From contig DYEN01000577.1 of assembly GCA_020725705.1 (NCBI GenBank), positions 1 to 56,423 on the forward strand: a stretch of 56,423 nt of DNA. The letters run 5' to 3'. Source of the stretch: Anaerolinea sp. Lineage in GTDB: Bacteria > Chloroflexota > Anaerolineae > Aggregatilineales > Aggregatilineaceae. Positions within the stretch are counted from its first letter, which is position 1; each line of letters starts with the position of its first letter. The position numbers and the translations under genes were made by a program. Below, piece by piece: positions 1 through 56,423 of this stretch. Below the pieces are notes generated by a model, which had not been told where the DNA came from, did not search any database, and saw nothing but the letters and a program-made list of their open reading frames with translations.

Positions 1-23
1 CGGATGAGGGGTCTGAACACGCT

Positions 24-443
24 CTAGGAATCGCGCCCGGCCTGCTCGCCGCGAGCGACCAGTTCATCCAGCGAGATCGCCTGGCCGTCGGCGCGCAGAT
101 CATCGCGCAGGCGGTGCTTGAGCGTGCGGCGCTCGTCCTCGTCGAGCATCTGCAGCAGCATGCGCGAAAGCCGCGCATCGTCTTCAGCGGGCGACCGCTT
201 GGCTTTTTCGTGCCACTGCTCCGCCCCGCTTTGCTGGAAGGCCATGACCGCCCACGACAGCCACAGGCCGACCGTCGCCAGAAAGCCGATCAGGAGCGCG
301 AAATTGAACATGGGGGCGGTCGCCCCGCCGATGGAGCGAACCATCAGCACGGCGACCCAGATAAAGACCGTGCCGACCACGCCGGACACGACACTGTTGA
401 TCCGGTGTCGATTCATCAACCCGTCCCTTGCTCCATCAGGCAC
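24..443 (-). CDS. Small two-TM membrane protein with conserved charged C-terminal helix (paralog A); function unknown
   Basis: 139-aa ORF. Two hydrophobic segments (SVVSGVVGTVFIWVAVLMV; FALLIGFLATVGLWLSWAVMAF) are followed by the tail DARLSRMLLQMLDEDERRTLKHRLRDDLRADG. Collinear similarity to the adjacent ORF 459..851. The true start may be the internal Met at 416. Confidence 0.6.
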   Translation of the reverse strand: MPDGARDGLMNRHRINSVVSGVVGTVFIWVAVLMVRSIGGATAPMFNFALLIGFLATVGLWLSWAVMAFQQSGAEQWHEKAKRSPAEDDARLSRMLLQMLDEDERRTLKHRLRDDLRADGQAISLDELVARGEQAGRDS

Positions 444-458
444 TGCGCGCCCGGCCCG

Positions 459-851
459 CTATCCACGCCGCGCGCGGCGATCCTGGCCGGTGTCGCCGAG
501 CAAGTCTTCGAGTGCGACAGCCGCACCATCGGCGCGCAGCTCGTCGCGCAGGCGCTGCCTGAGCGTGCGGCGCTCGTCCTCGTCCAGCAACTGCAGCAGC
601 AGCGAGAGCCGGGCGTCGGACTCGGCTTCGGGGCTGGCGCGCTTCACCTTCCCCCGCTCGGACTGGTTCTTGATGAAATCGATGCTCACAAGCGCCCACA
701 CCGTCCACAGCGCGATCGTCGTCCCTACCCCGGCGAACAGCATAAAGTCCATAATGCCCAGATCGGAGCCACCCACCAGACGCGCCGCCAGAACGGCAGC
801 CCATATCACCACGGTTGCGACAAGGTTGATCAGTGTCGTGATGCGTACCAT
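459..851 (-). CDS. Small two-TM membrane protein with conserved charged C-terminal helix (paralog B); function unknown
   Basis: 130-aa ORF with the same layout (LINLVATVVIWAAVLAARLV; FMLFAGVGTTIALWTVWALV). Its tail DARLSLLLQLLDEDERRTLRQRLRDELRADG is almost the same as in ORF 24..443. Only 15 nt separate the two genes. Confidence 0.6.
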   Translation of the reverse strand: MVRITTLINLVATVVIWAAVLAARLVGGSDLGIMDFMLFAGVGTTIALWTVWALVSIDFIKNQSERGKVKRASPEAESDARLSLLLQLLDEDERRTLRQRLRDELRADGAAVALEDLLGDTGQDRRARRG

Positions 852-923
852 TGCATCGCTCCTGCCATGTCAACAGAGGGGAGTGTGTGTCTACGAAAAC
901 TATACGCAGCCGCGGCAGAAAAG

Positions 924-2282
924 TCACACAAGCGACCCGGCGCGGGGCCGCACGCGCATCAGCACACCCGCCCCGTGCCCCATACGCGGCTCAAGCGTCG
1001 CCCCCATGTGCAGGCTGACCCGGCGCGGCTCCGGTGCGAAGGTCCAACCCTGCAACAGCCGCGCCAGCACCAGCTTCGCCTCGGCCTGCGCGAAGGCCAT
1101 GCCCAGGCAATTGCGCGGTCCGCCGCCGAACGGCAGATAGGCATAGGGCACCTGCTCGCGCCGCCGCTCCGGCAGAAAGCGGTCGGGGTCAAAGGCGTCC
1201 GGATCGGGCCAGAAAGCAGGATGCCGGTGCGTGAGGAAGATCGAGTACAGCACGCGCGTGCCCGCAGGGATCGAATAGTCGCCGAACGTCAGGTCGACCG
1301 CCGCCACGCGCTGCCCCAGATGGATCGGCGGATAGAGCCGCAGCGTTTCGTCGATCACCCGGCCCAGATAGCGCAACCCGTCCAGATGAGCCGCGTCGGG
1401 CGGGTCCGCCCCCACCACCGCATCGACCTCGGCGCGTGCCTGGGCCTGCGCCTCAGGATGACGCCCCAGCAGATAGAGCGCCCACGCCAGCAGCGCCGTG
1501 CTGGTGTCGTGCCCGGCGATCAGCATGGTCAGAAGCTGGTCGCGGATGCGCGCGTCCGGCAGGCCGGAGCGCACCAGCGCGGTCAGCAGATCTTCGGCGG
1601 GCGCGTGCCGGTCGTGCGTGACGCGCCGCTCCAGGATGATCCCGTGCAGCCAGCCGTCGAGGGTGTTCCGCGCGGCGGTGATGCCCGGCTGCGGCGTGCC
1701 GCGCCACACCATCCACGCGCCGGGGGAAATGTAGCGCAGCACGCGCAGGATGGCGGGCCACAGACGATCGAGGTCGGGCGTCAGATCGATGTCGAACAGC
1801 GTGCCGGTCAGGATCAGCAGCGCGACACGGCGCATCTCGTTCAGCATATCCAGCGGGCCGCGCGCATCCCAGCAGGACGTCACCTGATCGGTCCAGCGCA
1901 CCACCTGCGGCGCATAGCCTGGGATGCGCGCCTTGTGGAGCGGCGGACCGAGCAGCCGCCGCAGCGCGGTGTGTTCGTCGCCGTCTGTCACCAGGACCCC
2001 GCGGCGCAGCAACCGCTGGACTGGGTCGCCCGGCGGACGCCACAACAGCCGGTCGCGTCCGGTGACGAGCACGAAGCGGTTGGCTTCCGGCCCGACCAGC
2101 ATCACCGCGCGGAAGACCGGCAGCGGCAGCCGGAACACGTCGCCCAGCTCGCCGTGAAAAACCCGCAGCGCGCCGAGGATGCTGCCCTCGCGCCGCGACG
2201 CCTGAAGCGCTTTTAGCGCCACAGCCAAACCGGCTTCCGGAATGGTTTGCACGACCCCCGTCTTCCTGTGCCCGCTCTGCAT
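924..2282 (-). CDS. Cytochrome P450 monooxygenase
   Basis: 452 aa. Carries the heme Cys-ligand loop FGGGPRNCLG, the I-helix motif AGHDTS and the K-helix ExxR (ETLRL). Co-directional with, and 14 nt downstream of, the ABC exporter gene. Confidence 0.93.
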   Translation of the reverse strand: MQSGHRKTGVVQTIPEAGLAVALKALQASRREGSILGALRVFHGELGDVFRLPLPVFRAVMLVGPEANRFVLVTGRDRLLWRPPGDPVQRLLRRGVLVTDGDEHTALRRLLGPPLHKARIPGYAPQVVRWTDQVTSCWDARGPLDMLNEMRRVALLILTGTLFDIDLTPDLDRLWPAILRVLRYISPGAWMVWRGTPQPGITAARNTLDGWLHGIILERRVTHDRHAPAEDLLTALVRSGLPDARIRDQLLTMLIAGHDTSTALLAWALYLLGRHPEAQAQARAEVDAVVGADPPDAAHLDGLRYLGRVIDETLRLYPPIHLGQRVAAVDLTFGDYSIPAGTRVLYSIFLTHRHPAFWPDPDAFDPDRFLPERRREQVPYAYLPFGGGPRNCLGMAFAQAEAKLVLARLLQGWTFAPEPRRVSLHMGATLEPRMGHGAGVLMRVRPRAGSLV

Positions 2283-2296
2283 GCCAGGCGGGCCGA

Positions 2297-4138
2297 TCAG
2301 AGACTGCTGCCGGACGCAGCGGCGAGCAGATCGGCCTCGCGGAACTGCATCTCATACAGCCGCGCGTACAGCCCGCTCGCCGCCATCAGATCGTCGTGCG
2401 TGCCCAACTCGACGATCTGCCCGGCGTCGAGCACCGCGATCCGGTGCGCGATCCGGACCGTGCTGAGCCGGTGCGCGATGATCACGGTGGTGCGCCCCTG
2501 CATCAGGCGGCTCAGCGCGTCCTGGACCAGATGCTCGCTCTCGCTGTCCAGGCTGGAAGTCGCCTCGTCGAGCAGTAAAATGCGCGGGTCTTTGAGGATG
2601 GCGCGCGCGATGGCGATCCGCTGGCGCTGACCACCGCTCAGGCGCACGCCGCGCTCGCCGACGACCGTCTCATAGCCCTGCGGCAGCGCCATGATGAACT
2701 CGTGGGCGTTGGCGGCGCGGGCGGCGGCGATCAGGGCGTCCTGGTCGGCGTCCAGCCGCCCGTAGAGGATGTTCTCGCGGATCGAGCCGCCAAAGAGCAG
2801 CGTTTCCTGCGGGACAATCCCGATCTGCGCGCGCAGGCTGGCCTGCGTGATGGCGCGCACGTCGATGCCGTCCACGCAGACGCGCCCGCCGGTCACGTCA
2901 TAGAAGCGCGGGATGAGGTTGAACATGGTCGATTTGCCCGCACCGCTCGGCCCGACCAACGCGACGATCTCGCCCGGCGCGATATCCAGGTTGACATGGC
3001 GCAAGACCTCGAGAGCGTCGCCATAGGTAAAGCTGACGTCCTCGAAGGTGATGCGCCCTTCGGCCCGCTCCAGCACAAGCGCGTCAGGCGCGTCCCGCAC
3101 GGCGGGCGGCGTGTCGAGCAGCTGGAAGACACGTTTGGTGGCGCCAAGCGCTTCCTGGAACGAAGTGTACAACCCGACGAGCGAGGCAAAGCTGCCTGCC
3201 ACCGTCAAGCCGTAGATCAGAAAGGCGACCAGCTCGCCGCCGGTCAGGCGCCCGGCCAGCACCTCGCGCCCGCCGAACCACAAGATCAGCGTCAGCGATC
3301 CGAACCCCATGAAGGCCACCAGCGGCGTGAACACCACCCGCACGCGCAGCAAGCGCAGCGCCGCGTTGAACGCCCGCCCGATGGCCTGGTTATAGCGCGC
3401 GATCTCATGATCCTCGCGCACAAACGACTTGACCTCGCGGATGTTCTGGAACGCCTCTTCCGCGACCACCGTCGCCGCCGCCAGCTCGTCCTGCACTTCG
3501 GTGCTGATACGGCGCAGAATCGCGCCGAAGATGAACCCCAGCAGGATCACGACCGGGACCATAAGCAGGATCGACAGCGTGAGCCGCCAGTTGATCACAA
3601 CCATGATCGCCACCGCGCCGATCATGGTCAGGCCCTGGTGCAGCAGCGTGTTGAGGTTGCTGGTCAGCGCGCCGCGCATCATCGTTACGTCGCTGGACAT
3701 GCGGCTTACCAGCTCGCCCACGCGCCGTTCGGTGAAAAAGCCCAGCGACAGGCCCTGGATGTGCGCGTAAAGCTGGCGGCGCAGGTCCATCACAATGCGC
3801 TCGCCGATGTAGTTCAGGTTGTAGGCTTCCACCAGCGAAACGAGCGAGCGGACGAAAAACACGCCCAGCAGCGCCAGCGTGATCCGGTTGAGCAGGCCCT
3901 CGTCGCCCTCGACCAGCACCGAGTCGACCACACTGCGGATGACCGCCGGGAAGACCAGCGACAACGCCGCGGCGGCGGTCAGCGCGGCTAGGGCCAGCAC
4001 CAGGCGCCATCGGTACGGGGCGAGATATCTCAGCATCCGGCGCCACTGGACCGGCCCGGGCGGGATCTCGGCAGGGGGTGTTGCAGCGCGACGACGCGTG
4101 AACAAGGCAGCCTCTTTCAACGTCCGGCGATACGACAA
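2297..4138 (-). CDS. ABC exporter, fused permease/ATPase (MsbA/ABCB-like)
   Basis: 613 aa. N-terminal multi-TM exporter domain, then an NBD with Walker A GPSGAGKST, signature LSGGQRQR, Walker B ILLLDEATS and H-loop IAHRLST. Confidence 0.93.
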   Translation of the reverse strand: MSYRRTLKEAALFTRRRAATPPAEIPPGPVQWRRMLRYLAPYRWRLVLALAALTAAAALSLVFPAVIRSVVDSVLVEGDEGLLNRITLALLGVFFVRSLVSLVEAYNLNYIGERIVMDLRRQLYAHIQGLSLGFFTERRVGELVSRMSSDVTMMRGALTSNLNTLLHQGLTMIGAVAIMVVINWRLTLSILLMVPVVILLGFIFGAILRRISTEVQDELAAATVVAEEAFQNIREVKSFVREDHEIARYNQAIGRAFNAALRLLRVRVVFTPLVAFMGFGSLTLILWFGGREVLAGRLTGGELVAFLIYGLTVAGSFASLVGLYTSFQEALGATKRVFQLLDTPPAVRDAPDALVLERAEGRITFEDVSFTYGDALEVLRHVNLDIAPGEIVALVGPSGAGKSTMFNLIPRFYDVTGGRVCVDGIDVRAITQASLRAQIGIVPQETLLFGGSIRENILYGRLDADQDALIAAARAANAHEFIMALPQGYETVVGERGVRLSGGQRQRIAIARAILKDPRILLLDEATSSLDSESEHLVQDALSRLMQGRTTVIIAHRLSTVRIAHRIAVLDAGQIVELGTHDDLMAASGLYARLYEMQFREADLLAAASGSSL

Positions 4139-4198
4139 GGCGGGACGGCCTCACCGGACCGCCCCGCCGCAGATTGTAGGTGAATCGACGACAAACGC

Positions 4199-5017
4199 CT
4201 ACACCCCAACATCACGGTGTTCCAGGCTCCACGCCGCCACCGCCACCAGAACCGCGGCCAGGGCCAGCAGCAGAAGCATCCCGCCGGGCCGCGGCCCGTG
4301 CAGCAGCGCGCGTTGCCCGTCGTAGTAATACCACGGCGTCAGCTTGTGCAGCCAGGCCGGAATGTCCGACACACCGGCCAGGGCATGAATCAGCCAGCTT
4401 CCGGCTGCCAGCGCCACAGGCACGCCCAGCGCCGGCCCGCGCGCGTTGCGCCAGCAGCTTAGCGCCAGGGCCAGTGCCGCGAAGAACAGCGTCAGCGGCC
4501 CCAGGTTGATTACCCCGGCCAGGATGCGCCCGGTGCGCATCGTCTCGAGATCGACCAGCTTCGCCCCGGCGACAAAGCCCAGAAAGGTCGCCGCCAGCAC
4601 GATCGCAACAAAGGCGACCAGCGCGGCGAACTTGGCGAGCACAACCCGCCAGCGCGCAACTGGCGTCGCCAGCAGCACATCGAGCGTGCCGCTCTCTTCC
4701 TCGCCGCCCACCAGCCCGGCCCCAAACGCGATCCCGAACGCGATCAAAATGACCGGATAGGTCAGGCTGAACACCTTTGTCGCCAGAAAACCCTCGACCG
4801 TCGAGATGTCCATCTCGCCGCCGGTCAGGGCCGTGATCGTCGGCCCCATGCGCTCGAAGATCTCGGTCAGCGTGGCGTAGTTTTCCTCGATGCTGGGAAA
4901 GAAAGTCACCAGATAGAGGCTCATCGCAAACAGGCCAAGCGCGGACCAAAACACCGCCGTGCGCATATCGCGTAGGGTCTTGAGGAAAATGCCGTTGACC
5001 ATCGCGGCGTTGACCAT
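4199..5017 (-). CDS. ABC-2 family transporter permease (paralog 2)
   Basis: 272 aa and polytopic. The N-terminal FLKTLRDMRTAVFW and the C-terminal PWYYYDG region parallel the neighbouring permease. GAGG lies 5 nt upstream of the ATG. Confidence 0.8.
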   Translation of the reverse strand: MVNAAMVNGIFLKTLRDMRTAVFWSALGLFAMSLYLVTFFPSIEENYATLTEIFERMGPTITALTGGEMDISTVEGFLATKVFSLTYPVILIAFGIAFGAGLVGGEEESGTLDVLLATPVARWRVVLAKFAALVAFVAIVLAATFLGFVAGAKLVDLETMRTGRILAGVINLGPLTLFFAALALALSCWRNARGPALGVPVALAAGSWLIHALAGVSDIPAWLHKLTPWYYYDGQRALLHGPRPGGMLLLLALAAVLVAVAAWSLEHRDVGV

Positions 5018-5130
5018 GAGGACCTCGCGCCCAGATGGGGCGCTGCTTCACTTTTCATTATACGCGCGAAAAAGGGCGCCCCGCAGCCGGCCTGGGAGCG
5101 CCCCCACTTGACTTCACTTGATGGCCGGAT

Positions 5131-5934
5131 TTACACGCCCAGGTCGCGCCGCTCGAAGCCCCAGACGCCGATCGCGACCAGCAGCAGCGTGACGCCCAGC
5201 AGCAGCGCGACGTTGAGCGGATCAACCCCCTCGCTCAGCGCGTATACACCGTTGTACCAGTACCACGGCGAGAGCTTCTGCATCCACGCCGGGACGTTGG
5301 TAACCTCGCTCATGGTGTGGACCAGATAGGTGATCGCCGCGACGGCGAGGGTCAGTCCCAAAGCCGTCCCTCGGCTGCCGCGCAGGCCGGTCAGGCAAAA
5401 GGCCAGCGCCGCAAAGACCAGCGCCAGCGGCCCCATGTTCAAGACGCCGGCCAGCAGCCTCCCCAGGTCCGTCTCGATGTCGACTGCCAGCACGCCGCCC
5501 GCAATCCCCAGCCAGACCGCCAGCAGCACGATCAAGGTGAAGGTGATCAGCGCGCCGAACTTCGAGAGCATCACCCGCCAGCGTGGCAACGGCGTAGCCA
5601 GCAGGATCTCGAGCGTGCCGCTTTCCTCTTCGCTGCCGATCAGCCCCGCCCCATACGACACGGCGAACGCCAGGATCATGATCGGGTAAAACATGCTGAG
5701 CAGTTCCATCGTCAAGAAGCCCTCGAACGTGCTGATGTCGAGCGCATTGCCGCCGAACATCGCCTTGAAGCTGTCCGGCAGGCTGTCGATGTAGCTCTGC
5801 ATGTCCGCGCTGGCTTCCTCGATCGAGGGATAGAGTGTGACGAAATAGAGCGTGAAGATGAACAGGCCGGCCACCCACCAGAACAGCGGGCGGCGCATAT
5901 CGCGCAGGGTTTTCAGGTAGACGTTGCTAAGCAT
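5131..5934 (-). CDS. ABC-2 family transporter permease (paralog 1)
   Basis: Polytopic. The N-terminal YLKTLRDMRRPLFWW and the C-terminal PWYWYNG are similar to ORF 4199..5017. Start chosen at the ATG at 5934, which has GGGAGGGG 7 nt upstream. It overlaps the ATPase stop by 8 nt. Confidence 0.8.
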   Translation of the reverse strand: MLSNVYLKTLRDMRRPLFWWVAGLFIFTLYFVTLYPSIEEASADMQSYIDSLPDSFKAMFGGNALDISTFEGFLTMELLSMFYPIMILAFAVSYGAGLIGSEEESGTLEILLATPLPRWRVMLSKFGALITFTLIVLLAVWLGIAGGVLAVDIETDLGRLLAGVLNMGPLALVFAALAFCLTGLRGSRGTALGLTLAVAAITYLVHTMSEVTNVPAWMQKLSPWYWYNGVYALSEGVDPLNVALLLGVTLLLVAIGVWGFERRDLGV

Positions 5935-6823
5935 GGTTGTTCCCCTCCCGACCATAGAAGGCGAGGAAGATATCTTCCAGGTTGGGATCCTGGCTGATCA
6001 TGTTGACGACGGTGTACCGGGCGGCCTGCTTGACGACCGGATCCAGCGGCCCGGCGATGGTGCAGCGCAGGTGGCTGTTGGCGGCGGTGACATCGCGCAC
6101 GCCCGGGATCTGCTGGAACGCTTCCAGCGGGGCCGGGCCGTCGAAGACGATCTCGATCTGGCGCAGCGCCTTGGCTTTCAGCGCAGCGACTTCTTCCACC
6201 GCGACCAGCTTCCCCTCGCGGATGATGCCCACGCGGTCGCAGACGCGCTCGACTTCGGGCAGGTTGTGCGACGACAGGAAGACGGTCTGGCCCGCCTGCG
6301 TCGCCTCGCGCACCAGGGCGTAGAATTCCTGCTGGATCAGCGGGTCAAGGCCGTTGGTCGGCTCGTCGAGAATCAGCAGCTCCGGCTTGTGCATGAACGC
6401 CTGGATCAGCCCGATCTTCTGCCGGTTGCCCGATGAGTACGCCTTGACCTTCCTCGACAGGTCCGCATCCAAACGCTCGGCCAGCTCGCGCACGTACACC
6501 CAATCCACCCCGCCGCGCAGGCTGGCGAGGTAGCGCAGGTTTTCCTCGCCGGTCAGCTTGGGATAGAGCGCCAGGTCGCCGGGCAGGATGCCCGTCCGCG
6601 CGTGGATTTTCAGCGCATCGGCGTGCGAATCCATGCCCAGAACGATCGCGCGCCCGCCGGTCGGGCGGATGTAATCCATGAGCAGGCGGATCATGGTGGT
6701 CTTCCCCGCCCCGTTTGGGCCGAGGAAGCCAAAGACCTCGCCTTCGCGCACGCTGAGATTCACGTCGATGATCCCGCGTGCCTTGCCATAGTACTTGGTG
6801 AGACCTTCGGTTTGGATAGTCAT
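5927..6823 (-). CDS. ABC transporter ATP-binding protein (ABC-2 type exporter ATPase)
   Basis: Walker A GPNGAGKTT, signature YSSGNRQK, Walker B LLILDEPTNGLD. Start taken at MTIQTEGLTKYYG (ATG at 6823). Confidence 0.92.
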   Translation of the reverse strand: MTIQTEGLTKYYGKARGIIDVNLSVREGEVFGFLGPNGAGKTTMIRLLMDYIRPTGGRAIVLGMDSHADALKIHARTGILPGDLALYPKLTGEENLRYLASLRGGVDWVYVRELAERLDADLSRKVKAYSSGNRQKIGLIQAFMHKPELLILDEPTNGLDPLIQQEFYALVREATQAGQTVFLSSHNLPEVERVCDRVGIIREGKLVAVEEVAALKAKALRQIEIVFDGPAPLEAFQQIPGVRDVTAANSHLRCTIAGPLDPVVKQAARYTVVNMISQDPNLEDIFLAFYGREGNNHA

Positions 6824-6972
6824 GGTTTTGCCTTTTGACAACAACCGCCGCCAGCCGGCGGCCATGCCAACGAGAGCAAGCACCTCGCCATACTCCAGTG
6901 TACGCGCAGTCAGGCGCTCGCGACCCCCTAATAATTAGGGTATCCTAATAATATGATTTGGCAAGGCTATAT

Positions 6973-7452
6973 TTAACCGTCGTCGGTGGAGTGCGCGTTC
7001 CACCGGGCAATTAGAGCCGGCAGCTCGCGCTCGAAGTAGGCGTATAGATCGCGCATCTCGGCCAGGCGGCGGCGTGCCGCAGGCGGCTCGTCGGCCAGCA
7101 CGTCCAGGCCGCGCTCGGCCATTTCGCGCAGGCGGCGCACCTCGACCAACCGGGCTTCCATCACATGGCCCCAGGCGTTCTCGCGCAGGCGGAAATAGTC
7201 GCGCCGCTCGCCCGGGATGCTGATGCGCTCGACCAGCCCAAGCTGAATCAGCAGGCGCGTCATGCTGCTGATCGAGCCTTTGCTGGCGTGCAGTGCCTCG
7301 GCCAGTTGGTGCATGGTCTGTTCCGGAGGGTCGCAGACCAGCAGCCAGCCGATGATCCGCCCGGCCATCCGAGTCAGCCCAAGCTGCTCGAAGTAAAGGC
7401 CGATTTCCTCGGCGTAGTGCTGCTTGCGAAAGGTGCTGTCCGTACGTGCCAT
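6973..7452 (-). CDS. MarR/GbsR-family winged-helix transcriptional regulator
   Basis: 159 aa. The N-terminal EEIGLYFEQLGLTRMAGRIIGWLL...MHQLAEALHASKGSISSMTRLLIQLGLVERI is a typical GbsR-like wHTH. It is the first gene of the minus-strand ABC chain. Confidence 0.75.
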   Translation of the reverse strand: MARTDSTFRKQHYAEEIGLYFEQLGLTRMAGRIIGWLLVCDPPEQTMHQLAEALHASKGSISSMTRLLIQLGLVERISIPGERRDYFRLRENAWGHVMEARLVEVRRLREMAERGLDVLADEPPAARRRLAEMRDLYAYFERELPALIARWNAHSTDDG

Positions 7453-7655
7453 CCACGCGGGTTCCCCTTCTGTATCGCCACGCCCACCATGATAGCCGAT
7501 TCTGTGTGTTCAGACAATACTGAACTGAGTAAATTCGCCGCCAGGCCGTGCGCCCCGGCACAGCGAATCCGCCCCGGCCCATCGCCAGCACGGCCGCTGA
7601 TGGGCTACACTCTGATCACCGGGATCGTATCGGTCGGGCTGCCGGGGCCAGAACA

Positions 7656-8654
7656 ATGAGGTGGGCCATGACGAGATGGAGTAAACGAGCCGGGATGGCA
7701 TTGGGATCGCTGGCGGGGGGCGCGGCGCTGGCCGCCGGTGGCTGGATCGCCTACAGCCGTCTGGCGATCGATCATCACCTGCCGCTGCCGCCCGCGCTGG
7801 ATGCGGAACGCGAGCGGTTTGGGGGTGGCTTTGCGGGCAGCCTGCACGCCTATGTGGACCGGTCGGGCGCGGGGGTCCCGCTGGTGCTGTTGCACAGCAT
7901 CAACGCGGCAGCCTCGGCCTACGAGGTTCGCCCGCTGTTCGAGCGTTTCCGGGGACGGCGCCCCGTCTACGCGCTGGAGCTGCCGGGCTTTGGGTTTTCC
8001 GAGCGAGCCAACCGGCCCTATACGGCCCGCGTCTACACCAACGCGATCATCGACCTGCTAGAAACCCGGCTCGACGGCCCGGCAGACCTGCTCGCGCTGT
8101 CGCTGAGCGGCGAGTTCGCCGCCCGCGCTGCTCTTGAGCGGCCCGCACGGGTGCGGTCGCTGGCGCTGCTATCGCCGACCGGGTTGGGACCAGACCAGGC
8201 GCGGCGCGGGCCGAACGAGCGCGTCCACCGCCTGCTCTCGTTCCCGCTGTGGAGCCAGGCTCTCTACGACCTGCTGGTGACGCGCCGCAGCATCCGCTCC
8301 TTCCTGCGCCAGAGCTTTTACGGCGAGCCGGATGATGGGCTGGTCGCGTATAGCTATCTGACCGCCCATCAGCCCGGCGCGCGTTTTGCCCCGCTGGCGT
8401 TCCTCAGCGGCAGACCCTTCTCCCCGGACATCCGCCAGGCCGTCTACGAAAAGCTGACCCAGCCTGTGTTGGTGCTCTACGACCAGGACCCCTACACCCG
8501 CTTCGACGCCCTGCCGGACCTGTTGATGCAGCACGACAACTGGCAGGCGCAGCGCATCATCCCGTCGCGCGGGCTGCCGCACTTCGACCAGCCGGAGCAG
8601 ACCTTCCAGGCGCTCGAAGCGTTCTGGCAGGGGCTTGAGAACGGCGCGAGCTAA
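7656..8654 (+). CDS. Alpha/beta-fold hydrolase
   Basis: Oxyanion-region LVLLHSINAAASAYE, nucleophile-elbow-like LALSLSGEF, and an N-terminal TM/signal segment. Start chosen at the ATG at 7656; the longer ORF from 7548 has no support. Confidence 0.75.
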   Translation: MRWAMTRWSKRAGMALGSLAGGAALAAGGWIAYSRLAIDHHLPLPPALDAERERFGGGFAGSLHAYVDRSGAGVPLVLLHSINAAASAYEVRPLFERFRGRRPVYALELPGFGFSERANRPYTARVYTNAIIDLLETRLDGPADLLALSLSGEFAARAALERPARVRSLALLSPTGLGPDQARRGPNERVHRLLSFPLWSQALYDLLVTRRSIRSFLRQSFYGEPDDGLVAYSYLTAHQPGARFAPLAFLSGRPFSPDIRQAVYEKLTQPVLVLYDQDPYTRFDALPDLLMQHDNWQAQRIIPSRGLPHFDQPEQTFQALEAFWQGLENGAS

Positions 8655-9532
8655 AGCGCCTCCGCCACGAACTGGATCTCGACCTGCCCGTTCTCGATGC
8701 GCGCTCGATAACGCGGCTGTGGAAAGGTCGCCGGGCCGTGCACCACCCTGCCGTCGCGCACATCGAAGACCGAGTCGTGCCACGGGCACTGAACACAGGT
8801 GCCGTCGAACGTTCCTTCTTCTAGCGGGCCGCCCGCGTGCGAGCACACCGCGCCGATGGCGTAGACCGTTCCCCCGAAGCGGTAGAGCAACACGGGCGCG
8901 CCCTCAACCTCGACGCGATGCGGCCGGTGCTCGACCAGCTCGCTTGCGGGCATCACGGCAGTCCAGTCGCCCGGCCCGGACGGCTTGGGGGCGTGGTTGA
9001 CGCCGACCCGTTTGCGGAAGACCAGCTCGCCGCCCAGATAGCCGCCCACCGTCACCCACCCGAAGCCTAGCAGTGAGAGCGCCGTCGCCAGCCCACGCCG
9101 GTCCTGGCGGCGCGCGATCAACGACAGCCCGTAGAACGTCAGCGCCACATCGTTGACGATCGCGTGCAGCGCGGCCAGCGGCGCCGCGTCGCGCTTGATC
9201 GCGGAATAATCGGCCAGGCCGGTCAGCGCGGTCGGGATCGCCGCCGCCGTCCCCAGGCCGGTCAGCGCGTCCCCGGCCCGCTGCGTCCGCTCCGAGCGCG
9301 TCAGCAGACCGGCAAGGTCGAACAGGCTCCCGAAGCTCCACCCGCCGATGGTAAGGTCGGTCAGCAGCGGATGCGCAGGATGCCCGAGCCACTTGCCGTG
9401 CAGCACATCAATCGCCCGGCGCGCCGGTTCGCCCGCCCCCAACACCGCGCGGTGCATCGCCTGGGCAGCCTGGCGGGCGAAACGCGTAAAGCCCGGCACG
9501 CGCTCGATCACACTGGTCAAAAGCATCATCAC
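8651..9532 (-). CDS. Membrane protein with N-terminal DUF2231-like domain fused to a C-terminal Rieske [2Fe-2S] domain
   Basis: 293 aa. N-terminal polytopic part with LGHPAHPLLTDLTIG. C-terminal Rieske motifs CSHAGGPL ... CPWHDSVF. Confidence 0.8.
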   Translation of the reverse strand: MMMLLTSVIERVPGFTRFARQAAQAMHRAVLGAGEPARRAIDVLHGKWLGHPAHPLLTDLTIGGWSFGSLFDLAGLLTRSERTQRAGDALTGLGTAAAIPTALTGLADYSAIKRDAAPLAALHAIVNDVALTFYGLSLIARRQDRRGLATALSLLGFGWVTVGGYLGGELVFRKRVGVNHAPKPSGPGDWTAVMPASELVEHRPHRVEVEGAPVLLYRFGGTVYAIGAVCSHAGGPLEEGTFDGTCVQCPWHDSVFDVRDGRVVHGPATFPQPRYRARIENGQVEIQFVAEAL

Positions 9533-9700
9533 ACGTTACTGTCCTTTCTGAAGCATGCCGCGCAACGGTGCGCAGCGAAAAGCAGCGCTATCTCGTATTA
9601 TGAACTTAGATCGATTAGCAGCCGTCTGCCCACTGGCCGGGCGACCCGGCGCGCGTCGCCGCGTGGAGCTGGCCGGCACATTCTGAAAGCGCAGGACGCC

Positions 9701-10513
9701 ATGCTGCCACAGCAACAACTCATCACGCGCGTGCGCGCGCTCGCCGAGCGTGACGCCCGCCTGAACGCGCTGATGATGTACGGCTCATTCACACGGGGCG
9801 AAGGCGACGCCTACTCGGATATCGAGTTTCTGCTGTTCTTCGAGGACGCGGCGTTCGACCAGGTCGCGCCGCGAGCGTGGATCGAACAGGTCGCGCCGGT
9901 GCTGCTGGACTACACCAACGAGCACGGCATCGTCGAGGTGATCTTCGACAACCTGGTGCGCGGCGAGTTTCATTTTCACCGCGTCTCCGACATGCCCATG
10001 GCGGAGTCCTGGCGCGGCGTGGTGACGTTTCCCACGCTGGAATCAACCCTGCTGGTCGACAAAACCGGCCATTTCGCTGCGTACCTCGCCCCGCTGATCG
10101 GGCCGCCGCCGGAGCGCGCCACACCCGCCGCGCTGGAAACGCTGGCGCGCCACTTCGCCAATCTCTGGCTGTTCGGCCACAACGTCCAGCGGCGCGGAGA
10201 GCACGCGCGGGCGCTGGAGATGTTGAACGGCGTGCACCGCGCGCTGTTGCACCTGGCGCGCGCCGTCGAAGGGCAGACGGCCAACTGGCTGACACCCTCA
10301 AAAGGGCTGGAGCAGGACCTCGGCGCCGACTCTTACGCACGCTTCCGCGCCTGCACCGCGCCGCTGGATCCGGCTGCGCTGAGCCGCGCTTATGCGGAAA
10401 GCTGGCTGTGGGGACGCGAACTGCTCGACCGCGTCGAGGCGCAATACGGGATTGGGTTGCCGGGCGCGGTGCTGGAGCGGCTGTCGGGTCTGGCGGGCGC
10501 GCTGAGCACCTAG
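9701..10513 (+). CDS. Nucleotidyltransferase, lincosamide nucleotidyltransferase Lnu(B)/Lnu(F)-like
   Basis: 270 aa. Motifs MMYGSFTRGEGDAYSDIEF, VIFDNLVRGEFHF and NLWLFGHNVQRRGEHARALEML match my recollection of Lnu(B)-type enzymes. ATG at 9701 has AGGA 5 nt upstream. The upstream part of ORF 9164..10513 is antisense to the Rieske gene. Confidence 0.7.
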   Translation: MLPQQQLITRVRALAERDARLNALMMYGSFTRGEGDAYSDIEFLLFFEDAAFDQVAPRAWIEQVAPVLLDYTNEHGIVEVIFDNLVRGEFHFHRVSDMPMAESWRGVVTFPTLESTLLVDKTGHFAAYLAPLIGPPPERATPAALETLARHFANLWLFGHNVQRRGEHARALEMLNGVHRALLHLARAVEGQTANWLTPSKGLEQDLGADSYARFRACTAPLDPAALSRAYAESWLWGRELLDRVEAQYGIGLPGAVLERLSGLAGALST

Positions 10514-10524
10514 AGCCTGTCCGG

Positions 10525-11250
10525 CTACCTCAGCCCGAAGCGCCCGCCGAAGAATGCCTGGTAGAACGGGATGCGGCCCGGCACGGCGCGCTTTTCGAAC
10601 GCCTCGACCAGCGGCGCGTCATCATATAACACCTGATGATGGTCGATCACAATGTTGCCGCGGCGCAGGTCGATGACACAGTAGTTGGCGCTGGCGCTCG
10701 TCTGGCAGCCAAGCGAGCCGGGGTTGATGTACATGGCGCGGCCCTGCGTGCTCGACTTCGACGGCACATGGCCATAGAAGACAAGCTGCGTCTGCAGGCG
10801 CTCAAACAGCCGGTCGAGATCGTCTGCCGTGGCGTCGGGCTGCGCCGGGAGAAAATCGCGCCCGGTCTCGCCCAGCGCGTAGTGCACAAAGGCGATCGGG
10901 ACATCCTCGATCTCGGTCTCCACCACGTACGGCCAGCCCGCCACCGTGTCGCGCAGCGCCGCGTCCAGGGCTTCGATGGTCCAGCGCTGGTGCTCGAATT
11001 CCTCTTCGCTCATGCCGTCCGGCAGGCTATCGGGCAGCCCGTTGACGAAGGCGGCGTCATAATCGCCCATGAGCAGGTGTATGTTGGGGGTATTGAGCAG
11101 CAGATCGAGCGTTTCGGCGGGGAACGGCCCGATCCCGATCGCGTCGCCGGTGTGATAAATCGCATCCACCCCTTCGGCGTTGATCGCTTCGAGTGCCGCC
11201 TGTAAGGCCGGCAGATTTCCGTGCGCGTCCGTGATCACAGCGATTTTCAT
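10525..11250 (-). CDS. Metallophosphoesterase (YfcE/MJ0936-like)
   Basis: MKIAVITDAHGN ... YHTGDAIGIGP ... GHVP/CVID layout typical of calcineurin-like phosphoesterases. GGAGG lies 5 nt upstream of the ATG at 11250. Confidence 0.8.
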   Translation of the reverse strand: MKIAVITDAHGNLPALQAALEAINAEGVDAIYHTGDAIGIGPFPAETLDLLLNTPNIHLLMGDYDAAFVNGLPDSLPDGMSEEEFEHQRWTIEALDAALRDTVAGWPYVVETEIEDVPIAFVHYALGETGRDFLPAQPDATADDLDRLFERLQTQLVFYGHVPSKSSTQGRAMYINPGSLGCQTSASANYCVIDLRRGNIVIDHHQVLYDDAPLVEAFEKRAVPGRIPFYQAFFGGRFGLR

Positions 11251-11365
11251 GCGCGCCTCCACAGCACGACTGATGCTCGTCGCGGGCCGGTGCGCGAGCC
11301 GTTAGATCGAATTGCGGGCGACCGGGCGCCCGTTTATGCAGATTGTAGCAGCGGGCCGCAGCAGC

Positions 11366-11989
11366 TCACAGCAACGCGCGGAGCCTGCGGGTGATAGCAT
11401 CGGGGGGCGTGCCGTAGGGGAAGACAATCGCCAGCCGGCCTTCGCGGTCCAGCGCAAAAACCGATGCGGTGTGGTCCACCAGATAGTTCTCGGAGCCGCT
11501 GGCGGGCGCGTGCGCCTGATAGTACACGCCGAACTCGGCTGTCACCGGGCGCAGCGCGGCCTCGTCGCCGGTCAGGCCGATGAAGTCCGGGTCAAAAGCG
11601 CTCACATACGCCGCCAGACGCTCCGGCGTGTCGCGCGCGCCGTCCACGCTGACGAACACAAACGCCACCTCGCCCGCGCTGCGCCCCAACTGCGACTTCA
11701 CCTGCTTAAACTCGGCCAGGGTCGTCGGGCAGATATCCGGGCAGTGCGTGAAGCCGAAGAAGACCAGAGTCACCCGCCCGCGCAGGTCGTCGAGGCCAAA
11801 GGGCGCGCCGGTGTGATCGATCAGCGTGAAATCGGCCAGCTCGCGCGGTGGGTTGAGCACGGTGCCGGGCAGCGGGGTAGCGGTCGGCCGTGCCGGATCG
11901 GGCGCCAGGCCGCAGCCCGCCAGGACCCCCGCCAGCAGCGTCAGGCCGAGCAGCATCAGACGTGGTCGAGGTCGCAGCATCGCGATCAC
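11366..11989 (-). CDS. SCO1/SenC family copper chaperone/thiol-disulfide protein (lipoprotein)
   Basis: Lipobox LAGC. Thioredoxin-fold CxxxC copper site FGFTHCPDICP. 4-nt overlap with the upstream PCuAC gene. Confidence 0.9.
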   Translation of the reverse strand: MIAMLRPRPRLMLLGLTLLAGVLAGCGLAPDPARPTATPLPGTVLNPPRELADFTLIDHTGAPFGLDDLRGRVTLVFFGFTHCPDICPTTLAEFKQVKSQLGRSAGEVAFVFVSVDGARDTPERLAAYVSAFDPDFIGLTGDEAALRPVTAEFGVYYQAHAPASGSENYLVDHTASVFALDREGRLAIVFPYGTPPDAITRRLRALL

Positions 11990-12495
11990 TCCTGCACCAG
12001 CGGCCGGACCGGCGCCTCAACCACCAGTTCCAGGCCGGACTCGAAGATCAGCGTCAGTGCGACAACATCATCCGGCGCCAGAGCGCGATCCAGGTCGAGC
12101 AGCATCAGATGCAGGCCACCCGGCTCCAGCACGACCGACGCCCCCGCCGCCACATCCACGCCGGATACCGGCGCCATATGCATCATCTCGCCCTGCATCG
12201 TCGTCTCATGGATCTCGACCGCGCCCGCCCCTTCGGCCCGCGCGCCGATCAGACGCTCGCCGTGCGGCAGGGTGTTGACCAGCGTGAGATAGGCGGCGGT
12301 CATCTGCCCCGGCTCCGTGCCGGTTGTCGCCCGCACCCAGGCGTCTCGCACGGTGATGGCCGGCGTCCCGCCGGTCGTCGGCGTGGCTGTTGCCGGCTTG
12401 TCCGCGCCGCCGCATCCGGCCAGCGCCAGGATGCCCAGCCCGAGCACCAGCCACCCAGTCCACCGGTGCAGGCGTCTCCGCCGCAGTCCGATCAT
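11986..12495 (-). CDS. Periplasmic copper chaperone PCu(A)C (DUF461)
   Basis: Lipobox LAGC. His/Met-rich Cu(I) motif region EIHETTMQGEMMHMAPV. Adjacent to SCO1, as is usual for this pair. Confidence 0.85.
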   Translation of the reverse strand: MIGLRRRRLHRWTGWLVLGLGILALAGCGGADKPATATPTTGGTPAITVRDAWVRATTGTEPGQMTAAYLTLVNTLPHGERLIGARAEGAGAVEIHETTMQGEMMHMAPVSGVDVAAGASVVLEPGGLHLMLLDLDRALAPDDVVALTLIFESGLELVVEAPVRPLVQE

Positions 12496-12521
12496 CGTCT
12501 CTCCCTGCCCCAGGCAGCCGG

Positions 12522-12935
12522 TCAGCGTGTGTCCGGATCGAGCGTCAGCGCCGCCGAGTTGATGCAGTAGCGCAGACCCGTCTTGTCGCGCGGGCCGTCG
12601 TCGAACAAATGCCCCAGGTGGCCGCCGCAGCGGCTGCAGATCACTTCGGTGCGGATCATGCCGTGGCTGGTGTCACGGCGCAGCTCCACGCGCCCGCTTT
12701 CCAGCACGTCCCAAAAGCTCGGCCAGCCGGACCCGGAATCGTACTTGGTTTCGGACGAAAAGAGGGGCTGACCGCACCCCGCGCAGCGGTAGATACCGTC
12801 CGCTTTGGCGTGCACATATTCGCCCGTGAAGGGCGGCTCGGTCCCGCGCTGGCGCAGGATGCGGTACTGCTCCGGCGTGAGCAGCGCGCGCCATTCCTCA
12901 TCGGTCCTGTGGATTTTCTCGTTCTCTTCCATCAT
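12522..12935 (-). CDS. msrB: Peptide-methionine (R)-S-oxide reductase MsrB
   Basis: RCAGCGQPLF ... GWPSFWD ... ICSRCGGHLGHLFDDGP: two CxxC zinc motifs plus the catalytic RC..GHLGHVF-type motif. Start at MMEENEK (12935). Confidence 0.93.
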   Translation of the reverse strand: MMEENEKIHRTDEEWRALLTPEQYRILRQRGTEPPFTGEYVHAKADGIYRCAGCGQPLFSSETKYDSGSGWPSFWDVLESGRVELRRDTSHGMIRTEVICSRCGGHLGHLFDDGPRDKTGLRYCINSAALTLDPDTR

Positions 12936-12996
12936 CCATCGCTCTCCCAAATTTCCCGATGCCTCGCCATAGGTCGCTCGATATGTCTGTGTAGCG

Positions 12997-14058
12997 CTAG
13001 CCTTCCAGGGTGTAAGTGAGGGTCCCGCTGACCGCGCCCAGCGGCAAGCTGACCGCCGCACCGGCGTGGCGCTGGAAGTTCAGCCCGCTCACCGTCACCG
13101 TGATCGACCACTCGCCCGGCTCCAGCGCGACGTTGGCGCCGTAATGATAGCCCATAACCGGCGAGAGAACGGGCTGAAGCGCGACCTCAAACGCCTGGTG
13201 ATCGCCATGCGCGCCGCTGCCCGCCGGCTCGAAGCGCAGCGTCACGTCGGCGCCGAGCAGCTTTTCCTCGAAGTTGACCGCGTGATCGGTGACATCAACC
13301 GCAAAATAGCGCACGCCCTCACCGTGCTCGTGCGCGGAAAGCTCCTCGACCGGCTGAGCCGCGCCGTCCCGCACCTCGTACAGCGTTTCGGCGTGGTGCG
13401 CGTGAAGCACGACGTGCACGCCCTGCCGCGTGAACTCGCCCACCGTCTGCATCCTCATCGCGGTGTTTTCGACGTTGCCTTCGGCGTCAAGCCGAAAGCC
13501 CCCTTCCCACTCGACCGGCTCCAGCCAGCGATCATGCGTGCCTTCCACCCGCAGCGCCTGAGCCGGGCTGATGGTGACGTGCCACTCGTAGCGCGCGTCC
13601 GGCGCCAGCGTGTAGTTGTCGCCGAAGTGATAGCCGTGACCGGGGGCGTACATGGCCGGGGCCATGTCGTCGATGACGACCTCGCCCGTCTCGGCGTTGC
13701 GCACGACCAGGTGTACCGTCACGGGCAGACGCTCGCCCAGCGCCAGCTCCGCGTCGAGCACATCGACGGTGACATGCTTCATGCTGTCGTCAATCTCGCC
13801 AACCTGCTGCAGCCGCCCGTCCACCACGTCATACAGCGTCGCGGCAGGCGTCACGTTAAAGAGAAGCTGCATCCCGGCGCGGTTTTCGCGGGCCAGCGCC
13901 AGCCCGTGCGTGTGAGACGCGTAGGCGGGCTGTGCGGCGGAGCAGTCGCAGTCCGCCTGAGACTCGTCCGGCCGGAAGATCAGCAGCGCCGCGATCAAGA
14001 CCGGGGCCAGCACAAGCGCGAAAATCAGCGGAAAGATGAAAACCCTCTTGTCTTGCAT
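12997..14058 (-). CDS. Membrane-anchored extracytoplasmic protein with two tandem P19/FetP/Tp34-like (Fe/Cu-binding) domains
   Basis: N-terminal TM anchor (VFIFPLIFALVLAPVLIAALLIF). There are two internal repeats. Each ends in a GPHYGANI-like motif (GHGYHFGDNYTL; VMGYHYGANVAL), preceded by V(D)V.D(A/H) strands. This matches my recollection of Campylobacter P19. The protein is His-rich. Confidence 0.55.
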   Translation of the reverse strand: MQDKRVFIFPLIFALVLAPVLIAALLIFRPDESQADCDCSAAQPAYASHTHGLALARENRAGMQLLFNVTPAATLYDVVDGRLQQVGEIDDSMKHVTVDVLDAELALGERLPVTVHLVVRNAETGEVVIDDMAPAMYAPGHGYHFGDNYTLAPDARYEWHVTISPAQALRVEGTHDRWLEPVEWEGGFRLDAEGNVENTAMRMQTVGEFTRQGVHVVLHAHHAETLYEVRDGAAQPVEELSAHEHGEGVRYFAVDVTDHAVNFEEKLLGADVTLRFEPAGSGAHGDHQAFEVALQPVLSPVMGYHYGANVALEPGEWSITVTVSGLNFQRHAGAAVSLPLGAVSGTLTYTLEG

Positions 14059-14175
14059 ACCAGCGTTCAACCCTTTCACGCACAACAGTCATGAAACACC
14101 ACGCCGTACGGCGTCGCCCGGCCCAACGGTTGGATGCGCAGGGAAGAAGGAACGTCGCGGGCGGGTTGGCGCGCC

Positions 14176-14481
14176 CTATTCGGGGCGAGGCAACGCCTCG
14201 ATCTGCCCGATCAGCGCGAAGTCGCGCTCGGTGATACCCCCGGCGGAATGGGTCATCACGCGGACCGTCAGGTGTTTGTAGTCGTGAAGATGCAGGTCCG
14301 GGTGATGATCGAGGCTCTCGGCCAGGTGCGCGATCGCATTGAGAAAGAGGATCGCGCGGCTGAAGTTCTTGAAGACGAACTCCGCGTAAAGCTGCCCGTC
14401 GTCACCCAACTGCCACGCCGGATAGCTGCCAAGCCGCTCGCGGACAGCCGCTTCACTCATGGGCTGCGCTTGCTCTGGCAT
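14176..14481 (-). CDS. phhB: Pterin-4-alpha-carbinolamine dehydratase
   Basis: 101 aa. NAIAHLAESLDHHPDLHL.Y..LTVRVMTHSAGGITERD is the canonical PCD/DCoH core. Confidence 0.88.
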   Translation of the reverse strand: MPEQAQPMSEAAVRERLGSYPAWQLGDDGQLYAEFVFKNFSRAILFLNAIAHLAESLDHHPDLHLHDYKHLTVRVMTHSAGGITERDFALIGQIEALPRPE

Positions 14482-14758
14482 GGATGTCTCTCCTGCACAA
14501 CGTGTCGTGGTTTATTCCAGCCGCCCCTTACCGCCCGCCTGCAATCCCGGCGCGCGAGTGGGCAATTGCGTGCAGATTATACGATAAATTAAAAGGAACT
14601 CATAAGAAACTTGCGTGTTTCTAAAGCACTGCTAATGCGGAGCGTGTAACCTGTCATCCGAACACGGCATCTGATAATACGTATGCGCGTTGCAACTCTT
14701 CACTACCGCAGCGATGCAGACACCGGACGGGTTTGAACAACGGAACGAGGATGAGAGC

Positions 14759-15418
14759 ATGGCGAACAATGGGAAGCTGGCCGGTACGGGAAATGGGAAC
14801 GGCCACGTGCAGCAGGCTGTCGAGCGTCTGGCTGCCCAGACCTTTCACGCGCTGGACTCGCGCGCGGCGATTGAAGAAGCGGTCAAGCTGATCTTGATCA
14901 ATGTGGGCGAGGACCCCAACCGCGACGGGCTGTTGCGCACGCCGCAGCGTGTCGCGCGCATGTATGAAGAGCTGCTCGAAGGCTATCACCAGGATTTGCA
15001 AGCCGTCCTCAACGACGCGCTGTTCGATGTGGAATATGGCGAGGGCGAGATGGTGGTTGTGGCCGATATCGAGTACCAGTCGCTGTGCGAGCATCATATG
15101 CTGCCGTTTGTGGGCAAAGCGCACGTTGCCTACATCCCGCGCCACAAGATCGTCGGCCTCAGCAAGATCCCGCGCATCGTGGATATGTTCGCCCGGCGTC
15201 TGCAGGTGCAGGAGCGCATGACCAACGAGATCGCGGACGCGCTTGAGGAAGTGCTCGATCCCGTCGGCGTGATAGTCGTCGTCGAAGGCCAGCATAGCTG
15301 CGCGTCATTGCGCGGCGTCAAGAAGCACGGCGTCAACATGGTCACCACCGCCAAGCGCGGCGAGTTCCGCACCAACCGCGACCTGCGCGACGAGTTCTAC
15401 CGGCTGATCGGGCGCTAG
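14759..15418 (+). CDS. folE: GTP cyclohydrolase I (FolE)
   Basis: [59 protein letters not shown]. Start chosen at the ATG at 14759 with GAGGA upstream; the ORF is open from 14690. Confidence 0.93.
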
Positions 15419-15453
15419 ACCGGCGCCTGACTCGCACTTCAAAGGACGCGCGT

Positions 15454-16221
15454 ATGGACCTGCACGAGAAGGTTGTCCTGGTGACCGGCGGCGCGCACCG
15501 CGTCGGCAAAGCGATTGCCCTTGCCTTCGCCGGGGCGGGCGCGCACGTCGTGATCCACTACGGCTCGTCGGAAGATGCCGCGCACGCCACCGCCCGCGAG
15601 ATCAAATCGCTCGGCGTGCAGGCGCTCGTCGTCCAGGCGGACCTGGCGGACCCGGCGGCCATCGCGGACCTGTTCGAGGCGGTGCGCGATCGCTTCGGGC
15701 GGCTGGATGTGCTGGTCAACAGCGCCGCGAACTTCATCAAACAGCCATTCGACGAAGTCACGCTGGACGCCTGGAAAGATGCCATGCAGGTCAACCTGCG
15801 CGCGCCGTTTTTCTGCACGCAGCATGCCGCCCGCCTGATGCGCGCCACGCCCCGCCCTGCCGACCAGCCCGCCGCCATCATCAACATCGGCGACCTGGCG
15901 GGGGTGCACCCCTGGCGCGATTTCGTGCAGCACGGCGTCGCCAAGGCCGGGCTGCTTCACCTCACCAAGATCAGCGCGCGCGAACTGGGGCCGGACGTGC
16001 GCGTCAACGCCATCGTGCCCGGCGCCATCCTGCCCCCGGCCTCGATCGCGCCCGACAGCGAGCGCTGGCAGGCGATGGGCGAAAGCGTTCCGCTGCGCCG
16101 CACGGGCCACCCCCGCTACGTGGCGCAGACCGCTATCTTTCTGGCGCAAAACGACTACATTACCGGCGCGATCATCCCGGTCGACGGAGGTGAGCACCTG
16201 ATCGGCATCGGCACGCACTAG
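15454..16221 (+). CDS. Short-chain dehydrogenase/reductase, pteridine-reductase (FolM/PTR1)-like by context
   Basis: VLVTGGAHRVGKAIALAFAGAGAHVVIHYGSS cofactor-binding turn, NSAA and SDR-fold motifs. Lies 35 nt downstream of folE. Confidence 0.8.
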   Translation: MDLHEKVVLVTGGAHRVGKAIALAFAGAGAHVVIHYGSSEDAAHATAREIKSLGVQALVVQADLADPAAIADLFEAVRDRFGRLDVLVNSAANFIKQPFDEVTLDAWKDAMQVNLRAPFFCTQHAARLMRATPRPADQPAAIINIGDLAGVHPWRDFVQHGVAKAGLLHLTKISARELGPDVRVNAIVPGAILPPASIAPDSERWQAMGESVPLRRTGHPRYVAQTAIFLAQNDYITGAIIPVDGGEHLIGIGTH

Positions 16222-16370
16222 ACCGCTGCCCCCGCTCTCCGAGTGCCGGCCCCACAACCCAAATCAATCCGTTGCAATCACGAGGCTGCCCCGCGCTCGT
16301 CCGGCGCGCCGTGCCGCCTGTGCTCTCCCTACCCTGAGCTGCCGGACACCAGAACCACAGGAGCAACTAC

Positions 16371-17153
16371 GTGAACACAGCCAACCCTGCCACCGAGCAG
16401 ACCTTCCGCAATCTGCGCCGCTTTAACCTGATCATGGGTGTCTTCCACCTGATTCAGGGCCTCGTGATGCTGATCATCAGCAACGATTTCACCGTCCCGA
16501 TCAACACCTACTTCCTCAAATTCGTCGAAGGCGAGGGGTTGGTCAGCGACCCGCAAACCTGGTTCGAGCTGCCGCTTGGGCCGTTCATCGCGTCGTTTCT
16601 GTTCATGTCCGCCATCGCGCACTTTGTCATCTCCCTCCCCGGCGTCTACGAGTGGTACGTGCGCAACCTCAAGCGGGGAATCAACTACGCCCGCTGGGTC
16701 GAGTACGCCTTCAGTTCGTCGGTGATGATCGTCGCCATCGCCACGCTGTTCGGCATGTACGACGTCGCCGGCCTGCTGGCGTTGTTCGCGCTCAACGCCG
16801 CGATGATCCTGTTCGGCTGGATGATGGAGCTGCACAACCAGACCACCGAGCGCACCAACTGGACGGCCTTCATCTTTGGCTGCATCGTCGGCATCGTGCC
16901 GTGGATCGCGATCGGGATCTACTTCGTCGGCTCGGTCACCAGCGGCGAGAACGTGCCGGACTTCGTCTACGCGATCTACATCTCGCTGTTCCTGTTCTTC
17001 AACATCTTCGCGCTCAACCAGTTCTTGCAGTATAAACAGGTGGGCCGCTGGAAGGATTACCTGTTCGGCGAGCGGATGTACATTGTGCTGTCGCTTGTCG
17101 CCAAGTCGCTGCTGGCGTGGCAGGTCTTCTTCGGCACGCTCCAGCCCAGCTAA
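16371..17153 (+). CDS. Heliorhodopsin (seven-TM retinal protein, inverted topology family)
   Basis: 260 aa, GTG start with AGGAG upstream. Family motifs run along the whole length: FNLIMGVFHLIQ, RWVEYAFSSSVMIV (counterion Glu), MILFGWMME, FGCIVGIVPWIAIGIY, ISLFLFFNIFALNQFLQ, GERMYIVLSLVAKSLLAWQVF (Schiff-base Lys). These match my recollection of heliorhodopsin 48C12. Confidence 0.92.
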   Translation: MNTANPATEQTFRNLRRFNLIMGVFHLIQGLVMLIISNDFTVPINTYFLKFVEGEGLVSDPQTWFELPLGPFIASFLFMSAIAHFVISLPGVYEWYVRNLKRGINYARWVEYAFSSSVMIVAIATLFGMYDVAGLLALFALNAAMILFGWMMELHNQTTERTNWTAFIFGCIVGIVPWIAIGIYFVGSVTSGENVPDFVYAIYISLFLFFNIFALNQFLQYKQVGRWKDYLFGERMYIVLSLVAKSLLAWQVFFGTLQPS

Positions 17154-17166
17154 GGGCGGTTACTTC

Positions 17167-17232
17167 CCCTCACCCCGGCCCCTCTGCAAGTGCGTCACGG
17201 GGAAGGGCAAGCCTGAGCGGGCGGGGTGAGGG
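17167..17232. repeat. GC-rich palindromic intergenic (REP/MITE-like) element, copy A
   Basis: An 11-bp inverted repeat, CCCTCACCCCG (17167..17177) and CGGGGTGAGGG (17222..17232), brackets 44 nt. More CCC/GGG-rich hairpin sequence continues to about 17280. It has the same GGGTGAGGGCC terminus as the copy at 34388..34503. Confidence 0.55.
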
Positions 17233-17367
17233 CCTGAGCAGCCGCCACCCGCTCCCCGTGTCCCAGGGCAGAGGGTTGAGGACCGGCAAGTGCATAACAC
17301 GCTCCAGACACGCGCGCCGCTTCGGGCGCTCGTGCATACAAATCCGAAACCGATCGGGAGGTGAACC

Positions 17368-18309
17368 GTGGCAGCCGAACAACCGCTTCATGTCGTTTTG
17401 GGAACCGGGGCGATCGGCATTGCCGTCGCCGAAGCGCTGGTCCAGAGGGGCGAGCGTGTCCGCGTGGTGAACCGGCGAGGCAACGCGGCTATCCCTGGCA
17501 TCGAGCCTGCCGCCGCAGACGTGAGCGATCCGGGGCAGGCGCGCGAGGTAATGGCCGACGCCAGCGTGATCTACAACTGCACGAACCCCTCGGCCTACCA
17601 CATCTGGCCGGATGTGCTGCCACAGCTGCAGGCGGGCATCCTGGCAGGTGCAGAAGCTGCGGGCGCCAGGCTGGTGGTGATGGACAATTTGTACATGTAC
17701 GGGGCGACACACGGCACGCCGATGACCGAAGACATGCCCTATGCCGCGACGACGAAGAAGGGTCGCCTCAGGGCCGAGATCGCCGAGAAGTGGATGGCCG
17801 CGCACCGGGCCGGTCGCGTGCCGGTTGTCATCGCCCGCGCCTCGGACTACTTCGGGCCAAACGGGCGCGCCGCCATGCTCGACGCGGTGTTTGGCCGGGC
17901 CGTGCGGGGCAAGAGCGCGCAGGTGATCGGCGATCCGGACATGCCGCACACCTACACTTACGTGCCGGATATCGGCAAGGCGCTGGTGATTCTGGGTGAG
18001 CGCGATGAGGCGCTCGGCGAGGTCTGGCACGTGCCCAGCCCGGAAACCCTCACGACGCGTGCCTTCATCGAGCGGATCGCAGACGCGCTCGGCCGGCCGA
18101 TCAAGATTCAGGTCGCGTCCACGTGGTTGCTGCGCGTCATGGGGCTGTTCCAGCCGACGATGCGCGAGCTGATCGAGATGGTCTACGAGTTCAACGAGCC
18201 ATTCATCGTTGACGACAGCAAATTCAAGGCCGCGTTCGGAGACATCGCAACCCCGTTGGACGTCGCGATCCCGGACACGCTGGCGTGGTACCAACAGCAC
18301 ATGGACTAG
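17368..18309 (+). CDS. NAD(P)-dependent epimerase/dehydratase-family (atypical SDR) oxidoreductase
   Basis: 313 aa. N-terminal Rossmann turn VLGTGAIGIAVAEALVQRGERVRVVNRR. GTG start with GGGAGG upstream. Confidence 0.75.
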   Translation: MAAEQPLHVVLGTGAIGIAVAEALVQRGERVRVVNRRGNAAIPGIEPAAADVSDPGQAREVMADASVIYNCTNPSAYHIWPDVLPQLQAGILAGAEAAGARLVVMDNLYMYGATHGTPMTEDMPYAATTKKGRLRAEIAEKWMAAHRAGRVPVVIARASDYFGPNGRAAMLDAVFGRAVRGKSAQVIGDPDMPHTYTYVPDIGKALVILGERDEALGEVWHVPSPETLTTRAFIERIADALGRPIKIQVASTWLLRVMGLFQPTMRELIEMVYEFNEPFIVDDSKFKAAFGDIATPLDVAIPDTLAWYQQHMD

Positions 18310-18356
18310 CTGCGCGATCGCACTGCGCGGACATCTTCGAGCACAAGTGAGGTCAC

Positions 18357-18731
18357 ATGACGGGCGCTCAGGATAAAATCATCATTAAGAACCTGCTGCT
18401 GCGCGGCATCATCGGGATCAACGACTGGGAACGCGAAAAGCGGCAGGACATCCTGGTTAACCTGACGCTCTTCGCCGATCTGCGCGCTGCCGGGCAGTCG
18501 GACAGCGCGGACGATATCCTAAACTACCGCACGATCACCAAAGCGGTGATCGACTATGTGGAGAACTCGCAGCACTACCTGGTCGAGGCGCTGGCGACCG
18601 CGATCGCGCGTATCTGCGTGGTCGAGCACGGGGTGCCGCGCGTGATCGTGCGCGTCGAAAAACCGGGCGCGCTGCGCTTCGCCGAATCCGTCGGCGTCGA
18701 GATCGAGCGGACACGGGCCGACTTTGAGTGA
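18357..18731 (+). CDS. folB: Dihydroneopterin aldolase (FolB family)
   Basis: 124 aa. IIIKNLLLRGIIGINDWEREKRQDILVNLTLFADL ... LNYRTITKAVIDYVENSQHYLVEALA is the typical FolB/FolX fold sequence. Confidence 0.85.
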   Translation: MTGAQDKIIIKNLLLRGIIGINDWEREKRQDILVNLTLFADLRAAGQSDSADDILNYRTITKAVIDYVENSQHYLVEALATAIARICVVEHGVPRVIVRVEKPGALRFAESVGVEIERTRADFE

Positions 18732-19251
18732 GATCATCCTGATCACGCTTGGCTCGAACCTGGAGCCGGAAATCCACCTGCCGCGCGCGGTTCGCCTGCT
18801 GGCGGAGCGTGTGCGGGTGGTGGGTGTCTCACGGGTGTACGAGTCGCCCGCGGTCCGCGCTGACGGCACGCTCGATCCGGCGCAGCCACCCTTCCTCAAC
18901 GCCGCCGCCCAGATCGAAACCGATCTTGAGCCGGTGCCGCTCAAGTACGATGTGCTGCGCGCCATCGAGGCGGAGATGGGGCGGCAGCGAAGCCCCGACA
19001 AGTTCGCGCCGCGTGTGATCGATCTGGACATCGCGCTTTACGGCGATCTGCTGCTCCAGCTTGACACGGAAGACACGCATCTTCTGCTGCCCGATCCGGA
19101 CATTCTGGATCGGGCGCACGTGGCGCTGCCGCTGGCCGATCTGGCGCCCGATCTGATTCACCCAACCAGTGGCGAAACCCTGCGCGCCATCGCCGACCGT
19201 TTCGCGGGCATCAGCACCATCCGCGTCCGCCCGGATATCCGGCTCGACTGA
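18724..19251 (+). CDS. folK: 2-amino-4-hydroxy-6-hydroxymethyldihydropteridine pyrophosphokinase (HPPK)
   Basis: ILITLGSNLEPE ... SRVYESPAV ... PFLNAAAQIET ... APRVIDLDIALYGD. Overlaps the folB stop by 8 nt; the start codon is probably TTG. Confidence 0.85.
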   Translation: MSEIILITLGSNLEPEIHLPRAVRLLAERVRVVGVSRVYESPAVRADGTLDPAQPPFLNAAAQIETDLEPVPLKYDVLRAIEAEMGRQRSPDKFAPRVIDLDIALYGDLLLQLDTEDTHLLLPDPDILDRAHVALPLADLAPDLIHPTSGETLRAIADRFAGISTIRVRPDIRLD

Positions 19252-19400
19252 GCGGCCCCCCGGTCCGCCGCCCTGAGCCGGGCGATTCTCACAAAAAGGT
19301 TGCGTCTTTCCCCAAAACCCTTCACACTTAGGCTATCACAAACCTGTGGCTGCGCCCGGCCTGTGCCAGGGAGCCATCAGAGCGCCAGGGAGAGAGACGC

Positions 19401-20069
19401 ATGAGTGAAGAGAAACCGCCTGTCGTTCCACCCTCGCCTGAACCGCCGCTCGAACCGGAGCAAACCCCGGCCGAGCCTGAAGCCGCCAGCCCGCCGGAAC
19501 CGTCCCCGCAACCCGCTGCGGCGATCCCGGAAGCGCCATCCCAGGCAGCCGAAGCACCCCCCGCGGCCCCGCCCGCTGAGCCGGAGCCGGCGGCGCAGAT
19601 CCGCTCGATTCCCCCGCTTCCCGATCGGCCCGCGCTGCGCAGCAGCGAATACTGGCGGCGGCGGAGCGACAACCTGCTGGTACAGCTTGGCATCGACGGC
19701 AGCCTGGCCGCGCGCGCGCTGTTGCTCGCCGCCGTGCTGGCCGCCATCGGCGCGCTGCTCGATGAGATCCTGGGGCTGCCGGGAGAAACGCTGCGTGTCT
19801 CGTTCGGCGGGACGCTGGTCGCCGGGCTGAGCGGGCTGAGCTATGGCTTCTTCAAGGGCCGCGCCGACCTGCCCGGCCTGATCATGGCCGCCGTCGCCGG
19901 GCTGGTCGCTTACGTGGTCTGGTATGTGGTCAAGGACATCATCGGTGTAGCCGGCTTCGAGATGAATCTCTTTAAGGCCATCTTCAGCGGGCTGCTGGCG
20001 GGGATCCTGGGCTTCGGGTGGCTGGTGCTGCTGCACGAGGCCCCCAAACTGCTGGCGCGGGAACCCTAA
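19401..20069 (+). CDS. Hypothetical membrane protein with Pro/Glu/Ala-rich N-terminal region
   Basis: 222 aa. About 85 aa of low complexity (PEPPLEPEQTPAEPEAASPPEP...) is followed by about 4 hydrophobic helices. No recognisable motif. Confidence 0.5.
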   Translation: MSEEKPPVVPPSPEPPLEPEQTPAEPEAASPPEPSPQPAAAIPEAPSQAAEAPPAAPPAEPEPAAQIRSIPPLPDRPALRSSEYWRRRSDNLLVQLGIDGSLAARALLLAAVLAAIGALLDEILGLPGETLRVSFGGTLVAGLSGLSYGFFKGRADLPGLIMAAVAGLVAYVVWYVVKDIIGVAGFEMNLFKAIFSGLLAGILGFGWLVLLHEAPKLLAREP

Positions 20070-20343
20070 GGGCTGAGACGACCAAACGCCTGGACAGCAC
20101 TCTGACCCGGGTCGGGGTCGGCGTCGCGGCGAACACGCTCCACACGTCAGTGATGGAGCCGGGCACGTGCCGCCTGGGGCCGCGGGAACAGAGCGGCCAG
20201 AGGCCATCATCAACTCACCCAACCGGATCGCCGGGGAAGATGTAAGAGGCGATCCGGAAATGTTACCTGCCTGTGTCAGGCATCGGCAACGCTGTGACCG
20301 TTGGAGCAGATCGCGATTGCCTCTTGCAGCCTCGCCAAACCGT

Positions 20344-20997
20344 CTAGTCGATCAATCCCCGTTGCAGGGCATATCGTATGAGTTCGCTGCGGGAGTTAAG
20401 GTTTAATTTGCGCATGACATTGCCGCGATGAAAGTCAACCGTTTTAGGTGTAATAAACAATGCTTCTGCAACTTGCTGGTAGGTATTGCCGCGCGCCAAC
20501 ATGACCAATACTTCGCGCTCGCGCTCAGTTAACGTGTCCAGCAAGTCAGTCGGTGTCTGGATGTCACGCCGCACGCCGTCCACTAGGACGCCGGTAATCC
20601 TTGGATCAAAGAAAGTGTCGCCCGCAGCAACAGCGCGAATCGCTGAAAGCAATTCATCCCCGTCGGCCCGCTTGAGGACATATCCGGAAGCACCAAGCTT
20701 GAGTGACGGAATGATATATTCCTTATTCTCGTGTTGCGTCAAGATCAAGACTCGAATTTCCGGGAAGGCATCCTTGATGGCCCGCGTTGCTGCCAGTCCA
20801 TCCATGCCCGGCATACCGATATCCATCAGAACGACATCGGGCTGTAGCTCGCGCACCCGTGCCAATGCTTCCTGGCCGTCGCCCGCATCACCGACAACCT
20901 CAAAATCGGGTTGCACGTCGAGCAGGGCGCGAATACCAGCGCGCAAGACGGAGTGATCGTCGACGATCAATATTCGGATTTTTGAGAACACCGGCAT
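20344..20997 (-). CDS. Response regulator, NarL/LuxR (FixJ) family
   Basis: REC domain ([13 protein letters not shown] ... [13 protein letters not shown] ... ILTQH) plus LuxR-type HTH ([43 protein letters not shown]). Start taken at [10 protein letters not shown]. Confidence 0.92.
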
Positions 20998-21054
20998 TGC
21001 TCGTTCAGCCCTCAGAAAGCTTTTGTATGCCAGATCGTACCCCAACCAAGGAAA

Positions 21055-23382
21055 TCAGGGCGAAGTCTCTTCCGGATGGTAAGATCGCACGTCGTGCTCT
21101 ATGGCGAGCGGGATCTCTGCCCGCACGCGGGTGCCGCGGCCCAACTGTGACTCGAGATGAAAGCTCCCAGAGAGCAGATCGGCGCGTTCTTTGATTCCTA
21201 ACAAACCCCAACCGCGCCCTTCTCTTTCACGGATCTCCAGGGCGTTCGCGAGGTCGAACCCTTTGCCGTTGTCGTGGATCTCCAACATGACTCGATCGCT
21301 ATCCGCCCGCATCTTGATCTTGACTTCGCTCGCTTCAGCATATTTGGAGATGTTCGTCAACGCTTCCTGCGCGATTCGAAAGAGCGCGGTTTCGATGTCC
21401 GGCGCGAACCGCACCTTATCATCTCCCTCGATTTCCCATATTACCTTAATACCGAGCTTTTCCAGGCGAGATTCTGCATACCAGCGAATGGCCGGAAGCA
21501 ACCCCAAATCGTCCAGCAGGCTCGGACGCAGATCGTAAATAACCGTCTGCAATTCTCGCACAGCGTCACTGGTGGAGACGCGCAGCCGCTTGAGGATTTC
21601 CCCGGCATCCATAGAAGGATCCGTCAGCGCCAGTTCAGCCGTTTTCAGGCCGAAGATCAGGGCATTAAGGGATTGACCGAACTCATCATGGAGTTCGCGC
21701 GCGATACGCTTCCGCTCCTCCTCTTGTGCGCGGATCGCTTTTGCCAGCAGTTGCGCCCGCAGGCGCTCTTTGTCTTTCAGATCGTTCCACAGCCGGGCAT
21801 TCTCCAGCGCGACACCCAGCTGAGAGCCAATCATCACCATAAGGCGGAAGTTCTCCTCGGTGAAAAATGAAGGGCTATAGGCGGCCACATTCAAGGCACC
21901 GATTACCCGACCACCCTCAATGAGGGGAACGCTGGCATGACAATGCACCGGTTTGCCGCTGCTGCTGTGAGAATGGGACAAGACGCAGTTGTGTCCCGGC
22001 GTTACGATGATCGGGCTTTTCGTGCGAAGCACAAGCCCGCAATCGCACTCAGGAAAGCGCACACTGAGCTGCACAAGGGGTTCGGCAAAGCCGGCTACGG
22101 CGGCCAGATAGGGCGGTGAGTTCTCACGCGCAATGGCGATCCACCCTGCCGGCAGGTCGAGCACTGCCAGCACCTGTTCAAGGGCTTCTTGCAGCATATG
22201 TTCAATGTTGCTGCTGCGTCGGTTCATAATCGCAGATATAGCGTTCAGTGTTGCCAGTTCGCGATTCTGGCGCTGGATCTCGGCTTCTTTTGCCTTGCGT
22301 TCAGTGATATCCCGGGTGAACCAGGCTAATGCACGCTTCCCTTCATATTGAATGATAGTGCCGCTTGTCTCCACAATAACCGCACGGCGATCCCGCGTCA
22401 GGAGCTGCATTTCATGCCTTAGCGCGGTGCTCTTGCCATCCCGGATAGTCTGCCATGCCTCGTACGCGGCGTTTAGGCTGTTGGGATGGATAACCTCTGC
22501 CGCGTTGAGGTTCAGCAGATGCGTGCGCTCGTAACCGGTGAGGCGGCAAAACTCATCGTTAACGAACAAGAAGCTGCCCTCATTAACCGCCTCATCGCAA
22601 ATCAAGGCGATGCCTTCGCCAACCTGCCCTGCAGCCTTGAGCAGCGCACGATACCCTGCCCGCGAGTCTTGAAGCTGGGTAATCGTTCCCTGCAGGTCTA
22701 CCGCCATGGCGTTGAACGCTCGCGCGAGATCGCCGATTTCGTCTCGATTATTGATGGAAATCGTCTGGGTCAAATCTCCGGAGCCGAAACGCTGAACCCC
22801 TTCGGTCAAGCGGGAGAGAGGACGCGTGACGATGCGTGCAAATACAATCGCAGCCACAACGCCAGCCATCATCCCAACCGCTGTCAGGCCGAAAATGATC
22901 CAGGTCAGATCTTGAAGGACATCAGTTATGCCGGTTTGACTGAAGCCAAGATGGAGTTCGATATCGAGTTTGTCGGTCAGACGCCAACCGAAATCCTGAA
23001 TGACGCCTGCTTCGGTTCTCAACAACGTTTGTTGTGTAAGCTGCCCGGCAGGCATAGCGTTTGCGGCCAGCAGGTCCACGGGAAACCCATTAGCAAAGGT
23101 GTGGACGACAACACGTCCCGGAGCGCCAATTGCATAGGCATAGATAATGTTGGGATTAGACCCCTTTAGATATTGGAGAAACTCCTGAACCGCTACCATA
23201 TCGCCTTCTAGCAAGGCGTTGGCGATGGCATTTCCGGATATTTGCACCAGGGCTGAGCCATGAGCATCCAGCTCGCTGCTCAATTTACTGGCAACGACCG
23301 TGTTGATCGCCCCGATTGTCAGCACGCCCAGGCTGATGACAATCAGAGAGGTGAAGATAATGATCTTGGTATGTAGTTTCAT
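21055..23382 (-). CDS. Sensor histidine kinase (TM, periplasmic domain, TM, HAMP, PAS, GAF, HisKA_3, HATPase_c)
   Basis: 775 aa. Two TM helices flank a periplasmic segment of about 135 aa. HAMP (LSRLTEGVQRFGSGDLT...IGDLARAFNAMA). PAS ending in FTRDITERK. A GAF-like block. H-box RIARELHDEFGQSLN (NarX/HisKA_3 type). G-boxes HDNGKGF and GWGLLGIKER. ATGA overlap with the upstream binding-protein gene. Confidence 0.92.
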   Translation of the reverse strand: MKLHTKIIIFTSLIVISLGVLTIGAINTVVASKLSSELDAHGSALVQISGNAIANALLEGDMVAVQEFLQYLKGSNPNIIYAYAIGAPGRVVVHTFANGFPVDLLAANAMPAGQLTQQTLLRTEAGVIQDFGWRLTDKLDIELHLGFSQTGITDVLQDLTWIIFGLTAVGMMAGVVAAIVFARIVTRPLSRLTEGVQRFGSGDLTQTISINNRDEIGDLARAFNAMAVDLQGTITQLQDSRAGYRALLKAAGQVGEGIALICDEAVNEGSFLFVNDEFCRLTGYERTHLLNLNAAEVIHPNSLNAAYEAWQTIRDGKSTALRHEMQLLTRDRRAVIVETSGTIIQYEGKRALAWFTRDITERKAKEAEIQRQNRELATLNAISAIMNRRSSNIEHMLQEALEQVLAVLDLPAGWIAIARENSPPYLAAVAGFAEPLVQLSVRFPECDCGLVLRTKSPIIVTPGHNCVLSHSHSSSGKPVHCHASVPLIEGGRVIGALNVAAYSPSFFTEENFRLMVMIGSQLGVALENARLWNDLKDKERLRAQLLAKAIRAQEEERKRIARELHDEFGQSLNALIFGLKTAELALTDPSMDAGEILKRLRVSTSDAVRELQTVIYDLRPSLLDDLGLLPAIRWYAESRLEKLGIKVIWEIEGDDKVRFAPDIETALFRIAQEALTNISKYAEASEVKIKMRADSDRVMLEIHDNGKGFDLANALEIREREGRGWGLLGIKERADLLSGSFHLESQLGRGTRVRAEIPLAIEHDVRSYHPEETSP

Positions 23383-24374
23383 GGCTGCAGCAGACCATAT
23401 ATCCTGGCCCAGTGGCGCAGGTCATCGTAGTCACTAGCCACGACTAACCCAAAACCATTGGGCATTTCGGTGCGCTCCCAATGATATAGCTCCAACCCAT
23501 TCAGGCGCTTGGGGTTGAAAGCAAGCAATGCCTGCTGCACTGCGTCGGCCACTTCGGCAGGAACATGAGCGCCGGCGATGATTCCGCTAGACGGAAACGG
23601 GTCTGATTGGGCGATGATGCGGACAAGCCCCTGTTCTGCCAGAGTTCTTCCTAAAGTATCCTGCACTGCACCGGCATCGACTCGGCCGCTAATCACCGCG
23701 TTAGAGGTCTCAAAATGCGACCTCGTGAACTCGTGAGACTGCAAATCGCCAAGCTCAATGCCCGCCTGGGACATCATAATTCGGGGAATGAGATATCCCT
23801 GAGTGGAGTTGCTGGCCCCAAAAGCAAAGGTATGGCCTGCCAGATCGCGTAATGATTTCAGGTCGCTGTCAGGTCGGGAGACAATCAGCGATCGATACGA
23901 GCCTTCACCGTTTGAATTCAACCCACAGACCAGCATGGTGGCCGCCGAAACTTCGCGTACCTGAAGGTATGTAAGCGTGCCGGCTATGGCGAAATCTACC
24001 TGTTCCGCCAGGATCTCGCGCACCAGACTTCCAGCCTTGGGGGTAACGTGCAGCCTGAACTTGTAACCCGTTTCATTTTCAAGATATTGGAGCAGCCCGG
24101 AGTAGATGCGTACATCCTCTTTTGGCTCAAGTCGCCGGTCAAAGCCGAAGCTGTAAACCGGTTCAGATTCCACTGTAGCGGGCCAGCGGACTTCCCCTCG
24201 AATCAGGTTGTTCTCTAATGACACATTGACAGGCTCTTTGTCGGTATTCAGGCACGCAGAACCGGCCAGGAGGATGCCAAGGCCGAACATCAGGCCCGCT
24301 GCAACCCGGAGCTTGTTTCCTGGCTGAATACCCGCCGAAATGCTGTACAACCATGAAAACTTTAATGACATCAT
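23379..24374 (-). CDS. PhnD-like (phosphonate/phosphite ABC-type) periplasmic substrate-binding protein; no transporter partner, coupled to the kinase
   Basis: 331 aa. N-terminal signal/anchor ending LLAGSAC. Type-2 PBP core (YSFGFD..., FAIAGTLTYLQ, STQGYLIPR) typical of the PhnD family. No ABC permease or ATPase lies next to it. Its stop overlaps the kinase start. Confidence 0.8.
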   Translation of the reverse strand: MMSLKFSWLYSISAGIQPGNKLRVAAGLMFGLGILLAGSACLNTDKEPVNVSLENNLIRGEVRWPATVESEPVYSFGFDRRLEPKEDVRIYSGLLQYLENETGYKFRLHVTPKAGSLVREILAEQVDFAIAGTLTYLQVREVSAATMLVCGLNSNGEGSYRSLIVSRPDSDLKSLRDLAGHTFAFGASNSTQGYLIPRIMMSQAGIELGDLQSHEFTRSHFETSNAVISGRVDAGAVQDTLGRTLAEQGLVRIIAQSDPFPSSGIIAGAHVPAEVADAVQQALLAFNPKRLNGLELYHWERTEMPNGFGLVVASDYDDLRHWARIYGLLQP

Positions 24375-24873
24375 ATCCCCACAAGGCGCCTACGCCTTCT
24401 AGAGCGTGTTAAGAACTGAACGAGAAACACGCACCGGCCTCGAGTTTTCGTGCAGGGGCGACGCTTGCATTGCGCGCGGCCAACCCATCTCGCGTGTAAC
24501 CCAGGCGGAGCAAGGCGCCCCCTCGCGCGATACCGGGTCTCCGATCCGGTCTGTAAGTGTTCATAACCGTCTTCTAGGACAAGGCACGCGATTTTTGGCG
24601 AGTATGCCACAAGCCATCCTTTCATCAAAACAACTGCGGACAATTCCTAGGAAATTCCCCAGGTACAACCCCGGTTCCTTCCCCAGTTAACCTGACTATC
24701 TCTGCCGCCTACAATCGAAGATGTATCAGTGTGCGTATAGCCCTGTTTCCCCTGCGAGAAACCAAGGCAACAAGGAGTGTGACTTATGTCTGGAGAATCC
24801 CTTGACGCAGGCTTCATGCCATGAGCGTGCCTTCGAGGTATGTGCTGTGGCAAGAACAAAGGAGAAATTAGAC
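24375..24873. promoter_or_regulatory. Divergent control region between the sensor operon and the molybdoenzyme operon
   Basis: 499-bp non-coding gap between divergently oriented genes. It contains a perfect 10-bp palindrome TTCCTAGGAA (24644..24653) and a 12-codon mini-ORF with a strong AAGGAG site (24786..24824). Confidence 0.5.
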
Positions 24874-25785
24874 ATGGCCAAAGATGACGATCTGTTGAGA
24901 GAAGCGCTCGCTGGTGACGAGACCAGCCGCCGTTCCTTTCTGGGCAAGTTTGCAGGCGGGGTATTTGCCGGCCTGGTGGCGCCCGCGCTGATAGGTGAGG
25001 TGCGCGCCGCTCACGCCGCCCCTGACACCCAGGAACAGCCAGACCTTGCGCCGCTTCCTGACCTGCCCGAGGCGATCGAAGGAGAGCACCCGGTTGTGCG
25101 CATGATGGAAGACCTGCGCCGCGCTTTGCAGAAGCCGATGGCCGAGCGTAAGTGGGCGATGGTGATCGATCTGCGCAAGTGCACCGGTTGCAACGGCTGC
25201 AATATCAGCTGTGTAACCGAGAACAAGCTGCCGCCTGGGGTCACGTACCGTCCGGTAATGACCGAAACCCAGGGAACCTATCCGCACGTGTCGCGCCGGT
25301 TTGTTCCACGCCCCTGCCTGCAGTGTGAAGATCCCCCCTGTGTGCCTGTCTGCCCGGTCAGGGCAACGTACAAACGCGCGGACGGGATCACAGTCATTGA
25401 CTACGAACGGTGCATTGGCTGCCGGTATTGCATGACAGCCTGCCCCTACTCGGCCCGGTACTTCGATTTCGGTCGGTTCTACGGGGACAATGAAGGCGGC
25501 GAGCGCCAGCCCTATGAGCTGCTACCCACACCGGAATATCGCAAGAACTACGACCGGGCCGAAGGCGGCTCCCCGATTGGAAACGTGCGCAAGTGTCATT
25601 TCTGTATTCATCGCATCGAGCACGGTGAACTGCCAGCCTGCGTGCTTAGCTGCATGGGCCGGGCAACCTACTTTGGCGATATGAACGATCCTGCCAGTTT
25701 GGTCTCGGAACTTATCGCTCAACCCAATGTCATGCGACTCAAGGAAGAGTTGGGAACCGATCCCAAAGTCTTCTATCTTGTCTAG
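24874..25785 (+). CDS. Tat-exported 4x[4Fe-4S] ferredoxin-type electron-transfer subunit (NrfC/TtrB/PsrB-like)
   Basis: Twin-arginine motif [12 protein letters not shown]. Four Cys clusters: [60 protein letters not shown] at 24874 preceded by AAAGGAGAA. Confidence 0.9.
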
Positions 25786-25796
25786 GAGATACAACC

Positions 25797-28628
25797 ATGA
25801 CCCAACAACAGGGACCGACCTTAACGCGGCGTAACTTCCTCAAAGTGGGCGGGTTGACGACCGTCAGCGGCCTGGCAGCGTACAGCGGACTTGGCACCGG
25901 ATTCCGGCGGATCAGCGCCCAGGAAGCCCAGAACCGCCTGCAGAGCACGATCGTCTATACCGCCTGTGTTATGTGCCCGGCTGAATGTGCCCTGGCCGTG
26001 CGGGTGGAAAACGGTGTCGCCTCAGCTATCTATGGGAACAATCATGCACCCCTGAACTCTGGCGTGCTGTGCGCAAAAGGGGCGTCCGGTCTCCAGATGG
26101 CCTACAACGCGAATCGGGTCAAATACCCCATGATTCGCGTCGGCGAGCGTGGCGAAGGCAAATTCCGTCGCGCTTCGTGGGACGAGGCACTGGATTACAT
26201 CGCCGACAAGTTGATCCAGATTAAGCAGGAAAGCGGGCCAGAAGCGGTCATCATGGACGCCGGTGACGTCACCGACCGTGACCCGTACTACTATCTCTTC
26301 CGGGCCTTTGGCACGCCGCACACTGTGGAACACGGCTCCATCTGCGACACACCGCGCCGCCATGGCCCCAAGCTGATGTTTGGCGGCAAGCGTGTTGAAC
26401 CAGACATCATGCGTCCGGTGCTGGTGCGCCAGCCTGACGGCAGCTTGAAAAACGACTACCGCTATCGCACACGGCTAATCGTCTACGCCGGTTGGAACCC
26501 ATTCACGGCTACCCGCATCGTCTATGAGTCACGCGGGACAGTAGAGGCGAAACTGGCCGGCGCTCGCATCGTGGTCATCGACCCCGCTTTGTCCAACACG
26601 GCGACCAAAGCCGACCAGTGGATCCCGATCCGCCCCGGTACTGACCCGGACCTGTTTGCGGCCGTGCTGCGCTACATTCTGGAAAATCATCGCGACGACA
26701 ATCCTTTCCGGAAATACATCGATTGGTCCTTCCTGGAGTACAGCCAGGGATGGGAAGAATTCGAGGCGGACTTTAAGAGCTGGTGGAACAAGGAAGACCC
26801 CATCAACGGCCTGAACTACTTCACCCTGGAATGGGCGGAACAACGCACCGGCATTGACGCGCAGACAATCGCCGAACTGGCGCATACCTTCGGTATCACC
26901 AAACCCGCGGCCTGGGTGTGGGGAATGAATGGCATCGGCCACCACTACAACGGGTATGTCGCTTCGATCATCGGCACGGCCCTGAATGTTATAACCGGCA
27001 ATATGGAAATCCCCGGTGGCGCGATCGACACCGAAATTGTCAAGAGCAGCAAGGGCGGCAACGCCGGTGGTGGTCAGTTTAACCAGCGCGAAGTCACACG
27101 CCGTATCAACGGCCGCACCGTTACCGGCAAGCAGGAACAACTGCATATGGACTGGTACGGCGATTGGCCCGCGAGCTGGGACGATGTGGTGGGTGATTAT
27201 CCGCGCCGTTTTAACGAAGGGGTTACCCTGCGTTATGGGCCGTTCCGCGGGCACCAGTATCCCATCCGTGCCTTCTTCCTGCGCACCGGCAACCCGGTGA
27301 TCACTGCCAGCAACACCGAAACCTGGGTCGAGGCGTTAACCCGGAAGAACGGCGACAACTACAACGTGGACCTGGTTGTCTACATCGACACTCCCTTCCT
27401 GGAGACCGGTATGTACGCAGATGTTGTGCTGCCGGAATCCAGCTACCTGGAGCGAATGAGCCTCTCCGACATCTACCCCAGCCACCCGCTCATCTACCTG
27501 CGCGACTTCGTGATTGACAAGATGTACGAATCCAAGTCGCAGTATGACATCATGATCGCTCTGGCTAAGAAACTGCAGGAGAAGGGTGATCCGGACATCA
27601 ATCCCGCAGATTTCTGGGAGAAATATCCCACAGAAGAGGACTTCTGGAATGAGGCTCTAAAGGTCTCGCCCGGACGGGCCAACTGCGGACAGCCGCTGCC
27701 TTATCCTGACTATCCGGTCAATTACAAACTGCTCGGCACACCCGAATCCCTTGAAGCAGGCCGGGTCGAAGTTGACGACGAAAAGAAGGAAATCCGAGGC
27801 GAACCGGTGACGGTGCAATGGCTGCGCGATCACTATGGTGTCGCTGTGTGGCCGATGAGCTGGTTTCGCTTCCATGAAGGCGGCGTTCTGCAAACAGACA
27901 GCAAGAAGGTCGAGTTTGTTTGGGACTTCGAAGTGGAAGCGGACGATGCGGTGCAGCGCAAGGGTCGGTATGCCAAGTACAACAAGCTCATTGAGGAAGC
28001 CAACGAGACCCCGCCCAGCCTGCGCAGGCTCGGTTGGGAGAAATACCCCTCGAGCTTCTATTGGTTCGAGACGCTCTGGAACCCCTATACCAACCCGGAC
28101 TATGCCCAGTACAAAGACGAGTATCCGTTCCTGCTGGTCTCCGGACGTGTCCATCACGCCATGTCTGGCACACAGATGGTGGACTGGCTGGGTCGCCTTC
28201 CCACCGAAGACCTGTGGATGCCCCTGAACGACGAGCGCGTGGTGGATGAGATCATTGTCGGGCCGGATGGGCCTGCACCCTCTGGTCGCCGTGTGCGCGT
28301 GGCAAAGGGAACGTGGTGCATCGGCGTGATCCAGATGAATGCAGCCGATGGTGCCCGGCTTGGGCTTGAAACAGGCGACCTGGTCGAGCTTTCCACACCG
28401 CTGGGGCACACCACGCGCGGGAAAGTCTATCTGGTAGAGACCATACGGCCTGGCGTGCTACGCGTTCCGTTTGGTGGCGGTGGGCGCTTCAGCCCGGGTT
28501 TGGGCAAGACGTATGACTTCCGCGACGAGTCGCCCAACCACAATGCCCTCGTGGATCCTGAATGCCTGTCACCAATCATGGGACAACCAGCCTATTGCGA
28601 CATGATCGTCAAGGTGACCAAGGTATGA
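25797..28628 (+). CDS. Tat-exported molybdopterin (bis-MGD) oxidoreductase catalytic subunit, DMSO-reductase superfamily (Psr/Phs/Ttr/Arr clade); substrate unknown
   Basis: 943 aa. Tat motif LTRRNFLKVGG. N-terminal FS0 cluster motif C-x2-C-x3-C-x27-C (CVMCPAEC...LCAKG). Probable Mo-ligand Cys in EHGSICDTPRRHG. Large MGD-binding domains. Confidence 0.9.
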   Translation: MTQQQGPTLTRRNFLKVGGLTTVSGLAAYSGLGTGFRRISAQEAQNRLQSTIVYTACVMCPAECALAVRVENGVASAIYGNNHAPLNSGVLCAKGASGLQMAYNANRVKYPMIRVGERGEGKFRRASWDEALDYIADKLIQIKQESGPEAVIMDAGDVTDRDPYYYLFRAFGTPHTVEHGSICDTPRRHGPKLMFGGKRVEPDIMRPVLVRQPDGSLKNDYRYRTRLIVYAGWNPFTATRIVYESRGTVEAKLAGARIVVIDPALSNTATKADQWIPIRPGTDPDLFAAVLRYILENHRDDNPFRKYIDWSFLEYSQGWEEFEADFKSWWNKEDPINGLNYFTLEWAEQRTGIDAQTIAELAHTFGITKPAAWVWGMNGIGHHYNGYVASIIGTALNVITGNMEIPGGAIDTEIVKSSKGGNAGGGQFNQREVTRRINGRTVTGKQEQLHMDWYGDWPASWDDVVGDYPRRFNEGVTLRYGPFRGHQYPIRAFFLRTGNPVITASNTETWVEALTRKNGDNYNVDLVVYIDTPFLETGMYADVVLPESSYLERMSLSDIYPSHPLIYLRDFVIDKMYESKSQYDIMIALAKKLQEKGDPDINPADFWEKYPTEEDFWNEALKVSPGRANCGQPLPYPDYPVNYKLLGTPESLEAGRVEVDDEKKEIRGEPVTVQWLRDHYGVAVWPMSWFRFHEGGVLQTDSKKVEFVWDFEVEADDAVQRKGRYAKYNKLIEEANETPPSLRRLGWEKYPSSFYWFETLWNPYTNPDYAQYKDEYPFLLVSGRVHHAMSGTQMVDWLGRLPTEDLWMPLNDERVVDEIIVGPDGPAPSGRRVRVAKGTWCIGVIQMNAADGARLGLETGDLVELSTPLGHTTRGKVYLVETIRPGVLRVPFGGGGRFSPGLGKTYDFRDESPNHNALVDPECLSPIMGQPAYCDMIVKVTKV

Positions 28629-29269
28629 CGGTGACAGAACAAACACTGGCTGAGCGAGCAGGGCTTTACAGCCTGCTGCACGCCTTCTACACCTATCCTT
28701 TGACAGAGTCTTTGCTTGCTGACGTAGCTGGCCTGTCTCTGCCGGCTGAGTCGCCGTTGTTCGACGGCCTGGTGCAAATGCAAACCGGTCAGCTAAGCGC
28801 TGAGACGCTGAACGTGGAGATGACTCGATTGCTGGAAGGCCCTGGCCGCACACCGGCTCCACCTTACGCGTCCTACTATCTCAACGACAGGCAGTTGATG
28901 GGGCCGCCCGCTACGATGGCACGTCAGACTTACCTGGAATGGCAAATCTACCCGGAAGGCGACCAGTACATACCGGATGATCATCTGGCTCTGGAACTGG
29001 GCTTTATGGCCTATTTGGCCCAACTGGCCCTGTCATCAGAGCCGGACCGGAACAAAGCACTGGTGGCGAGCTACCGATTTCTGGTCGACCAGATTGTACC
29101 CTGGTTGCCTCACTTCAGCAGGGCGTTGACCCAAGCAACCGAGGAACCATTCTTTGTCGGGTTGGTACGCTTCACGCAAGCAGCCATTCAGTCGGACCTT
29201 GAGTGGCTGGAATCGTACCTGCGTGCAGATCCGCGCCAGGCGCCATCCGTCCAAACGCCAGGCGTTTAG
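28625..29269 (+). CDS. TorD/DmsD-family redox-enzyme maturation chaperone
   Basis: 214 aa. LYSLLHAFYTYPL ... PPYASYYL ... PDDHLALELGFMAYL is typical of TorD-like chaperones. ATGA overlap with the catalytic-subunit stop. Confidence 0.8.
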   Translation: MTVTEQTLAERAGLYSLLHAFYTYPLTESLLADVAGLSLPAESPLFDGLVQMQTGQLSAETLNVEMTRLLEGPGRTPAPPYASYYLNDRQLMGPPATMARQTYLEWQIYPEGDQYIPDDHLALELGFMAYLAQLALSSEPDRNKALVASYRFLVDQIVPWLPHFSRALTQATEEPFFVGLVRFTQAAIQSDLEWLESYLRADPRQAPSVQTPGV

Positions 29270-29279
29270 GAGGAAGAAA

Positions 29280-30473
29280 ATGGCTCAAACAACTGCAATA
29301 CGACCCGCAGCACCTGAGCGTCGCTTCAGTTTTCAACTGACAGATCTATTCTGGCTGTTGGGAATTGTCCTGCTGGCTGCCGGTGCATGGGGGATGTGGC
29401 AACGGCTGAGCGAAGGACTTGCCCCTACAGCCCTCAACAGCTATGTGCCTTGGGGTCTGTGGGTTGGCTTCTACGACTATCTGGTGTGGTTGGAAGTCGG
29501 CAGCCTGCTGGTCTTCACCACCGTTGTGTATCTGGTAGGCTACAAGCCTCTGGCCGCACTCAAGCCACAGATCTACTTCACGGGTTTCGTGGCTCTGTTC
29601 ATGGCACTGCTTCTTGTCCTGCTCGACTTAGGGCGGCCGACGCGCTTCTGGCACGTCTATCTGTATCCGGACTTTGGCTCCATGATCACCTGGATGGTCT
29701 GGCTGCATACCGCCTATTTGGTCATCCTGTTGGCCAAACTTCTGCTGGTGACCAACAGAGTGTCGGTTGGGCCAGAACGGAGAGACTGGCTTCTACAAAA
29801 GCTAGCCTATCTGAGTCTGCCTATGGGCCTGGCTTTGATCATCGTCAGCGGCTCGATCTTCGGCGTGGTCACCGCGCGGCCCCTGTGGAACACCTCATCA
29901 CTTCCCTTGATGTTCCTGCTCTCGTCCCTGGCTGCAGGAAGCGCGCTCATCACACTCTTGGCCGTGTTGTTCTGGCCGAATCGGCAAACAGATGAGTATC
30001 GTCAGGTGATGAAGCTGCTTGCCCGGATGACAGCCTGGCTGCTGCTGGCCGGAGCCTTTGCGGCAGGTATCATCGGGTTGACGTTCCTGTATCAGGGCAG
30101 TCCGGCGCGAGCAGAAGCGGTGAATCTGGTTCTGACAGGGCCTTACTGGTGGAGCTTCTGGATCGTCCACTTGTTAATCGGTGTGCTGATACCCCTGCTG
30201 GTCCTCTTCACCCAGGCTCACAGGCCAGCGCTAGTCGGCTTTGCCAGCCTGCTGGCTGTAGTCACGTTTGTGGCAGTGACCCTCAACATCGTGATCCCGG
30301 CACTGGCTACGCCGGAGCTGGAAGGTCTGGTGCTGGCCTATGTGGATCCGAAGATGAGCTTTGATTACGTACCCAATCTGACAGAGTGGATGTTAATTTC
30401 GTTCATTTTTGGGTTGGGTGGTGTTGTGTATGGTCTGGGTCTTCGCTGGCTACCGGTAAAACCGGCGGCCTAG
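29280..30473 (+). CDS. NrfD/PsrC-family polytopic quinol-interacting membrane anchor
   Basis: 397 aa with about 8-10 hydrophobic helices. NrfD-like N-terminal pattern (WGLWVGFYDYLVWLEVGS). AGGAGG lies upstream of the ATG at 29280. Last gene of the operon. Confidence 0.8.
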   Translation: MAQTTAIRPAAPERRFSFQLTDLFWLLGIVLLAAGAWGMWQRLSEGLAPTALNSYVPWGLWVGFYDYLVWLEVGSLLVFTTVVYLVGYKPLAALKPQIYFTGFVALFMALLLVLLDLGRPTRFWHVYLYPDFGSMITWMVWLHTAYLVILLAKLLLVTNRVSVGPERRDWLLQKLAYLSLPMGLALIIVSGSIFGVVTARPLWNTSSLPLMFLLSSLAAGSALITLLAVLFWPNRQTDEYRQVMKLLARMTAWLLLAGAFAAGIIGLTFLYQGSPARAEAVNLVLTGPYWWSFWIVHLLIGVLIPLLVLFTQAHRPALVGFASLLAVVTFVAVTLNIVIPALATPELEGLVLAYVDPKMSFDYVPNLTEWMLISFIFGLGGVVYGLGLRWLPVKPAA

Positions 30474-30534
30474 GACCCCGGGGCCATCGCCGCAATAGGC
30501 CTATGTAGGCCCGACAGATTGAAGTTGGCGACCC

Positions 30535-30576
30535 GGGCCGGCTGGCTATCAGGCCTACCCTGTAACCAGCCGGCCC
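30535..30576 (+). terminator. Stem-loop downstream of the NrfD-like gene (possible terminator, no U-tract)
   Basis: 11-bp perfect stem, GGGCCGGCTGG (30535..30545) and CCAGCCGGCCC (30566..30576), with a 20-nt loop. Confidence 0.35.
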
Positions 30577-31049
30577 ACCGGCTTACGCAGCTATTTTCGG
30601 GAACACTTCCGTGACAGCCCCGATTGCACGCTTAGCAATCGGGCGCAAGCGAGCAATACTGCTGGTTGGGCAAACGTCTGTATGAATGAGCCTGCAGGCG
30701 AGCCTCTGTTGCCTCAAGATGCAAGCACAACTGAAAAGCCGCCGAACAAGAGCACCCGAAGCCGAGAACAAACCCCGCTACCCAAGCATCGTCCCTGCGA
30801 GACCATCTAACACCGCCGCTTCCCATCAAGGGTATAAGACGCTCTAGATTCGCCACCTTTATACGAGCAGCGATGTAGAGTCGTTCCTGAACAGCTTTAG
30901 GAGTTATGCTATGCTGTGTGACTTTATTGTCCACACGCGGAGGATCGCCTACGCCCTGTGCATCCCAAGGAATGACTCCCCTACACCTTATGTCACTCGA
31001 CGCGCCAGCATTTGACTGGCCATAATGTTCGATGGCCGGAGAGGTCTTC

Positions 31050-31895
31050 TCAGCCCTTGATCCCGGTCATCGAGATGCCCTCGATGAAGTAGCGCTGGAG
31101 CATATAGAAGACGACAATCGGCGGCATGGCAGCGAGCACCGCACCGGCCATCGCCTGACCGTACGCCTGCGCACCTTGCGCCTGGCCGGGCCGCAGGCTC
31201 ATGAACTGCGCGATCCCGACCGGTAGCGTGCGCGAAGCGTCGGTGCGGGTGGCGATCAGGGGCCAGAAGAAGCTGTTCCAGGTGGAAAGAAACGTGACGA
31301 TGGCGACCGCCGTCAGTGCGGGCTTGGCCAGCGGCAGCACCACCGACCACCAGATGCGCAGCGTACTCGCGCCGTCCACACGGGCGGCGTCTTCCAGCTC
31401 ATAGGGGATGTTCAGGAAGAACTGCCGCATCAAAAAGACGCCGGTCACATTGGCCCCCACCGGCAGGATCAGCGCCAGGTAGGTGTCCGTCAGGTTCAAC
31501 TCGGAGAACATTAGAAACAGCGGCACAACCGTGATCTGCATCGGCACGAACAGCATCGACAGGATTACGGCGAAGATCACACCCCGCCCGGCGAACCGCA
31601 TCCGCGCCAGCGCGTACCCGGCCAGCGAATCGAGTAGCAGCACCAGCAGTGTTGCGCCAGTGGAGACGATCAGGCTGTTGAGCGTCCAGCGCAGGATATT
31701 GAAGCGGTCAAAGACGCGCTGGTAGTTGTCCAGCGTGAAGGTGCGTGGAATCCAGCGCACATCGATCGTTGCGATCTCGGTTTCCGGCTTAAACGAGGTC
31801 GAGAGCATCCAAGCGATCGGCGCCAGCATCACCACGACCAGCGCCACCAGCAGCGCGTACCAGATCAGTTTGCCGAGCAGCCGCATCGAGATCAT
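31050..31895 (-). CDS. Carbohydrate ABC transporter permease (MalG/BPD_transp_1 type)
   Basis: 281 aa, 6 TM. EAA loop [28 protein letters not shown]. 4-nt overlap with the upstream permease gene. Confidence 0.9.
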
Positions 31896-32848
31896 GACGC
31901 CACCCCGCGAATGCCTCGCCGGTACAGGTACGCCTGCATCAGTGCGAACACGATCAGAATTCCGAACAGCAGCGTCGCCACCGCCGCGCCGTAGCCCATG
32001 CGCAGGTTCTGGAAGGCGGTGGTGTAGATGTACTGCACCAGCGTCAGGGTCGAGGTGCCCGGCCCGCCGGAAGTCATGACATACACCTGGTCAAAAACCT
32101 GAAACGAGTTGATCAGCGTCAGCATCAAGACAACGAACGTCGTCGGAGCGAGCAGCGGCAGAGTAATGTGCCGCAGCAGGTGTAGGGGGCCGGCGCCGTC
32201 GATGCGCGCCGCCTCGTACAGCTCGGCAGGGATGTCTTGCAGGCCTGCCAAAAACAGGACCATGCCGTAGCCCACCGTCCACCAAACCGTGGTGAGAATG
32301 ATGCCATAGAGCGCCACATCCTGGCTGACCAGCCACGGCAGCCCGCCGATGCCCAGTTTGTTTAGATAGGCGTTCAGCAGCCCGAAGTCTTTTTCAAGAA
32401 TCCACGTCCACAGCACACCAACCACAGTAGACATCAGGACATAGGGCGTGAACGCGGCGACCCGGCCCAGCGCGCGGCCTTTGTGCGGCTGGTTGAGGAA
32501 GATCGCCAGCGCCAGACTGAGCACCACTAGTAGGGGAACCGTCAGACCGGTGAAGAAAGCCGTGTTTTTGAGCGCCGCTTCCAGGCGTGGGTCGATGCGC
32601 ATCAGCTCGTAATTGGCGGTGCCGACCCACTCCGGCGAGCCGACAATCGACCACCGGGTAAACGACATCCCCAGCCCAAAGAGCGACGGCCCCAGCCGGA
32701 ACGTCAGAAAGGTCAACAGGTAGGGCAGCAGAAAGAGGTAGGGCGTCCACCGGGAATACAGGTGGCCCGTGCCGCTCGCGGTGCTGGCGACGGCACTCGT
32801 ACGGGGACGTGGCAGAACGCGCATAACAGCTCCTGCGATCACCTGCAA
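31892..32848 (-). CDS. Carbohydrate ABC transporter permease (MalF type)
   Basis: EAA loop [26 protein letters not shown]; polytopic. The start may be the internal Met at 32824. Confidence 0.9.
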
Positions 32849-32923
32849 TCAATGATGAAGCGGGATGGAGTGGCCAGGCGAACAGGCCACTCCATCACCC
32901 GCCGAATTGCGGCTCGTTTCGAG

Positions 32924-34231
32924 TTACTGCATCTGCAAGATGAACGTGATCTCGTCGCAGGCTGTCTGCGCGGCGGTGACCGGGTCCGCCTGCTCCAGCA
33001 TGATGCTCTGCGCCATCACCATCATGGGCGTGGGCGCGTTGGACGCGAAGATCTCGTTATAGGCGGGGATGCCGGGCAGGAAGACCTCGTACGGCATCAT
33101 TTCGATGAACGCCTCGCGCCCGTACATCGCGCGGAACTCCTCGGACTCCATCACCTCACGGTAGGCCGGAAGCTGGCCGGCGCGGGCCCAGGCGGTCGAG
33201 TTGGCGGCCAGCCATTCGATGAACTGGAGTGCCTCGTCGCGCTTCTCCGGATCGGCAACCTTTGACGGCAGCGTCAGGTTGTGCCCGCTGCCCCACACGG
33301 CGTAGTTCTCCTCGAACACCTGCGGGTACTTGGCCGACGCCCAGCGGAACCCGGTTTCGGCCTCGGCAGCCTCGAAGGCCGGCATCTGCCACGGACCGTC
33401 GATCAGCATGGCGGTGCGGCCGGAGAGGAAGTCGCGGGCATAGTCGGTTTGCCCCTGTGGGGCGATATGGTGCGTGTAGACCAGGTCTTGCAGGAACTGC
33501 CACGCTTGTGCGGCTTTGTCAATGTCCATCGCGCACTCGGTCCCGTCCTCGGAGATTAGCTCGCCGCCGAGCTGGCGATAGAGCGCCCACCACTGGAAGA
33601 AGGCGTGATGGTTGGAGTGCATGTTGATCGCGTACTGGACGACATTATCAGGGTCAAAACCCTCGTCGTCGGGGTGGTTGCCGTTGGCATCCACCGTGAG
33701 CTGCTTGCCGATCTCGATCAGCTCTGCACCGGTCGTGGGCGGGTTCTCGATCCCGGCCTGCTCGAACAGATCCAGGTTATAGTACAGACCGTGCATGTGC
33801 AGGTCGAGCGGGATGGCGTAGAGTGTGCCCTCGTAGATGTTCGGGTTCCACGCGCTTTCCAGGTAGTTCTCAGGCTTGAGGATCTCGGATCCGGCAATCA
33901 GGTCATCCAGGGGCGTCAGCAGGTCCAGCACGATGAACTGCGCCAGCTCCTGCGGGTGCATCGCCAGGATGTCGGGCGCTTCGTTCGAGGCCGAGGCCAC
34001 GACGAAGGCGTCAAACAGCGGTGACCACTGCTGGCGGGTGAGGGTAATCTGAATGTTAGGATGTTCGGAGTTCCATTGCTGGACAAGCTGGTCCATGATA
34101 TCACCGTCCGGACCGGTCCAGCCGCCCCAGAATTCCAGGGTGACAACGTCGCCCTGTGCGCTGGCCGCCGCGGGGAGTAGCAGCGCCAGCAGCACCAGCA
34201 TCACACCGAAAGGACGTCCGATTCTCTTCAT
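32924..34231 (-). CDS. Extracellular solute-binding protein (family 1, sugar-type)
   Basis: 435 aa. Signal peptide [27 protein letters not shown]. Typical SBP_bac_1 composition ([10 protein letters not shown]..., DGPWQ). Lies upstream of the two permease genes. Confidence 0.88.
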
Positions 34232-34387
34232 CGCAGTTCGCTCCTCAAATCACTCTTCGTTGAGATGGGCCAACTTCGGGCTTTATCAAGCGATAAACGG
34301 CGGCGTGCGCTCCTCCTTTCTGCGCAAAACTTTCCTAAGAGCGGTTATGAGCTTCAACCCGTGCCACGCGGTGAAGCCCCTCGAACC

Positions 34388-34503
34388 CCCTCACCCTCTG
34401 CCTCTCTCGCTCTGCGACTTCGTTGCGGAGAGCGGAAAACGCCGCGTCGCTCAAGCCCCTCTCCCGAGGCGAGGCGCACAGGGAGAGAGGTTTCGGGTGA
34501 GGG
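34388..34503. repeat. GC-rich palindromic intergenic (REP/MITE-like) element, copy B
   Basis: Terminal inverted repeat CCCTCACCC (34388..34396) and GGGTGAGGG (34495..34503). Nested inverted repeats CTCTCTC/GAGAGAG and CCCCTCTCCC/GGGAGAGAGG. Same GGGTGAGGGCC end as copy A. Confidence 0.55.
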
Positions 34504-34515
34504 CCAACTCCAGCT

Positions 34516-35421
34516 TCAGGCAAGACGCAGGTCAAGCACCTCAAGTGCCTGCACCTGCGCCCACTTGCGGCGGACGACGGTTTCAGGCGCAGGCAGCAGC
34601 GGAGCGCGCACCGTCCCGACCGGCAGGCCGCGCACGTCGAGCATCGCCTTGAACAACGACAGGTCACGCCCGTCCTCGAGGATCTCGCGCAGCGCGTTAA
34701 CCTGCCGCTGCAGCGTTCGCGCCCGTACCAGGTCGCCGGACACCGCCGCGTGATAGAGGGCGGTGATCAGCTCTGGGGCGTAGTTAGCGTTGCCGGACAC
34801 GCAAGCATCGATGCCCAGCGCCAGCGCCGCCAAGATATCGCCGTCGTTGCCGCTGGCGGTGTTAAAGGCGCCGTCGTGCAGCGTCATGCAGCGCAGCAGG
34901 TTCTCGAGATGCCCGCTGCTGTCTTTCATGCCGGTGACGTGCGGATAGGTTTCCGCCAGACGCACCACCAGCCCGGCGTCGATCGTGTTGCCGGTCACAC
35001 CGGGGTTGTTGTAGAGATAGATCGGAAAGTCTGGCACCGCCTCGCAGACCTGGGCGAAGTGCCGGAACAGTGCCTCATCCGGGAAGTGGAAGTAGTAGGG
35101 CGTGATCAGCGCCGCTGCCGACGCGCCGCAGCTTTGCGCGTGACGCGTCAGCTCAACCGCCTCGCGCGTCGTGATCGCGCCGGTGTGAATGATGACCGGG
35201 ATGCGCCCGTCCGCCGCCCGGACCACCGTCTCGGCCAGCGCGCGGCGCTCTTCTGGCGAGAGCAATGGCCCCTCGCCGGTCGTCCCGCCGGGGAACAGGC
35301 CGTGCACCCCGCGCTCGATCAGGAACTCAACCAGCCGCCCGATCGCGGCATGGTCGAGTGCGCCGTGGCGGTCAAACGGCGTCAACAGCGGGACGATGAC
35401 GCCCCTGATACGCAAGCTCAC
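34516..35421 (-). CDS. Dihydrodipicolinate synthase/N-acetylneuraminate lyase family (class I aldolase)
   Basis: 301 aa. GVIVPLLTPF, GLFPGGTTGEGPLLSPEER and YLYNNPGVTG are typical of the DHDPS/NAL family. Confidence 0.88.
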   Translation of the reverse strand: MSLRIRGVIVPLLTPFDRHGALDHAAIGRLVEFLIERGVHGLFPGGTTGEGPLLSPEERRALAETVVRAADGRIPVIIHTGAITTREAVELTRHAQSCGASAAALITPYYFHFPDEALFRHFAQVCEAVPDFPIYLYNNPGVTGNTIDAGLVVRLAETYPHVTGMKDSSGHLENLLRCMTLHDGAFNTASGNDGDILAALALGIDACVSGNANYAPELITALYHAAVSGDLVRARTLQRQVNALREILEDGRDLSLFKAMLDVRGLPVGTVRAPLLPAPETVVRRKWAQVQALEVLDLRLA

Positions 35422-36370
35422 TGCTTACCTCACCTTCCAGCAGCCAGGCTTCATCAAAATGCGCCGAGTGGATGTGCTCACGCCGCGCGGTATAGACCAG
35501 GTGGATCGTCGCGCCGGTCTGCAGCAGCGTCGGGTATGAGTACTCGGCATGCCCGTCCTCGATGGTGCGCTTCCAGCGCCAGCACTCGTCTTCACCGGCC
35601 AGCGCGACGCACAGCGGCGTCCGCAGCCGGTCGCTGTCGTTGAAGGCTAGCGCCAGCCGCCCACTCGCCAGCCGGATCAGGTCGATGCCTGAATTCGGGT
35701 TGGGGATGGTAGTCGGCTCCGGCTCCGTCCAGCTTTCGCCCCCGTCCGCCGATTCCGCCCGCCAGATAACGCCGCCCGCGCCGCCCGTGCGTAGATAGGC
35801 CAACAGCCGCCCGTCCGAAAGCGGCGCGACACAGGGATGGATATTGCCGGCGGGGCTGACCAGCGGCGCGGTCTGCCGCCACGAGCGCCCATCGTCGTCC
35901 GAGATCAGCATCAGCGACTGCCAGGCACGCTCGTTATAAGCTGGCAGGATGATCCGACCGGGCAGCACCAGCGGCTTGCTGCGAAACATCAGCCCCGGCG
36001 TCTCCATCAACGGGGCCGGGGGACTCCACGTGCTCCCGCCGTCGGCCGAGCACTGCCAGTGTGGGACCGCGCTCGTCCAGTCGCGGTCCATGATTACGTC
36101 GAAGAACAGCCACAGCGCGCCGTCGTGCCGGGGCAGGAAGACCGGCTGCCCCAGCGAGCGCCCCGGCACCGCCGCGATCACCAGAGGGGTGCTCCAGCCG
36201 GGCGCGCCCGGCGGGCGCCGTGCCGCCAGGATGGCGACGTCCGGCGCGGTTTCGTACGCGCCGCTGAACCACGCACACAGCAGCGTACCGTCAGCCAGTG
36301 CGGCGAGAGTCGCGCAGTGGGCCGCAGGCCGATCGTCTCGCTGTGTAAAAACAGGCTCACTCTCGAACAT
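35372..36370 (-). CDS. BNR-repeat (sialidase/exo-alpha-sialidase-like) six-bladed propeller protein; no signal peptide
   Basis: Three Asp-box motifs SxDxGxTW: SADGGSTW, SDDDGRSW, SADGGESW. Start at MFESEPVF (ATG at 36370). The N-terminal 181 aa of the tracked ORF overlap the IclR gene and are rejected. Confidence 0.82.
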   Translation of the reverse strand: MFESEPVFTQRDDRPAAHCATLAALADGTLLCAWFSGAYETAPDVAILAARRPPGAPGWSTPLVIAAVPGRSLGQPVFLPRHDGALWLFFDVIMDRDWTSAVPHWQCSADGGSTWSPPAPLMETPGLMFRSKPLVLPGRIILPAYNERAWQSLMLISDDDGRSWRQTAPLVSPAGNIHPCVAPLSDGRLLAYLRTGGAGGVIWRAESADGGESWTEPEPTTIPNPNSGIDLIRLASGRLALAFNDSDRLRTPLCVALAGEDECWRWKRTIEDGHAEYSYPTLLQTGATIHLVYTARREHIHSAHFDEAWLLEGEVSSELAYQGRHRPAVDAV

Positions 36371-36375
36371 CGTCG

Positions 36376-37188
36376 TTAATCCGCTGCGGCCTGGCGGCGC
36401 TTCGACAGGCGCGGTGCGTCCACAACCCGCGCCGGCGTGGCGGGCACATAGCCCATCCGCCGTGAAATTTCCTGCGCGGTGGCGACCACCTGTGGCGCGA
36501 GCGCGTCCCGGCGCCGCCCGATCAGCTCGCGATCCGCGCCGGAGACGCTGCACGCCCCAATGACGTGCCCCTGCCCGTCCAGCACCGCTGCCCCCAGGCA
36601 GAACGTACGCACCTCGTGCTCCTGGTTGTCGATGGCGTAACCGCGCTGCCGTGTCTGCTCTAAGTCGGCACGCAGCACGTCGGGATCGGTCAGGGTATGC
36701 GGCGTGAAGGCCGGAAGCCCTGCGCGCGTGATGATTTGCTCGACCTCTTCCGGCGGCAACGCGGCAAGGATCGACTTGCCTACCGCCGTGCAGTGCAGCG
36801 GAGCGCGGTCGCCCACCGCCGTGCGTGCCAGCAGCCGCCGCGAGGATTCGACCGCGTAGATGTACAGCACCGCGTCGCCGTCCCGGACAGTCAGATAAAC
36901 CGACTCGCGACACAGATCGGCCAGCTCGCGCACCAGCGGCGCGGCGCGGTCGCGCAGCTCCACATTGACACGCACCCCCTGCGTCAGCGCGATAATCGCC
37001 GTTCCCAGTGCATAGGCGTCGCCCTCCACCTTCTCAATGAATCCTTCGGAGATCAGCGTCTTGAGAATGTTATGTGCGGTACTCTTGGGGATGCCCAGGC
37101 GGGCGCTGATCTCACCCAGCGTCAGGCGCGGCTCGCCGCTGCTGAACAACTTCATGATCTGAACAGCTTTGATGATCGATTGAATCAT
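36376..37188 (-). CDS. IclR-family transcriptional regulator
   Basis: N-terminal w[27 protein letters not shown] plus a C-terminal IclR effector domain. Start taken at [15 protein letters not shown]. Confidence 0.9.
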
Positions 37189-37196
37189 TCGGAGCG

Positions 37197-37211
37197 TTCC
37201 ATAATGTGGAA
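37197..37211. promoter_or_regulatory. Inverted repeat TTCCA-N5-TGGAA immediately upstream of the IclR start (candidate operator)
   Basis: TTCCATAATGTGGAA at 37197..37211, 9 nt upstream of the chosen ATG. IclR regulators commonly autoregulate through palindromes near their own start. Confidence 0.3.
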
Positions 37212-37451
37212 TGATATTCGCTATAACAGAATGTGCTTTCAGCATACAGGAGATCAAGTCGTGATGTCAAGAGAGATAGGCTGGATGTCGATAGCCAGAG
37301 CGTGGTATACATTTAACGGGGAGCGGCGGTGTTGGACGTTCTCACAGGAACCGCCCGCTGTCCCACCATCGCGCGTTTGACTCCCGTATTTCGCACGGGC
37401 CGCACACAAGGCCCAATCGTGCCACAACCGGCGCTGCCCCACACCATGCCA

Positions 37452-37493
37452 CCCCAAAACACGCGGGCCGATCCTCACGCGAAAGATCGGCCC
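37452..37493 (-). terminator. Intrinsic-type terminator after ctaB
   Basis: 9-bp stem GGGCCGATC (37465..37473) and GATCGGCCC (37485..37493). On the minus-strand transcript it is followed by GCGUGUUUUGGGG. Confidence 0.5.
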
Positions 37494-37524
37494 GCGCCGT
37501 TCCCGGTTGCTGTCCCCTCGCCGG

Positions 37525-38442
37525 TCAGAGCATCGACACCACCGCCACCGCCAGCAGCACAATGCTCAGGTACAGGTTCGACACCTTAAAAACCGCCATC
37601 GCCCGCGGCGCGGTGGCATTCGACAGCAGCAGGACCGACTCGCGGAGCAGCCAGGCGGTCGCCAGACCAACCGGCAGCACATAGAGCCACCCCAGCGCCC
37701 CGTGCAGCGCCAGCAGCAGCCCAAAGAAGCCGGTTGCCAGCGCGTGCACCAGCATCCAGAACAGCGCCTGGCGCGAGCTGGACACCACCGGCAGCATCGG
37801 CACGCCCGCCCGGCTGTAGTCCTTGCGGTAGGCCAGCGCCAGCGCCCAGAAGTGGATCGGCGACCAGGTGAACAGCAGCGCCGCCAGAACCAGCACGCCC
37901 GGATCGGTCCACTGGCCGGCTGCCGCGCCCCCGCTCAGGACGGCTGCGCTGCCCGCCGCCCCGCCGATCACAACATTGAGCACGCTGCGCGGCTTGAGCC
38001 AGAGGGTATAAACACCCACGTAGATGAACGCGCCAAGCGCCAGGAAGAACGCCAGCGGCGGGTTGCCGGCCAGCAACGCGATGGCGCTGGCACCGATCAC
38101 CAGGGCGCTGGCGGCGATCAGGGCAGCGCGCGGGTTGACCTCGCCCGTCACCAGCGGGCGCCGGGCCGTGCGCTTCATGAGCGCGTCTCTGTCGCGTTCG
38201 AGGTACTGGTTCAGCGCCGAGGCCCCCGCCGCCGACATGGTGCCGGTCAGCAGCAGCAGCGCCATCTGCCCCCAGGTCGGGCGTCCGTGCGCGGCGAGCA
38301 GCGCACCGCCCACCGCGGCAAAAACCAGCAGCAGGACAATACGCAGCTTGAACAGCACCACCAGCGTGCCAAGCAGCGATGCGCGCTTCTCTTCGTGAGC
38401 GCGGACGGCAGGATGCGTGCCGGTGCGGGTAACCATCGTCAT
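37525..38442 (-). CDS. ctaB: Protoheme IX farnesyltransferase (heme O synthase)
   Basis: UbiA-superfamily polytopic protein. LFKLRIVLLLVFAAVGGALLA, ALNQYLERDRDALMKRTARRPL and the second Asp-rich region YRKDY. Start at the ATG at 38442 with GGAG upstream. Confidence 0.88.
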   Translation of the reverse strand: MTMVTRTGTHPAVRAHEEKRASLLGTLVVLFKLRIVLLLVFAAVGGALLAAHGRPTWGQMALLLLTGTMSAAGASALNQYLERDRDALMKRTARRPLVTGEVNPRAALIAASALVIGASAIALLAGNPPLAFFLALGAFIYVGVYTLWLKPRSVLNVVIGGAAGSAAVLSGGAAAGQWTDPGVLVLAALLFTWSPIHFWALALAYRKDYSRAGVPMLPVVSSSRQALFWMLVHALATGFFGLLLALHGALGWLYVLPVGLATAWLLRESVLLLSNATAPRAMAVFKVSNLYLSIVLLAVAVVSML

Positions 38443-38685
38443 GCAGCACTCCAGTGCGCGCCAGGGCGCAAGCTCCAATCGCAGCCAGGGAAGCGTAGGG
38501 AGACGACGAGGCTCGATGTGTGAGAATTCACTCAATTCTAATCACAATTATCTCAAAAATCCAGATGGAATGCCGCTTCGCCTGCCAGCCGTTGTGCCGT
38601 CTCTGCACCGCGAACACCGTTACAACCGTTACAATAGAAGCAGCAGCGGATGTCTGACCGCGCATGCAACCGAAAGAAAAAGCCC

Positions 38686-40014
38686 ATGTCGCGCATTCTG
38701 ATCGAAATCACCGTTATCCTGGCGCTGGTGATCGTCAACGGCCTGTTTGCGATGTCCGAACTGGCGGTGGTTTCGGCCCGCAAGGCACGCCTGCAAGATC
38801 GGGCCAACCGCGGCAGCCGCGGCGCGCGCGCTGCCCTGACCCTGGCCGCCGCGCCCGACCGTTTCCTGTCCACCGTCCAGATCGGGATCACGCTGGTGGG
38901 GGTGCTGGCGGGCGCGTTCGGCGGGCAGACCATCGCCCGGCTGATCGGGGATGAACTGCGCCAGATCGAGGCACTGGCACCGTATAGCGACGCGATCGGC
39001 TTGGCGCTGGTCGTGCTGGCGATCACCTATCTCTCGCTGGTCATCGGCGAGCTGGTCCCCAAGCGGATCGCGCTTCAGAACCCGGAAGGCATCGCCGCCG
39101 CCGTCGCCGGGCCAATGATGCATCTCTCGCGGCTGGCCGGGCCGCTGGTGCGCCTGCTGAGTGCCTCGACCACGCTGGTCGTCCGGCTGCTCGGTCTGCG
39201 GGCTACAGGCGAGGCGCCGGTGACTGAGGAAGAGATCCGCATCATGATCGAAGAGGGGACCGAGGCGGGCGTCTTCCTCAGCAGCGAGCAGGATATGGTC
39301 GCCAGCGTCTTCCGGTTGGACGAACGCCACGTCAGCGCCCTCATGACGCCGCACACCGAACTGGTCTGGCTGGATGTCCAGGATTCGCCGGAGACGATCC
39401 GCGCCAAACTGAGCGGCAGCCACCACGCCGTCCTGCCGGTGGGCCGCGGCAGCCTGGATAACCTGGTGGGCATTGTTCACAGCAACGATCTAGTGGCGCA
39501 GCTTCTCGGCGGCGAGCCGCTCAACCTGGAGAAGATCGCGCGACCCGCGCGCTTCGTGCCCGAAACAACCTCGGTCACCCGGCTGGTCGAACAGCTTCGC
39601 GGCAGCCCGGAGCATAGCGTGCTGGTGATCGACGAGCACGGCGGGATTCAGGGCCTGGTCACCGAACACGACATCCTCGAAACGATCGTCGGCGATCTCC
39701 CCTCGCTGAGCGAACTGCGCCATCCCCAGGCCGTGCAGCGCGAAGACGGTTCCTGGCTGCTCGACGGCCTGATGACGATCGACGAAGCGCGCGAGATCTT
39801 GCACTTTGGGCCGCTCCCCGGCGAGGAGCGCGGCGCCTTCGAGACGCTGGGCGGCTTCGTGATGGACCGGCTCGGCGCCATTCCAGAGACGGGCGCGCAC
39901 TTCCACTGGGGACCCTACCGCTTCGAGGTCGTGGACATGGACGGGCGGCGCGTGGACAAGATCCTGGTCAGCACGGCGCCACCGGCCGAATCGACTCCCG
40001 ACATCGATATATAG
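38686..40014 (+). CDS. CNNM/TlyC-family protein (DUF21, CBS pair, CorC_HlyC); putative Mg/Co efflux or hemolysin-like
   Basis: N-terminal DUF21 (VILALVIVNGLFAMSELAVVSARK). CBS pair region. C-terminal transporter-associated domain (GGFVMDRLGAIPETGAHFHWGPYRFEVVDMDGRRVDKILV). Confidence 0.88.
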   Translation: MSRILIEITVILALVIVNGLFAMSELAVVSARKARLQDRANRGSRGARAALTLAAAPDRFLSTVQIGITLVGVLAGAFGGQTIARLIGDELRQIEALAPYSDAIGLALVVLAITYLSLVIGELVPKRIALQNPEGIAAAVAGPMMHLSRLAGPLVRLLSASTTLVVRLLGLRATGEAPVTEEEIRIMIEEGTEAGVFLSSEQDMVASVFRLDERHVSALMTPHTELVWLDVQDSPETIRAKLSGSHHAVLPVGRGSLDNLVGIVHSNDLVAQLLGGEPLNLEKIARPARFVPETTSVTRLVEQLRGSPEHSVLVIDEHGGIQGLVTEHDILETIVGDLPSLSELRHPQAVQREDGSWLLDGLMTIDEAREILHFGPLPGEERGAFETLGGFVMDRLGAIPETGAHFHWGPYRFEVVDMDGRRVDKILVSTAPPAESTPDIDI

Positions 40015-40095
40015 ACCAATTCGCCAGCAGCCCTGTCAGCAGCCGGTGCTATACTAAAGAACGTAGACTTGTTTCTTTTTCAAGGAGAGAAGAGC

Positions 40096-40323
40096 ATGGA
40101 CGGCTTAATTCGCTTTCTCGCCAGTACGAACGGCCGCATTGTGCGCGCTGTGGTTGGGATTGTCCTCATCATCCTCGGTTGGCAGGTCGTCGGCGACACA
40201 GCAGGCTGGATTCTGGTTATTATCGGCCTGATCCCGCTGGCGGCCGGAGTATTTGACTTCTGTCTGTTGGCGCCGCTGTTCGGCAAGCCGTTCCGCGGTG
40301 AAGACATCCGGCGCGCCGGATAA
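40096..40323 (+). CDS. DUF2892 (YgaP-like) small membrane protein
   Basis: 75 aa. GRIVRAVVGIVLIILGW...WILVIIGLIPLAAGVFDFCLLAPLFG is the typical DUF2892 pattern. AGGAGA lies upstream of the ATG at 40096. Confidence 0.8.
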   Translation: MDGLIRFLASTNGRIVRAVVGIVLIILGWQVVGDTAGWILVIIGLIPLAAGVFDFCLLAPLFGKPFRGEDIRRAG

Positions 40324-40357
40324 CGCATTCTGTCCTCGCCTAGCTACAGGGTTGAGC

Positions 40358-40390
40358 ACACCGCCGGGAGCCACAGCCGCCCGGCGGTGT
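40358..40390 (+). terminator. Stem-loop terminator candidate after the DUF2892 gene
   Basis: 11-bp perfect stem ACACCGCCGGG (40358..40368) and CCCGGCGGTGT (40380..40390), followed by GTTGTGT. Confidence 0.45.
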
Positions 40391-40399
40391 GTTGTGTAG

Positions 40400-40437
40400 A
40401 GAAAAAGGCTGGGCGGCCTTGGGGGGAGAGCCGCCCA
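40400..40437 (-). terminator. Intrinsic terminator after the VOC gene
   Basis: 8-bp stem TGGGCGGC (40410..40417) and GCCGCCCA (40430..40437). On the minus-strand transcript it is followed by GCCUUUUUCUC. Confidence 0.55.
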
Positions 40438-40542
40438 ACGTTCACCGGCGCGTTGCACGGGGTTTGGGGGATTTAACGCGCCGACGAAACCAAACCGGTG
40501 CCGGCCCTCAGGGGCGGGTATGCCGTCGGGCCAGCCGCGCGC

Positions 40543-40941
40543 CTACTGCATCGAGAACAGCCCGACACGATTGCCTTCCGTATCCTCGAAGTGCGCCCAG
40601 TAGCCCATCCCTTCGGCGATCAGGGTCTTCGGGGTGATGACCTTGCCACCTGCGGGTTCGACGCGGTTCAGCGCCGTGTTGAGATCGCCGTCCACATACA
40701 GGTAAACGACCGTGCCGTCGCGCGCGGGCTTCTGATTCTGCGTGAAGACGACTGCCCCATTGATCGCGCCGATCTCCGACGGGTCGCTGAACACCGCCAT
40801 CCGCGCGCCATCCGGGCCGACTTCGTTACCCGACGGATCGGCCATCGGGTACAGCGGGCGGCCCAGGACTTCGCCGTAAAATGCCACAGCACGCTCAAAA
40901 TCAACAGCAGGGATCTCGAACCAGGCTATCGCATGTGCCAT
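40543..40941 (-). CDS. VOC-family (glyoxalase/bleomycin-resistance fold) protein
   Basis: 132 aa. The N-terminal AWFEIPAVDFERAVAFYGEVLG and the C-terminal WAHFEDTEGNRVGLFS are typical. AAGGAGA lies 6 nt upstream of the ATG at 40941. Confidence 0.85.
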   Translation of the reverse strand: MAHAIAWFEIPAVDFERAVAFYGEVLGRPLYPMADPSGNEVGPDGARMAVFSDPSEIGAINGAVVFTQNQKPARDGTVVYLYVDGDLNTALNRVEPAGGKVITPKTLIAEGMGYWAHFEDTEGNRVGLFSMQ

Positions 40942-41277
40942 GTTGTGTCTCCTTGTGGGGCTGGCGAGTTCCGCCCGGCGCAACGGTGTGTATTCGCCCG
41001 CAACCGGCTTGCCTCAATCACACATCGCTTCCAGTATAGGAACAAATGTTCTATCTGTCAAGTTAAGATTGTACAAAGACACGCGCCGGGCACCTTTATC
41101 CGGCGCATGTTACCTCCCGCGCTTCTGGGCTTTTCGTAGGGGGTGATGCAAGCCTCGCCCGCTGCCGGACCGGCCGTGCCTACGACCCGGCATCGGGCGC
41201 AGGCCGGGCAAGCCCGATCCCTCTATGCGTCACGCCGGCTTTCCTCATGAGCCGGTCTTCAACGTCCCTCACAGCCG

Positions 41278-43455
41278 CTAGCGGGGCACGTAATACAACA
41301 CCAGCATTTTCTCGCGAGGCAGGTCGTAGGGACTCTCGAAGGGGCCCGCTGCGCCCAGGGCGCTCACCACGCGCGCGATCGAGGCCGGGTCATCGGGCGG
41401 CAGGAAGAACGCCAGATCGCCCTCTGCCGGCAGCAGGCGAAAATCCAGCCGGGCGAACTCGGCAGTGGTCAGCACGGTCACGGTCAAATCGTCGCGCAGA
41501 AACGCCAGATGCCGTCGCGTGTCGATCTCGGGCAGGGTATCGTTGCCGACGATCACCAGATGCGTGTTGGGGGGAAAGGCACGCGCGCGCAGCAACGCAT
41601 CGTCCACGTCATAATCGATGTGGGCGCGGACCTCTTGGTTGAACCCGTCGAGAAACGGGCCGAAATACAGCCCGCCCTGCCACAGCGCAATCCCCAGCCC
41701 GGCGCCGATCAGGGCCTTCTCGGCGGCGCCGCGCCACCGGCCCCACGGCCCGACCAGCCGCCAGGTCCAGCGCAGCCCAACCGCCACCAGCAGCGCCAGC
41801 GCCGGAAAGACCACGACGTAGCGCGTCGAGACGGCGCTCTCCACGATCAGCGCGTTGCCGATCAGCGTGCCGAGCACCCACAGCAGCGGCAGCACGCCCG
41901 GTCTGCGCCACCACCACCCGGCCAGGACCACGCCCAGCAAAAACGCAGGCACCAGCGCCTCATGAACCAGCGGATGCGTCCCGCCCAGATAGAGGTAGTA
42001 GTAGAGGTAGGTGTTTTCCGGCGAATTGACGAGCAGCGCGGCGGCGTGCTTGAAGTGCGTCCAGCGGGTCGCCAGCGTGTCCGGCTCACGGTCGCGCGCC
42101 CAATACTCCGGGTTGAAACCGGCGCTGTCCAGGCGGTTGAAGAACGGCAAGTCCAGCCCGATCAGCGCCAGATAGACCGGCGCCGCGACCAGCACGAAGA
42201 CCACCAGTGCGATCAGCAGGCCGCGCCACGCGGGCCGGGGCCGCCACACCAGCAGCCCTGCGCCTAGCCAGGTCGCCGCCAGAACCGGGAAGAGCATCCG
42301 CCCGCCGTCGTAGAAATACTGCGTCAGGCCCAGCGCCGCGCCGCCCAGCGCAAAATCGAGCCGCCGACCGGTCTGCACGCCGCGCGCCAGCAGCGCCAGC
42401 GCCAGCGTCCCGAACAGCGGATCGGCAATATTGTTCAGCCCCAGGCGGCTGAAATGGAGATGCGGCACGAAGGTGAGCAGGATCAGCGCGGCCAGCAGCG
42501 CGGTCAGGCGGTCGTAGAGTGTGCGCGCCAGCAGGTACAGCGCGGGGACGGTCAGGCCGCCGAGCAGGGCGCTCGCGGCGCGCAGGCCGTCCAGGTCCCG
42601 TCCAAGCAGCGCGACGGCCTGCGCCTGGAGATAGGAATACAGGAACGGGAACGAGGCGACGGTCGGCATCGGCTCCAGCAGGCGCAGGTCCGGATACTGC
42701 CACACGTAGGCGATGCCGAGCGCGAAGTGCCCCTCATCCACCAGCGTCCGTACGCTGGTTGCCAGCATCCAGAAGCGCACCGCCAGCGCCGCCGCACTCA
42801 GCGCCAGCACCACGCCCAGCTCGATCCGCAGCGCGCGCCCAGGCCGGCCGGGCCGCCCGACCCCGCCCAGGCCCAGCGCCAGCAGCGCGGTTCCGCCCAC
42901 CAGCAGCGCGAACTGCACATCCGGACCCGCGCCCGCCAGCCCGCGCAGGCCGAGCAGCCCGGCGTTGATCTCGGCCAGGGCCGCCAGCACCAGCCCGCCT
43001 GCCACCGCCGCCAGGCGCGCCCGCCGCCCGCCGGCGTATGCGCCCAGCCCGATCGCGCGCGGGCGCGGTGGCGCGATCGTGTGCCCGGCCAGCGCCAGCG
43101 CCCCGGCCAACGTCAGCGCGCCCAACGCCGGGACGATCACCCCCGCAGCGCCGATGTACACTTCGGGCTGGGGAGTCGGGCGGAAGTGAACGAGAGCGCG
43201 CCCGGTCGGGCGCAGCGCATAGGCACCGAGGGCCATCAGCGCGACCGCGGCCAGCCCCAGCGCGCGTGCCAGCAACGCGGTGCTGTGCAGCCGCCGGCGA
43301 GCCAGCACCCCCGCCGGCGCCAGCCCGGCTGCCGGCGCCGCCAGTAACAGCCCCCACCCGCCCGGCAGCAGGTACAGGGCCAGCAGCGCCGTAGCCACGG
43401 CGGCGCCCGCCAGCAAAAACCAGGCCAGCGTCACAAGCAAGTCGCGGCGAAGCAT
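41278..43455 (-). CDS. Glycosyltransferase family 39 (ArnT/PMT-like) polytopic membrane protein
   Basis: 725 aa with more than 12 hydrophobic helices. Loop-1 acidic motif (LVDEGHFALG). C-terminal soluble domain. The architecture is typical of GT-C/GT39. Confidence 0.75.
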   Translation of the reverse strand: MLRRDLLVTLAWFLLAGAAVATALLALYLLPGGWGLLLAAPAAGLAPAGVLARRRLHSTALLARALGLAAVALMALGAYALRPTGRALVHFRPTPQPEVYIGAAGVIVPALGALTLAGALALAGHTIAPPRPRAIGLGAYAGGRRARLAAVAGGLVLAALAEINAGLLGLRGLAGAGPDVQFALLVGGTALLALGLGGVGRPGRPGRALRIELGVVLALSAAALAVRFWMLATSVRTLVDEGHFALGIAYVWQYPDLRLLEPMPTVASFPFLYSYLQAQAVALLGRDLDGLRAASALLGGLTVPALYLLARTLYDRLTALLAALILLTFVPHLHFSRLGLNNIADPLFGTLALALLARGVQTGRRLDFALGGAALGLTQYFYDGGRMLFPVLAATWLGAGLLVWRPRPAWRGLLIALVVFVLVAAPVYLALIGLDLPFFNRLDSAGFNPEYWARDREPDTLATRWTHFKHAAALLVNSPENTYLYYYLYLGGTHPLVHEALVPAFLLGVVLAGWWWRRPGVLPLLWVLGTLIGNALIVESAVSTRYVVVFPALALLVAVGLRWTWRLVGPWGRWRGAAEKALIGAGLGIALWQGGLYFGPFLDGFNQEVRAHIDYDVDDALLRARAFPPNTHLVIVGNDTLPEIDTRRHLAFLRDDLTVTVLTTAEFARLDFRLLPAEGDLAFFLPPDDPASIARVVSALGAAGPFESPYDLPREKMLVLYYVPR

Positions 43456-43635
43456 CGTCTACATCGCGTCCGTACGGGCGGCCAACGCGCGCCCGCTCCC
43501 CCGTTGCCCTATGCTACCAGGGCTGCCGCGCCCCGGCCTGCCCGTATTGTACCAGCGGCGCGACGGGTTAGAGCAAAGCTGCGTAGTGGTGTACAATACA
43601 CAAGCGCGCGCGGCGTGTAAGAGGCGAGGGAAGGA

Positions 43636-44256
43636 ATGCCAGGTCTGTTCGAAGGATGCGGGGGGTGCTGCCTGTCGATCGTGCTCATCCCGCTGCTGTG
43701 CTGCGGGCTGGTCGTCGGCGCGCTGATCTACATCGACCAGAACGCGCCCGCGCCGCCCGTCACGCGCAATTTCCGGCCGAGCCAGGCCGACGCGCAGGCG
43801 TTCAAGGACGAGATCGCCCGCGCCACCAACCAGGCAGCGACACAGCGTTGGTTCTACATCACCGTCTACGAGCAGCAGATCTCGTCGTGGATGGCCCTGG
43901 AAGGCAAAGCCTTCGCCGACGAGAACGGGCACGCCTTCCCGTTTGAGGATGTGCAGGTCGGGCTGGACGACGGGCTGATCACCTTCTACGGCAAGCTGTC
44001 GCGCTATGGGATCACCGTGCCGCTCACCGTCTCCGTGTCGCCGGAGTTCGACGCCGAGGGCAATATCTCGCTGGCGATTGACTCCGCCAACGTCGGCGGC
44101 CTGAACGTGCCCGCTTTTGTGCTCAATAACGTCTCGGCCCAGTTGGACGACGCTCTGGTGCGCCCCTTCCGCGAGATCAACGGCAGCGCCGTGTTCTACC
44201 GCGACAGCCTCTCCATCGAAGACGGACGCCTGATCCTGCAAGGGGGCGTGCGCTAG
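43636..44256 (+). CDS. Hypothetical membrane-anchored protein with Cys-rich N-terminus
   Basis: 206 aa. N-terminal GCGGCCLSIVLIPLLCCGLVVGALIYI, then a soluble domain. No motif recognised. Confidence 0.5.
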   Translation: MPGLFEGCGGCCLSIVLIPLLCCGLVVGALIYIDQNAPAPPVTRNFRPSQADAQAFKDEIARATNQAATQRWFYITVYEQQISSWMALEGKAFADENGHAFPFEDVQVGLDDGLITFYGKLSRYGITVPLTVSVSPEFDAEGNISLAIDSANVGGLNVPAFVLNNVSAQLDDALVRPFREINGSAVFYRDSLSIEDGRLILQGGVR

Positions 44257-44286
44257 CGTGGTCACTCGCCTCGAAAGGACAGCCCT

Positions 44287-45258
44287 ATGACCATTCTCAT
44301 CACCGGCGGCGCGGGGTTCGTCGGCAGCCACCTCGCCCGCGCCCTGCTGGAGCGCGGCGATCGGGTGGTCGCCATCGACAATTTCAACGACTACTACGAT
44401 CCCGCCATCAAGCGCGATAACGTCCGGCGGCTGGCCGGGTATTCACACTTCACGCTGGTCGAGGGCGACATCCGCGACGAGCCAACGGTCGAAGCGCTTT
44501 TCGCCGAACACGGCGTGCGGCGCGTGGCGCATCTGGCCGCGATGGCCGGCGTCCGCGAAAGCATGCGCCAGCCCAAGCTCTATTTCGACGTCAATCTGAC
44601 CGGCACGTTTTACCTGCTCGAAGCGGCGCAGCGCCACGGCGTGGAGAACTTCGTCTTCGCCTCGACATCCTCGGTCTATGGCGAGACCAAGACGCTGCCG
44701 TTCGTCGAGACCGACCCGGCCGACCGCCCCCTGGCCGCCTACCCGGCCAGCAAGCGCGCCGCCGAACTGCTGGCGCACACCTACCATCATCTGCACGGCC
44801 TCAACGTGACCATCCTGCGCTTCTTCAACGTCTACGGACCGGCGGGGCGCCCGGATATGATGCCGCTGCGTGTGATGAACGCCCTGCTGGACGGCACGAC
44901 CATCCCCATCTTCAACAGGGGCGACATCCACCGCGACTGGACCTACATCGACGACACCGTCCAGGGGGTGATCGCCGCGCTCGACCAACCGCTCGGCTAC
45001 GAGATCCTGAACCTGGGCGTCGGCGCGCCGATCTCGCTGCGCGAGTTCATCGATGTGCTCGAAACCCTCTCCGGGCGGAAGCTCCACACGCGCGACGTGC
45101 CCACTCCGCCCAGCGATCCGCCCATCACCTACTGCGACAACAGCAAGATCCGCCGCCTGCTCGGCTTCAACCCGCAAACCCGCGTGCACGATGGCCTGGC
45201 GCGCACCTGGGAATGGTTCCGCGAGTGGCGGATCCAGACGGGCACCTGGCCCGATTAG
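44287..45258 (+). CDS. NAD-dependent nucleotide-sugar epimerase/dehydratase (UDP-glucuronate 4-epimerase-like)
   Basis: ILITGGAGFVGSHL, DNFNDYYD, catalytic YPASKRAAE. 323 aa. Confidence 0.88.
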   Translation: MTILITGGAGFVGSHLARALLERGDRVVAIDNFNDYYDPAIKRDNVRRLAGYSHFTLVEGDIRDEPTVEALFAEHGVRRVAHLAAMAGVRESMRQPKLYFDVNLTGTFYLLEAAQRHGVENFVFASTSSVYGETKTLPFVETDPADRPLAAYPASKRAAELLAHTYHHLHGLNVTILRFFNVYGPAGRPDMMPLRVMNALLDGTTIPIFNRGDIHRDWTYIDDTVQGVIAALDQPLGYEILNLGVGAPISLREFIDVLETLSGRKLHTRDVPTPPSDPPITYCDNSKIRRLLGFNPQTRVHDGLARTWEWFREWRIQTGTWPD

Positions 45259-45276
45259 GCGCGAAAGGAGCCTCTT

Positions 45277-45924
45277 ATGCCGATCGCGCTCTCGATCGCG
45301 CTGACGATCCTGGCGGTTCTCTCGGCGACGCTGACGATCATCTCGAAGTATCGCGCTTCCAGGCGCGGCGAATACGTCTTCAAGCCGCTCACCACGCTGC
45401 TGATCATCGGCGTGGCCCTGCTGGCAAACGAGCCGATCTCGCAGACCTATCACGTACTGATCGTGGCCGGGCTGCTGGCCTCGCTGGCCGGGGACGTGTT
45501 CCTGATGTTTCCCGATCGCTTTCTGCCCGGCCTGCTGAGCTTCCTCATCGCCCACATCTTCTACATCGCCGCCTTCACCCACGAGAGCAGCGGGCAGGCG
45601 CCGCTTTTGTATGTCATCCCCTTCGTGCTCTTTGGCGCGGTGATGCTGCGCTGGCTGTGGCCGCACTTGGGCGCGATGCGCGTCCCCGTGCTGATCTACA
45701 TGGGCGTGATCCTCATCATGGCCTACCAGGCCGCCAACCGCTGGATCGAGACCAGCCAGGACGGCACGTTTCTCGCGCTGGCCGGGGCATATCTATTCGT
45801 CGCGTCGGATGCGGCCCTGGCGGTCGATCGCTTTCGCGGGCGGTTTCGCAGCGCGGATTTCTGGGTGCTCAGCACCTATTTCGCCGCCCAGCTTCTGATC
45901 GCCTGGTCCATCTACGGTCGGTGA
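45277..45924 (+). CDS. YhhN-family membrane protein (lysoplasmalogenase-like)
   Basis: 215 aa with about 7 TM. FKPLTTLLIIG, SLAGDVFLM and FVASDAALA are typical of YhhN. Confidence 0.8.
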   Translation: MPIALSIALTILAVLSATLTIISKYRASRRGEYVFKPLTTLLIIGVALLANEPISQTYHVLIVAGLLASLAGDVFLMFPDRFLPGLLSFLIAHIFYIAAFTHESSGQAPLLYVIPFVLFGAVMLRWLWPHLGAMRVPVLIYMGVILIMAYQAANRWIETSQDGTFLALAGAYLFVASDAALAVDRFRGRFRSADFWVLSTYFAAQLLIAWSIYGR

Positions 45925-45975
45925 GAGTCACCCCCTCGCGCCGCGCCCGGCAGGGCAGCGGTCGCGCCGCGATCG

Positions 45976-45981
45976 TATAAT
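45976..45981 (+). promoter_or_regulatory. Candidate -10 hexamer TATAAT upstream of the acidic-protein gene
   Basis: Perfect TATAAT, 35 nt upstream of the ATG at 46017, with AAAGGATGG as the RBS. No good -35 element is seen. Confidence 0.3.
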
Positions 45982-46016
45982 ACTGATAGAACAGCACGCG
46001 CAAAGGATGGATAACC

Positions 46017-47495
46017 ATGACCACGCCGGAACAGCGCCCCGCGCACGATCCCGACCCGCTCGACGACGCCGACGAGCGCCTGCCGGGCACCGGCGAGATG
46101 GGCGACGAGACGGACGAACCAGAACCGGACACCGGGCAGCCGGTCGAGACGCCGCTGGCCGATGCCGACCTGCCCACGGGCGAACTGGCGCTCGAGCCGG
46201 ACGAGGAGATGATTCCCGAAAGTGACCGGCCGCCGCGCATCGTCCAGGAGACGCCGGTCGGCGGTAGGCTGCCCCTCGAACCCGTGCCCCCTGCCGACGC
46301 CGGCGAGCCGCTACGCGACATGCCCGCGCCGGAAGCCGTCGACGCCGCCCAGCCCGAACCCGAAACACCCCTCGCGCCGGAACACGAGCTGGCCCTGTCG
46401 CCCCCGCCGGACGAAGCCACCCCGCCAGAGCCGGAAGCGGCGCCCGGCCCGCCGGTGGAGGTCGAGCCGGTTCCCGCCGCGCCGGATGAACAGATAGCCG
46501 CGCCCGGTCCGGAGAGCGCGATCGCGGAAGCTGCCGCAGAAACAGGCACAGAAACGGTCGCGCCGGCCGAACCAGAAGCCGGGGCAGCAGTCGAAGAAGG
46601 CGAAGCCGAAGCGGAAGCGCCCGTCGAAACCGCGCCCGAAGCAGAGGCGCCCGCCCTCGCAGAAGCGGCGCCCGAAGCCGAAAGCGCCCCGTCTCCCGCG
46701 CCGACTGCACCGGAGCCGTCCACGGTGCGCGTCACCCGCCCCGAAGACTGGGATGAAGAGCTGTCGCCGGAGCTGGCTGCGATCCTATTCGGTGCGGCAG
46801 CCCGCGCCGAACCTGCCGAAGTGGCCGCGCCTGCCGAGGCGGCGCCTTCGGTCGCGCCCGAAGCCGTGCCCGAAGCTGCACCCGCACCGGCTGTCGAAGC
46901 CGCCGCCCCTGCGCCGATCACCTCGCGTGAAGACGCGCGCACCCGCCCGATCGCAGCAGGCCAATTCACCGCGCCCGCGCCGGACGCCTCGGTCGAGGGC
47001 ACCGTGCGCTATATCCGCGTCGAAGAGCCGCTCGGCGGCGACAGCGGGCGGCGCATCCGCGAAAGCTGGGAATTCTTCGGCCCGGACTATCCGGCACTGG
47101 AAGGGCGGCTGGTCAAGCGCATCCAGAGCGAAGAAATCGCCTACGCCGACGGCTCGTGGAAGTTCACCTTCCGGCGCGATTACAGCGAGGGCCGCGACGA
47201 GCGAACCGTGCGCATCGCCCGCGACGGCGAATTCATCGAGCGCACCGACCGCGTCCGTCGCAAAAACGCGCTGACCGGCAAGACGGTCCGTGCGGAGACG
47301 CGCGAGGCACTGGCGTTTGCGCCGCCCAAGCACGAGGAAAAGCGCGGCTTTCTGGGCAGGCTGTTCGGGCGCGGGGGCGACAGCGTGCGCCCGGAGGGTC
47401 CGAAGCAGTGGCGGCCTGCCACCGACGCCGAACAGCGAGAGGCGTACCGCCGGGGCGGCGAGGCATTCCGGCTGGGGATCTTCGAGCGCCCATAG
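46017..47495 (+). CDS. Hypothetical protein: ~350-aa acidic Pro/Glu/Ala-rich disordered region plus ~140-aa basic C-terminal domain
   Basis: 492 aa. Long low-complexity PEAEAP-type region, then VRYIRVEEPLGGDSGRRIRESWEFFGPDYPALEGRLVKRIQSEEIAYADGSWKFTFRRDY... No motif recognised. Confidence 0.55.
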   Translation: MTTPEQRPAHDPDPLDDADERLPGTGEMGDETDEPEPDTGQPVETPLADADLPTGELALEPDEEMIPESDRPPRIVQETPVGGRLPLEPVPPADAGEPLRDMPAPEAVDAAQPEPETPLAPEHELALSPPPDEATPPEPEAAPGPPVEVEPVPAAPDEQIAAPGPESAIAEAAAETGTETVAPAEPEAGAAVEEGEAEAEAPVETAPEAEAPALAEAAPEAESAPSPAPTAPEPSTVRVTRPEDWDEELSPELAAILFGAAARAEPAEVAAPAEAAPSVAPEAVPEAAPAPAVEAAAPAPITSREDARTRPIAAGQFTAPAPDASVEGTVRYIRVEEPLGGDSGRRIRESWEFFGPDYPALEGRLVKRIQSEEIAYADGSWKFTFRRDYSEGRDERTVRIARDGEFIERTDRVRRKNALTGKTVRAETREALAFAPPKHEEKRGFLGRLFGRGGDSVRPEGPKQWRPATDAEQREAYRRGGEAFRLGIFERP

Positions 47496-47578
47496 CGCGC
47501 TGCCACGCCCCGGAAAATCATGAGCCTGGCCGCAGCCAGGCTCATTCACGTTGCGCTCTCACCGCCCAGGCAGGCAGT

Positions 47579-48184
47579 TCAGACGGTTTCGGCGGCGAGC
47601 ATCCGCGCGAACTGGGCGCAGAAGATGTCGAACACCACGCGATGCAGGCGGCTGCGCGCCGGGCTTTCCAGGTAGAGCAGCCCGACAATTTCGTCGCGCT
47701 CCCACAGTGGCCCGCACAGCACAGCGCGAGCCTGGTTGTCCCAACCACGGTAGACCGAGACCTGCGCCTCGCCGGTCGCCAGAGCGTGGGTGATCGCCCG
47801 GCGATCCGGGTCGATCTCGCTGTGCGCGATGTAATGGCCGGACGCATCGCGCCCCGTGCAGTAGCGCAGCCGTCCCTCGCCCTCGCAGCGCAAGAGGTAG
47901 CCGGTGCGGGCGTTGAACTGCTGGACGGCCCGCAACAACAACGCGTCCAATCGCGAGGCGTAGTAGGGTGCTGCTTCCTCGTCAGCCTCAAGCGGGTGAT
48001 CCGGCAGCTCTTTGGCGACGGCCTCAGCCTCGGGCGAGGTGTCCTGCTCGCCGGGTCCGTAATAGCGGGCGGGCAGGTCGTCCGGCTCCAGCGAACGCTG
48101 CGTTGACTCGCGGCGGGCATCTTCGACGGAATCGGGGCGTTTCAAGAAGGCTATGATCCGCCGAACCAAGGTCTCGCGTGACAT
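47579..48184 (-). CDS. GAF-domain protein
   Basis: The C-terminal 130 aa resemble a GAF fold (LLLRAVQQFNARTGYLLRCEGEGRLRY...LCGPLWERDEIVGLLYLESP). Start at the ATG at 48184 with GGGGGAG 5 nt upstream. Confidence 0.6.
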   Translation of the reverse strand: MSRETLVRRIIAFLKRPDSVEDARRESTQRSLEPDDLPARYYGPGEQDTSPEAEAVAKELPDHPLEADEEAAPYYASRLDALLLRAVQQFNARTGYLLRCEGEGRLRYCTGRDASGHYIAHSEIDPDRRAITHALATGEAQVSVYRGWDNQARAVLCGPLWERDEIVGLLYLESPARSRLHRVVFDIFCAQFARMLAAETV

Positions 48185-48447
48185 AACGCTCCCCCACGCA
48201 AACACCTGTTACGTATGTTCCCCCTGGCTACACAATATCATTATTTACGTTTTTCGGCCTATAGCACCGCGATACTGTTTCGAAAGCATGAAGCCTGCAT
48301 GGATTCAAATCCGCCGCCTTAATGAAGTGGCGGCGGGCTGGGCGCGCGTGGCGGATGGTGTACAATTACAGAGAGAGACATCGTCGGACTAAGCGCTGCG
48401 GCAGAGCGAGCTGCACACCGCAACGGGATCCGTGCCAGGGGGAGCGT

Positions 48448-48636
48448 ATGTCCGCCAATCTCCGCACGCTGCTGTTGGTGATCGACGGCCTCGCGCTGAT
48501 CGGGGTGGTGGCGTTCAGCGTGCTCGGCGCGCTGGAGCCGGAAGTCCCGGCTTATATCGTCGGGCAGATTGTCAGCGCGCTGATCGTGCTGGGGAGCGTG
48601 TTCTTACTGCGCTACCTGCGCAATCACACGCCGTAA
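48448..48636 (+). CDS. Small two-TM membrane protein
   Basis: 62 aa: MSANLRTLLLVIDGLALIGVVAFSVLGA...IVGQIVSALIVLGSVFLLRYL. GGGGGAG lies upstream of the ATG at 48448. Confidence 0.4.
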   Translation: MSANLRTLLLVIDGLALIGVVAFSVLGALEPEVPAYIVGQIVSALIVLGSVFLLRYLRNHTP

Positions 48637-48707
48637 CAGGGGCAGAACAGCCAGGGGCGCCCGCGCGGGCGCCCCTGATCGTTCATTGCGCAGGTGTGGC
48701 CCGCGGC

Positions 48708-50222
48708 TTACGGCATGACGGCGTCCAGCGCCTGGCAGGCGGGGCAGCTCCCGCCGGGCCGCACGATCGCGTAGCCGGCAGCCGGGTCCGCCCCGTAGGT
48801 GGTGAAGTCCACGTTCCACACGATCATCAGGCGGACACGGCCACTGCTCGCCGAAAGCTGCGCCGCGCGAGCCAGCCAGGCGGCCTGCTCGGCCACGGTG
48901 TTCCCCGCGCCCCACTCGAACCCGGCAGGCAGCGGGGCGTAGCCTTCCGGCGACACGTAGCCCAGCTCGGTGAAGCACAGCGGGCGCGCGCCGCCGATGA
49001 TGTTCCAGTAGGTGTTGATCATGCCCCAGAAATAGCGGGTGTAGTAGTTGTCGCGCGGGTCGCCGCTGGTCTGGTCGGGCGAGACAATCCCTTCGTTGTA
49101 GTGCAGGCCCACGCAGTCCGCGTAATTGAGCGCGCCTGCCGACACCATGCCGCGCAGATAGCGGTCGTCGTTCCAGACGCGGTCCGTGCCGAACGCGCCT
49201 TCCGCACCGGTGGGCGCCGGCGCGCCGCTGATCACCATCACGCTCGGATTGGCTCCCTTGATGGCGGCGTAGGCTTTTTGCAGCATCTGGGTGTACATCA
49301 CCGGGCTGATCTGCCCGCGCGGCCATTCGCGGTCCAGGTTCTGCTCGTTCCACACCTCGATCGCATCCGGGCCAAGCCGCGCCACCCCCGCCAGATAGCC
49401 GGCAAACTGATCCATATAGGCGGTCGGGTTGGCGCCAAGCTGGGCCGGGTCGCCCACCACGCCCAGCAGAATACGGAAGCCCTGGCTGTGCGCCTGGTTG
49501 ATCGCGCCCGCCGCGTTGTCCGGGTTGTCGCCCAGGTTATACCGGATCTGACGCTTGACCCAGGTCATGCCCGCCTGGCGCATCAATTGCGGATACGCGA
49601 AGCTATCGACATGCCCGCCCAGGCTGAAGCCGCCCGGCTGCGGCTGGGGTACCGACGTGGGGGGTTGGGGCACAGGTGTCGCCGGCTGGGGCGCCGCCGT
49701 CGGGTAGACTCCGCCGGGTGTCGGCGTCGGGTAGCCGGGCACGGCGGTCGGGAAGCCGGGCACAGGTGTGGGCGGCACCACAGCCGAGCCGGAGAGCCTG
49801 AGCACCTGGCCGACATAGATCAGGTTCGGATTCACAATATTATTGAGCTGCACCAGCGCGGCCACCGTCGTGTTGAAGCGCAGGGCAATGCGCGACAGCG
49901 TGTCTCCGGGCTGGACCACATACGTCCCGCCGGGCTGGGGCTGAGGCACGGGGGTCGGCGGCTGGGGCTGCGGTTGCGGAGCCGTCCCCGGAATGGTCAG
50001 CACCTGACCGGCATAAATCAGGTTAGGATTCACTAACCCATTGGCTGCCGCGAGGACCGGCCAGGTCGTTCCGTAACGCAGCGCGATGCGATAGAGGTTT
50101 TCGCCCGGCTGGACGACGTGCGTCGTCCCGCCCTGCGCGAGCGCAGGTTCGGCCCGGGCGAACCACGCTGGACCGGTCAGGGCCAGCACGAGCACAGCAA
50201 TTATGATCCATCGAGATCGCAT
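48708..50222 (-). CDS. Secreted 2x LysM-domain protein with C-terminal clan GH-A (TIM-barrel) glycoside-hydrolase-like domain
   Basis: Signal peptide. Two LysM repeats ([17 protein letters not shown]...; [17 protein letters not shown]...). Pro-rich linker. Catalytic-like EVWNEQN (acid/base Glu) and CFTELGY (nucleophile Glu). Confidence 0.8.
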
Positions 50223-50471
50223 GTTCGGCTCCTAAGGTGAGACATGGCGAGCATCTGCCTTCATCATAGTTAGTTTTTGGTTTTGCACAACTGCGCCGGG
50301 TGCGCCCGCCGCCCGGTAAAACCCTCCGGCTCAATCGACCACTTAGCCTATGGATAAATGCCCCATCTGGTCGATTTACGTCCGCCCGATATCGGCCTAT
50401 GATGAAAATATGTTTTCGGACTAGTGAAGCCCAGGCGACGCGCGCCAGGTGCTCAGGAGGACAAGTCAGAC

Positions 50472-50741
50472 ATGCTAGGGTCAATTATCGCGTGGATCGT
50501 TGTGGGTGCTATCGCCGGCTGGCTCGCCAGCGTGGTTATGGGCACCCGTCGTGGACAGAGCCTGCTGGAAGACATCGTCGTCGGTATCGTCGGCGGTCTG
50601 ATCGGCGGCTTCGTGCTGGACCTGCTGGACATCGGCGGGGAAGTCAGCGGCATCAACATCGCCAGCATCGTGGTCGCCTTCATCGGCGCTGTGATCTTGC
50701 TGGTCATCTTGCGCGCCGTGCGCGGTACCGCGCAAGTCTAG
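50472..50741 (+). CDS. GlsB/YeaQ/YmgE-family (transglycosylase-associated) small stress membrane protein
   Basis: 89 aa. IIAWIVVGAIAGWLASVVMG ... IVVGIVGGLIGGFVLDLL is typical of the family. AGGAGG lies upstream. Confidence 0.85.
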   Translation: MLGSIIAWIVVGAIAGWLASVVMGTRRGQSLLEDIVVGIVGGLIGGFVLDLLDIGGEVSGINIASIVVAFIGAVILLVILRAVRGTAQV

Positions 50742-50776
50742 CCGCCATAGCGGGTCTTGCCCGCGGAAATATACCG

Positions 50777-50803
50777 GCCCGTCTCATCCGAGGCGGGCTT
50801 TTT
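50777..50803 (+). terminator. Rho-independent terminator
   Basis: 9-bp stem GCCCGTCTC and GAGGCGGGC (one G-U pair), loop ATCC, followed by TTTTT. Confidence 0.75.
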
Positions 50804-50992
50804 CGTTGTGGGCGACGATCATTTCGCAACGAGGCGCACCTTTTTATATTGTTTATCTCATGACAGGTTTGTGTGTATCGGTCCGCATTAATGGAATTCT
50901 TATAGAATATTTGCTATTATTTGAGTTGAAACTTCGCCCGACCAACGTTGCTCTGGCACAGAGCGTGAGTGCGCACAGGAGGATGAACAACC

Positions 50993-51265
50993 ATGTTGAC
51001 GTCGCTTATCGTGTGGGTTGTTCTCGGTCTCGTTGTGGGCTATCTGATCAGCCTGGCGACGGGCGTAAACCGGGGACGGAGCCTGCTCGAATACCTGGCC
51101 GGCGGCGTCGTTGGTAGCCTGGCCGGCGGCCTCATCTTCCACTATCTGGACCTTGCCGGAGACGTGGAAGGTGTTGACATCGTCGCCGTCGTGGCTGCGC
51201 TTGTCGCCGCGATCATCCTGCTGTTGATCCTGCGCAATGTGCGCCGTCCTACTGCCACAGCCTGA
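50993..51265 (+). CDS. GlsB/YeaQ/YmgE-family small stress membrane protein (second copy)
   Basis: 90 aa. LIVWVVLGLVVGYLISLATG ... LAGGVVGSLAGGLIFHYL. AGGAGGA lies upstream of the ATG. Confidence 0.85.
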   Translation: MLTSLIVWVVLGLVVGYLISLATGVNRGRSLLEYLAGGVVGSLAGGLIFHYLDLAGDVEGVDIVAVVAALVAAIILLLILRNVRRPTATA

Positions 51266-51400
51266 TCGGAACGCCCCCCCGACCGAGACCTGACCGCCCG
51301 CCTCGCACCAGGCGGGCCTCTTTTTTTTCGCGTGGCAGCGCCGGCCCCCATCGGCGATAATCCACCAGAGAACCCACGTGGCAGAGCAAGGAGCAGAGCG

Positions 51401-52384
51401 ATGGAGTATGTGACCCTTGGCAAGACCGGGCTGAAAGTCTCGCGCCTGTGCCTGGGCATGATGAGCTACGGCAGCTCGCAGTGGCGCGACTGGGTGCTGG
51501 ACGAAGACGCCAGCCGCCCCCTGATCCGTCATGCGCTGGAGATCGGGATCAACTTCTTCGACACCGCCGATATCTACTCGCTCGGCATCAGCGAGGAAGT
51601 CACCGGGCGCGCCCTGCGTGATTTCACCACGCGCCGCGAAGACTACGTGCTGGCGACCAAGGTCTTCAACCCGATGGGCGACGGCCCCAACGACCGCGGC
51701 CTGTCGCGCAAGCATATCTTCGATGCCATCGATGCCTCCCTGCGCCGGCTCGGCGTCGAGTACGTCGACCTCTACCAGATCCACCGATGGGACTACCAGA
51801 CGCCCATCGAAGAAACGATGGAAGCCCTGCACGACGTGGTCAAGGCGGGCAAGGCACGCTACATCGGCGCGTCCAGCATGTTCGCCTGGCAGTTCGCCAA
51901 GGCTCAACACGTCGCCGAGCGCCACGGCTGGACGCGCTTTGTCTCCATGCAGAACCACTACAACCTCATCTACCGCGAGGAAGAGCGCGAGATGATCCCG
52001 CTCTGCCTCGATCAGGGGGTCGGCATCATCCCCTGGAGTCCACTGGCGCGCGGTTTTCTGGCCGGCAACCGCACGCGCGACCGCCGCGGCGAGACGGCCC
52101 GCAGCCTGTCCGACAGCTACGCGCACGAGATGTACTACCGCGACAGCGACTTCGACGTGCTGGACCGCGTGCTCGCCCTGGCAGAGCGGCGCGGCGTCAA
52201 GCCTGTGCAGATCGCGCTGGCCTGGCTGCTGCACCGCCCCGGCGTCACCGCGCCCATCATCGGCGCGACCAAGATGCATCACCTCGACGACGCCCTGGCG
52301 GCGCTCTCGGTCACGCTCGCGCCCGACGAAATGGCGTTCCTCGAGGAGCCGTACCGGCCACATCCGATCCTCGGCCACTCGTAG
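51401..52384 (+). CDS. Aldo/keto reductase
   Basis: MEYVTLGKTGLKVSRLCLG, FFDTADIYS, catalytic Tyr/Lys context, LAWLL. AAGGAG lies 8 nt upstream of the ATG at 51401. Confidence 0.9.
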   Translation: MEYVTLGKTGLKVSRLCLGMMSYGSSQWRDWVLDEDASRPLIRHALEIGINFFDTADIYSLGISEEVTGRALRDFTTRREDYVLATKVFNPMGDGPNDRGLSRKHIFDAIDASLRRLGVEYVDLYQIHRWDYQTPIEETMEALHDVVKAGKARYIGASSMFAWQFAKAQHVAERHGWTRFVSMQNHYNLIYREEEREMIPLCLDQGVGIIPWSPLARGFLAGNRTRDRRGETARSLSDSYAHEMYYRDSDFDVLDRVLALAERRGVKPVQIALAWLLHRPGVTAPIIGATKMHHLDDALAALSVTLAPDEMAFLEEPYRPHPILGHS

Positions 52385-52517
52385 GCGGCCCGCACCCCCG
52401 CGCCCGGTCCATCCCGGCGCGAAAGTGGCGCAGACCCCCCGCCCTGTGCTATAAGAAACGGGCGTGGGGGGATCGGGAGCCATTGCCTACCACGGCAGGA
52501 GCACACAGAGGACGCGC

Positions 52518-53954
52518 ATGAGCATCCGATTTGGTACTGACGGCTGGCGTGCCGTCATCGCAGAAACGTTTACCTTCGCCAACCTGCGGCTGGTCGCCCA
52601 GGCCGTTGCAGATTACATCAACGCCGAACTGCGGCCCAACGGCCCGGCCGAGGTCGTCGTCGGCTTCGATACCCGGTTTCTTTCCGACCGCTTCGCCATC
52701 GAGACGGCGCGCGTGCTGGCGGCCAACGGCATCGTCACCTGGCTGTCGCGCACCGACGCGCCAACCCCGGCCATCAGCTACAACATCCTGCACAAGAAGG
52801 CCGTCGCCGGGGTGGTGATCACCGCTTCGCACAACCCGCCGCGCTATAACGGCTTCAAGCTTAAAGCGAGCTATGGCGGCTCGGCCTCGCCCGCGCAATG
52901 CCTGCGCGTCGAAGAATACCTCGAGGTCCAGCAGCGCGAGGCGCGCGGCCCGAACCTGATGAGCTACGAGCGCGCGCTCGAAGAGGATCTGATCCGGCGC
53001 TTCAACCCGACCAACGCCTACTATGAGCACCTCGAATCGCTGGTCGATATCGACAAGATCTCCGCTGGCGAACTGCGCATCGTGGCCGACCCGATGTACG
53101 GCTCGGGCCGCACCGCCATCCGCGCCATCCTCTCGCGCACCCGTTGCAATGTCACCGAGATCCGCGGCGAGATGAACCCCGGCTTCGGCGGCATCCACCC
53201 CGAGCCGATCCGCAAGTACCTGGACATGCTGGCCGCCACCATCCAGACCAATCACGCCGATGTGGGTCTGGCGACCGACGGCGACGCCGATCGCATCGGC
53301 GCGATGGACGCTCACGGCACGTTTGTCGACCCGCACACCATCATGGCGCTTGCCCTGCGCTATCTGGTCGAAAAGCGCGGCTGGACCGGCGACGTGGTCA
53401 AGACCGTCTCCACCACCATGATGCTCGATCGCATCGCCGCCAGGCACGGCCTGACCGTCCACGAAACGCCGGTCGGCTTCAACCACATCGCGGACCACAT
53501 GCTCAACGGCAATGTCTTGATCGGCGGCGAAGAGTCCGGCGGGATCAGCATCAAAGGCCATGTGCCCGAAGGCGACGGCATCCTGATGGGCTTGCTGCTG
53601 TTGGAGATCATGGCGGACGCGCACGCCCCCCTGCACGAGATCGTCGCCGACCTTCAGGCGCAGTACGGCCCCACCTGCTACGAGCGCACGGACTTCGTGC
53701 TGAAGAACCCGGTCCCCAAGGCCGAAATGGTCGCCCGGCTGTCTGCCGCGGCCCCGGCCGAGCTGGCAGGCGAGTCCGTGCGCGCCGTGCACACCTTCGA
53801 CGGCGTCAAGTTCGTGCTGGCGGACGATAGCTGGCTGCTGATCCGACCCAGCGGGACCGAGCCGGTGCTGCGCGTCTACGCCGAAGGGCGCGACGCCGAT
53901 CAGGTACGCGCGCTGCTCGACGCGGGCCGGGCACTGACCGGCATCTCCGGCTAG
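52518..53954 (+). CDS. Phosphoglucomutase/phosphomannomutase family protein
   Basis: FGTDGWRAVI, phosphoserine loop TASHNPPRYNGFK, metal loop GLATDGDADR, sugar loop GGEESGG. Confidence 0.92.
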   Translation: MSIRFGTDGWRAVIAETFTFANLRLVAQAVADYINAELRPNGPAEVVVGFDTRFLSDRFAIETARVLAANGIVTWLSRTDAPTPAISYNILHKKAVAGVVITASHNPPRYNGFKLKASYGGSASPAQCLRVEEYLEVQQREARGPNLMSYERALEEDLIRRFNPTNAYYEHLESLVDIDKISAGELRIVADPMYGSGRTAIRAILSRTRCNVTEIRGEMNPGFGGIHPEPIRKYLDMLAATIQTNHADVGLATDGDADRIGAMDAHGTFVDPHTIMALALRYLVEKRGWTGDVVKTVSTTMMLDRIAARHGLTVHETPVGFNHIADHMLNGNVLIGGEESGGISIKGHVPEGDGILMGLLLLEIMADAHAPLHEIVADLQAQYGPTCYERTDFVLKNPVPKAEMVARLSAAAPAELAGESVRAVHTFDGVKFVLADDSWLLIRPSGTEPVLRVYAEGRDADQVRALLDAGRALTGISG

Positions 53955-53979
53955 GTCGCGCCGCTTTCGCACACGATCT

Positions 53980-54018
53980 GGCGCGGGGCACGTCACGACA
54001 TCCGGCGCGCCCCGCGCC
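53980..54018. terminator. Bidirectional stem-loop between convergent genes
   Basis: 10-bp perfect stem GGCGCGGGGC (53980..53989) and GCCCCGCGCC (54009..54018). No clear U-tract. Confidence 0.4.
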
Positions 54019-54022
54019 GCGA

Positions 54023-54349
54023 TCACAGGTTCCCGCCGTCCCCGTTCAAGGCGCGATCCAGCCCCTCGGCCAGCGCGGTCAGGAACGCGGGCAGAAACGC
54101 TGCCCACACCCCCGCCGGGACGCGTGACAGCGCGGCAAGCTGGGCGACCAGCGGATCGGACGGCTCGTCCACGGCGGCGATCACCGCCGCGCGCTGCCCG
54201 CGCACCGAGCGCCACAGCGCCCGCGCCTGCTCGCCGATCCGCGCGCCGGCCCACAGCAGCGCCGCGACCAGCAGCAGCGTCCCCAACAGCGTCCCGAGCA
54301 GCCCCCACAGCGCCCAGGTTTGCTCCGAAAACAGCGTGTCGATGGTCAT
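54023..54349 (-). CDS. Hypothetical single-pass membrane protein (last gene of the phage-like module)
   Basis: 108 aa. TM WALWGLLGTLLGTLLLVAALLWAG. No motif recognised. Confidence 0.45.
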   Translation of the reverse strand: MTIDTLFSEQTWALWGLLGTLLGTLLLVAALLWAGARIGEQARALWRSVRGQRAAVIAAVDEPSDPLVAQLAALSRVPAGVWAAFLPAFLTALAEGLDRALNGDGGNL

Positions 54350-54368
54350 CCTCTCACCCTCCCGGCCC

Positions 54369-54866
54369 CTACACCTCCAGCACCCAGAAGCGCAGCGGAC
54401 GGTCCGCCGCTCGGTGCACCGTCAGCGTCGTACCCCCCGTGTTCACCCGCATCTCCAGGCTAAACGTGTGCTCCGCCGCGCTCAGCCCCGTCACCACCAG
54501 CGGCAGCAGCGGCACCGTCGTTGCCCCAACCGAGATCGACACCGCGTCGCTCCACACCTCCACCCGCGCCCCGTTGTCAATGCTCACCCGCGCCCCAAAC
54601 GTCATCCCCTGGCTTCCGTTCACCGTCCCCGAAAACCCCACCACCACCCGCCCGCTCGCCGTCCGCAGCGTCAGCCTCAGGTTCGTCCCGTCCACCTCCA
54701 CCCAGCTCGTCGAGGTCACCGCATACGCCGTCCCACTCACCTGCACGCTGCTCGCCAGCGGCCTCAAAAACAAATACCCCAGGTTGTCCCGCACATGCAC
54801 GTTCATCGCTGGCGCCGTCACCAGCTCGTCCACGCTCCACGTCTTCGGCGTCGTCCAGTCGGTCAT
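54369..54866 (-). CDS. Phage minor-tail/tail-fibre-like beta-rich protein
   Basis: The N-terminal TDWTTPKTWSVDELVTAPAMNVHVRDNLGYL resembles the conserved N-terminus I recall from minor tail and tail-fibre proteins of actinobacterial phages. The rest is beta-strand-like (T/S/V/G rich). ATG at 54866 with GGAG 9 nt upstream. Confidence 0.5.
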   Translation of the reverse strand: MTDWTTPKTWSVDELVTAPAMNVHVRDNLGYLFLRPLASSVQVSGTAYAVTSTSWVEVDGTNLRLTLRTASGRVVVGFSGTVNGSQGMTFGARVSIDNGARVEVWSDAVSISVGATTVPLLPLVVTGLSAAEHTFSLEMRVNTGGTTLTVHRAADRPLRFWVLEV

Positions 54867-54890
54867 GCACGCACACTCCAAATCGCTACA

Positions 54891-55057
54891 AACAGCAGAA
54901 GACAGCTAAGAGCAGCTAAGGGCAGGTAAAAGCAGGGAAAGGCAGGTAAAGGCGGCTGAGGGCAGCTGAGAACGGGCGAAGCATGGCTTTTGCCGCTTCT
55001 TTCTGCTCTCCGCTGCTTTCCGCTGTTCCTCGCTGCCTCTCGCTGCTCTTCGCTGCT
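54891..55057. repeat. Inverted arrays of degenerate 10-bp repeats (about 9 units RGCAGSTRAR, spacer, about 7 units of the complement CGCTGCTYTY)
   Basis: Read directly from the sequence. Left arm 54891..54980: aacagcagaa gacagctaag agcagctaag ggcaggtaaa agcagggaaa ggcaggtaaa ggcggctgag ggcagctgag aacgggcgaa. Right arm 54991..55057: tgccgcttct ttctgctctc cgctgctttc cgctgttcct cgctgcctct cgctgctctt cgctgct. The core hairpin is GAAGC-N12-GCTTC. Confidence 0.7.
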
Positions 55058-56419
55058 TCAAAATCCAAGCCGCGTCCCCGTCCCCAGCTCTCCAAACCCC
55101 GCCACCCCCAGCCGCCAATACGTCCGGTCGTCGCTCCGCGTCATCTCCAGCGTCACCTTCCGCTTCCCCCCGCTCACCTCATACTCCACCGCCGTGATCC
55201 AGTGCCGCGCTCCTTCCAGCCCGCTCTCCGCGTCCGTCACCGCCGCCTGGTCCATCACCTCCAGGCTATACAGATTCACGCCCTCCACCTCGTCCCGGTC
55301 TGTAAACTCCACGCGCCGCGCCTCCACCACCGCCGCCCCCCGCCGCTTCACCGTGTAGTCCGCCAGCGCCTGCCCAAATTCCGCGCTCGCCATCATCGGC
55401 AGGTCAAATACCTCCCGCTGCCAGCCATACTCCGCCGCGCTCCCCGCGTCCGCCGCCTCGCTCACCACCGGTGCATAGTCCACCACCGGCTTCCCCCTCA
55501 CCTTCAGATATTGCACATACAGCGCCCCCGTCGCCCTGTTCGTCATCCTCACCTTCGCCCGCGTCGCCTCCGCCTCGAACTCCAAGCTAAACGCCGCGTC
55601 CACCGTGTAGTCCACCCCGCTCCCGTCCCGGAACTCGCTCACCCGATAGTCCACCCACGCCACCGGCGCCACCACGTCCACCCCCGCACACCGCTCCCCC
55701 GTCGCGTCGTGGAACACCGCCCACACTTCCCGCGTCTCCCCAGGCGCCACCCGCATCACCCCGCTCGCCACCCACAGCTCTCGCTCCGCTCCAATCGTCT
55801 CCACCGGATACGTCACCACCTGCACCCGGTTCGCCACCCGCCCCGCGTCCGCCGCCGTCTCCAGCCTATCCGGCGCCGCCCCCGGCCCCAGCGCCACTTT
55901 CGGCGCCTCCCCCGCCTTCAGCAGCCACCCCCTCCCCCGATACTTCGGCACCCCGTCTCGCCCCAGCCACCACCGCCCCTGCACCGTCTCCACCACGTCC
56001 CTCACCCCGTCCCACACCCGTGTTTCCTCCGGTCGCCACCGCCACCCCACGTGCTCCAGCCGCTCCCCGTCCTCGTCGTAGTCGCTCTCCCTCACCTCAT
56101 ACACCTGCTCCACCAGCCACTCCAGCGCTGCCACCACCCCCAGGCTCGCGTAATACGGCACCGCCAGCGCCGCCCCCTTCAGCCGCGCCACCCCGTCTGC
56201 CAGCTCCAACTCCGCTGTCCCTGCCCCACGCTCCGCCACCACGCGCTCCACCCATCCCGTCATCACCGTCCAGCCAGCCCCGCTCACCGCCTCCGCGCGC
56301 ACCCGCGCCGCCCGCCGCTTCCCCAGCCCCTCGGCAATCGGGCTGCTCCCGTTCCCCGGTGTGAACCGCCCGTCTCCGTTCTCCACCCGCGCCCACGCTC
56401 GCCCCACCCCCCCCCCCAC
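55058..56419 (-). CDS. Phage-tail-like structural protein (hypothetical); N-terminus uncertain or possibly beyond the window
   Basis: Open frame of 453 codons running to the window edge. The tracked start is a GTG inside a G-run. Trp/Gly/Val/Glu-rich composition. Its position directly upstream of the minor-tail-like gene suggests a tail component. No motif I can name with certainty. Confidence 0.45.
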   Translation of the reverse strand: MGGGVGRAWARVENGDGRFTPGNGSSPIAEGLGKRRAARVRAEAVSGAGWTVMTGWVERVVAERGAGTAELELADGVARLKGAALAVPYYASLGVVAALEWLVEQVYEVRESDYDEDGERLEHVGWRWRPEETRVWDGVRDVVETVQGRWWLGRDGVPKYRGRGWLLKAGEAPKVALGPGAAPDRLETAADAGRVANRVQVVTYPVETIGAERELWVASGVMRVAPGETREVWAVFHDATGERCAGVDVVAPVAWVDYRVSEFRDGSGVDYTVDAAFSLEFEAEATRAKVRMTNRATGALYVQYLKVRGKPVVDYAPVVSEAADAGSAAEYGWQREVFDLPMMASAEFGQALADYTVKRRGAAVVEARRVEFTDRDEVEGVNLYSLEVMDQAAVTDAESGLEGARHWITAVEYEVSGGKRKVTLEMTRSDDRTYWRLGVAGFGELGTGTRLGF

Positions 56420-56423
56420 ATGC

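Follow-up and report, generated by a model that had tools for sequence, protein, structure and literature searches.

A heliorhodopsin gene within the pterin gene string of Aggregatilineaceae: a probable old insertion at a permissive junction

The DNA analyzed here (the window) is a stretch of 56,423 nucleotides from Anaerolinea sp., in which a heliorhodopsin (HeR) gene lies among genes of pterin and folate biosynthesis. Gene identities were assigned by open reading frame (ORF) calling and by Pfam and NCBIfam profile searches, using the equivalog cut-offs as curated. The locus comprises the following features:

14176-14481, minus strand: pterin-4a-carbinolamine dehydratase (PCD); PF01329, 90.6 bits (cut-off 26); NF002017, 80.0 (cut-off 80)
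14619-14675, plus strand: folE upstream element; TTCTAA (14619-14624), GTAACC (14646-14651), 18 nt, TCTGAT (14670-14675)
14759-15418, plus strand: FolE, GTP cyclohydrolase I; PF01227, 247.7 bits; TIGR00063, 232.1 (cut-off 181.6)
15454-16221, plus strand: SDR1, a PTR1/FolM-like classical SDR; PRK09135 (NF006598), 217.5 bits (cut-off 288)
16371-17153, plus strand: HeR; NF038020, 361.9 bits (cut-off 100); PF18761, 347.1 (cut-off 26.7)
17154-17300, strand not given: REP/MITE-like repeat containing the inverted repeat at 17167-17232
17368-18309, plus strand: SDR2, an atypical/extended SDR; PF01370 and PF13460, both weak
18357-18731, plus strand: FolB-family dihydroneopterin aldolase or epimerase; PF02152, 108 bits; TIGR00525, 73.1 (cut-off 72.15)
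18724-19251, plus strand: FolK (HPPK); PF01288, 93.5 bits; TIGR01498, 87.1 (cut-off 54.1)
19401-20069, plus strand: conserved protein of 222 amino acids; no Pfam or NCBIfam match

ORFs and both profile libraries thus confirmed the seven genes from PCD to FolK that the initial annotation had placed here. The six genes from FolE to FolK are co-directional, while PCD is divergent from folE, from which it is separated by a 277-nt AT-rich spacer. The FolB-domain protein scored 107.7 bits with the FolX model NF008418 (cut-off 152), and only just exceeded the cut-off of the folB model TIGR00525. As the start of folK overlaps folB by 8 nt, an aldolase role of the FolB-family protein appears favored. 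Neither a photolyase gene nor retinal-synthesis genes were found in the window.

The HeR gene starts with a GTG codon preceded by a GGAG Shine-Dalgarno sequence, and its product matches PF18761 over profile positions 1-242 of 242 and TaHeR (6is6) with an E value of 4e-78. S241-L-V-A-K245, which forms the SxxxK motif with the Schiff-base lysine in helix 7, and the counterion E111 in helix 3 align to TaHeR; Bulzu et al. give the SxxxK motif as a criterion for HeRs. By homology to solved HeRs, the protein would adopt the inverted topology, with a cytoplasmic N-terminus, and would bind retinal. The dN/dS ratio (omega) of HeR is about 0.2, indicating purifying selection comparable to that on the neighboring genes, which argues that HeR is no decaying passenger.

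Among 224 SDR models of NCBIfam, SDR1 matched best the pteridine reductase PRK09135, with a score below the cut-off of 288 bits. Features of PTR1/FolM proteins are a TGxxxRxG cofactor motif and an Asp replacing the catalytic Ser of SDRs. SDR1 has both the motif (T11-G-G-A-H-R16-V-G18) and the Asp (D147), each invariant in 120-121 of 121 homologs, and alignment to FabG places D147 at the Ser and H160 at the catalytic Tyr. The resulting active-site triad, D147-H160-K164, is unusual: H160-G-x-[SA]-K164 is invariant in all 121 homologs, none of which has the Tyr of the Y-x3-K dyad at the position of His160. Based on the score of 217.5 bits and the His in place of the Tyr, we do not class SDR1 among the pteridine reductases and refer to it as PTR1/FolM-like. 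SDR2 contains GxGxxG, lacks YxxxK and belongs to a large generic family (2045 homologs); among the linked loci compared, it occurs only in the window, L001, L007, L006 and L013. Gene clusters of the FolE/FolX/FolM/PhhB type, for tetrahydromonapterin and folate, are known from Proteobacteria. They share with the present locus GTP cyclohydrolase I, a FolB/FolX-family protein, a FolM/PTR1-like SDR with TGxxxRxG and PCD; they differ in that SDR1 has a His for the catalytic Tyr and falls under the pteridine-reductase cut-off, FolK is translationally coupled to FolB, and a rhodopsin gene interrupts the cluster.

The initial annotation had suggested looking for recurrence of this synteny in relatives. 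Indeed, the order FolE-SDR1-HeR-(SDR2)-FolB-FolK recurs in at least ten species-level lineages, all belonging to one family, the Aggregatilineaceae, with HeR 72-96% identical (linked loci L001, L004, L006-L013, L101, L108 and L109). Among the carriers is the cultured Aggregatilinea lenta, represented by an isolate genome. SDR1 is the immediate upstream neighbor of HeR in every linked locus except that of A. lenta, in which the two genes are separated by an IS element but a duplicated 3' end of SDR1 still abuts HeR; the SDR1 of A. lenta is named "SDR family oxidoreductase" by NCBI. In L004, a cupin gene lies between FolE and SDR1. PCD adjoins the operon in L006-L013, L101, L108 and L109, and homologs of the 222-residue protein follow FolK in nearly all operons of the group (L001, L006-L010, L012, L101-L103 and L108). 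In about 70 other HeR loci, no pterin gene adjoined HeR.

The position of HeR is thus not an insertion unique to this strain. That it is strain-specific or an assembly artefact we consider next to impossible, since the identical order was present in more than ten independent assemblies from four data sources (NCBI, JGI, ENA and Logan), including the isolate genome, and L007 is collinear with the window over the whole string at about 91% nucleotide identity. Artefacts of this kind do occur: one apparently independent case, the Caldilineales metagenome-assembled genome (MAG) L062, in which a HeR of 62% identity lies next to a FolB of 83%, proved to be a chimeric join within the conserved 3' end of HeR. 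The HeR-bearing arrangement has been inherited vertically in at least ten species-level lineages.

HeR also looks co-transcribed with the fol genes, consistent with its having been described as embedded in the pterin string. The gap between HeR and FolB is 26-27 nt in L008, L009, L012 and L101, and that between SDR1 and HeR is 40-170 nt; no sigma-70-like promoter was found in 11 SDR1-HeR spacers, in which only the Shine-Dalgarno sequence is conserved. Together, the short gaps and the lack of a promoter make co-transcription very likely. In the window, neither spacer flanking HeR contains a terminator-like site; the only plus-strand terminator-like matches, at 17105-17123, lie inside the HeR coding sequence, and the total number of matches is not above chance. 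Upstream of folE, conserved blocks with the promoter-like spacing GTAACC - 17-19 nt - TCTAA are common to HeR-bearing and HeR-less operons, and a sigma-70-like match (14651-14678) overlaps them. RNAalifold gave no consensus structure for this element and Rfam no match. It is probably a promoter or operator, with a possible resemblance to ECF-sigma promoters. Its equal presence in HeR-less operons suggests that control of the operon predates HeR and is independent of it.

The palindrome downstream of HeR had been proposed to partly insulate the two halves of the string. The inverted repeat exists (arms 17167-17184 and 17215-17232; 18 nt, 89% complementarity), but a role as an insulator is not supported. 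The palindrome belongs to a dispersed REP/MITE-like element, with a second copy at about 34342-34505, related copies only in L007 and L001, and 6 occurrences of GGGTGAGGG versus 0.73 expected. It lacks a U-tract, its folding is not more stable than that of shuffled sequence (z = -0.98), and relatives with equal gene order do not have it.

Operons of the same pterin type also exist without HeR (L102, L105, L106 and L107). No HeR remnants were found in these four, and PCD lies near those of L102, L105 and L106. The SDR1-FolB junction carries other cargo as well: L103 has a TIR gene there, L104 a TIR-NACHT gene, A. lenta its IS element and some lineages the patchily distributed SDR2. Conversely, a sister HeR clade of 12 species (L014-L025) sits in unrelated contexts. 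The DUF2177 context of HeR was recovered independently in L019, L020 and L023. HeRs inside and outside the operon consistently differ at a single position, which is extracellular; no clade-specific signature was found in the cytoplasmic loops. With omega at about 0.22 in the operon and about 0.08 outside, purifying selection on HeR is estimated to be equal or stronger in the sister clade. In neighbor-joining (NJ) trees, L108 and L109, both linked, are the first to branch off (bootstrap 100), and the unlinked HeR clade L014-L025 is recovered with a support of 72. The HeR-less operons form a clade (95) that groups with L108 (71), and L103 falls among L006, L010 and L013 (81); key nodes are only moderately supported (34-72%). 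This pattern is most likely the result of at least two losses or relocations of HeR after its insertion.

No link between HeR and pterins or folates was found in the literature searched, in agreement with the initial annotation, which knew of none. Related arrangements have been described with other partners. The HeR-glutamine synthetase operon of Actinobacteria bacterium IMCC26103, in which the proteins bind with a Kd of ~6 μM and activity is modulated by light (Cho et al. 2022, PMC9529153), resembles the present one in that an intact HeR with basic cytoplasmic loops is encoded in the same direction as a soluble metabolic enzyme behind one predicted promoter, and in being clade-limited (74-92% HeR similarity there, 72-96% identity here). 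It differs in that the candidate partners here are pterin/folate enzymes, and in that comparative data here show HeR leaving the operon without detectable change. With the HeR-photolyase operon of Trichococcus flocculiformis (Shim et al. 2022, PMC9769723), our locus shares a clade-limited neighborhood that nominates a partner, and a light-damage theme, although the enzymes here make a pterin/folate precursor rather than repair DNA, and the window has no photolyase. An ABC transporter encoded next to HeR is a further partner (PMC11109279). A published survey catalogs "SDR family oxidoreductase" as a frequent HeR neighbor; there as here, SDR genes flank HeR, but SDR1 is a PTR1/FolM-like member of a folE-folB-folK operon. 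Two hallmarks of "regulatory helper rhodopsin" operons are seen here: HeR and its candidate partners are co-directional in one predicted unit (gaps of 26-170 nt), and the association is conserved within the HeR clade, in at least ten species-level lineages.

Based on these results, we suggest, with a probability of roughly 0.55, one ancient insertion of HeR into a permissive spot of a pre-existing pterin operon. An ancestral four-gene operon, folE - PTR1/FolM-like SDR - folB - folK, flanked by PCD in divergent orientation, would have received HeR once, at the SDR-folB junction, early in the Aggregatilineaceae, and HeR would later have been lost from or moved out of the operon at least twice. 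Transcription that starts at the folE promoter probably reads through into HeR, which would thus be made together with the pterin enzymes. The cis-link would then have arisen since genes inserted at this junction are tolerated and readily expressed, not from a need of HeR for pterin enzymes. Any functional tie between HeR and the pterin genes would most plausibly be a loose co-expression in a light or oxidative-damage response and not a dedicated light gate on pterin synthesis. Against one permissive insertion speak the far greater stability of HeR in the operon compared to other cargo, its neighbor-like purifying selection, the finding of three experimentally supported HeR partners as operon neighbors in clade-limited groups, and the SDR neighbors already listed in the survey. 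Moreover, the support of 34-72% at key nodes leaves room for two independent insertions at one junction.

Some of these observations would be expected if HeR bound an operon partner via its positively charged cytoplasmic loops and altered the activity of that partner in light. The best candidate would be SDR1, with FolE, FolB and FolK as alternatives, and light would adjust the availability of tetrahydropterin or folate, such as MTHF, from which photolyase antennae can be derived. The embedding kept over 72-96% HeR identity, the constant place of SDR1 directly upstream (A. lenta being the sole exception), the neighbor-as-partner precedents of glutamine synthetase, photolyase and ABC transporter, the cataloged SDR neighbor group, the recurrence of photolyase and other photo-damage repair genes beside HeR in other clades, and the intact HeR itself, with K245, E111 and an omega of ~0.2, fit such a regulator. 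Yet the association is limited to one family, the 12-species sister clade lives outside the operon with a lower omega and without a diagnostic change in the cytoplasmic loops, the operon of relatives works without HeR, and unrelated genes occupy the same junction. In addition, the folE upstream element is alike with and without HeR, genes for photolyase and retinal synthesis are absent from the window, and, judging by record titles, several linked genomes stem from dark habitats, namely a deep mine (the MAG L007) and anaerobic bioreactors. We therefore regard a direct regulator as unlikely. Similarly doubtful is a shared stress programme, which would place HeR and the pterin genes in one unit responding to photo-oxidative or oxidative damage, with HeR as the sensor, reduced pterins and folates supplying repair enzymes, the folE upstream element as a stress-responsive promoter, and no direct contact required. 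The upstream neighborhood conserves genes for MsrB, a SCO1/thioredoxin-like protein, PCuAC and PCD, but these redox neighbors form a separate unit on the opposite strand; the promoter-like spacing upstream of folE would suit a stress promoter, but HeR-less operons have the element equally, and both folB and folK belong to the housekeeping genes of folate synthesis. Support from elsewhere comes from other HeR clades, which adjoin genes for photolyase, pyrimidine-dimer glycosylase, AlkZ-like glycosylase, MsrA, desulfoferrodoxin and AhpC-like proteins, and from Bulzu et al. (2021), who propose HeRs as switches for defence against light-induced oxidative stress.

If an ancient insertion at a permissive junction is the correct reading, HeR and the pterin enzymes would share expression without a dedicated light gate. 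Two independent HeR insertions at the one junction, if they occurred, would favor selection for linkage. Should HeR regulate a pterin enzyme after all, it would have a fourth, metabolically distinct class of partner, and a retinal photoreceptor would be tied to the provision of pterin chromophores and of cofactors, for example of MTHF for photolyase or cryptochrome.

All genes of the pterin/folate string described in the initial annotation were recovered where it had placed them, with the ORF table and the Pfam and NCBIfam profile searches in agreement:

14176-14481, minus strand: pterin-4a-carbinolamine dehydratase (PCD; PF01329, 90.6 bits)
14759-15418, plus strand: GTP cyclohydrolase I (FolE; TIGR00063, 232 bits, cut-off 181.6)
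15454-16221, plus strand: classical SDR, "SDR1" (PRK09135 "pteridine reductase", 217.5 bits, cut-off 288; top of 224 SDR models)
16371-17153, plus strand: heliorhodopsin (HeR; NF038020, 361.9 bits, cut-off 100)
17368-18309, plus strand: atypical/extended SDR, "SDR2" (PF01370, weak match)
18357-18731, plus strand: FolB-family protein (dihydroneopterin aldolase/epimerase; TIGR00525, 73.1 bits, cut-off 72.15)
18724-19251, plus strand: FolK (HPPK; TIGR01498, 87.1 bits, cut-off 54.1), with an 8-nt overlap with FolB

From FolE through FolK, the gaps in the window are 35, 149, 214, 47 and -8 nt. The HeR aligns with the solved structure of TaHeR (6is6) at E = 4e-78 and, by comparison with it, retains the helix-7 S241-x3-K245 motif and the helix-3 counterion E111. 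Purifying selection acts on all six operon genes, with median pairwise dN/dS values of 0.17-0.30 (HeR, 0.20). FolK is followed in almost all operons of the group, HeR present or absent, by a 222-aa protein (19401-20069 in the window), for which Pfam and NCBIfam searches gave no family; its N-terminus is Pro/Ala/Glu-rich and its C-terminal half hydrophobic.

In motif and genomic position, SDR1 is PTR1/FolM-like; we did not file it as a member of the pteridine reductase family because it scores below the curated cut-off and lacks the catalytic Tyr. Across SDR1 and its 120 closest homologs, TGxxxRxG is invariant, as is Asp147, which occupies the Ser position of classical SDRs; PTR1 likewise carries an Asp where classical SDRs have Ser. 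His160 takes the place of the catalytic Tyr in an H-G-x-[SA]-K164 motif, and the resulting D147/H160/K164 triad is found in 121/121 sequences. A presumed pteridine reductase would not usually have such a triad; the proteins form a coherent SDR subfamily encoded between folE and folB. The family of SDR2 is large and generic, with 2045 homologs, and identity within it drops abruptly from 72-89% to at most 62%; SDR2 has the Rossmann GxGxxG motif, lacks YxxxK and gave only a weak top PDB match (3wj7, E = 4e-9).

By HeR and SDR, the nearest relatives are Aggregatilineaceae (Chloroflexota, Anaerolineae). A South African deep-mine MAG (L007) is collinear with the window at ~91% nucleotide identity. 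When the window proteins were mapped by tblastn onto the HeR loci of 80 species representatives from GTDB genomes, and onto loci reached via the protein collection, the synteny, whose recurrence the initial annotation had proposed as a check, was found in at least 10 species-level lineages. The complete order, PCD <> FolE - SDR1 - HeR - (SDR2) - FolB - FolK - 222-aa protein (<>, divergent transcription), is present in the window and at loci L001, L004/L011, L006 (Aggregatilinea lenta), L007, L008, L009/L101, L010, L012, L013, L108 and L109, with HeR identities to the window of 72-96% and FolK identities down to 55-58%. A metagenome scan based on SDR1 returned near-identical copies and generic SDRs, and nothing else.

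At four of these loci (L008, L009, L012 and L101), only 26-27 nt separate the HeR stop from the FolB start, and folB/folK transcription must cross HeR, from which we infer that HeR is co-transcribed with the fol genes. No sigma-70-like promoter was found in any of 11 SDR1-HeR spacers, in which a GGAG Shine-Dalgarno sequence is the sole conserved feature. Neither HeR-flanking spacer of the window holds a terminator-like site; plus-strand matches of this kind occur only at 17105-17123, within the HeR coding sequence, and the total count does not exceed chance. The embedding of HeR in the pterin operon is old and conserved, and probably transcriptional.

The inverted repeat noted after HeR (17167-17184 / 17215-17232) is indeed present, but it lends no support to the proposal that it may partly insulate the two halves of the operon, as it is part of a dispersed, GC-rich, REP/MITE-like element of ~160 nt that lacks a U-tract and folds no more stably than shuffled sequences (z = -0.98). 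The element consists of terminal arms CCCTCACCC / GGGTGAGGG and an inner hairpin CTCTGCGAC / GTCGCGGAG; its core motif GGGTGAGGG occurs six times in the window (0.73 expected), and it was located in the following intergenic spacers:

17154-17300: REP/MITE-like element containing the palindrome
~34342-34505: second full copy
55999-56007: further occurrence

Downstream of HeR, related copies are confined to the nearest relatives, L007 and L001, and the element is missing from L006 and L013, which have the identical HeR-SDR2 order with a gap of 75-77 nt. The element accounts for the long HeR-SDR2 spacer in the window.

Downstream of the operon lies a 17.4-kb island (20075-37435), the first ~11 kb of which have a lower GC content (55-58%). 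It encodes a GerE-type response regulator, a PAS-GAF-HisKA_3 kinase, a phosphonate-binding protein, a Fer4/molybdopterin-oxidoreductase/NrfD complex, a sugar ABC transporter, a DHDPS-family lyase and a BNR sialidase. The island is common to the window and L001 and is missing from L007, L101 and L006, where UbiA-CNNM comes directly after the 222-aa gene in its place. We therefore rejected the idea that the kinase/response regulator pair, located 3 kb downstream, is a conserved HeR partner; two-component systems near HeRs are a theme of Bulzu et al. 2021.

A conserved element, TTCTAA ... CTnA ... GTAACC - 17-19 nt - (GCA)TCTAA, is located 50-110 nt upstream of FolE (14619-14675 in the window). 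Since the folE leader had no match in Rfam and RNAalifold returned zero pairs on 13 sequences, a riboswitch was discarded, and the element is probably a DNA promoter or operator; it resembles ECF-sigma promoters. In Pseudomonas putida, folE is light-induced via LitR. The element also occurs in L004, L006-L013, L102-L106 and L108, that is, in both HeR-bearing and HeR-less operons. Whatever its nature, control of the operon thus predates HeR, and the control region is indifferent to it.

HeR-less operons came to light on inspection of the surroundings of SDR1 orthologs (65-73% identity). L102, L105, L106 and L107 carry FolE - SDR1 - FolB - FolK, and no HeR pseudogene remnant was detected in the SDR1-FolB spacers of HeR-less operons, even at E <= 10. 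In L103, a 4.18-Mb genome, a TIR-domain gene (7766-8848, minus strand) sits exactly between SDR1 and FolB, and in L104 a TIR-NACHT gene (7940-10108, plus strand) follows SDR1; both genes look defence-like, and both contigs stem from one ENA sample. In A. lenta (L006:6522-9940), a DDE_Tnp_1 IS element and two ORFs split SDR1 from HeR, and a duplicated C-terminal fragment of SDR1 (58 aa) lies directly upstream of HeR, so that HeR-SDR2-FolB-FolK must use another promoter; this species, the one with the split operon, is the only cultured representative. Moreover, a cupin gene separates FolE from SDR1 in L004, and SDR2 is limited to two separated sub-lineages (window/L001/L007 and L006/L013). As this varied and patchy cargo shows, unrelated genes have repeatedly landed at the SDR1-FolB junction.

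Outside the operon, HeRs keep other company. Among ~60 HeR loci of more distant origin (Patescibacteria, Actinomycetota, Dehalococcoidia and others), tblastn found no adjacent FolE, SDR1, FolB or FolK, the lone match being a FolK (41%) on the opposite strand, 5.6 kb from HeR, in L064. A Pfam batch scan of 138 immediate HeR neighbours at ~70 non-pterin loci gave 130 different families, each with at most three occurrences and none of them a pterin/folate family. DNA photolyase, AlkZ-like glycosylase, DUF1295, DUF2177, GH38 and NmrA-like proteins recurred three times each, and pyrimidine-dimer glycosylase, MsrA and desulfoferrodoxin twice each. Photolyase genes adjoin HeR in an Acidimicrobiia MAG (L041:956-2299, minus strand) and in L043 (10836-12176, minus strand), and the HeRs of these two loci cluster together. 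A contig of a Caldilineales MAG (L062:7402-9103) was dismissed as a second, independent HeR-FolB link: the 5' part of its HeR is ~60% identical to L008, and from the final ~170 nt of HeR onward the identity is ~99.8%, indicating a chimera that arose within the conserved HeR 3' end by either an assembly join or recent recombination.

No pterin gene lies within 10 kb of twelve HeRs of the Aggregatilineaceae type (L014-L025), which are 71-80% identical to the window HeR. Their contexts differ from one another, with PHP and GH38 in L014, L015 and L021, AhpC-like and DUF2177 ... DUF1295 and DegV in L019, L020 and L023, and SDR and NmrA-like in L022 and L024. In the last two, an NmrA-like atypical SDR (L022:2061-3014; L024:10837-12315) follows HeR after 29-59 nt, and in L024 a classical SDR of 210 aa (L024:9314-9946) also precedes it. 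This layout echoes SDR-HeR-SDR, but neither SDR1 nor SDR2 has close homologs among its proteins; a conserved module of HeR and an NmrA-like atypical SDR was rejected on comparison with SDR2 (E = 0.36), and a general rule was dropped, as only 3/138 neighbours are NmrA-like. According to record titles, L007, L015, L014 and L018 come from dark habitats (South African deep-mine water, anaerobic membrane bioreactors); purifying selection on HeR in such genomes fits awkwardly with a role that depends purely on light.

We traced the history of the association with a bootstrapped NJ tree of HeR and a tree of concatenated FolE, SDR1, FolB and FolK. In the former, the linked (in-operon) HeRs of L108/L109 (bootstrap 100) diverge before the main linked group and the unlinked L014-L025 separate; support is 72 for the unlinked clade, 70 for the whole group and a weak 38 for the main linked group. 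In the latter, a HeR-less clade of L102, L105, L106 and L104 (95) joins the HeR-bearing L108 (71) and L004, and L103 joins the HeR-bearing L006, L010 and L013 (81). In the simplest reading, HeR was inserted once, long ago, and has since been lost or relocated at least twice; given the node supports, two independent insertions at the same junction are a possible alternative. No assembly among the 80 species representatives supplies two HeR loci; in this sample, a genome that keeps the group's HeR in the operon therefore has none of it elsewhere, and vice versa.

Residues of 13 in-operon and 12 out-of-operon HeRs were compared. Only position 64, which lies in the extracellular A-B loop, has no residue in common between the two sets; the cytoplasmic loops contain no such position, and the sequences bear no interface signature co-evolved with the pterin enzymes. 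The dN/dS of out-of-operon HeRs is 0.083 (dS 1.15), perhaps somewhat depressed by the higher dS of that set, compared to 0.22 (dS 0.77) in the operon. By both comparisons, HeR function shows no visible dependence on its pterin setting.

A literature search retrieved no paper pairing heliorhodopsin with GTP cyclohydrolase, and the one co-mention each with pterin and with folate was incidental. The HeR contexts described by Bulzu et al. 2021 are diverse, taking in two-component systems, redox proteins, glutamine synthetase and NAD synthetase; folate and pterin go unmentioned there. SDR family oxidoreductases have already been catalogued among the frequent neighbours of HeR. HeR co-operonic with metabolic enzymes is a kind of locus already known; as a conserved HeR neighbour set, the pterin/folate operon apparently has not been reported before. 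HeR partners with experimental support are glutamine synthetase (PMC9529153), photolyase (PMC9769723) and the ABC transporter OmrDE (PMC11109279), each nominated as an operon neighbour within a clade-limited group.

These three precedents keep an interaction hypothesis worth testing, in which HeR would act through a dedicated mechanism on a pterin enzyme, with SDR1 as the first candidate. We consider such a mechanism unlikely, however, because the link is limited to one family, the operon functions without HeR and HeR functions outside the operon, the junction takes unrelated cargo, and the control region is the same regardless of HeR. For these reasons we favour an ancient operon capture (probability roughly 0.55), in which the HeR gene would have been taken into a pre-existing pterin operon at the landing-site junction. 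We rank capture also above a shared stress programme serving HeR and the pterin genes alike, which we regard as similarly doubtful.

The functional leads on HeRs so far have all come from operon neighbours. The present neighbour set is directly testable, with a cultured organism, A. lenta, and a specific candidate, SDR1. At the same time, it counsels caution with the "neighbour = partner" approach generally, as one HeR lineage shifts between contexts that are unrelated yet looks unchanged, and foreign genes in general land at the junction where it sits here.

What the first reader, a model, noticed from the sequence alone, without database searches (positions are those of the whole stretch)
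16371..17153. Clear heliorhodopsin gene
The 260-aa product carries the heliorhodopsin signature along all seven helices. The motifs are FNLIMGVFHLIQ, RWVEY (counterion Glu), SSSVMIV, MILFGW, FGCIVGIVPWI, ISLFLFFNIFALNQFLQ and GERMYIVLSLVAKS (Schiff-base Lys). Heliorhodopsins are inverted-topology, non-pumping photoreceptors, and their cellular outputs are still largely unresolved. Each new conserved genomic context is therefore informative. No retinal-synthesis gene (blh or crt) is visible in this window.
Basis: partly seen in the sequence, partly recalled or inferred. Interest (0 to 1): 0.75.

Follow-up and report, generated by a model that had tools for sequence, protein, structure and literature searches.

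The report
Heliorhodopsin gene inside a pterin/folate cluster
This is a genuine but ordinary heliorhodopsin (a light-sensing membrane protein) from an Anaerolineae bacterium; its only unusual feature is that in this bacterial family the gene sits inside a pterin/folate cofactor gene cluster, probably as a passenger rather than a working part.

Summary
The ORF at 16371-17153 (+), 260 aa with a GTG start, is a heliorhodopsin (HeR). It matches Pfam PF18761 over its full length (347 bits) and the NCBIfam HeR equivalog (362 bits). It is 48-54% identical to the solved TaHeR and 48C12 structures, and the AF2 model superposes on them at TM 0.90-0.92. The Schiff-base Lys (K245), counterion Glu (E111) and the His pair (H26/H84) are all in place. 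Loop charges predict a cytoplasmic N-terminus. dN/dS of 0.11-0.35 shows the gene is maintained. The host is an Aggregatilineaceae (Chloroflexota) bacterium, and relatives at 79-83% identity are already annotated "heliorhodopsin HeR".

The context is the new part: PCD | FolE - pteridine-reductase-like SDR - HeR - atypical SDR - FolB - FolK - membrane protein. This arrangement recurs in nine genomes of one HeR clade (74-92% identity). It is absent from about 75 other HeR loci. Two nested lineages have HeR elsewhere. A related genome has the same cluster with a TIR-domain gene in the HeR slot. HeR never abuts its neighbours, has no conserved upstream motif, and has no loop signature tied to the cluster. 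The best reading is a single ancestral insertion into a pre-existing pterin operon. Functional coupling is possible but unproven. No blh or crt gene is present, which is typical for HeR.

The parts
16371..17153 (+). Heliorhodopsin gene (260 aa, GTG start). Key residues: H26, H84, E111 (counterion), K245 (retinal Schiff base).
16360..16363 (+). GGAG Shine-Dalgarno, 7 nt before the GTG start. It is the only element conserved upstream of HeR in the nine orthologous loci.
17155..17246 (+). Long GC-rich hairpin just after the HeR stop codon, including an exact 11-nt inverted repeat (17167-17177 / 17222-17232). It has no T-run and is not significantly more stable than shuffles, so it is only a possible attenuator or terminator.
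   Evidence: (-55.5 kcal/mol, z = -1.46).
14176..14481 (-). Pterin-4a-carbinolamine dehydratase (PCD), divergent from FolE.
   Evidence: PF01329; NF002017, 80 bits, at the cut-off.
14690..15418 (+). GTP cyclohydrolase I (FolE), the first gene of the same-strand run. The database gene call starts at 14759.
   Evidence: (TIGR00063, 231.6 bits against a cut-off of 181.6).
15454..16221 (+). Pteridine-reductase-like SDR, always immediately upstream of HeR. It has TGGAHRVG (TGxxxRxG), D147 at the Ser position, H160 at the catalytic Tyr position, and K164.
   Evidence: best model NF006598 pteridine reductase, 217 bits, below the 288 cut-off.
17368..18309 (+). Atypical extended SDR of the Epimerase family ('Epi') with no conserved YxxxK. 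It is present between HeR and FolB in only 3 of 9 clusters.
18357..18731 (+). FolB-domain protein, either a dihydroneopterin aldolase or a FolX-like epimerase. It overlaps FolK by 8 nt.
   Evidence: TIGR00526 97 bits; TIGR00525 73.1 against 72.15; FolX model 107.7, below 152.
18724..19251 (+). HPPK (FolK).
   Evidence: TIGR01498, 87 bits against a cut-off of 54.
19401..20069 (+). Conserved unannotated membrane protein (hyp222): a Pro/Glu/Ala-rich N-terminal region followed by 3-4 predicted TM helices. It follows FolK in 7 of the 8 other cluster loci (all but L008).

Best explanation
The gene encodes a bona fide heliorhodopsin: a seven-helix membrane protein with its N-terminus in the cytoplasm. 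It would bind all-trans retinal at K245, with E111 as counterion and H26/H84 as the proton-accepting cluster. By analogy with characterised prokaryotic HeRs, it should not pump ions. Instead it should act as a slow-cycling light sensor that modulates a partner protein through direct contact. That step is inferred and was not tested here. The gene entered the junction between a pteridine-reductase-like SDR and FolB, inside a pre-existing FolE-SDR-FolB-FolK pterin/folate cluster, in an ancestor of the Aggregatilineaceae-type clade, and it has been inherited there since. It is co-oriented with these genes and probably at least partly co-transcribed with them. The evidence favours a passenger in a permissive slot over an obligate functional component of the pterin pathway. 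Retinal must come from genes outside this window or from the environment.
For: Identity: full-length HMM hits far above cut-off; E 4e-78 and 2e-71 to TaHeR and 48C12, key residues aligned; the residues are invariant; pLDDT 89; TM 0.92 and 0.90; A-B beta-hairpin; K+R 12 against 1. Maintained function: (dN/dS 0.11-0.35, the same range as FolE and FolB). Lineage. Single inherited insertion: the cluster is seen in nine genomes that form one clade. It is absent from about 75 HeR loci at 54-62% identity. Passenger reading: L178 has FolE-SDR-[TIR gene, opposite strand]-FolB-HPPK in the same UbiA/PMT_2 synteny, and L179 has FolE-SDR without HeR. Two nested lineages carry HeR elsewhere. Epi is present or absent in the same slot. 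HeR is separated from its neighbours by 26-240 nt, whereas FolB and FolK overlap. No upstream motif is conserved. No loop signature separates embedded from relocated HeRs. The outer synteny is also largely conserved, so the position may simply be inherited. Partner-regulation precedent: PMC9529153, PMC9769723 and PMC11109279.
Against: Retention of HeR in the same slot, on the same strand, across lineages with pS of 0.34-0.59 is also what selection for co-expression would produce. The core FolE-SDR-HeR-FolB-FolK persists in L008 although the outer synteny is lost there. In L013 and L015, HeR ends only 26-27 nt before FolB, which leaves little room for a terminator and a promoter. An SDR neighbour is one of ten recurrent HeR partners listed by Cho et al. 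2024. No retinal binding, photocycle, transcription or interaction was measured. The tree is an unbootstrapped NJ tree.
Confidence: 0.7

Rival explanations
1. HeR is a functional part of the pterin/folate cluster. It acts as a light sensor that adjusts the supply of reduced pterins or folates. These cofactors are photolabile, and methenyl-tetrahydrofolate is the antenna of photolyases. HeR would do this either by being co-transcribed with the pathway or by binding and modulating the adjacent pteridine-reductase-like SDR or FolB in the light.
For: The order FolE-SDR-HeR-(Epi)-FolB-FolK is the same in nine genomes, always on the same strand. The core is kept in L008 where the flanks differ. Gaps of 26-27 nt to FolB occur in L013 and L015. 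Cho et al. 2024 list an SDR-neighbour group of HeRs, and direct HeR-enzyme regulation is shown for glutamine synthetase, photolyase and an ABC transporter.
Against: It is a single evolutionary event: 0 of about 75 other HeR loci have FolE, FolB or FolK within 10 kb. HeR left the cluster twice. The same slot holds a TIR gene in L178. No loop signature or conserved regulatory motif was found. An IS insertion separates the SDR from HeR in A. lenta. The large neighbour surveys read here do not report pterin or folate genes near HeRs, and literature co-mentions are incidental.
Confidence: 0.2
2. HeR signals through the neighbouring two-component system, the HAMP-PAS-GAF histidine kinase at 21055-23382 and the LuxR-type response regulator at 20344-21045. 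This follows the proposal for HeRs in general by Bulzu et al. 2021.
For: Both genes lie within 4 kb of HeR. Bulzu et al. report histidine kinases and response regulators within 10 kb of HeRs in several phyla, including Chloroflexi.
Against: They are on the opposite strand. They lie in a roughly 17-kb segment, partly low-GC (0.55-0.60 against 0.65-0.68), that is absent from A. lenta, L094 and L096, where the cluster is followed directly by UbiA-CNNM-PMT_2. tblastn found no homologue next to HeR in other cluster loci.
Confidence: 0.03
3. The protein has a role that does not depend on ambient light, or is not sensory. Examples are a lipid- or fatty-acid-related activity as speculated by Chazan et al., or proton conduction as in viral HeRs. 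The lineage is often recovered from dark habitats.
For: Relatives come from anaerobic membrane bioreactor MAGs (L016 and L084). The type species A. lenta was described from subseafloor sediment; this is from my own recollection of the species description and was not verified here. Chazan et al. raise a lipid-remodelling idea. Viral HeRs conduct protons (PMC9448325, cited).
Against: All chromophore-site residues are invariant and under purifying selection, which argues for retinal photochemistry. Proton transport has been shown only for viral HeRs. No DegV or DUF2177 neighbour is present here.
Confidence: 0.07

Closest known systems
TaHeR, Thermoplasmatales archaeon heliorhodopsin (PDB 6is6, 7u55)
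   Same: 53-54% identity over the full length. TM-score 0.92, rmsd 1.5 A. Same counterion Glu, Schiff-base Lys, His pair and A-B beta-hairpin.
   Different: Archaeal host with a different genomic context. The loop after helix E is 4 residues shorter in TaHeR.
HeR 48C12, the founding actinobacterial member (PDB 6su3, 6uh3, 9ljj)
   Same: 48-50% identity, TM 0.90. H23/H80/E107/K241 correspond to H26/H84/E111/K245.
   Different: Different phylum and different neighbours.
Aggregatilinea lenta HeR (WP_119067709.1), annotated 'heliorhodopsin HeR'
   Same: 79% identical. It sits in the same PCD | FolE-SDR-HeR-Epi-FolB-FolK-membrane protein cluster and the same outer synteny.
   Different: In A. lenta a roughly 3.2-kb IS-containing insertion, flanked by a 169-bp direct duplication, separates the SDR from HeR. 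The window instead has a roughly 17-kb insertion after the cluster.
Partner-regulating HeRs: glutamine-synthetase-binding HeR (PMC9529153), TfHeR-photolyase (PMC9769723), OcHeR-OmrDE ABC transporter (PMC11109279)
   Same: Same protein family. These are the mechanistic model assumed here: light-dependent modulation of a protein encoded next to HeR. Cho et al. also list an 'SDR family' neighbour group.
   Different: None of those partners (GS, photolyase, MDR ABC transporter) is adjacent to HeR here. The gaps to the neighbours (149 and 214 nt) are larger than the -20 to 30 nt those authors treat as operonic. No interaction has been shown for any SDR-group HeR.
FolM/PTR1-type pteridine reductases and the FolE-FolX-FolM tetrahydromonapterin route
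   Same: The upstream SDR scores best against NCBIfam 'pteridine reductase'. It has TGxxxRxG and Asp in place of the catalytic Ser. It sits between FolE and a FolB/FolX-like gene, with PCD nearby.
   Different: The score is below the equivalog cut-off. The catalytic Tyr is His (H160) in all nine orthologues and in a wider subfamily. By sequence it is no closer to PTR1/FolM than to FabG/FabL structures.

Membership tests
Heliorhodopsin (Pfam PF18761 / NCBIfam NF038020) | Full-length match to the family profile above the curated cut-off | tested here: met
   PF18761: 347.1 bits against 26.7, profile positions 1-242 of 242. NF038020 equivalog: 361.9 bits against 100.
Heliorhodopsin (Pfam PF18761 / NCBIfam NF038020) | Retinal Schiff-base Lys in helix 7 (K241 of 48C12) | tested here: met
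   K245 aligns with K241. It is invariant in 40 sequences and lies in helix 230-257 of the model.
Heliorhodopsin (Pfam PF18761 / NCBIfam NF038020) | Single counterion Glu in helix 3 (E107 of 48C12) and the His23/His80 pair | tested here: met
   E111, H26 and H84 align with E107, H23 and H80. All are invariant.
Heliorhodopsin (Pfam PF18761 / NCBIfam NF038020) | Seven-helix HeR fold with a long beta-hairpin between helices A and B | tested here: met
   AF2 pLDDT 89; helices 9-36, 69-87, 106-126, 132-158, 165-190, 197-222, 230-257; strands 41-52 and 56-68. TM 0.92 to 6is6 and 0.90 to 6su3, with type-1 rhodopsins at about 0.6. That the A-B hairpin is an HeR hallmark is from memory, not checked here.
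Heliorhodopsin (Pfam PF18761 / NCBIfam NF038020) | Inverted topology (N-terminus cytoplasmic) | tested here: met
   Positive-inside count: loops on the N-terminal side have K+R = 12, the other side 1. This is a prediction only, not an experimental result.
Heliorhodopsin (Pfam PF18761 / NCBIfam NF038020) | Binds all-trans retinal, absorbs visible light, has a slow photocycle and no ion pumping | not testable with these tools
   Requires heterologous expression, spectroscopy and transport assays.
Heliorhodopsin (Pfam PF18761 / NCBIfam NF038020) | Host is a monoderm prokaryote (HeRs reported absent from diderms) | tested here: met
   The closest named relatives are Aggregatilineaceae, Anaerolineae, Chloroflexota. 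That Anaerolineae are monoderm is established knowledge and was not tested here.
HeR-partner operons (ten neighbour groups of Cho et al. 2024, incl. the SDR group) | Partner gene adjacent to HeR, on the same strand, predicted to share one promoter (intergenic distance around -20 to 30 nt) | tested here: inconclusive
   The SDR is adjacent and on the same strand in 8 of 9 loci, but the gaps are 40-164 nt (149 nt here). HeR-to-FolB is 26-27 nt only in L013 and L015. No promoter or terminator was detected above chance. I could not open the paper's supplementary list of SDR-group members.
Pteridine reductase / FolM-type SDR (for the upstream neighbour) | Match to the NCBIfam pteridine reductase equivalog above cut-off | tested here: not met
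   NF006598 is the best model, but at 217.5 bits against a cut-off of 288.
Pteridine reductase / FolM-type SDR (for the upstream neighbour) | TGxxxRxG cofactor motif and the Asp-Tyr-Lys catalytic triad of PTR1 | tested here: not met
   TGGAHRVG, D147 and K164 are present, but the Tyr position is H160, invariant in nine orthologues. The motif definition is from memory; the literature check failed.
Folate/pterin biosynthesis cluster (FolE, FolB, FolK, PCD) | Profile matches above cut-off for the individual enzymes | tested here: met
   FolE TIGR00063: 231.6 against 181.6. FolB domain TIGR00526: 97.3 against 45. FolK TIGR01498: 87.1 against 54.1. PCD NF002017: 80 against 80.

The most novel reading that the evidence does not exclude
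In Aggregatilineaceae the heliorhodopsin has been recruited as a light input to pterin/folate cofactor metabolism. It would be co-transcribed with FolE-SDR-FolB-FolK and bind the unusual Asp-His-Lys pteridine-reductase-like SDR (or FolB) in the light to tune the supply of photolabile reduced pterins or folates. That would give HeRs a fourth, previously undescribed class of enzymatic target.
Probability: 0.15. Interest if true: 0.6.

Novelty: new member of a known kind. Interest (0 to 1): 0.3.

Why it matters
What prokaryotic heliorhodopsins do is still largely open, and only three partner systems have been demonstrated. A clade in which HeR is stably embedded in a pterin/folate cluster gives a concrete, cheap hypothesis to test, and Aggregatilinea lenta is a described species that carries the same arrangement. 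The comparative evidence here suggests the link is probably an inherited insertion rather than a functional module. The locus therefore adds a data point, not a new principle. The gene itself would be recognised automatically by standard annotation.

Tried and rejected
1. RNA elements. Rfam at gathering thresholds found nothing in the whole window, including no THF or other riboswitch near FolE. Promoter and terminator scans over 14.0-20.5 kb were at chance level. Folds of both HeR-flanking intergenic regions were not better than shuffles (z = -0.37 and -1.46).

2. Conserved upstream motif. An alignment of nine SDR-HeR spacers showed only the Shine-Dalgarno sequence.

3. Partner-surface signature. 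Comparing cluster-embedded with relocated HeRs showed no loop-specific divergence.

4. Reciprocal probe with the SDR on metagenome contigs. Only relatives at 49% identity or less were returned. A few lay near FolB/FolK and none near HeR, so this did not answer the empty-site question. The question was answered instead by two look-ups of closer SDR homologues.

5. L033 seemed to show a 62%-identical HeR next to FolB/FolK. It is a contig that switches lineage in the middle of the HeR gene (95.6% identity to L013 only from that point on), so it is probably an assembly chimera and was excluded.

6. L010/L011 'SDR-HeR-epimerase' in the sister clade. Its SDR is only marginally similar to the window's SDR (23% identity, E 9e-7) and its 492-aa protein has no significant similarity to Epi, so this is not the same module.

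7. N-terminal SDR segment against the PDB, to test PTR1 affinity. It did not discriminate.

8. AF2 of Epi. The single-sequence model had pLDDT 49.8, too poor for a fold search.

9. PHROGs on unannotated ORFs gave nothing useful.

10. Literature tools. Several searches and all supplement look-ups timed out. As a result, the membership of Cho et al.'s SDR group, the TGX3RXG motif and the isolation source of A. lenta are not verified from papers.

Full report
OBSERVATION. The window contains an ORF at 16371-17153 on the + strand with a GTG start, encoding 260 aa, exactly as reported. Its GC3 is 0.92 and its GC2 is 0.35, the pattern of a real gene in this genome of about 65% GC. The overlapping antisense ORFs do not show that pattern. 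A GGAG Shine-Dalgarno sequence lies 7 nt upstream of the GTG. The ORF cannot be extended, because GTG is the first start codon after the upstream stop.

WHAT IT IS. The protein matches Pfam Heliorhodopsin PF18761 from end to end (347 bits, E 5.8e-104, cut-off 26.7). It also matches the NCBIfam equivalog 'heliorhodopsin HeR' (362 bits, cut-off 100). Nothing else scores meaningfully. Against solved structures it matches TaHeR (6is6, E 4e-78) and 48C12 (6su3, 6uh3, 9ljj; E about 1e-71) over the whole length. In those alignments H26, H84, E111 and K245 fall on H23, H80, E107 and K241 of 48C12. All four are invariant in an alignment of 40 homologues at 60-96% identity.

An AlphaFold2 model built on that alignment is confident (pLDDT 89, pTM 0.84). 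It shows seven long helices plus a beta-hairpin at 41-68 between helices A and B. Foldseek places it on TaHeR at TM 0.92 (rmsd 1.5 A) and on 48C12 at about 0.90. Type-1 rhodopsins follow far behind at TM about 0.6 and E about 1e-3. Loops on the N-terminal side carry 12 Lys+Arg against 1 on the other side, which predicts the cytoplasmic N-terminus typical of HeRs. Pairwise dN/dS against eight orthologues is 0.11-0.35, the same range as FolE and FolB next door, so the gene is maintained by selection. Retinal binding, the spectrum, the photocycle and the absence of ion transport cannot be tested with these tools.

ORGANISM. The closest named homologues are from Aggregatilineaceae and other Anaerolineae MAGs (92-79% identity) and from Aggregatilinea lenta (79%; WP_119067709.1, already annotated 'heliorhodopsin HeR'). 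The lineage is Chloroflexota; Anaerolineae; Aggregatilineales. The identical protein occurs on at least seven public contigs.

SURROUNDINGS. HeR lies in a same-strand run: FolE (14690-15418), an SDR (15454-16221), HeR, an Epimerase-family protein 'Epi' (17368-18309), a FolB-domain protein (18357-18731), HPPK/FolK (18724-19251, overlapping FolB by 8 nt) and an unannotated protein, hyp222 (19401-20069). Pterin-4a-carbinolamine dehydratase is divergent upstream at 14176-14481.

The SDR scores best against NCBIfam 'pteridine reductase', but at 217 bits it is below the 288-bit cut-off. It has TGGAHRVG and Asp147 at the position of the classical catalytic Ser, which as far as I recall are PTR1/FolM features. 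At the catalytic Tyr position it has His160, invariant in nine orthologues. The same Arg/Asp/His/Lys combination occurs in 12 of 80 more distant metagenomic relatives, so it marks a wider subfamily. By overall sequence the SDR is no closer to PTR1/FolM structures than to FabG/FabL. I therefore call it pteridine-reductase-like and do not file it as a member.

Epi is an atypical extended SDR without a conserved YxxxK. hyp222 has a Pro/Glu/Ala-rich N-terminal region and 3-4 predicted TM helices. No photolyase, glutamine synthetase, DegV, DUF2177, blh or crt gene is present anywhere in the window.

HOW CONSERVED THE CONTEXT IS. I collected HeR loci in three ways. These were contigs encoding the same or related HeR proteins, 80 HeR loci from one-genome-per-species contigs, and tblastn of the window's neighbour proteins against all of them.

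The arrangement FolE-SDR-HeR-(Epi)-FolB-FolK, usually with PCD divergent and hyp222 downstream, is present in nine distinct genomes. They are the window, L013, L015, L008, L014, L007 (A. lenta), L094, L096 and L097, with HeR identity of 74-92%. In an NJ tree all nine fall in one clade. None of about 75 HeR loci at 54-62% identity, from Patescibacteria, Actinomycetota, other Chloroflexota and archaea, has a FolE, FolB or FolK homologue within 10 kb. So this is one evolutionary event and not a recurrent association.

Within the clade, two nested lineages have HeR elsewhere. L016/L093 has it after an ABC importer, and L095 has it between an aminotransferase and RsgA. The sister clade (L010/L011) has a B12-binding protein, a histidine kinase, an SDR only marginally similar to the window's, HeR and a 492-aa NmrA/DUF2867 protein unrelated to Epi.

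Epi is present in only three of the nine clusters. In A. lenta a roughly 3.2-kb IS-containing insertion, bounded by a 169-bp direct duplication of the SDR 3' end, now separates the SDR from HeR.

Two SDR orthologues from outside the HeR set are decisive. L178 (SDR 67% identical, on a 4.18-Mb contig) has FolE-SDR-[TIR-domain gene on the opposite strand]-FolB-HPPK, followed by UbiA and PMT_2 as in the HeR-bearing genomes. L179 has FolE-SDR-glyoxalase, with FolB, HPPK and PCD 5 kb away. The pterin cluster therefore pre-exists HeR, and the SDR|FolB junction is a slot that accepts different cargo.

OPERON ANATOMY. FolB and FolK overlap in nine of the ten loci compared. HeR is always separated from its neighbours: 40-164 nt from the SDR (149 nt here) and 26-240 nt from the next gene (214 nt here). 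The upstream spacers share nothing but the ribosome-binding site. Rfam finds no RNA family in the window. Promoter and terminator scans are at chance level. The GC-rich hairpin after the HeR stop codon (17155-17246, -55.5 kcal/mol) is not significantly better than shuffled sequence (z = -1.46). Co-transcription is plausible, given the same strand and the 26-27 nt gaps to FolB in L013 and L015, but it is not shown. Cytoplasmic loops of relocated HeRs are as similar to cluster-embedded ones (72-79%) as the embedded ones are to each other (77-81%), so there is no sign of a cluster-specific interaction surface.

MECHANISM. Shown: the protein is a canonical HeR at the levels of sequence, fold and topology, and it is under purifying selection. 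Inferred from the family: it binds retinal at K245 and acts as a slow-cycling sensor that modulates a partner by contact, as demonstrated for glutamine synthetase (PMC9529153), photolyase (PMC9769723) and an ABC transporter (PMC11109279). Inferred from comparative context: the gene was inserted once into a pterin/folate cluster and inherited there.

I weigh 'passenger in a permissive slot, possibly co-expressed' at roughly three times 'functional regulator of pterin/folate supply'. The second idea has a rationale, because reduced pterins and folates are photolabile and MTHF is the photolyase antenna; that rationale is established knowledge and was not tested here. Cho et al. 2024 also list an SDR-neighbour group among ten recurrent HeR contexts.

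The nearby histidine kinase and response regulator (20344-23382, - strand) are not conserved partners. They lie in a roughly 17-kb segment, partly low-GC, that is missing from A. lenta, L094 and L096, where UbiA-CNNM-PMT_2 follow the cluster directly.

COMPARISON WITH THE LITERATURE. Bulzu et al. 2021 (PMC8612252) and Chazan et al. (bioRxiv 10.1101/2021.02.16.431466) analysed thousands of HeR neighbourhoods. They highlight glutaredoxin/GSHPx, histidine kinases, glutamine synthetase, DegV and DUF2177. Bulzu et al. contains no occurrence of 'pterin', 'folate' or 'cyclohydrolase', and the passages of Chazan et al. retrieved here mention no such genes. Full-text searches for heliorhodopsin with 'folate' or 'pterin' returned only incidental co-mentions. 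As far as this library shows, the HeR-pterin cluster linkage has not been described. Chazan et al. also report that blh is rare near HeRs and in HeR-only genomes, so the missing retinal genes are typical.

VERDICT. This is a new member of a known kind that standard pipelines would annotate automatically. The lineage-specific embedding in a pterin/folate cluster is a modestly interesting and testable lead, but the evidence leans towards inherited insertion. Interest is 0.3.

Noticed in passing
window 15454-16221 (+): The pteridine-reductase-like SDR has His (H160) where SDRs and PTR1 have the catalytic Tyr, together with TGxxxRxG and Asp147. The combination is invariant in nine orthologues and occurs in 12 of 80 distant metagenomic relatives. 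It may define an uncharacterised Asp-His-Lys SDR subfamily.
   Followed up: partly
window 19401-20069 (+): A conserved membrane protein with no Pfam, NCBIfam or PHROG match. It has a Pro/Glu/Ala-rich N-terminal region of about 90 aa and 3-4 predicted TM helices. It follows FolK in 7 of the 8 other cluster loci and also occurs in the HeR-less L178.
   Followed up: partly
window ~20100-37500: A segment of about 17 kb that is absent from A. lenta, L094 and L096, where UbiA-CNNM-PMT_2 follow the cluster directly. The first 12 kb have GC 0.55-0.60 against 0.65-0.68 elsewhere. They encode a LuxR-type response regulator, a HAMP-PAS-GAF kinase, a phosphonate-type binding protein and a Fer4/molybdopterin/NrfD oxidoreductase. 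The rest encodes a sugar ABC transporter, a DHDPS-family lyase, a BNR/sialidase-like protein and an IclR regulator, possibly for sialic-acid use. It is likely a horizontally acquired insertion. No integrase was seen.
   Followed up: partly
L007 (A. lenta) 6505-10000: An insertion of about 3.2 kb carrying a DDE transposase and two unannotated genes lies between the SDR and HeR. It is bounded by a 169-bp direct duplication (99.4% identical) of the SDR 3' end, which leaves a 58-aa SDR fragment just upstream of HeR.
   Followed up: yes
L178 7766-8848 (- strand): In a related genome the slot between the SDR and FolB, occupied by HeR in this window, holds a 360-aa TIR-domain protein on the opposite strand. 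This suggests the junction is a hotspot for cargo genes.
   Followed up: partly
L033 7402-9328: A contig of a 'Caldilineales' MAG switches lineage in the middle of its HeR gene. From position 7799 on it is 95.6% identical to the Aggregatilineaceae contig L013, while the 5' half is a distant HeR. It is probably an assembly chimera, or less likely a recombinant HeR.
   Followed up: partly
L010 / L011 6960-12318: In the sister HeR clade (72% identity) the gene order is B12-binding-domain protein, HisKA kinase, classical SDR (210 aa), HeR, and a 492-aa Epimerase/NmrA/DUF2867 protein. That places a cobalamin-type putative photoreceptor module next to HeR.
   Followed up: no
L022, L030, L056: HeR genes at 54-58% identity sit on contigs of MAGs labelled 'uncultured Gammaproteobacteria'. 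This is at odds with the reported absence of HeRs from diderm bacteria and may reflect mis-binning or mislabelling.
   Followed up: no
window 54000-56423 (- strand ORFs 54023-54349, 54369-54881, 55058-56419): GC skew is strongly negative here (-0.35), and three consecutive ORFs have no Pfam or PHROG match.
   Followed up: partly
window 46017-47495 (+): A 492-aa highly acidic Ala/Glu/Pro-rich protein (A 17%, E 15%, P 15%) with no Pfam match. Its composition resembles the N-terminal region of hyp222.
   Followed up: no
window 114-2216 (+): This 700-aa ORF has no Pfam hit and an odd composition (Arg/Gln/His-rich, GC1 0.84). It is probably not the true coding frame, so the real gene there may be on the other strand or run off the window.
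   Followed up: no

Follow-up and report, generated by a model that had tools for sequence, protein, structure and literature searches.

A probable oxyanion-responsive three-component system carried with a respiratory molybdoenzyme operon in Anaerolinea sp.

Overview

The window analyzed here, a 56,423-nucleotide stretch of Anaerolinea sp. DNA, contains genes for a PhnD-fold binding protein, a sensor histidine kinase and a NarL-type response regulator (X, S, and R) next to a molybdoenzyme operon (Table 1). We judge, with a probability of about 0.75, that this trio works as an AioXSR/ArrXSR-type three-component system, and that a horizontally transferred 10.3-kb cassette holds both it and its target operon.

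Table 1. Genes and other features of the cassette
Feature	Position	Strand	Basis
Cassette with all genes of the system in two divergent transcription units, 10.3 kb	20279..30591	.	blastn and GC
NarL/FixJ-type response regulator (R)	20344..20997	−	Pfam REC E=7e-31, GerE E=1e-21
Sensor histidine kinase (S)	21055..23382	−	775 aa; TM-sCache-TM-HAMP-PAS-GAF-HisKA_3-HATPase_c (Pfam and TM segments)
PhnD-fold substrate-binding lipoprotein (X; anchoring probable)	23379..24374	−	PF12974 Phosphonate-bd E=1.1e-53; 331 aa
Four direct repeats, 12-nt period (CTAGG, CCAGG, CCGGT, CCAGT), candidate regulator-binding array	24646..24687	+	
Sigma-70-like promoter TTAACC-17-TACAAT, directed at enzyme operon	24687..24715	+	Abuts repeat array
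Tat-exported four-cluster FeS subunit (B)	24874..25785	+	Fer4_11 and related Pfam matches
Catalytic Mo/W-bisPGD subunit (A), 943 aa	25797..28628	+	Pfam Molybdopterin, Molybdop_Fe4S4, Molydop_binding
TorD/NarJ-type maturation chaperone (D)	28625..29269	+	PF02613 E=2e-21
NrfD/PsrC-type membrane quinol-interacting subunit (C)	29280..30473	+	PF03916 E=1.6e-28; multiple TM segments
GC-rich hairpin, cassette right end, possible terminator	30535..30576	+	Inverted repeat I20: 14-nt arms, 93% complementary, 14-nt loop

The sensory genes

A preliminary description of this DNA had recognized a PhnD-family binding protein, a kinase whose start overlaps the stop of that gene, and a NarL/LuxR regulator after the kinase. 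All three calls hold: PF12974 matches the binding protein at the position in Table 1, the overlap is the ATGA at 23382..23379, and the regulator gene, as called at 20344..21045 (−), encodes REC and GerE domains. The most likely regulator start is ATG 20997, replacing TTG 21045, and the protein is 69–77% identical to its counterparts in the homologous loci L002–L004.

The binding protein had been described as free in the periplasm; its lipobox Cys41 is near-invariant in 47 homologs, and anchoring to the membrane as a lipoprotein is therefore probable. Of the structural checks proposed earlier, those run on this protein gave an AF2 model (pLDDT 88) whose closest folds are liganded PtxB (TM 0.89), ArrX (0.87), and AioX (0.80), and it is thus predicted to have a closed oxyanion-binding fold. 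The pocket signature is D79 R81 G132 Y160 S190 T191 Q192 S219 H220 Q238 D239. Of these residues, ArrX and PtxB share Tyr160, Ser190, Ser219-His220, and Asp239. The window clade has an invariant glycine (Gly132) in place of the cysteine characteristic of the AioX/ArxX/ArrX subfamily. In the proposed phylogenetic comparison, made for the binding protein, it falls into a clade separate from AioX/ArrX and lacking their cysteine, which we count among the new points, and the L023b protein (below) groups with ArrX.

Two TM segments of the kinase (residues 2–32 and 158–187) flank an outside domain of ~125 aa, so the kinase does have the periplasmic domain (put earlier at ~135 aa) and the PAS and GAF modules ascribed to it. 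This outside region is a divergent single-Cache with homology to sCache_3_2 domains (hhalign 99.3%, E=1.3e-20). The kinase H-box, RIARELHDE, is invariant among orthologs, His included, and the REC and GerE domains of the regulator are intact; the pair is predicted to be competent for signaling. The kinases of L026 and L030 are without PAS and GAF, and both loci retain the binding protein, Cache domain, and enzyme, which leaves the outside module as the invariant part.

The molybdoenzyme operon

As previously claimed, the trio is divergent from a molybdoenzyme operon. Its four genes encode a 4Fe-4S protein, the molybdopterin subunit (943 aa), a chaperone of the TorD/NarJ type, and an NrfD membrane subunit. 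For the FeS gene the most likely start is 24874 (Met52), which gives 303 aa as in homologs, a Tat motif of its own (SRRSFLGKF), and an AAGGAG ribosome-binding site. The catalytic subunit has the Tat motif TRRNFLK, the pattern C-x2-C-x3-C-x27-C, and a conserved HGSIC context for its Cys ligand. The most likely TorD start, 28625, lies in an ATGA that overlaps the stop codon of the catalytic gene, and AGGAGG precedes the most likely NrfD start, ATG 29280. The enzyme appears to be of the Tat-exported respiratory type.

None of the NCBIfam equivalog cut-offs is reached by the catalytic subunit. Identification as ArrA was rejected, with 167 bits against a cut-off of 1600 and no GRY motif, and TtrA scores 89 bits against 1750; the top family score, also below cut-off, is PhsA. 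Members of the enzyme family are 55–98% identical across phyla, and they seem to form an uncharacterized clade that is not ArrA, PhsA, or TtrA, another point that we count as new. A true ortholog (ACL19266, 59% identical) is encoded within Dhaf_1206-1209 of Desulfitobacterium hafniense DCB-2, described as "putative phsABC plus chaperone". The same trio, adjoining Dhaf_1208, precedes the enzyme there, but the enzyme genes run B-C-A-D and the cluster lies inside an ars island. The PhsA label of the D. hafniense enzyme comes from 2e-47 similarity and growth stimulation by thiosulfate, not from enzyme data, and ACL19266 was barely detected (two peptides) in a proteome of six conditions, with As, Sb, and thiosulfate not among them.

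Cassette and promoter

The Thermoflexus sp. locus L001 matches the window by blastn at ~91% identity across exactly the cassette, with no match in the flanks, and the cassette has a GC content of 0.55–0.58 in surroundings of 0.63–0.68. Its borders are those of both transcription units, and a search for terminal repeats found none. We regard the whole unit, from its composition and alignment, as a probable low-GC transferred cassette, and this too is counted among the new points. The hairpin at the right end has no T-run and was not called in a terminator scan.

The repeat array occurs once in the window (0.00 expected from 100 shuffles). Chains of at least four cores, a pattern defined post hoc, are present in the homologous promoters of L001, L003, L004, and L024, with two at other places in 1.1 Mb and 0.01 after promoter shuffling; the L026 promoter has three cores, and the full array is restricted to the Chloroflexota lineage. 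Apart from the sigma-70-like promoter, 24300..24900 has no promoter-like site; a TACAAT/TATAAT box is also seen in L001, L002, L028, and L029.

Conserved linkage

In 13 distinct loci (the window, L001–L004, L018, L020, L023, L024, L026, and L028–L030) the trio adjoins this ~940-aa enzyme, in divergent, convergent, or co-directional orientation, and its recurrence in 13 independent loci is far beyond chance. Orthologous trios are found in D. hafniense and Thermoflexus hugenholtzii. When Chloroflexota/Firmicutes-type binding proteins were chosen via the binding protein itself, all eight of eight were enzyme-linked, while three loci (L022, L025, and L027) have the enzyme without the trio. Every one of 13 Proteobacteria and Desulfobacterota loci has the binding protein followed by a membrane sensor with the common N-terminal domain. 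The gene order X-S-R-B-A-D, found in L003, L004, L021, L028, and L029, would match that of the antimonate reductase genes of Geobacter sp. SVR, which are reportedly named anrXSRBAD. In the literature AnrA figures as an Sb(V) reductase of the DMSO-reductase family, with clusters in Geobacter sp. SVR (Kambara et al. 2024) and Desulfuribacillus stibiiarsenatis (Abin and Hollibaugh 2019); neither organism is among the best 120 enzyme-family members (at least 58% identity).

No PhnE-type permease was found in the 56-kb window by tblastn with PtxA/PtxC queries. Two ABC ATPases (2297..4138 and 5927..6883) are exporter components, and the sole importer (31050..34231) comes with a sugar-type binding protein of its own; the binding protein thus has no ABC partner in the window, as had been noted. 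Its role as sensor partner of the kinase rather than transport component, also proposed earlier, is well supported by the linkage, by a 4-nt stop/start overlap at 13 of 21 binding-protein/sensor junctions, and by the common Cache domain. The further proposal that the trio targets the divergent operon agrees with the linkage through rearrangements and the operator-like array at the enzyme promoter.

Alternative explanations

We consider it highly unlikely that the binding protein simply serves transport (of phosphonate, phosphite, or a similar anion) with its ABC partners encoded elsewhere and the kinase adjacent incidentally. Its sequence is nearer to transport proteins than to ArrX/AioX (PtxB/PhnD 1.7e-19 vs 8e-11 for ArrX), they share its Gly132, and several sources label its homologs phosphonate transport proteins. 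Against this, a Cache-type sensor directly follows each of ~30 homologs, mostly with the 4-nt overlap, and none of the ~30 has a permease beside it; the protein is below the NCBIfam PhnD cut-off (100.7 vs 261.1) and the family cut-off; and the binding protein of the true ptxABC-type set in L022 groups with PtxB, not with the window clade. A quite unlikely reading puts the decisive input in the cytoplasm, where PAS and the cysteine-bearing GAF would sense oxygen or redox state (by Fe-S or disulfide) or As(III)/Sb(III) via three thiolates, and the binding protein would merely modulate. In NreB-type HisKA_3 kinases the oxygen sensor is a Cys-ligated Fe-S cluster, ArsR binds As(III) by three Cys, redox control is usual for anaerobic respiratory operons, and seven of nine orthologous kinases keep all three cysteines of the GAF C-x-C...C. 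The D. hafniense kinase, however, has only two of the three, and the L026 and L030 kinases dispense with both domains.

That the system is real but reports a general anion (phosphate, phosphite, or sulfate status), with the enzyme as one output of a generic input module, we regard as unlikely. The identical pocket signature does occur in Proteobacteria and Desulfobacterota pairs whose outputs are REC-EAL, REC-GGDEF-EAL, hybrid kinases, or an MCP, and ArrX binds phosphate weakly (Badilla 2018). On the other hand, three kinds of rearrangement have not separated the Chloroflexota/Firmicutes trio from this one enzyme, and the two travel together as a cassette; a Rokubacteria enzyme operon ends with a window-type binding protein even though the kinase there uses another; and in the XSR systems already known, what is sensed is the neighboring enzyme's substrate.

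The ligand of the proposed three-component system is probably the enzyme's substrate or product. The leading candidates, each tentative and neither ahead of the other, are an arsenic or antimony oxyanion and a sulfur oxyanion such as thiosulfate; selenium or another oxyanion is a weaker candidate, and a phosphorus oxyanion is improbable. The first is hinted at by ars or Acr3-like genes flanking the D. hafniense, Moorella, and Symbiobacteriaceae clusters and that of an archaeal contig, and the second by the occurrence of the pocket signature in sulfur-cycling taxa and by the PhsA score. Since pairs that do not adjoin the enzyme and have c-di-GMP or chemotaxis outputs share this signature, the ligand may be a common environmental anion and not an enzyme-specific substrate.

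Comparison with known systems

Like the window system, TtrSR (Salmonella tetrathionate sensing) has a LuxR/NarL-type regulator over a B-C-A type molybdoenzyme operon; the preliminary description also likened the two for a PhnD-like sensing fold. The TtrS binding domain is fused to the kinase, whereas that of the window is a separate, translationally coupled gene, and the window regulator misses the NCBIfam TtrR cut-off (71 vs 290 bits). In TorTSR (E. coli TMAO sensing) a non-transporting binding protein likewise activates a kinase and a periplasmic molybdoenzyme operon is induced, but TorT comes from another binding-protein family, and the other two components are a hybrid phosphorelay kinase (TorS) and an OmpR-type regulator (TorR).

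In AioXSR (Rhizobium sp. NT-26, Agrobacterium tumefaciens) and ArxXSR (Alkalilimnicola ehrlichii), as here, a free PF12974 binding protein acts on a kinase that has two TM segments and an sCache-like outside domain, and the response regulator induces the adjoining DMSO-reductase-family enzyme. They differ in having sigma-54 (AtoC/NtrC) regulators and HisKA kinases, where the window has HisKA_3 with PAS and GAF and a REC-GerE regulator, and in their pocket Cys; the window enzyme is neither Aio nor Arx. The preliminary description held that the window system mixes two designs, but AioX/AioS itself is built from a PF12974 binding protein and a kinase listed as sCache-like (Matilla 2021), and an outside domain in the window kinase is therefore expected and no oddity. 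Nor is it new to combine a free binding protein, a HisKA_3 kinase, and a NarL-type regulator. This combination already occurs with the ArrX-like protein L023b, which has the signature Cys, groups with crystallized ArrX (bootstrap 83), and pairs with an sCache-HAMP-HisKA_3 kinase and GerE regulator 5′ of an FeS-NrfD-Mo operon; ArrR of Firmicutes and Chrysiogenetes is also not of the AtoC type (Badilla 2018). The claimed novelty was overstated, and ArrX was overlooked. ArrX of Chrysiogenes arsenatis (PDB 6x6b) has the same fold and the same pocket Tyr, Ser, Ser-His, and Asp, although the window protein is only ~20% identical to it and in another clade, and the enzyme is not ArrA. The "ArrTSR" of Melioribacter roseus lies upstream of a Ttr-like enzyme and adjoins ars genes.

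Proposed mechanism

We infer that the lipoprotein would capture an oxyanion outside the cytoplasmic membrane and, closed and liganded, dock on the single-Cache domain of the kinase, from which HAMP would relay the signal to the HisKA_3 core. PAS and the cysteine-bearing GAF may provide a second, internal input, for example redox state or a thiol-binding metalloid. The phosphorylated regulator would then bind the four repeats immediately 5′ of the −35 element and activate the FeS-Mo-TorD-NrfD operon, yielding a Tat-exported, quinol-linked respiratory molybdoenzyme. Switches of this type are already known from arsenic metabolism, and here the trio most likely turns on the neighboring respiratory molybdenum enzyme.

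Gene content of the sensor and enzyme operons

The preliminary description read this region as a PhnD-like binding protein gene coupled through ATGA to a kinase gene, followed by a NarL-type regulator gene and divergent from a molybdoenzyme operon, and Pfam matches and ORF coordinates bear out each of these features (table below). The ATGA at 23382..23379 is common to the binding-protein stop and the kinase start. The starts of the regulator, FeS, TorD and NrfD genes were refined by reading the translations; as called, the FeS ORF is longer and begins 153 nt 5′ of the likely true start at 24874, and this extension (24721..24873) lies in the predicted leader and its length is not kept in homologs (300–303 aa).

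Features of the sensor and enzyme operons, and examples of distant binding-protein/sensor pairs (positions in the window unless a locus is named)
Feature	Position	Strand	Description
REC-GerE regulator	20344..20997	-	Pfam; refined start ATG 20997
Kinase	21055..23382	-	775 aa; HAMP, PAS, GAF, HisKA_3, HATPase_c
Binding protein	23379..24374	-	331 aa; PF12974 (Phosphonate-bd), Pfam E=1.1e-53
Candidate operator array	24646..24687		four direct repeats, exact 12-nt period
Candidate promoter	24687..24715	+	TTAACC-17-TACAAT
FeS gene, 4Fe-4S protein	start 24874	+	303 aa; Tat motif SRRSFLGKF
MoA, molybdopterin subunit		+	943 aa; Tat motif TRRNFLK; C-x2-C-x3-C-x27-C cluster motif
TorD/NarJ-type chaperone	start 28625	+	ATGA overlap with MoA stop
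NrfD-type membrane protein	start 29280	+	
Distant pair and its output, locus L006	13875..15068		
Distant pair and its output, locus L010	13741..15534		
Distant pair and its output, locus L009	12098..12718		

The signal peptide of the binding protein has a lipobox at its end, and across 47 homologs Cys41 hardly varies; together these features indicate that the protein is probably a membrane-tethered lipoprotein. The kinase has transmembrane segments at residues 2–32 and 158–187 flanking an outside domain of ~125 aa, and its H-box, RIARELHDE, is invariant in nine orthologs. By Pfam the kinase fits the HisKA_3 plus HATPase_c type and the regulator the NarL/FixJ response regulators (REC and GerE HTH); neither reaches the cut-off of a named NCBIfam equivalog (NarL, MctR, NarX and others).

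No transport partner for the binding protein in the window

The claim that the binding protein has no ABC permease or ATPase partner was confirmed within the 56-kb window by tblastn and Pfam; a cognate pair, which was to have counted against a sensor role, was looked for there and none was found. With the true PtxA/PtxB/PtxC set of the Sulfuricella locus as tblastn queries, no match to a PhnE-type permease (PtxA/PtxC queries) occurs in the window, and Pfam assigns the two weak ATPase matches to exporters, one a fused ABC_membrane protein and the other of the ABC-2 type. The sole importer in the window (31050..34231) is served by a sugar-type binding protein (435 aa) of its own. Genes of the phnC/phnE type (ptxA/ptxC) adjoin the binding-protein homolog in 0 of about 30 homolog loci, and the binding protein itself scores below both relevant NCBIfam cut-offs, TIGR03431 (PhnD; 100.7 vs 261.1) and TIGR01098 (103.4 vs 112.05). 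The two exporter sets, which account for all ABC ATPase matches in the window, lie at 924..6883 next to a cytochrome P450 gene and are unrelated to the sensor.

Conserved linkage of the sensor trio and the enzyme

Scanning one genome per species gave 17 loci with relatives of the binding protein. The trio of binding protein, kinase and regulator genes adjoins the same FeS-Mo-TorD-NrfD set in each of the four Chloroflexota loci (92, 62, 51 and 51% identity); the two units are divergent in L001 (Thermoflexus sp.), L002 has them convergent, and L003 and L004 both have them co-directional. The complete genome of Thermoflexus hugenholtzii (CP076326) has the divergent form, and the full arrangement is present in all three of three more binding-protein homologs chosen by identity alone (50–54%). 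An enzyme-first search showed that the trio precedes the enzyme in D. hafniense DCB-2, Moorella humiferrea, a Symbiobacteriaceae contig (L023) and locus L026. Overall, adjacency of trio and enzyme is kept in 13 distinct loci. The enzyme occurs without any trio in three loci, and in Rokubacteria (L021) its companions are a binding protein, a kinase of the sCache-HAMP-HisKA type and a regulator of the sigma-54 class, a trio of the Aio/Arx design.

Several of these loci have features of their own. The M. humiferrea kinase gene (3062..8208 of its locus) is split by an IS element, its HAMP part and its HisKA_3/HATPase part plus regulator being oppositely oriented between two 415-aa DDE transposase genes; this points to an inversion, mediated by an IS, which would have inactivated the sensor. 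In Sulfuricella (9921..16909) the enzyme operon lacks the trio, with only a GerE protein and an HTH_8 remnant present, and adjoins a mer operon (MerR, MerT, MerP-like HMA and MerA-like) and a ptxABC-ptxD-like phosphite set, a neighbourhood that suggests a resistance or mobile island. On another contig without the sensor trio (L027, 8020..14611), apparently archaeal with Ribosomal_S25 and TYW2 genes nearby, the order FeS-NrfD-Mo955-TorD is followed by an SBF/Acr3-like transporter gene.

The binding protein and its Cache sensor form an input module

In 13 Proteobacteria and Desulfobacterota loci (42–50% identity) the binding protein lies away from the enzyme and is always followed by a membrane sensor. 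The first ~200–400 residues of these sensors align with the window kinase and the remainder varies: it may be HisKA or a hybrid kinase, and in L009 a Cache-HAMP protein is followed by an MCP signalling domain. A 4-nt stop/start overlap is present in 13 of 21 binding-protein/sensor junctions. Given this recurring overlap and the varied partners downstream (REC-EAL, REC-GGDEF-EAL and further kinases in L005–L017), the pair of binding protein and Cache sensor is a portable input module, and the partners together with the hybrid kinases and MCP domain show that it also serves c-di-GMP and chemotaxis outputs.

The preliminary description had noted that the kinase keeps a periplasmic domain of its own. 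Pfam sCache_3_2 is above cut-off in the Rokubacteria kinase and in a second kinase of the Symbiobacteriaceae contig and just below it in three others, with no match in the window kinase; a profile of 16 window-type sensor domains nevertheless aligns with the sCache-positive profile at an hhalign probability of 99.3% (E=1.3e-20). Since AioS, the kinase partner of the PF12974 protein AioX, is likewise 'sCache-like' in the review of Matilla et al., the outside domain is better seen as an expected feature and would be the normal docking partner in this class. Surface residues invariant in the family, which such docking could use, are E303-M304-P305 of the binding protein and Y81, H94 and G99-F100-P101 of the kinase.

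The binding-protein clade and its pocket

A structural comparison of the kind proposed in the preliminary description was run with a confident AlphaFold model (pLDDT 88), whose nearest folds are liganded PtxB (TM 0.89), ArrX (0.87), HtxB and AioX (0.80). Tyr160, Ser190, Ser219-His220 and Asp239 are conserved with ArrX in a family-profile alignment, and Asp79, Arg81 and Gln192 are invariant residues specific to the family. A pocket cysteine (AioX Cys106) separates AioX, ArxX and ArrX from PhnD (Badilla et al.). Here ArrX 'afiCtY' aligns to 'avvGtlsY', placing the invariant Gly132 of the window family at the subfamily cysteine; the pocket table has G throughout the window clade and C in ArrX and in L023b, the second Symbiobacteriaceae binding protein. 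Lacking this defining cysteine, the window binding protein falls outside the AioX subfamily.

A neighbour-joining tree, read with the pocket table, supplied the proposed phylogenetic placement for the binding protein and sets it apart from both L023b and ArrX; bootstraps inside the window clade are weak (15–37), so only coarse statements about the tree are safe. One clade, which holds both the enzyme-linked and the proteobacterial binding proteins, shares D79, R81, G132, Y160, S-T-Q190-192, S-H219-220, Q-D238-239 and E-M303-304. L023b, which is paired with an sCache-HAMP-HisKA_3 kinase and a GerE regulator, joins the crystallised ArrX at a bootstrap of 83. Only this binding protein of the Symbiobacteriaceae contig can be called ArrX-like, as its Mo805 protein, considered as an ArrA, lacks the GRY motif. 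The kinase-coupled binding protein of the Rokubacteria locus has a different pocket; a second PF12974 protein there (14780..15571), directly after NrfD and with no adjacent kinase, retains most of the window-type signature.

A candidate operator at the enzyme promoter

Eight 9-mers are common to five Chloroflexota promoters when one mismatch is allowed, compared with 0.6 in shuffles, and in the window these make up an array of four direct repeats that occurs once (0.00 expected); TRF reported no tandem repeat. In a chain-based test, chains of at least four window-derived cores (CYRGK, 11–13-nt steps) are present in the homologous promoters of L001, L003, L004 and L024, against 2 such chains elsewhere in 1.1 Mb and 0.01 in shuffled promoters; the pattern is a post hoc one. 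Partial arrays are found in L026, L028 and L029. The last repeat abuts the sole sigma-70-like site of the intergenic region, so the array would cover about -35 to -76 of a candidate promoter driving the enzyme operon, a position that fits activation by the regulator. This promoter implies a leader of ~150 nt before the FeS start codon.

The shared cassette

DNA identity to the L001 locus, from a Thermoflexus MAG of African mines, is ~91% over exactly 20279..30591 and ends at both ends of this block, outside which the flanks in the two genomes are unrelated. The shared block comprises the two transcription units and a terminal hairpin, and its GC content is ~0.57 in surroundings of ~0.66. We found no convincing terminal repeats or integrase at the cassette ends; the window as a whole is free of tRNA and RNA genes, and no plasmid-borne homolog turned up. 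Elsewhere in the window, three large minus-strand ORFs (527, 619 and 453 aa; 50900..56419) have no Pfam or PHROG match and lie in a stretch of strongly negative GC skew (-0.35 at 54–56 kb); the 504-aa protein beside them matches phage endolysin and LysM-motif families.

The molybdoenzyme clade

MoA falls below all NCBIfam equivalog cut-offs, scoring (cut-offs in parentheses) 247 bits (694) for PhsA, 167 (1600) for ArrA NF041714 and 88.8 (1750) for TtrA, so that PhsA (NF012032) is its best-scoring named family. PhsA and PsrA, however, have A-B-C gene order and a ~760-aa catalytic subunit, while the window enzyme has B-A-D-C order and 943 aa. ArrA and ArxA have an (R/K)GRY substrate motif that MoA lacks: in alignment with ArrA 6cz7 the arsenate-binding motif (LLRGRYS) corresponds to IMDAGDV, whereas the context of the Cys Mo-ligand is kept (HGSIC vs HSSVC). 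Family members 55–98% identical, with operon order B-A-D-C or B-C-A-D, occur in Chloroflexota, Rokubacteria, Nitrospirota-type lineages, Proteobacteria, Firmicutes and the archaeal contig.

We equate the D. hafniense member, ACL19266, with Dhaf_1208, because ACL19268 is a thioredoxin-type arsenate reductase and the gene order matches Dhaf_1206-1212; Dhaf_1208 was called a putative PhsA from a similarity of 2e-47 (Kim et al. 2012). The published genome analysis of T. hugenholtzii does not mention the enzyme. The 'Unk' clade of Duval was also considered: its B-C-A order fits, but its listed members are from other taxa and D. hafniense appears under ArrA only. A NaoA-type reading was rejected, as NaoA is NapA-like with a Rieske subunit.

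A candidate relative of MoA is AnrA, the antimonate reductase of Geobacter sp. SVR, whose genes are reportedly arranged anrXSRBAD. No description of an AnrA cluster was found in the literature searched, and Geobacter sp. SVR and Desulfuribacillus are absent among the best 120 family members in a search seeded with the Sulfuricella member.

Comparison with known three-component systems

That the trio is a sensor, as first proposed, is well supported by its linkage to the enzyme in these 13 loci, the Cache sensor that always accompanies its binding protein and the promoter array. Like AioX, ArxX and ArrX, the window protein is a secreted PF12974 protein encoded beside a kinase gene and without transporter genes, the kinases in both cases having two transmembrane segments around an sCache-like outside domain; the known systems regulate an adjacent DMSO-reductase-family enzyme, and the molybdoenzyme beside the window trio, with an operator-like array at its promoter, would be the corresponding target. 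The window system would work like AioXSR and ArrXSR. The regulators of Aio, Arx and epsilonproteobacterial Arr are of the sigma-54 AtoC/NtrC type, whereas that of the window is REC plus GerE. The sigma-54 feature is not universal, however: in Firmicutes and Chrysiogenetes ArrR belongs to a type other than AtoC (Badilla et al.). TtrS, in contrast, has its PhnD-like domain fused to the kinase where the window has a separate ORF, and the window regulator scores 71.2 against 290 for the TtrR equivalog. The suggestion of a new mix of the Aio/Arx and Ttr designs did not hold, since the same output type is already seen with the ArrX-like L023b. What is new here is that a distinct binding-protein clade and an uncharacterised enzyme clade come together on a mobile cassette.

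Possible ligands and their implications

Two observations bear on the enzyme's substrate. Arsenic-resistance genes (ArsR, LMWPc-type ArsC, SBF/Acr3-like transporter, ArsP, ArsA and ArsD) lie beside the cluster in four loci, though none occurs in the window itself. The pocket signature is shared in Chromatiales, Thiodiazotropha, Desulfobacterales and Magnetococcales, and this, with the best score for PhsA, points instead to a sulfur oxyanion. In D. hafniense (L018, 1..1794 and 13806..15683) the cluster has on one side a Ttr-like enzyme and that enzyme's chaperone (by gene order, Dhaf_1197-1198) and on the other arsC-arsR-acr3, and the published arrABC is about 20 genes further on, giving three related molybdoenzymes in one arsenic island. 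The D. hafniense proteome is uninformative about the inducer.

The kinase GAF domain contains a Cys cluster (FPECDCG...GHNC...VHCH; 21800..22110, residues ~425–525), whose C-x-C and third Cys, ~25 residues further on, occur together in seven of nine orthologous kinases; the L026 and L030 kinases lack both PAS and GAF. This distribution suggests an optional second, cytoplasmic input, and the cluster is a possible Fe-S, redox-active or thiol-bound metalloid (As(III)/Sb(III)) site.

To the following joint reading we give a probability of only about 0.3. The window-type binding protein and its Cache partner would be an unrecognised, widespread oxyanion-input module with a fixed pocket (Asp79, Arg81, Gln192, no Cys), whose ligand is not arsenite, arsenate or phosphonate and could be, for example, thiosulfate, antimonate or a thio-arsenic species. 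Chloroflexota and Firmicutes would have captured it to control a new mobile clade of respiratory molybdoenzymes having that ligand as substrate, with the three-Cys GAF domain as a second, intracellular metalloid or redox input. If this is true, the identity of the ligand would end the orphan status of a sensor family and also of a respiratory enzyme found in cultured Thermoflexus and Desulfitobacterium.

The main value of the finding is practical, in that the binding protein could lead straight to the substrate of a respiratory enzyme clade (~940 aa) that is an orphan spread over many phyla. Known XSR (binding protein/kinase/regulator) binding proteins bind the substrate of the neighbouring enzyme, so a binding screen with the window protein (~290 aa, soluble) could name the substrate of a widespread anaerobic respiration. 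Should the ligand be thiosulfate, the 'PhsA' annotation in D. hafniense would gain its first real support; with an arsenic or antimony ligand instead, the cassette would provide a new marker for the cycling of metalloids in hot springs and in the deep subsurface. As the module is also wired to c-di-GMP and chemotaxis in sulfur-cycling bacteria, its ligand matters beyond this operon.

Follow-up and report, generated by a model that had tools for sequence, protein, structure and literature searches.

Antimony is a priority pollutant whose mobility is controlled by microbial reduction, and some bacteria respire antimonate, its toxic oxyanion. To our knowledge, AnrA is the only dedicated respiratory antimonate enzyme proposed so far; it has been studied in two isolates, and its clade has been characterized only by transcriptomics, proteomics, and activity staining. 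We know of no knockout, purified-enzyme kinetics, or structure. Kambara and colleagues, in 2024, reportedly named the cluster of Geobacter sp. strain SVR anrXSRBAD and identified AnrA, which we take to be WP_173201954.1, in the antimonate-reductase activity band of that strain. Searches of the full-text literature found no mention of ACL19266, OEH84960, or BHU72 locus tags, and the supplements of papers that use anrA gave no reference accession.

The window analyzed here is a stretch of 56,423 nucleotides from Anaerolinea sp. (Chloroflexota; contig DYEN01000577.1). From comparisons of sequence and gene order, we consider it probable that it carries a complete anr-type set, anrR-S-X divergent from anrB-A-D-C, likely to encode a menaquinol:antimonate oxidoreductase. 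The window and the SVR cluster have in common the core order X, S, R, then B, A, D; in both, the A subunit has a Tat signal and the EHG[AS]ICDTPRR Mo-ligand motif, and the X proteins are orthologous at 43% identity. In SVR, tat genes, Moco genes, and one for an ArsP permease come after X-S-R-B-A-D, and the cluster has no NrfD gene, whereas the window has a C subunit of 397 aa with about 10 predicted helices, as counted by hydropathy. The SVR B subunit is 221 aa long and lacks a signal, while that of the window has 303 aa and a Tat signal. SVR uses a sigma-54 NtrC regulator and a HisKA kinase, in contrast to the LuxR-type regulator and HAMP-PAS-GAF-HisKA_3 kinase of the window; at the position of the first FS0 ligand, SVR has Asp where the window has Cys; and XSR is co-directional in SVR but divergent in the window.

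Like the window, the putative AnrA cluster of Desulfuribacillus stibiiarsenatis MLFW-2, the subject of a 2019 report by Abin and Hollibaugh, combines a B-A-D core with X-S-R and a LuxR-type regulator, and its R and X proteins are each 48% identical to their window counterparts. Its A protein, OEH84960.1, may be the published locus BHU72_07145. However, its genes run B-A-D-(362-aa polyferredoxin)-X-S-R and are preceded by one for a small protein with a di-haem motif, it has no NrfD, and its B subunit lacks a Tat signal. In Desulfitobacterium hafniense DCB-2, Dhaf_1206-1209 include an A subunit 59% identical to that of the window, an NrfD anchor, and a chaperone, and the X-S-R architecture is identical. 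The order there is B-C-A-D rather than B-A-D-C, the C subunit (305 aa, 8 helices) is only 28% identical to window C, and B is without a signal. The D. hafniense genes lie about 18 genes from a canonical arrABC and are followed by arsC, arsR, and acr3; the window lacks such an island, with no ars or acr3 genes found near the cluster.

ArrAB of Shewanella sp. ANA-3 (6CZ7) shares with the window a Cys ligand to Mo, with His at Cys-4 and a basic residue at Cys+5, as well as FS0, a four-cluster B subunit, and, in some organisms, XSR-type regulation (ArrX). However, ArrA is only about 19-25% identical to window A, which is some 130 residues longer with several insertions and has DAGDVTD in place of the arsenate-binding RGRY motif. 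PsrABC of Thermus thermophilus (2VPW) has the same A-B-NrfD architecture, with a periplasmic Mo subunit and a Cys ligand, and menaquinol oxidation by the NrfD subunit would be a further common feature. PsrA, however, is 19% identical to window A, in which the stretch separating the Molybdopterin and Molydop_binding domains is about 130 residues longer; PsrC has 8 helices; and the system has neither a dedicated chaperone gene nor an XSR module.

Gene content of the locus

Table 1. Features of the anr-type locus, in window coordinates
Feature	Coordinates	Strand	Basis
R: response regulator, receiver + LuxR/GerE HTH	20344..21045	-	PF00072, 107 bits; PF00196, 76 bits
S: membrane sensor histidine kinase, HAMP-PAS-GAF-HisKA_3-HATPase	21055..23382	-	Pfam matches
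X: periplasmic binding protein, PhnD/PtxB/ArrX/AioX superfamily	23379..24374	-	PF12974, 182 bits
Divergent intergenic control region, X/B	24375..24873	.	499 nt
B: electron-transfer subunit, four [4Fe-4S] clusters, own Tat signal	24874..25785	+	PF13247
A: Tat-exported bis-MGD catalytic subunit, 943 aa	25797..28628	+	PF04879, PF00384, PF01568
D: TorD/NarJ-family maturation chaperone	28625..29269	+	PF02613, 77 bits
C: NrfD-family integral membrane quinol-interacting anchor	29280..30473	+	PF03916, 101 bits

A sequence-only reading of this DNA had described a unit of four genes, B, A, chaperone, and anchor, and the four ORFs are all intact, uninterrupted, and on the plus strand. The Tat signals that it placed on A and B, the C-x2-C-x3-C-x27-C motif, and the Cys ligand in HGSICDTPRR were each found, and the Pfam matches bear out its TorD-like chaperone, NrfD anchor, and NrfC-like B subunit. 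What it overlooked is the X-S-R module at 20344-24374, which is transcribed divergently from B-A-D-C and co-occurs with B-A-D across phyla.

The ATG of B is preceded by GGAG 9 nt upstream. The protein begins with SRRSFLGKF, a hydrophobic stretch, and AHA-AP, within an N-terminal extension of about 95 aa, and its 16 Cys residues are arranged as four ferredoxin motifs; the nearest curated models are DsrO, TtrB, and ArrB, with every score below cutoff. The most likely start of D is the ATG at 28625, rather than 28562. Read directly from the sequence, this ATG overlaps the TGA of A as ATGA, and D is translationally coupled to A through this overlap. For C, the most likely start is the ATG at 29280, 10 nt past the stop codon of D, and not the TTG at 29154; the curated models that fit it best, DsrP and QrcD, both score under cutoff.

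Within the divergent module, the start codon of S overlaps the stop codon of X by 4 nt. X matches PhnD/PtxB (1.7e-19), ArrX (8e-11), and AioX (1e-7) in the PDB and shares 43-48% identity with its counterparts in Geobacter SVR, D. stibiiarsenatis, and D. hafniense; it is presumed to be the ligand sensor for S. It also has a weak match, 77 bits against a cutoff of 250, to a model named "putative selenate ABC substrate-binding protein." Over its full length, S shares 38% identity with the equivalently placed D. hafniense kinase. R is 54% identical to the regulator adjoining Dhaf_1208, and its alignments, that with the D. stibiiarsenatis regulator included, begin at residue 20; its true start is likely the ATG at 20997.

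In the X/B intergenic region, a single sigma-70-like match (24687-24715) did not rise above chance, and a promoter and terminator scan gave counts no higher than in shuffled sequence. An Rfam scan of the 5' region matched no family, the Moco riboswitch included. No tRNA genes were found at the boundaries of the low-GC island, where the sole bracketing repeat is a 16-nt inverted pair, about what chance would produce.

Clade and active site of the catalytic subunit

Aligned over its full length, window A shares 55% identity with WP_173201954.1 of Geobacter sp. SVR and 58% with OEH84960.1, the single family member found in the antimonate respirer D. stibiiarsenatis MLFW-2; between the latter two proteins, identity is only 63%. 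In a neighbor-joining tree whose references were the reference-like neighbors found within the retrieved family loci, the three proteins fell into one clade, with members sharing at least 50% identity and a bootstrap of 200/200. The sequence-only reading saw an operon that it could not match to any it could name, but the locus has the anrXSRBAD neighborhood, and its catalytic subunit falls robustly inside a characterized clade, an outcome that the reading itself had given as a refutation.

Among 1.84 billion library representatives, a single 50%-identity representative, P0173 (1220 bits), stands for the entire family, and its cluster also includes the Geobacter SVR protein. Gene fragments aside, the next match is a B-A fusion at 790 bits, and later full-length proteins reach at most 392 bits. 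Geobacter SVR was not named among the matches of the deltaproteobacterial query and surfaced by cluster look-up.

The earlier view that the subunit stands apart from PhsA, TtrA, and ArrA holds. Its highest-scoring curated model is PhsA, at 247 bits against the NF012032 cutoff of 694; it scores 89 bits, in four fragments, against the TtrA cutoff of 1750 (NF011567), and 167 bits, over the N-terminal 400 residues only, against the ArrA cutoff of 1600 (NF041714), a model on which the true Arr/Arx-like neighbors in two family loci (L046 and L066) reach 1051 and 1083 bits. The subunit shares 25-28% identity with Phs-, Ttr-, and Arr-like sequences (28% for Phs-like, 26% for Ttr-like), and Phs/Psr-like sequences from two further loci, L056 and L072, were placed outside the family. 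Compared through the T. thermophilus chain only, PsrA matches the family profile with 189 bits and is its top PDB sequence match.

The Tat motif of window A is TRRNFLK, its FS0 cysteines are C57, C60, C64, and C92, and Cys183, in EHGSICDTPRR, is the Mo ligand. Across 144 family sequences, the motifs [DC]-x2-C-x3-C-x27-C, EHG[AS][IL]CD[TV]PRR, and DxGDVTD are invariant, and window A has each of them; R161, R187, and R188 are invariant as well, and mean column identity in the family is 66-73%. An AF2 model of A built with 144 sequences has a pLDDT of 91.8, and the solved fold closest to it is ArrA 6CZ7 (E 1e-42; TM 0.65/0.75). The Cys, the His at Cys-4, and the basic residue at Cys+5 are conserved between ArrA and A. 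In the family profile, however, ArrA R165/Y166 of the RGRY motif align with D157/V158, inside the invariant acidic D154-x-G-D157-V-T-D160. This acidic stretch is a plausible fit for the hydroxylated Sb(OH)6- over a tetrahedral oxyanion.

Conserved neighborhood and distribution of the family

The window has the anr layout, with B directly 5' of A, a TorD-like D directly 3', and X, S, and R adjacent. Among the 83 family loci, A is flanked by B and D in all but one (82/83), and X, S, and R accompany the enzyme genes in at least 50, across phyla. Genes for As(III)/Sb(III) export or detoxification, Acr3, ArsC, or ArsP, occur within 10 kb in 19 of the 83. Some members lie beside Arr/Arx-like operons (L046 and L066), others lie inside arsenic islands, and family genomes often carry a true Arr as well; in Chloroflexi-type loci, even an ArsR was present in only 2 of about 22.

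At least three architectures occur in the family, BAD, BCAD, and BADC. The window cluster is a Chloroflexi variant, in which the NrfD anchor has 10 helices, B carries a Tat signal, and the regulator is of the LuxR type. A Tat motif on B was seen only in Chloroflexi-type loci; only in this branch do A and B each have one. The large A subunit and the dedicated chaperone, taken in the earlier reading as oddities of this operon, characterize either the family as a whole or its Chloroflexi branch.

The family spans more than 10 phyla and also archaea (Sulfolobales and Desulfurococcaceae), and it has spread by horizontal transfer; a plasmid collection held no A homologue at E < 1e-50. Members occur in habitats with no obvious antimony, among them oxygen-minimum-zone Rhodospirillales, a mouse-gut member of Eggerthellaceae, and an anammox reactor, and some lineages may use another substrate. 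In the family flanks, there were no recurrent selenium- or tellurium-related genes.

A family this tight, at 50% identity or above, can serve metagenomic surveys as a cleanly defined marker. The anrA HMM searches now in use report matches in genera such as Bosea and Sphingomonas, which are absent from the organisms named in our family homology searches, and those searches appear loose. The analysis also amends the long-standing "PhsABC" label on Dhaf_1206-1209.

Proposed function and alternatives

We infer the substrate from orthology at 55-58% identity; the reaction direction, the use of menaquinol as donor, and the ligand of X are likewise inferences. The sequence-only guess of a respiratory reductase for an oxyanion was a good one. 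In the mechanism that we propose, X, periplasmic and probably lipid-anchored, would report antimony or a related metalloid species to S, which would phosphorylate the LuxR-type R, and R would activate B-A-D-C from the 499-nt divergent region. D would hold A back in the cytoplasm as an apoprotein until it has received its molybdenum bis-MGD cofactor and FS0 cluster. A and B would then be exported folded via Tat, each with its own signal in this lineage, and dock onto C on the external side of the membrane. C would oxidize menaquinol, and the electrons would cross B by way of its four [4Fe-4S] clusters and then pass via FS0 of A to the Cys183-ligated Mo, where antimonate, Sb(OH)6-, would be reduced to Sb(III). 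Thermophilic and groundwater Chloroflexi are thus candidates for antimonate respiration by a quinol-linked version of the enzyme. Several observations count against this reading: the family members from habitats with no obvious antimony, the lack of ars or acr3 genes near the window cluster, the differing regulator types, and the NrfD anchor that is missing from SVR.

It is conceivable, although unlikely, that the Chloroflexi-type cluster is functionally distinct from the anchor-less Geobacter Anr and that the substrate of the family is perhaps wider than antimony. The B-A-D-C order, the Tat signal on B, the 10-helix DsrP/QrcD-like NrfD, and the Cys ligand of FS0 may set it apart; it could be a quinone-coupled, possibly energy-conserving complex, and in Chloroflexi of hot springs and groundwater it could even act as an Sb(III)/As(III):quinone oxidase. 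A wider substrate range may be expected given the members from oxygen-minimum zones, gut, bioreactor, Sulfolobales, and Desulfurococcaceae. More unlikely still is that the enzyme, while of the same family, is here an arsenate reductase or runs in reverse as an Sb(III)/As(III):quinone oxidoreductase (compare Arx with Arr). This would suit the ArrA-like fold, with its shared Cys, His, and basic Cys+5 residue, the kinship of X with the arsenate and arsenite sensors ArrX and AioX, and the members found next to Arr/Arx-like operons or in arsenic islands; moreover, NrfD anchors function in both directions in known complexes. Yet the invariant acidic motif takes the place of arsenate-binding RGRY, the ArrA model score is far below its cutoff, and the frequent co-presence of a true Arr in family genomes argues for a different job. 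In SVR, Kambara et al. reportedly found in 2024 that expression is responsive to Sb(III) but not As(III).

An oxyanion of another kind (e.g., selenate, selenite, tellurate, or vanadate), with the antimony activity of the studied homologues as a side activity, seems quite improbable. The wide ecology of the family, which includes habitats not known for antimony, would accommodate it, as would the faint resemblance of X to the putative selenate-binding model, and the studied AnrA proteins are not known to have genetic or kinetic proof. However, selenium and tellurium genes do not recur in the flanks, the neighbors that do recur are As/Sb(III) efflux genes, and the extreme conservation of the family argues for one shared substrate. 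The least probable of the alternatives is a thiosulfate or polysulfide reductase of the Phs/Psr type, the annotation of Dhaf_1206-1209 and the JGI name of several homologues. Tetrathionate and thiosulfate sensors likewise use PhnD-like domains, PhsA is the top curated model for A, and PsrA is the top structural-database sequence match. Dhaf_1206-1209 were proposed as phsABC plus a chaperone, and stimulation of growth by thiosulfate was noted, but the assignment was based on a BLAST E-value of 2e-47 only (Kim et al. 2012, PMC3306737). The PhsA score, moreover, is far under cutoff, Phs-like sequences stand apart with full bootstrap support, and sulfur chemistry would leave the Acr3/ArsC/ArsP link and the two antimonate respirers unexplained.

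Another antimony-transforming enzyme of the DMSO reductase family was considered as the identity because one of the homologues came from Symbiobacteriaceae. NaoABC of that family is a nitrate-dependent Sb(III) oxidase that includes a Rieske subunit and groups with NapA and AioA (PMC11521347). The window cluster is not NaoABC, as there is no Rieske ORF in the 20-31 kb region and A shares 23% identity with a Nap-like sequence. Members of the A family also occur in Symbiobacteriaceae MAGs (L025 and L026).

Gene content of the window

The sequence-only reading had described four plus-strand genes as an unassigned molybdoenzyme operon: a ferredoxin subunit (B), a bis-MGD catalytic subunit (A), a TorD-like chaperone (D) and an NrfD-type anchor (C). 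A six-frame ORF list bore out four intact, same-strand ORFs at the proposed coordinates, and the Tat motifs claimed for B and A, the Cys motifs, and the TorD-like and NrfD genes were seen in the ORFs or by Pfam; only the start codons of D and C needed small corrections. A GGAG sequence lies 9 nt ahead of the B start, the D start and the A stop codon (TGA) share the sequence ATGA, and C likely starts 10 nt past D. The N terminus of B has a hydrophobic stretch followed by AHA/AP, a standard cleavable Tat signal, and an extension then precedes four Cys motifs (16 Cys in total). A carries the TRRNFLK Tat motif, Cys57, Cys60, Cys64, and Cys92 in a C-x2-C-x3-C-x27-C arrangement, and EHGSICDTPRR.

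Overlooked in that reading were three opposite-strand genes directly upstream of B, which encode a binding protein (X), a sensor kinase (S), and a response regulator (R); the S start overlaps the X end by 4 nt. G+C content is 0.54-0.60 exactly across R-S-X-B-A-D-C (20000-31000), compared with 0.62-0.68 in the flanks, which suggests that the seven genes were acquired together by horizontal transfer. A 16-nt inverted repeat (15/16 complementary) brackets this island; chance alone would give roughly one pair of this kind in 11.8 kb. A search of the island boundaries turned up no tRNA gene. Elsewhere the contig has the look of normal chromosomal DNA, with P450, ABC transporter, heliorhodopsin, and sugar-uptake genes. 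The minus-strand genes beyond C may form a sialic-acid-type utilization cluster.

Features of the window
Feature	Coordinates	Strand	Description
Heliorhodopsin gene	16371-17153	+	PF18761, 347 bits, full-length; ~3 kb upstream of R
Inverted repeat, arm 1	20068-20083
R	20344-21045	-	LuxR-type response regulator
S	21055-23382	-	HAMP-PAS-GAF-HisKA_3 kinase
X	23379-24374	-	PhnD-like periplasmic binding protein
B	24874-25785	+	Fer4_11 (Pfam); ferredoxin-type, own Tat signal
A	25797-28628	+	943 aa; three DMSO-reductase-family domains (Pfam)
D	start ATG 28625 (most plausible)	+	TorD/NarJ-family
C	likely start ATG 29280	+	NrfD protein; ~10 hydrophobic helices
Inverted repeat, arm 2	31043-31058
Sugar-uptake region	31050-36913	-	Sugar ABC permeases and binding protein, DHDPS-family lyase, BNR-repeat sialidase-like protein

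Relationship of A to AnrA

The claim that A lies outside the named enzymes held: it scored below the cutoff of every curated equivalog model, including PhsA (247 bits against 694), ArrA (167 against 1600), and TtrA (89 against 1750). Its top PDB sequence matches, PsrA, Shewanella FdhA, and ArrA, had near-equal scores and partial coverage only. A first homology search returned 120 proteins of ~940 aa with 55-98% identity, from Chloroflexota, Rokubacteria, Aquificales, Sulfuricella, Neomoorella, Desulfitobacterium, Symbiobacteriaceae, and others. When one genome per species was scanned, relatives appeared in 112 species; the 80 of these that were listed span bacteria (Chloroflexota, Bacillota, Nitrospirota, Desulfobacterota, Burkholderiales, Rhodospirillales, and Actinomycetota) and archaea (Sulfolobales and Desulfurococcaceae). 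The closest among those listed was from an uncultured Anaerolineae MAG (89% identity). Three archaeal loci, from Sulfolobales, Desulfurococcaceae, and unclassified MAGs (L042, L064, and L076), carry the order B-C-A-D with 57-59% identity to A, which implies transfer between domains.

Among 1.84 billion 50%-identity protein representatives, the whole family collapsed into one full-length entry, P0173 (1220 bits). Gene fragments aside, the next match was P0233 (1096 aa, 790 bits, 45%), and full-length proteins beyond it reached at most 392 bits. P0233 is the family's closest outside relative: a B-type ferredoxin fused to a catalytic subunit, with the altered motif NHGSICDPNRKWG and no Tat signal, and hence presumably cytoplasmic. 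In a neighbor-joining tree (728 columns; Arr/Arx-, Phs-, Ttr-, and Nap-like outgroups from the fetched loci, typed by NCBIfam), both the family and the Chloroflexi subclade holding A were recovered in 200/200 bootstraps. Identity between A and the outgroups was 23-28%. Within the family, column identity averaged 73% for 12 diverse members and 66% for 144. On these comparisons, A is a member of a strongly conserved and discrete family.

For Geobacter sp. SVR, a 2024 study is reported to have identified WP_173201954.1 in the activity band for Sb(V) reductase and to have named the genes anrXSRBAD. Exactly this accession, a 948-aa SVR protein, was found in the 90%-identity cluster of P0173. The order in SVR is X-S-R-B-A-D, followed by tatA, tatC, tatA, moeA, moaA, a MOSC gene, dsbD, and an ArsP permease. 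In Desulfuribacillus stibiiarsenatis MLFW-2, the family member is OEH84960.1 (942 aa), set in the order small two-CxxCH protein, B-A-D, polyferredoxin, X-S-R. End to end, A shares 55% identity with the SVR protein and 58% with that of MLFW-2, and the latter two share 63%; A is therefore only slightly beyond the divergence between two experimentally implicated enzymes. By sequence, then, the family of A is the AnrA family, the proposed antimonate reductase catalytic subunits. After this comparison the operon can no longer be viewed as an orphan: with its R-S-X / B-A-D-C layout, it represents a new architecture of the anr cluster for probable antimonate respiration, in an uncultured Anaerolineae-like Chloroflexi bacterium. 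While a specialist in metalloid respiration will find this unsurprising, the result sharpens the family definition, widens the known host range, corrects an old annotation, and nominates a quinol-linked form of the enzyme for biochemical study.

Conservation and variation of the gene neighborhood

The ORFs of 83 loci were searched with window, D. hafniense, and SVR proteins as seeds. B and D each adjoin A in 82 of the 83; X, S, and R are all present in at least 50, a lower bound since many contigs are short; an NrfD gene lies near A in 38; and Acr3, LMW-ArsC, or ArsP occurs within 10 kb in 19. Three architectures track phylogeny: B-A-D-C in Chloroflexi, with X-S-R co-directional or divergent; B-C-A-D in Bacillota and some archaea; and anchor-less B-A-D in Nitrospirota, Desulfobacterota, Burkholderiales, Geobacter, and Desulfuribacillus. 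Unsupervised clustering of the other flanking ORFs brought out nothing further but generic ABC ATPases, an FmdE/zinc-finger protein, ArsP, TauE, and YnfA; the FmdE-domain protein, whose zinc finger is of the DksA/TraR type, lies downstream of the cluster in eight loci (e.g., L011:15066-15704). The tatA-tatC-tatA, moeA-moaA-MOSC, and ArsP genes that directly follow the anr genes in SVR (L085:13719-17725) have no counterparts near the window cluster. The D. stibiiarsenatis cluster has a secreted protein of 112 aa with a pair of CxxCH motifs ahead of B (L083:9045-9383) and a 362-aa multi-cluster ferredoxin after D (L083:13570-14658); the two may provide an electron-entry route in anchor-less clusters.

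The Tat signal of B and its ~95-residue N-terminal extension are confined to Chloroflexi-type loci; at the others, B has 190-230 residues and is presumably exported along with A. The window C (397 aa, ~10 helices; best models DsrP and QrcD) differs from that of D. hafniense (305 aa, 8 helices, 28% identical), and each anchor may have been acquired independently. At the first FS0 [4Fe-4S] ligand position (residue 57), the window protein and 102 family members have Cys and 172 have Asp, a split roughly by subclade, with Cys in the Chloroflexi type and Asp in most B-A-D and B-C-A-D types, including SVR and MLFW-2. Regulators are of the LuxR/HisKA_3 type in the window, D. hafniense, and MLFW-2, whereas SVR has sigma-54 NtrC/HisKA proteins. 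Since X is nevertheless conserved among the compared clusters (43-48% identity), the same ligand of X appears to feed different output modules. In the PDB, X matched PhnD/PtxB (1.7e-19), ArrX, which senses arsenate (8e-11), and AioX, which senses arsenite (1e-7); it thus belongs to the superfamily of known metalloid sensors and is a close copy of neither.

Active site and candidate substrates

An AlphaFold model of A built with 144 family sequences (pLDDT 91.8, pTM 0.91) best matched ArrA among solved structures (E 1e-42, TM 0.65/0.75), followed by PsrA. The family profile was aligned by HMMER to ArrA (6CZ7); the numbering of the published ArrA active-site residues agrees with the printed 6CZ7 sequence. 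ArrA Cys193, His189, and Lys198 correspond to Cys183, His179, and Arg188 of A, while Arg165 and Tyr166 of the RGRY motif are replaced by Asp157 and Val158, inside an invariant acidic stretch (D154-A-G-D157-V-T-D160-R161). The larger size of A is due to a 16-residue insertion after the Cys loop and ~70-130 extra residues between the Molybdopterin and Molydop_binding domains. Antimonate in water is octahedral, fully hydroxylated Sb(OH)6-, and a carboxylate-lined, H-bond-accepting pocket would be a reasonable adaptation to it. In the proposed mechanism, a metalloid species sensed through X, S, and R would induce B-A-D-C; after export, the A-B pair would dock on C, which would pass menaquinol electrons to the Mo center of A, where antimonate would be reduced.

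We consider antimonate reduction the probable function. This grading takes into account that the functional link runs through the reported identification of AnrA and that AnrA is not known to have genetic or kinetic proof; family members in habitats with no obvious antimony and the rarity of ars genes at Chloroflexi loci also weigh against it. An arsenic-directed or reverse (oxidase) role for the same family seems unlikely, and reduction of another oxyanion quite improbable; thiosulfate or polysulfide is the least probable substrate.

The genome paper for D. hafniense, whose family member is Dhaf_1208, labeled Dhaf_1206-1209 "putative phsABC with an additional chaperone" from a BLAST E value of 2e-47 and placed arsC (Dhaf_1210), an arsenite pump (Dhaf_1212), and canonical arrABC (Dhaf_1226-1228) nearby (PMC3306737). 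The gene row ArsR, methyltransferase, X, S, R, B, C, A, D, ArsC, ArsR, Acr3 pointed to metalloids. The thiosulfate reductase label has a weak BLAST basis and conflicts with clade membership and the arsenic-island context (PMC3306737 compared with locus L001). At two further loci, L046 (657-3257) and L066 (12538-15090), an Arr/Arx-like A-B-D operon, scoring 1051 and 1083 bits with the ArrA model (below the cutoff of 1600), lies directly beside the anr genes, an arrangement consistent with different tasks for the two enzymes within a single metalloid island. L066 also carries two copies of the anr-type B-A-D set.
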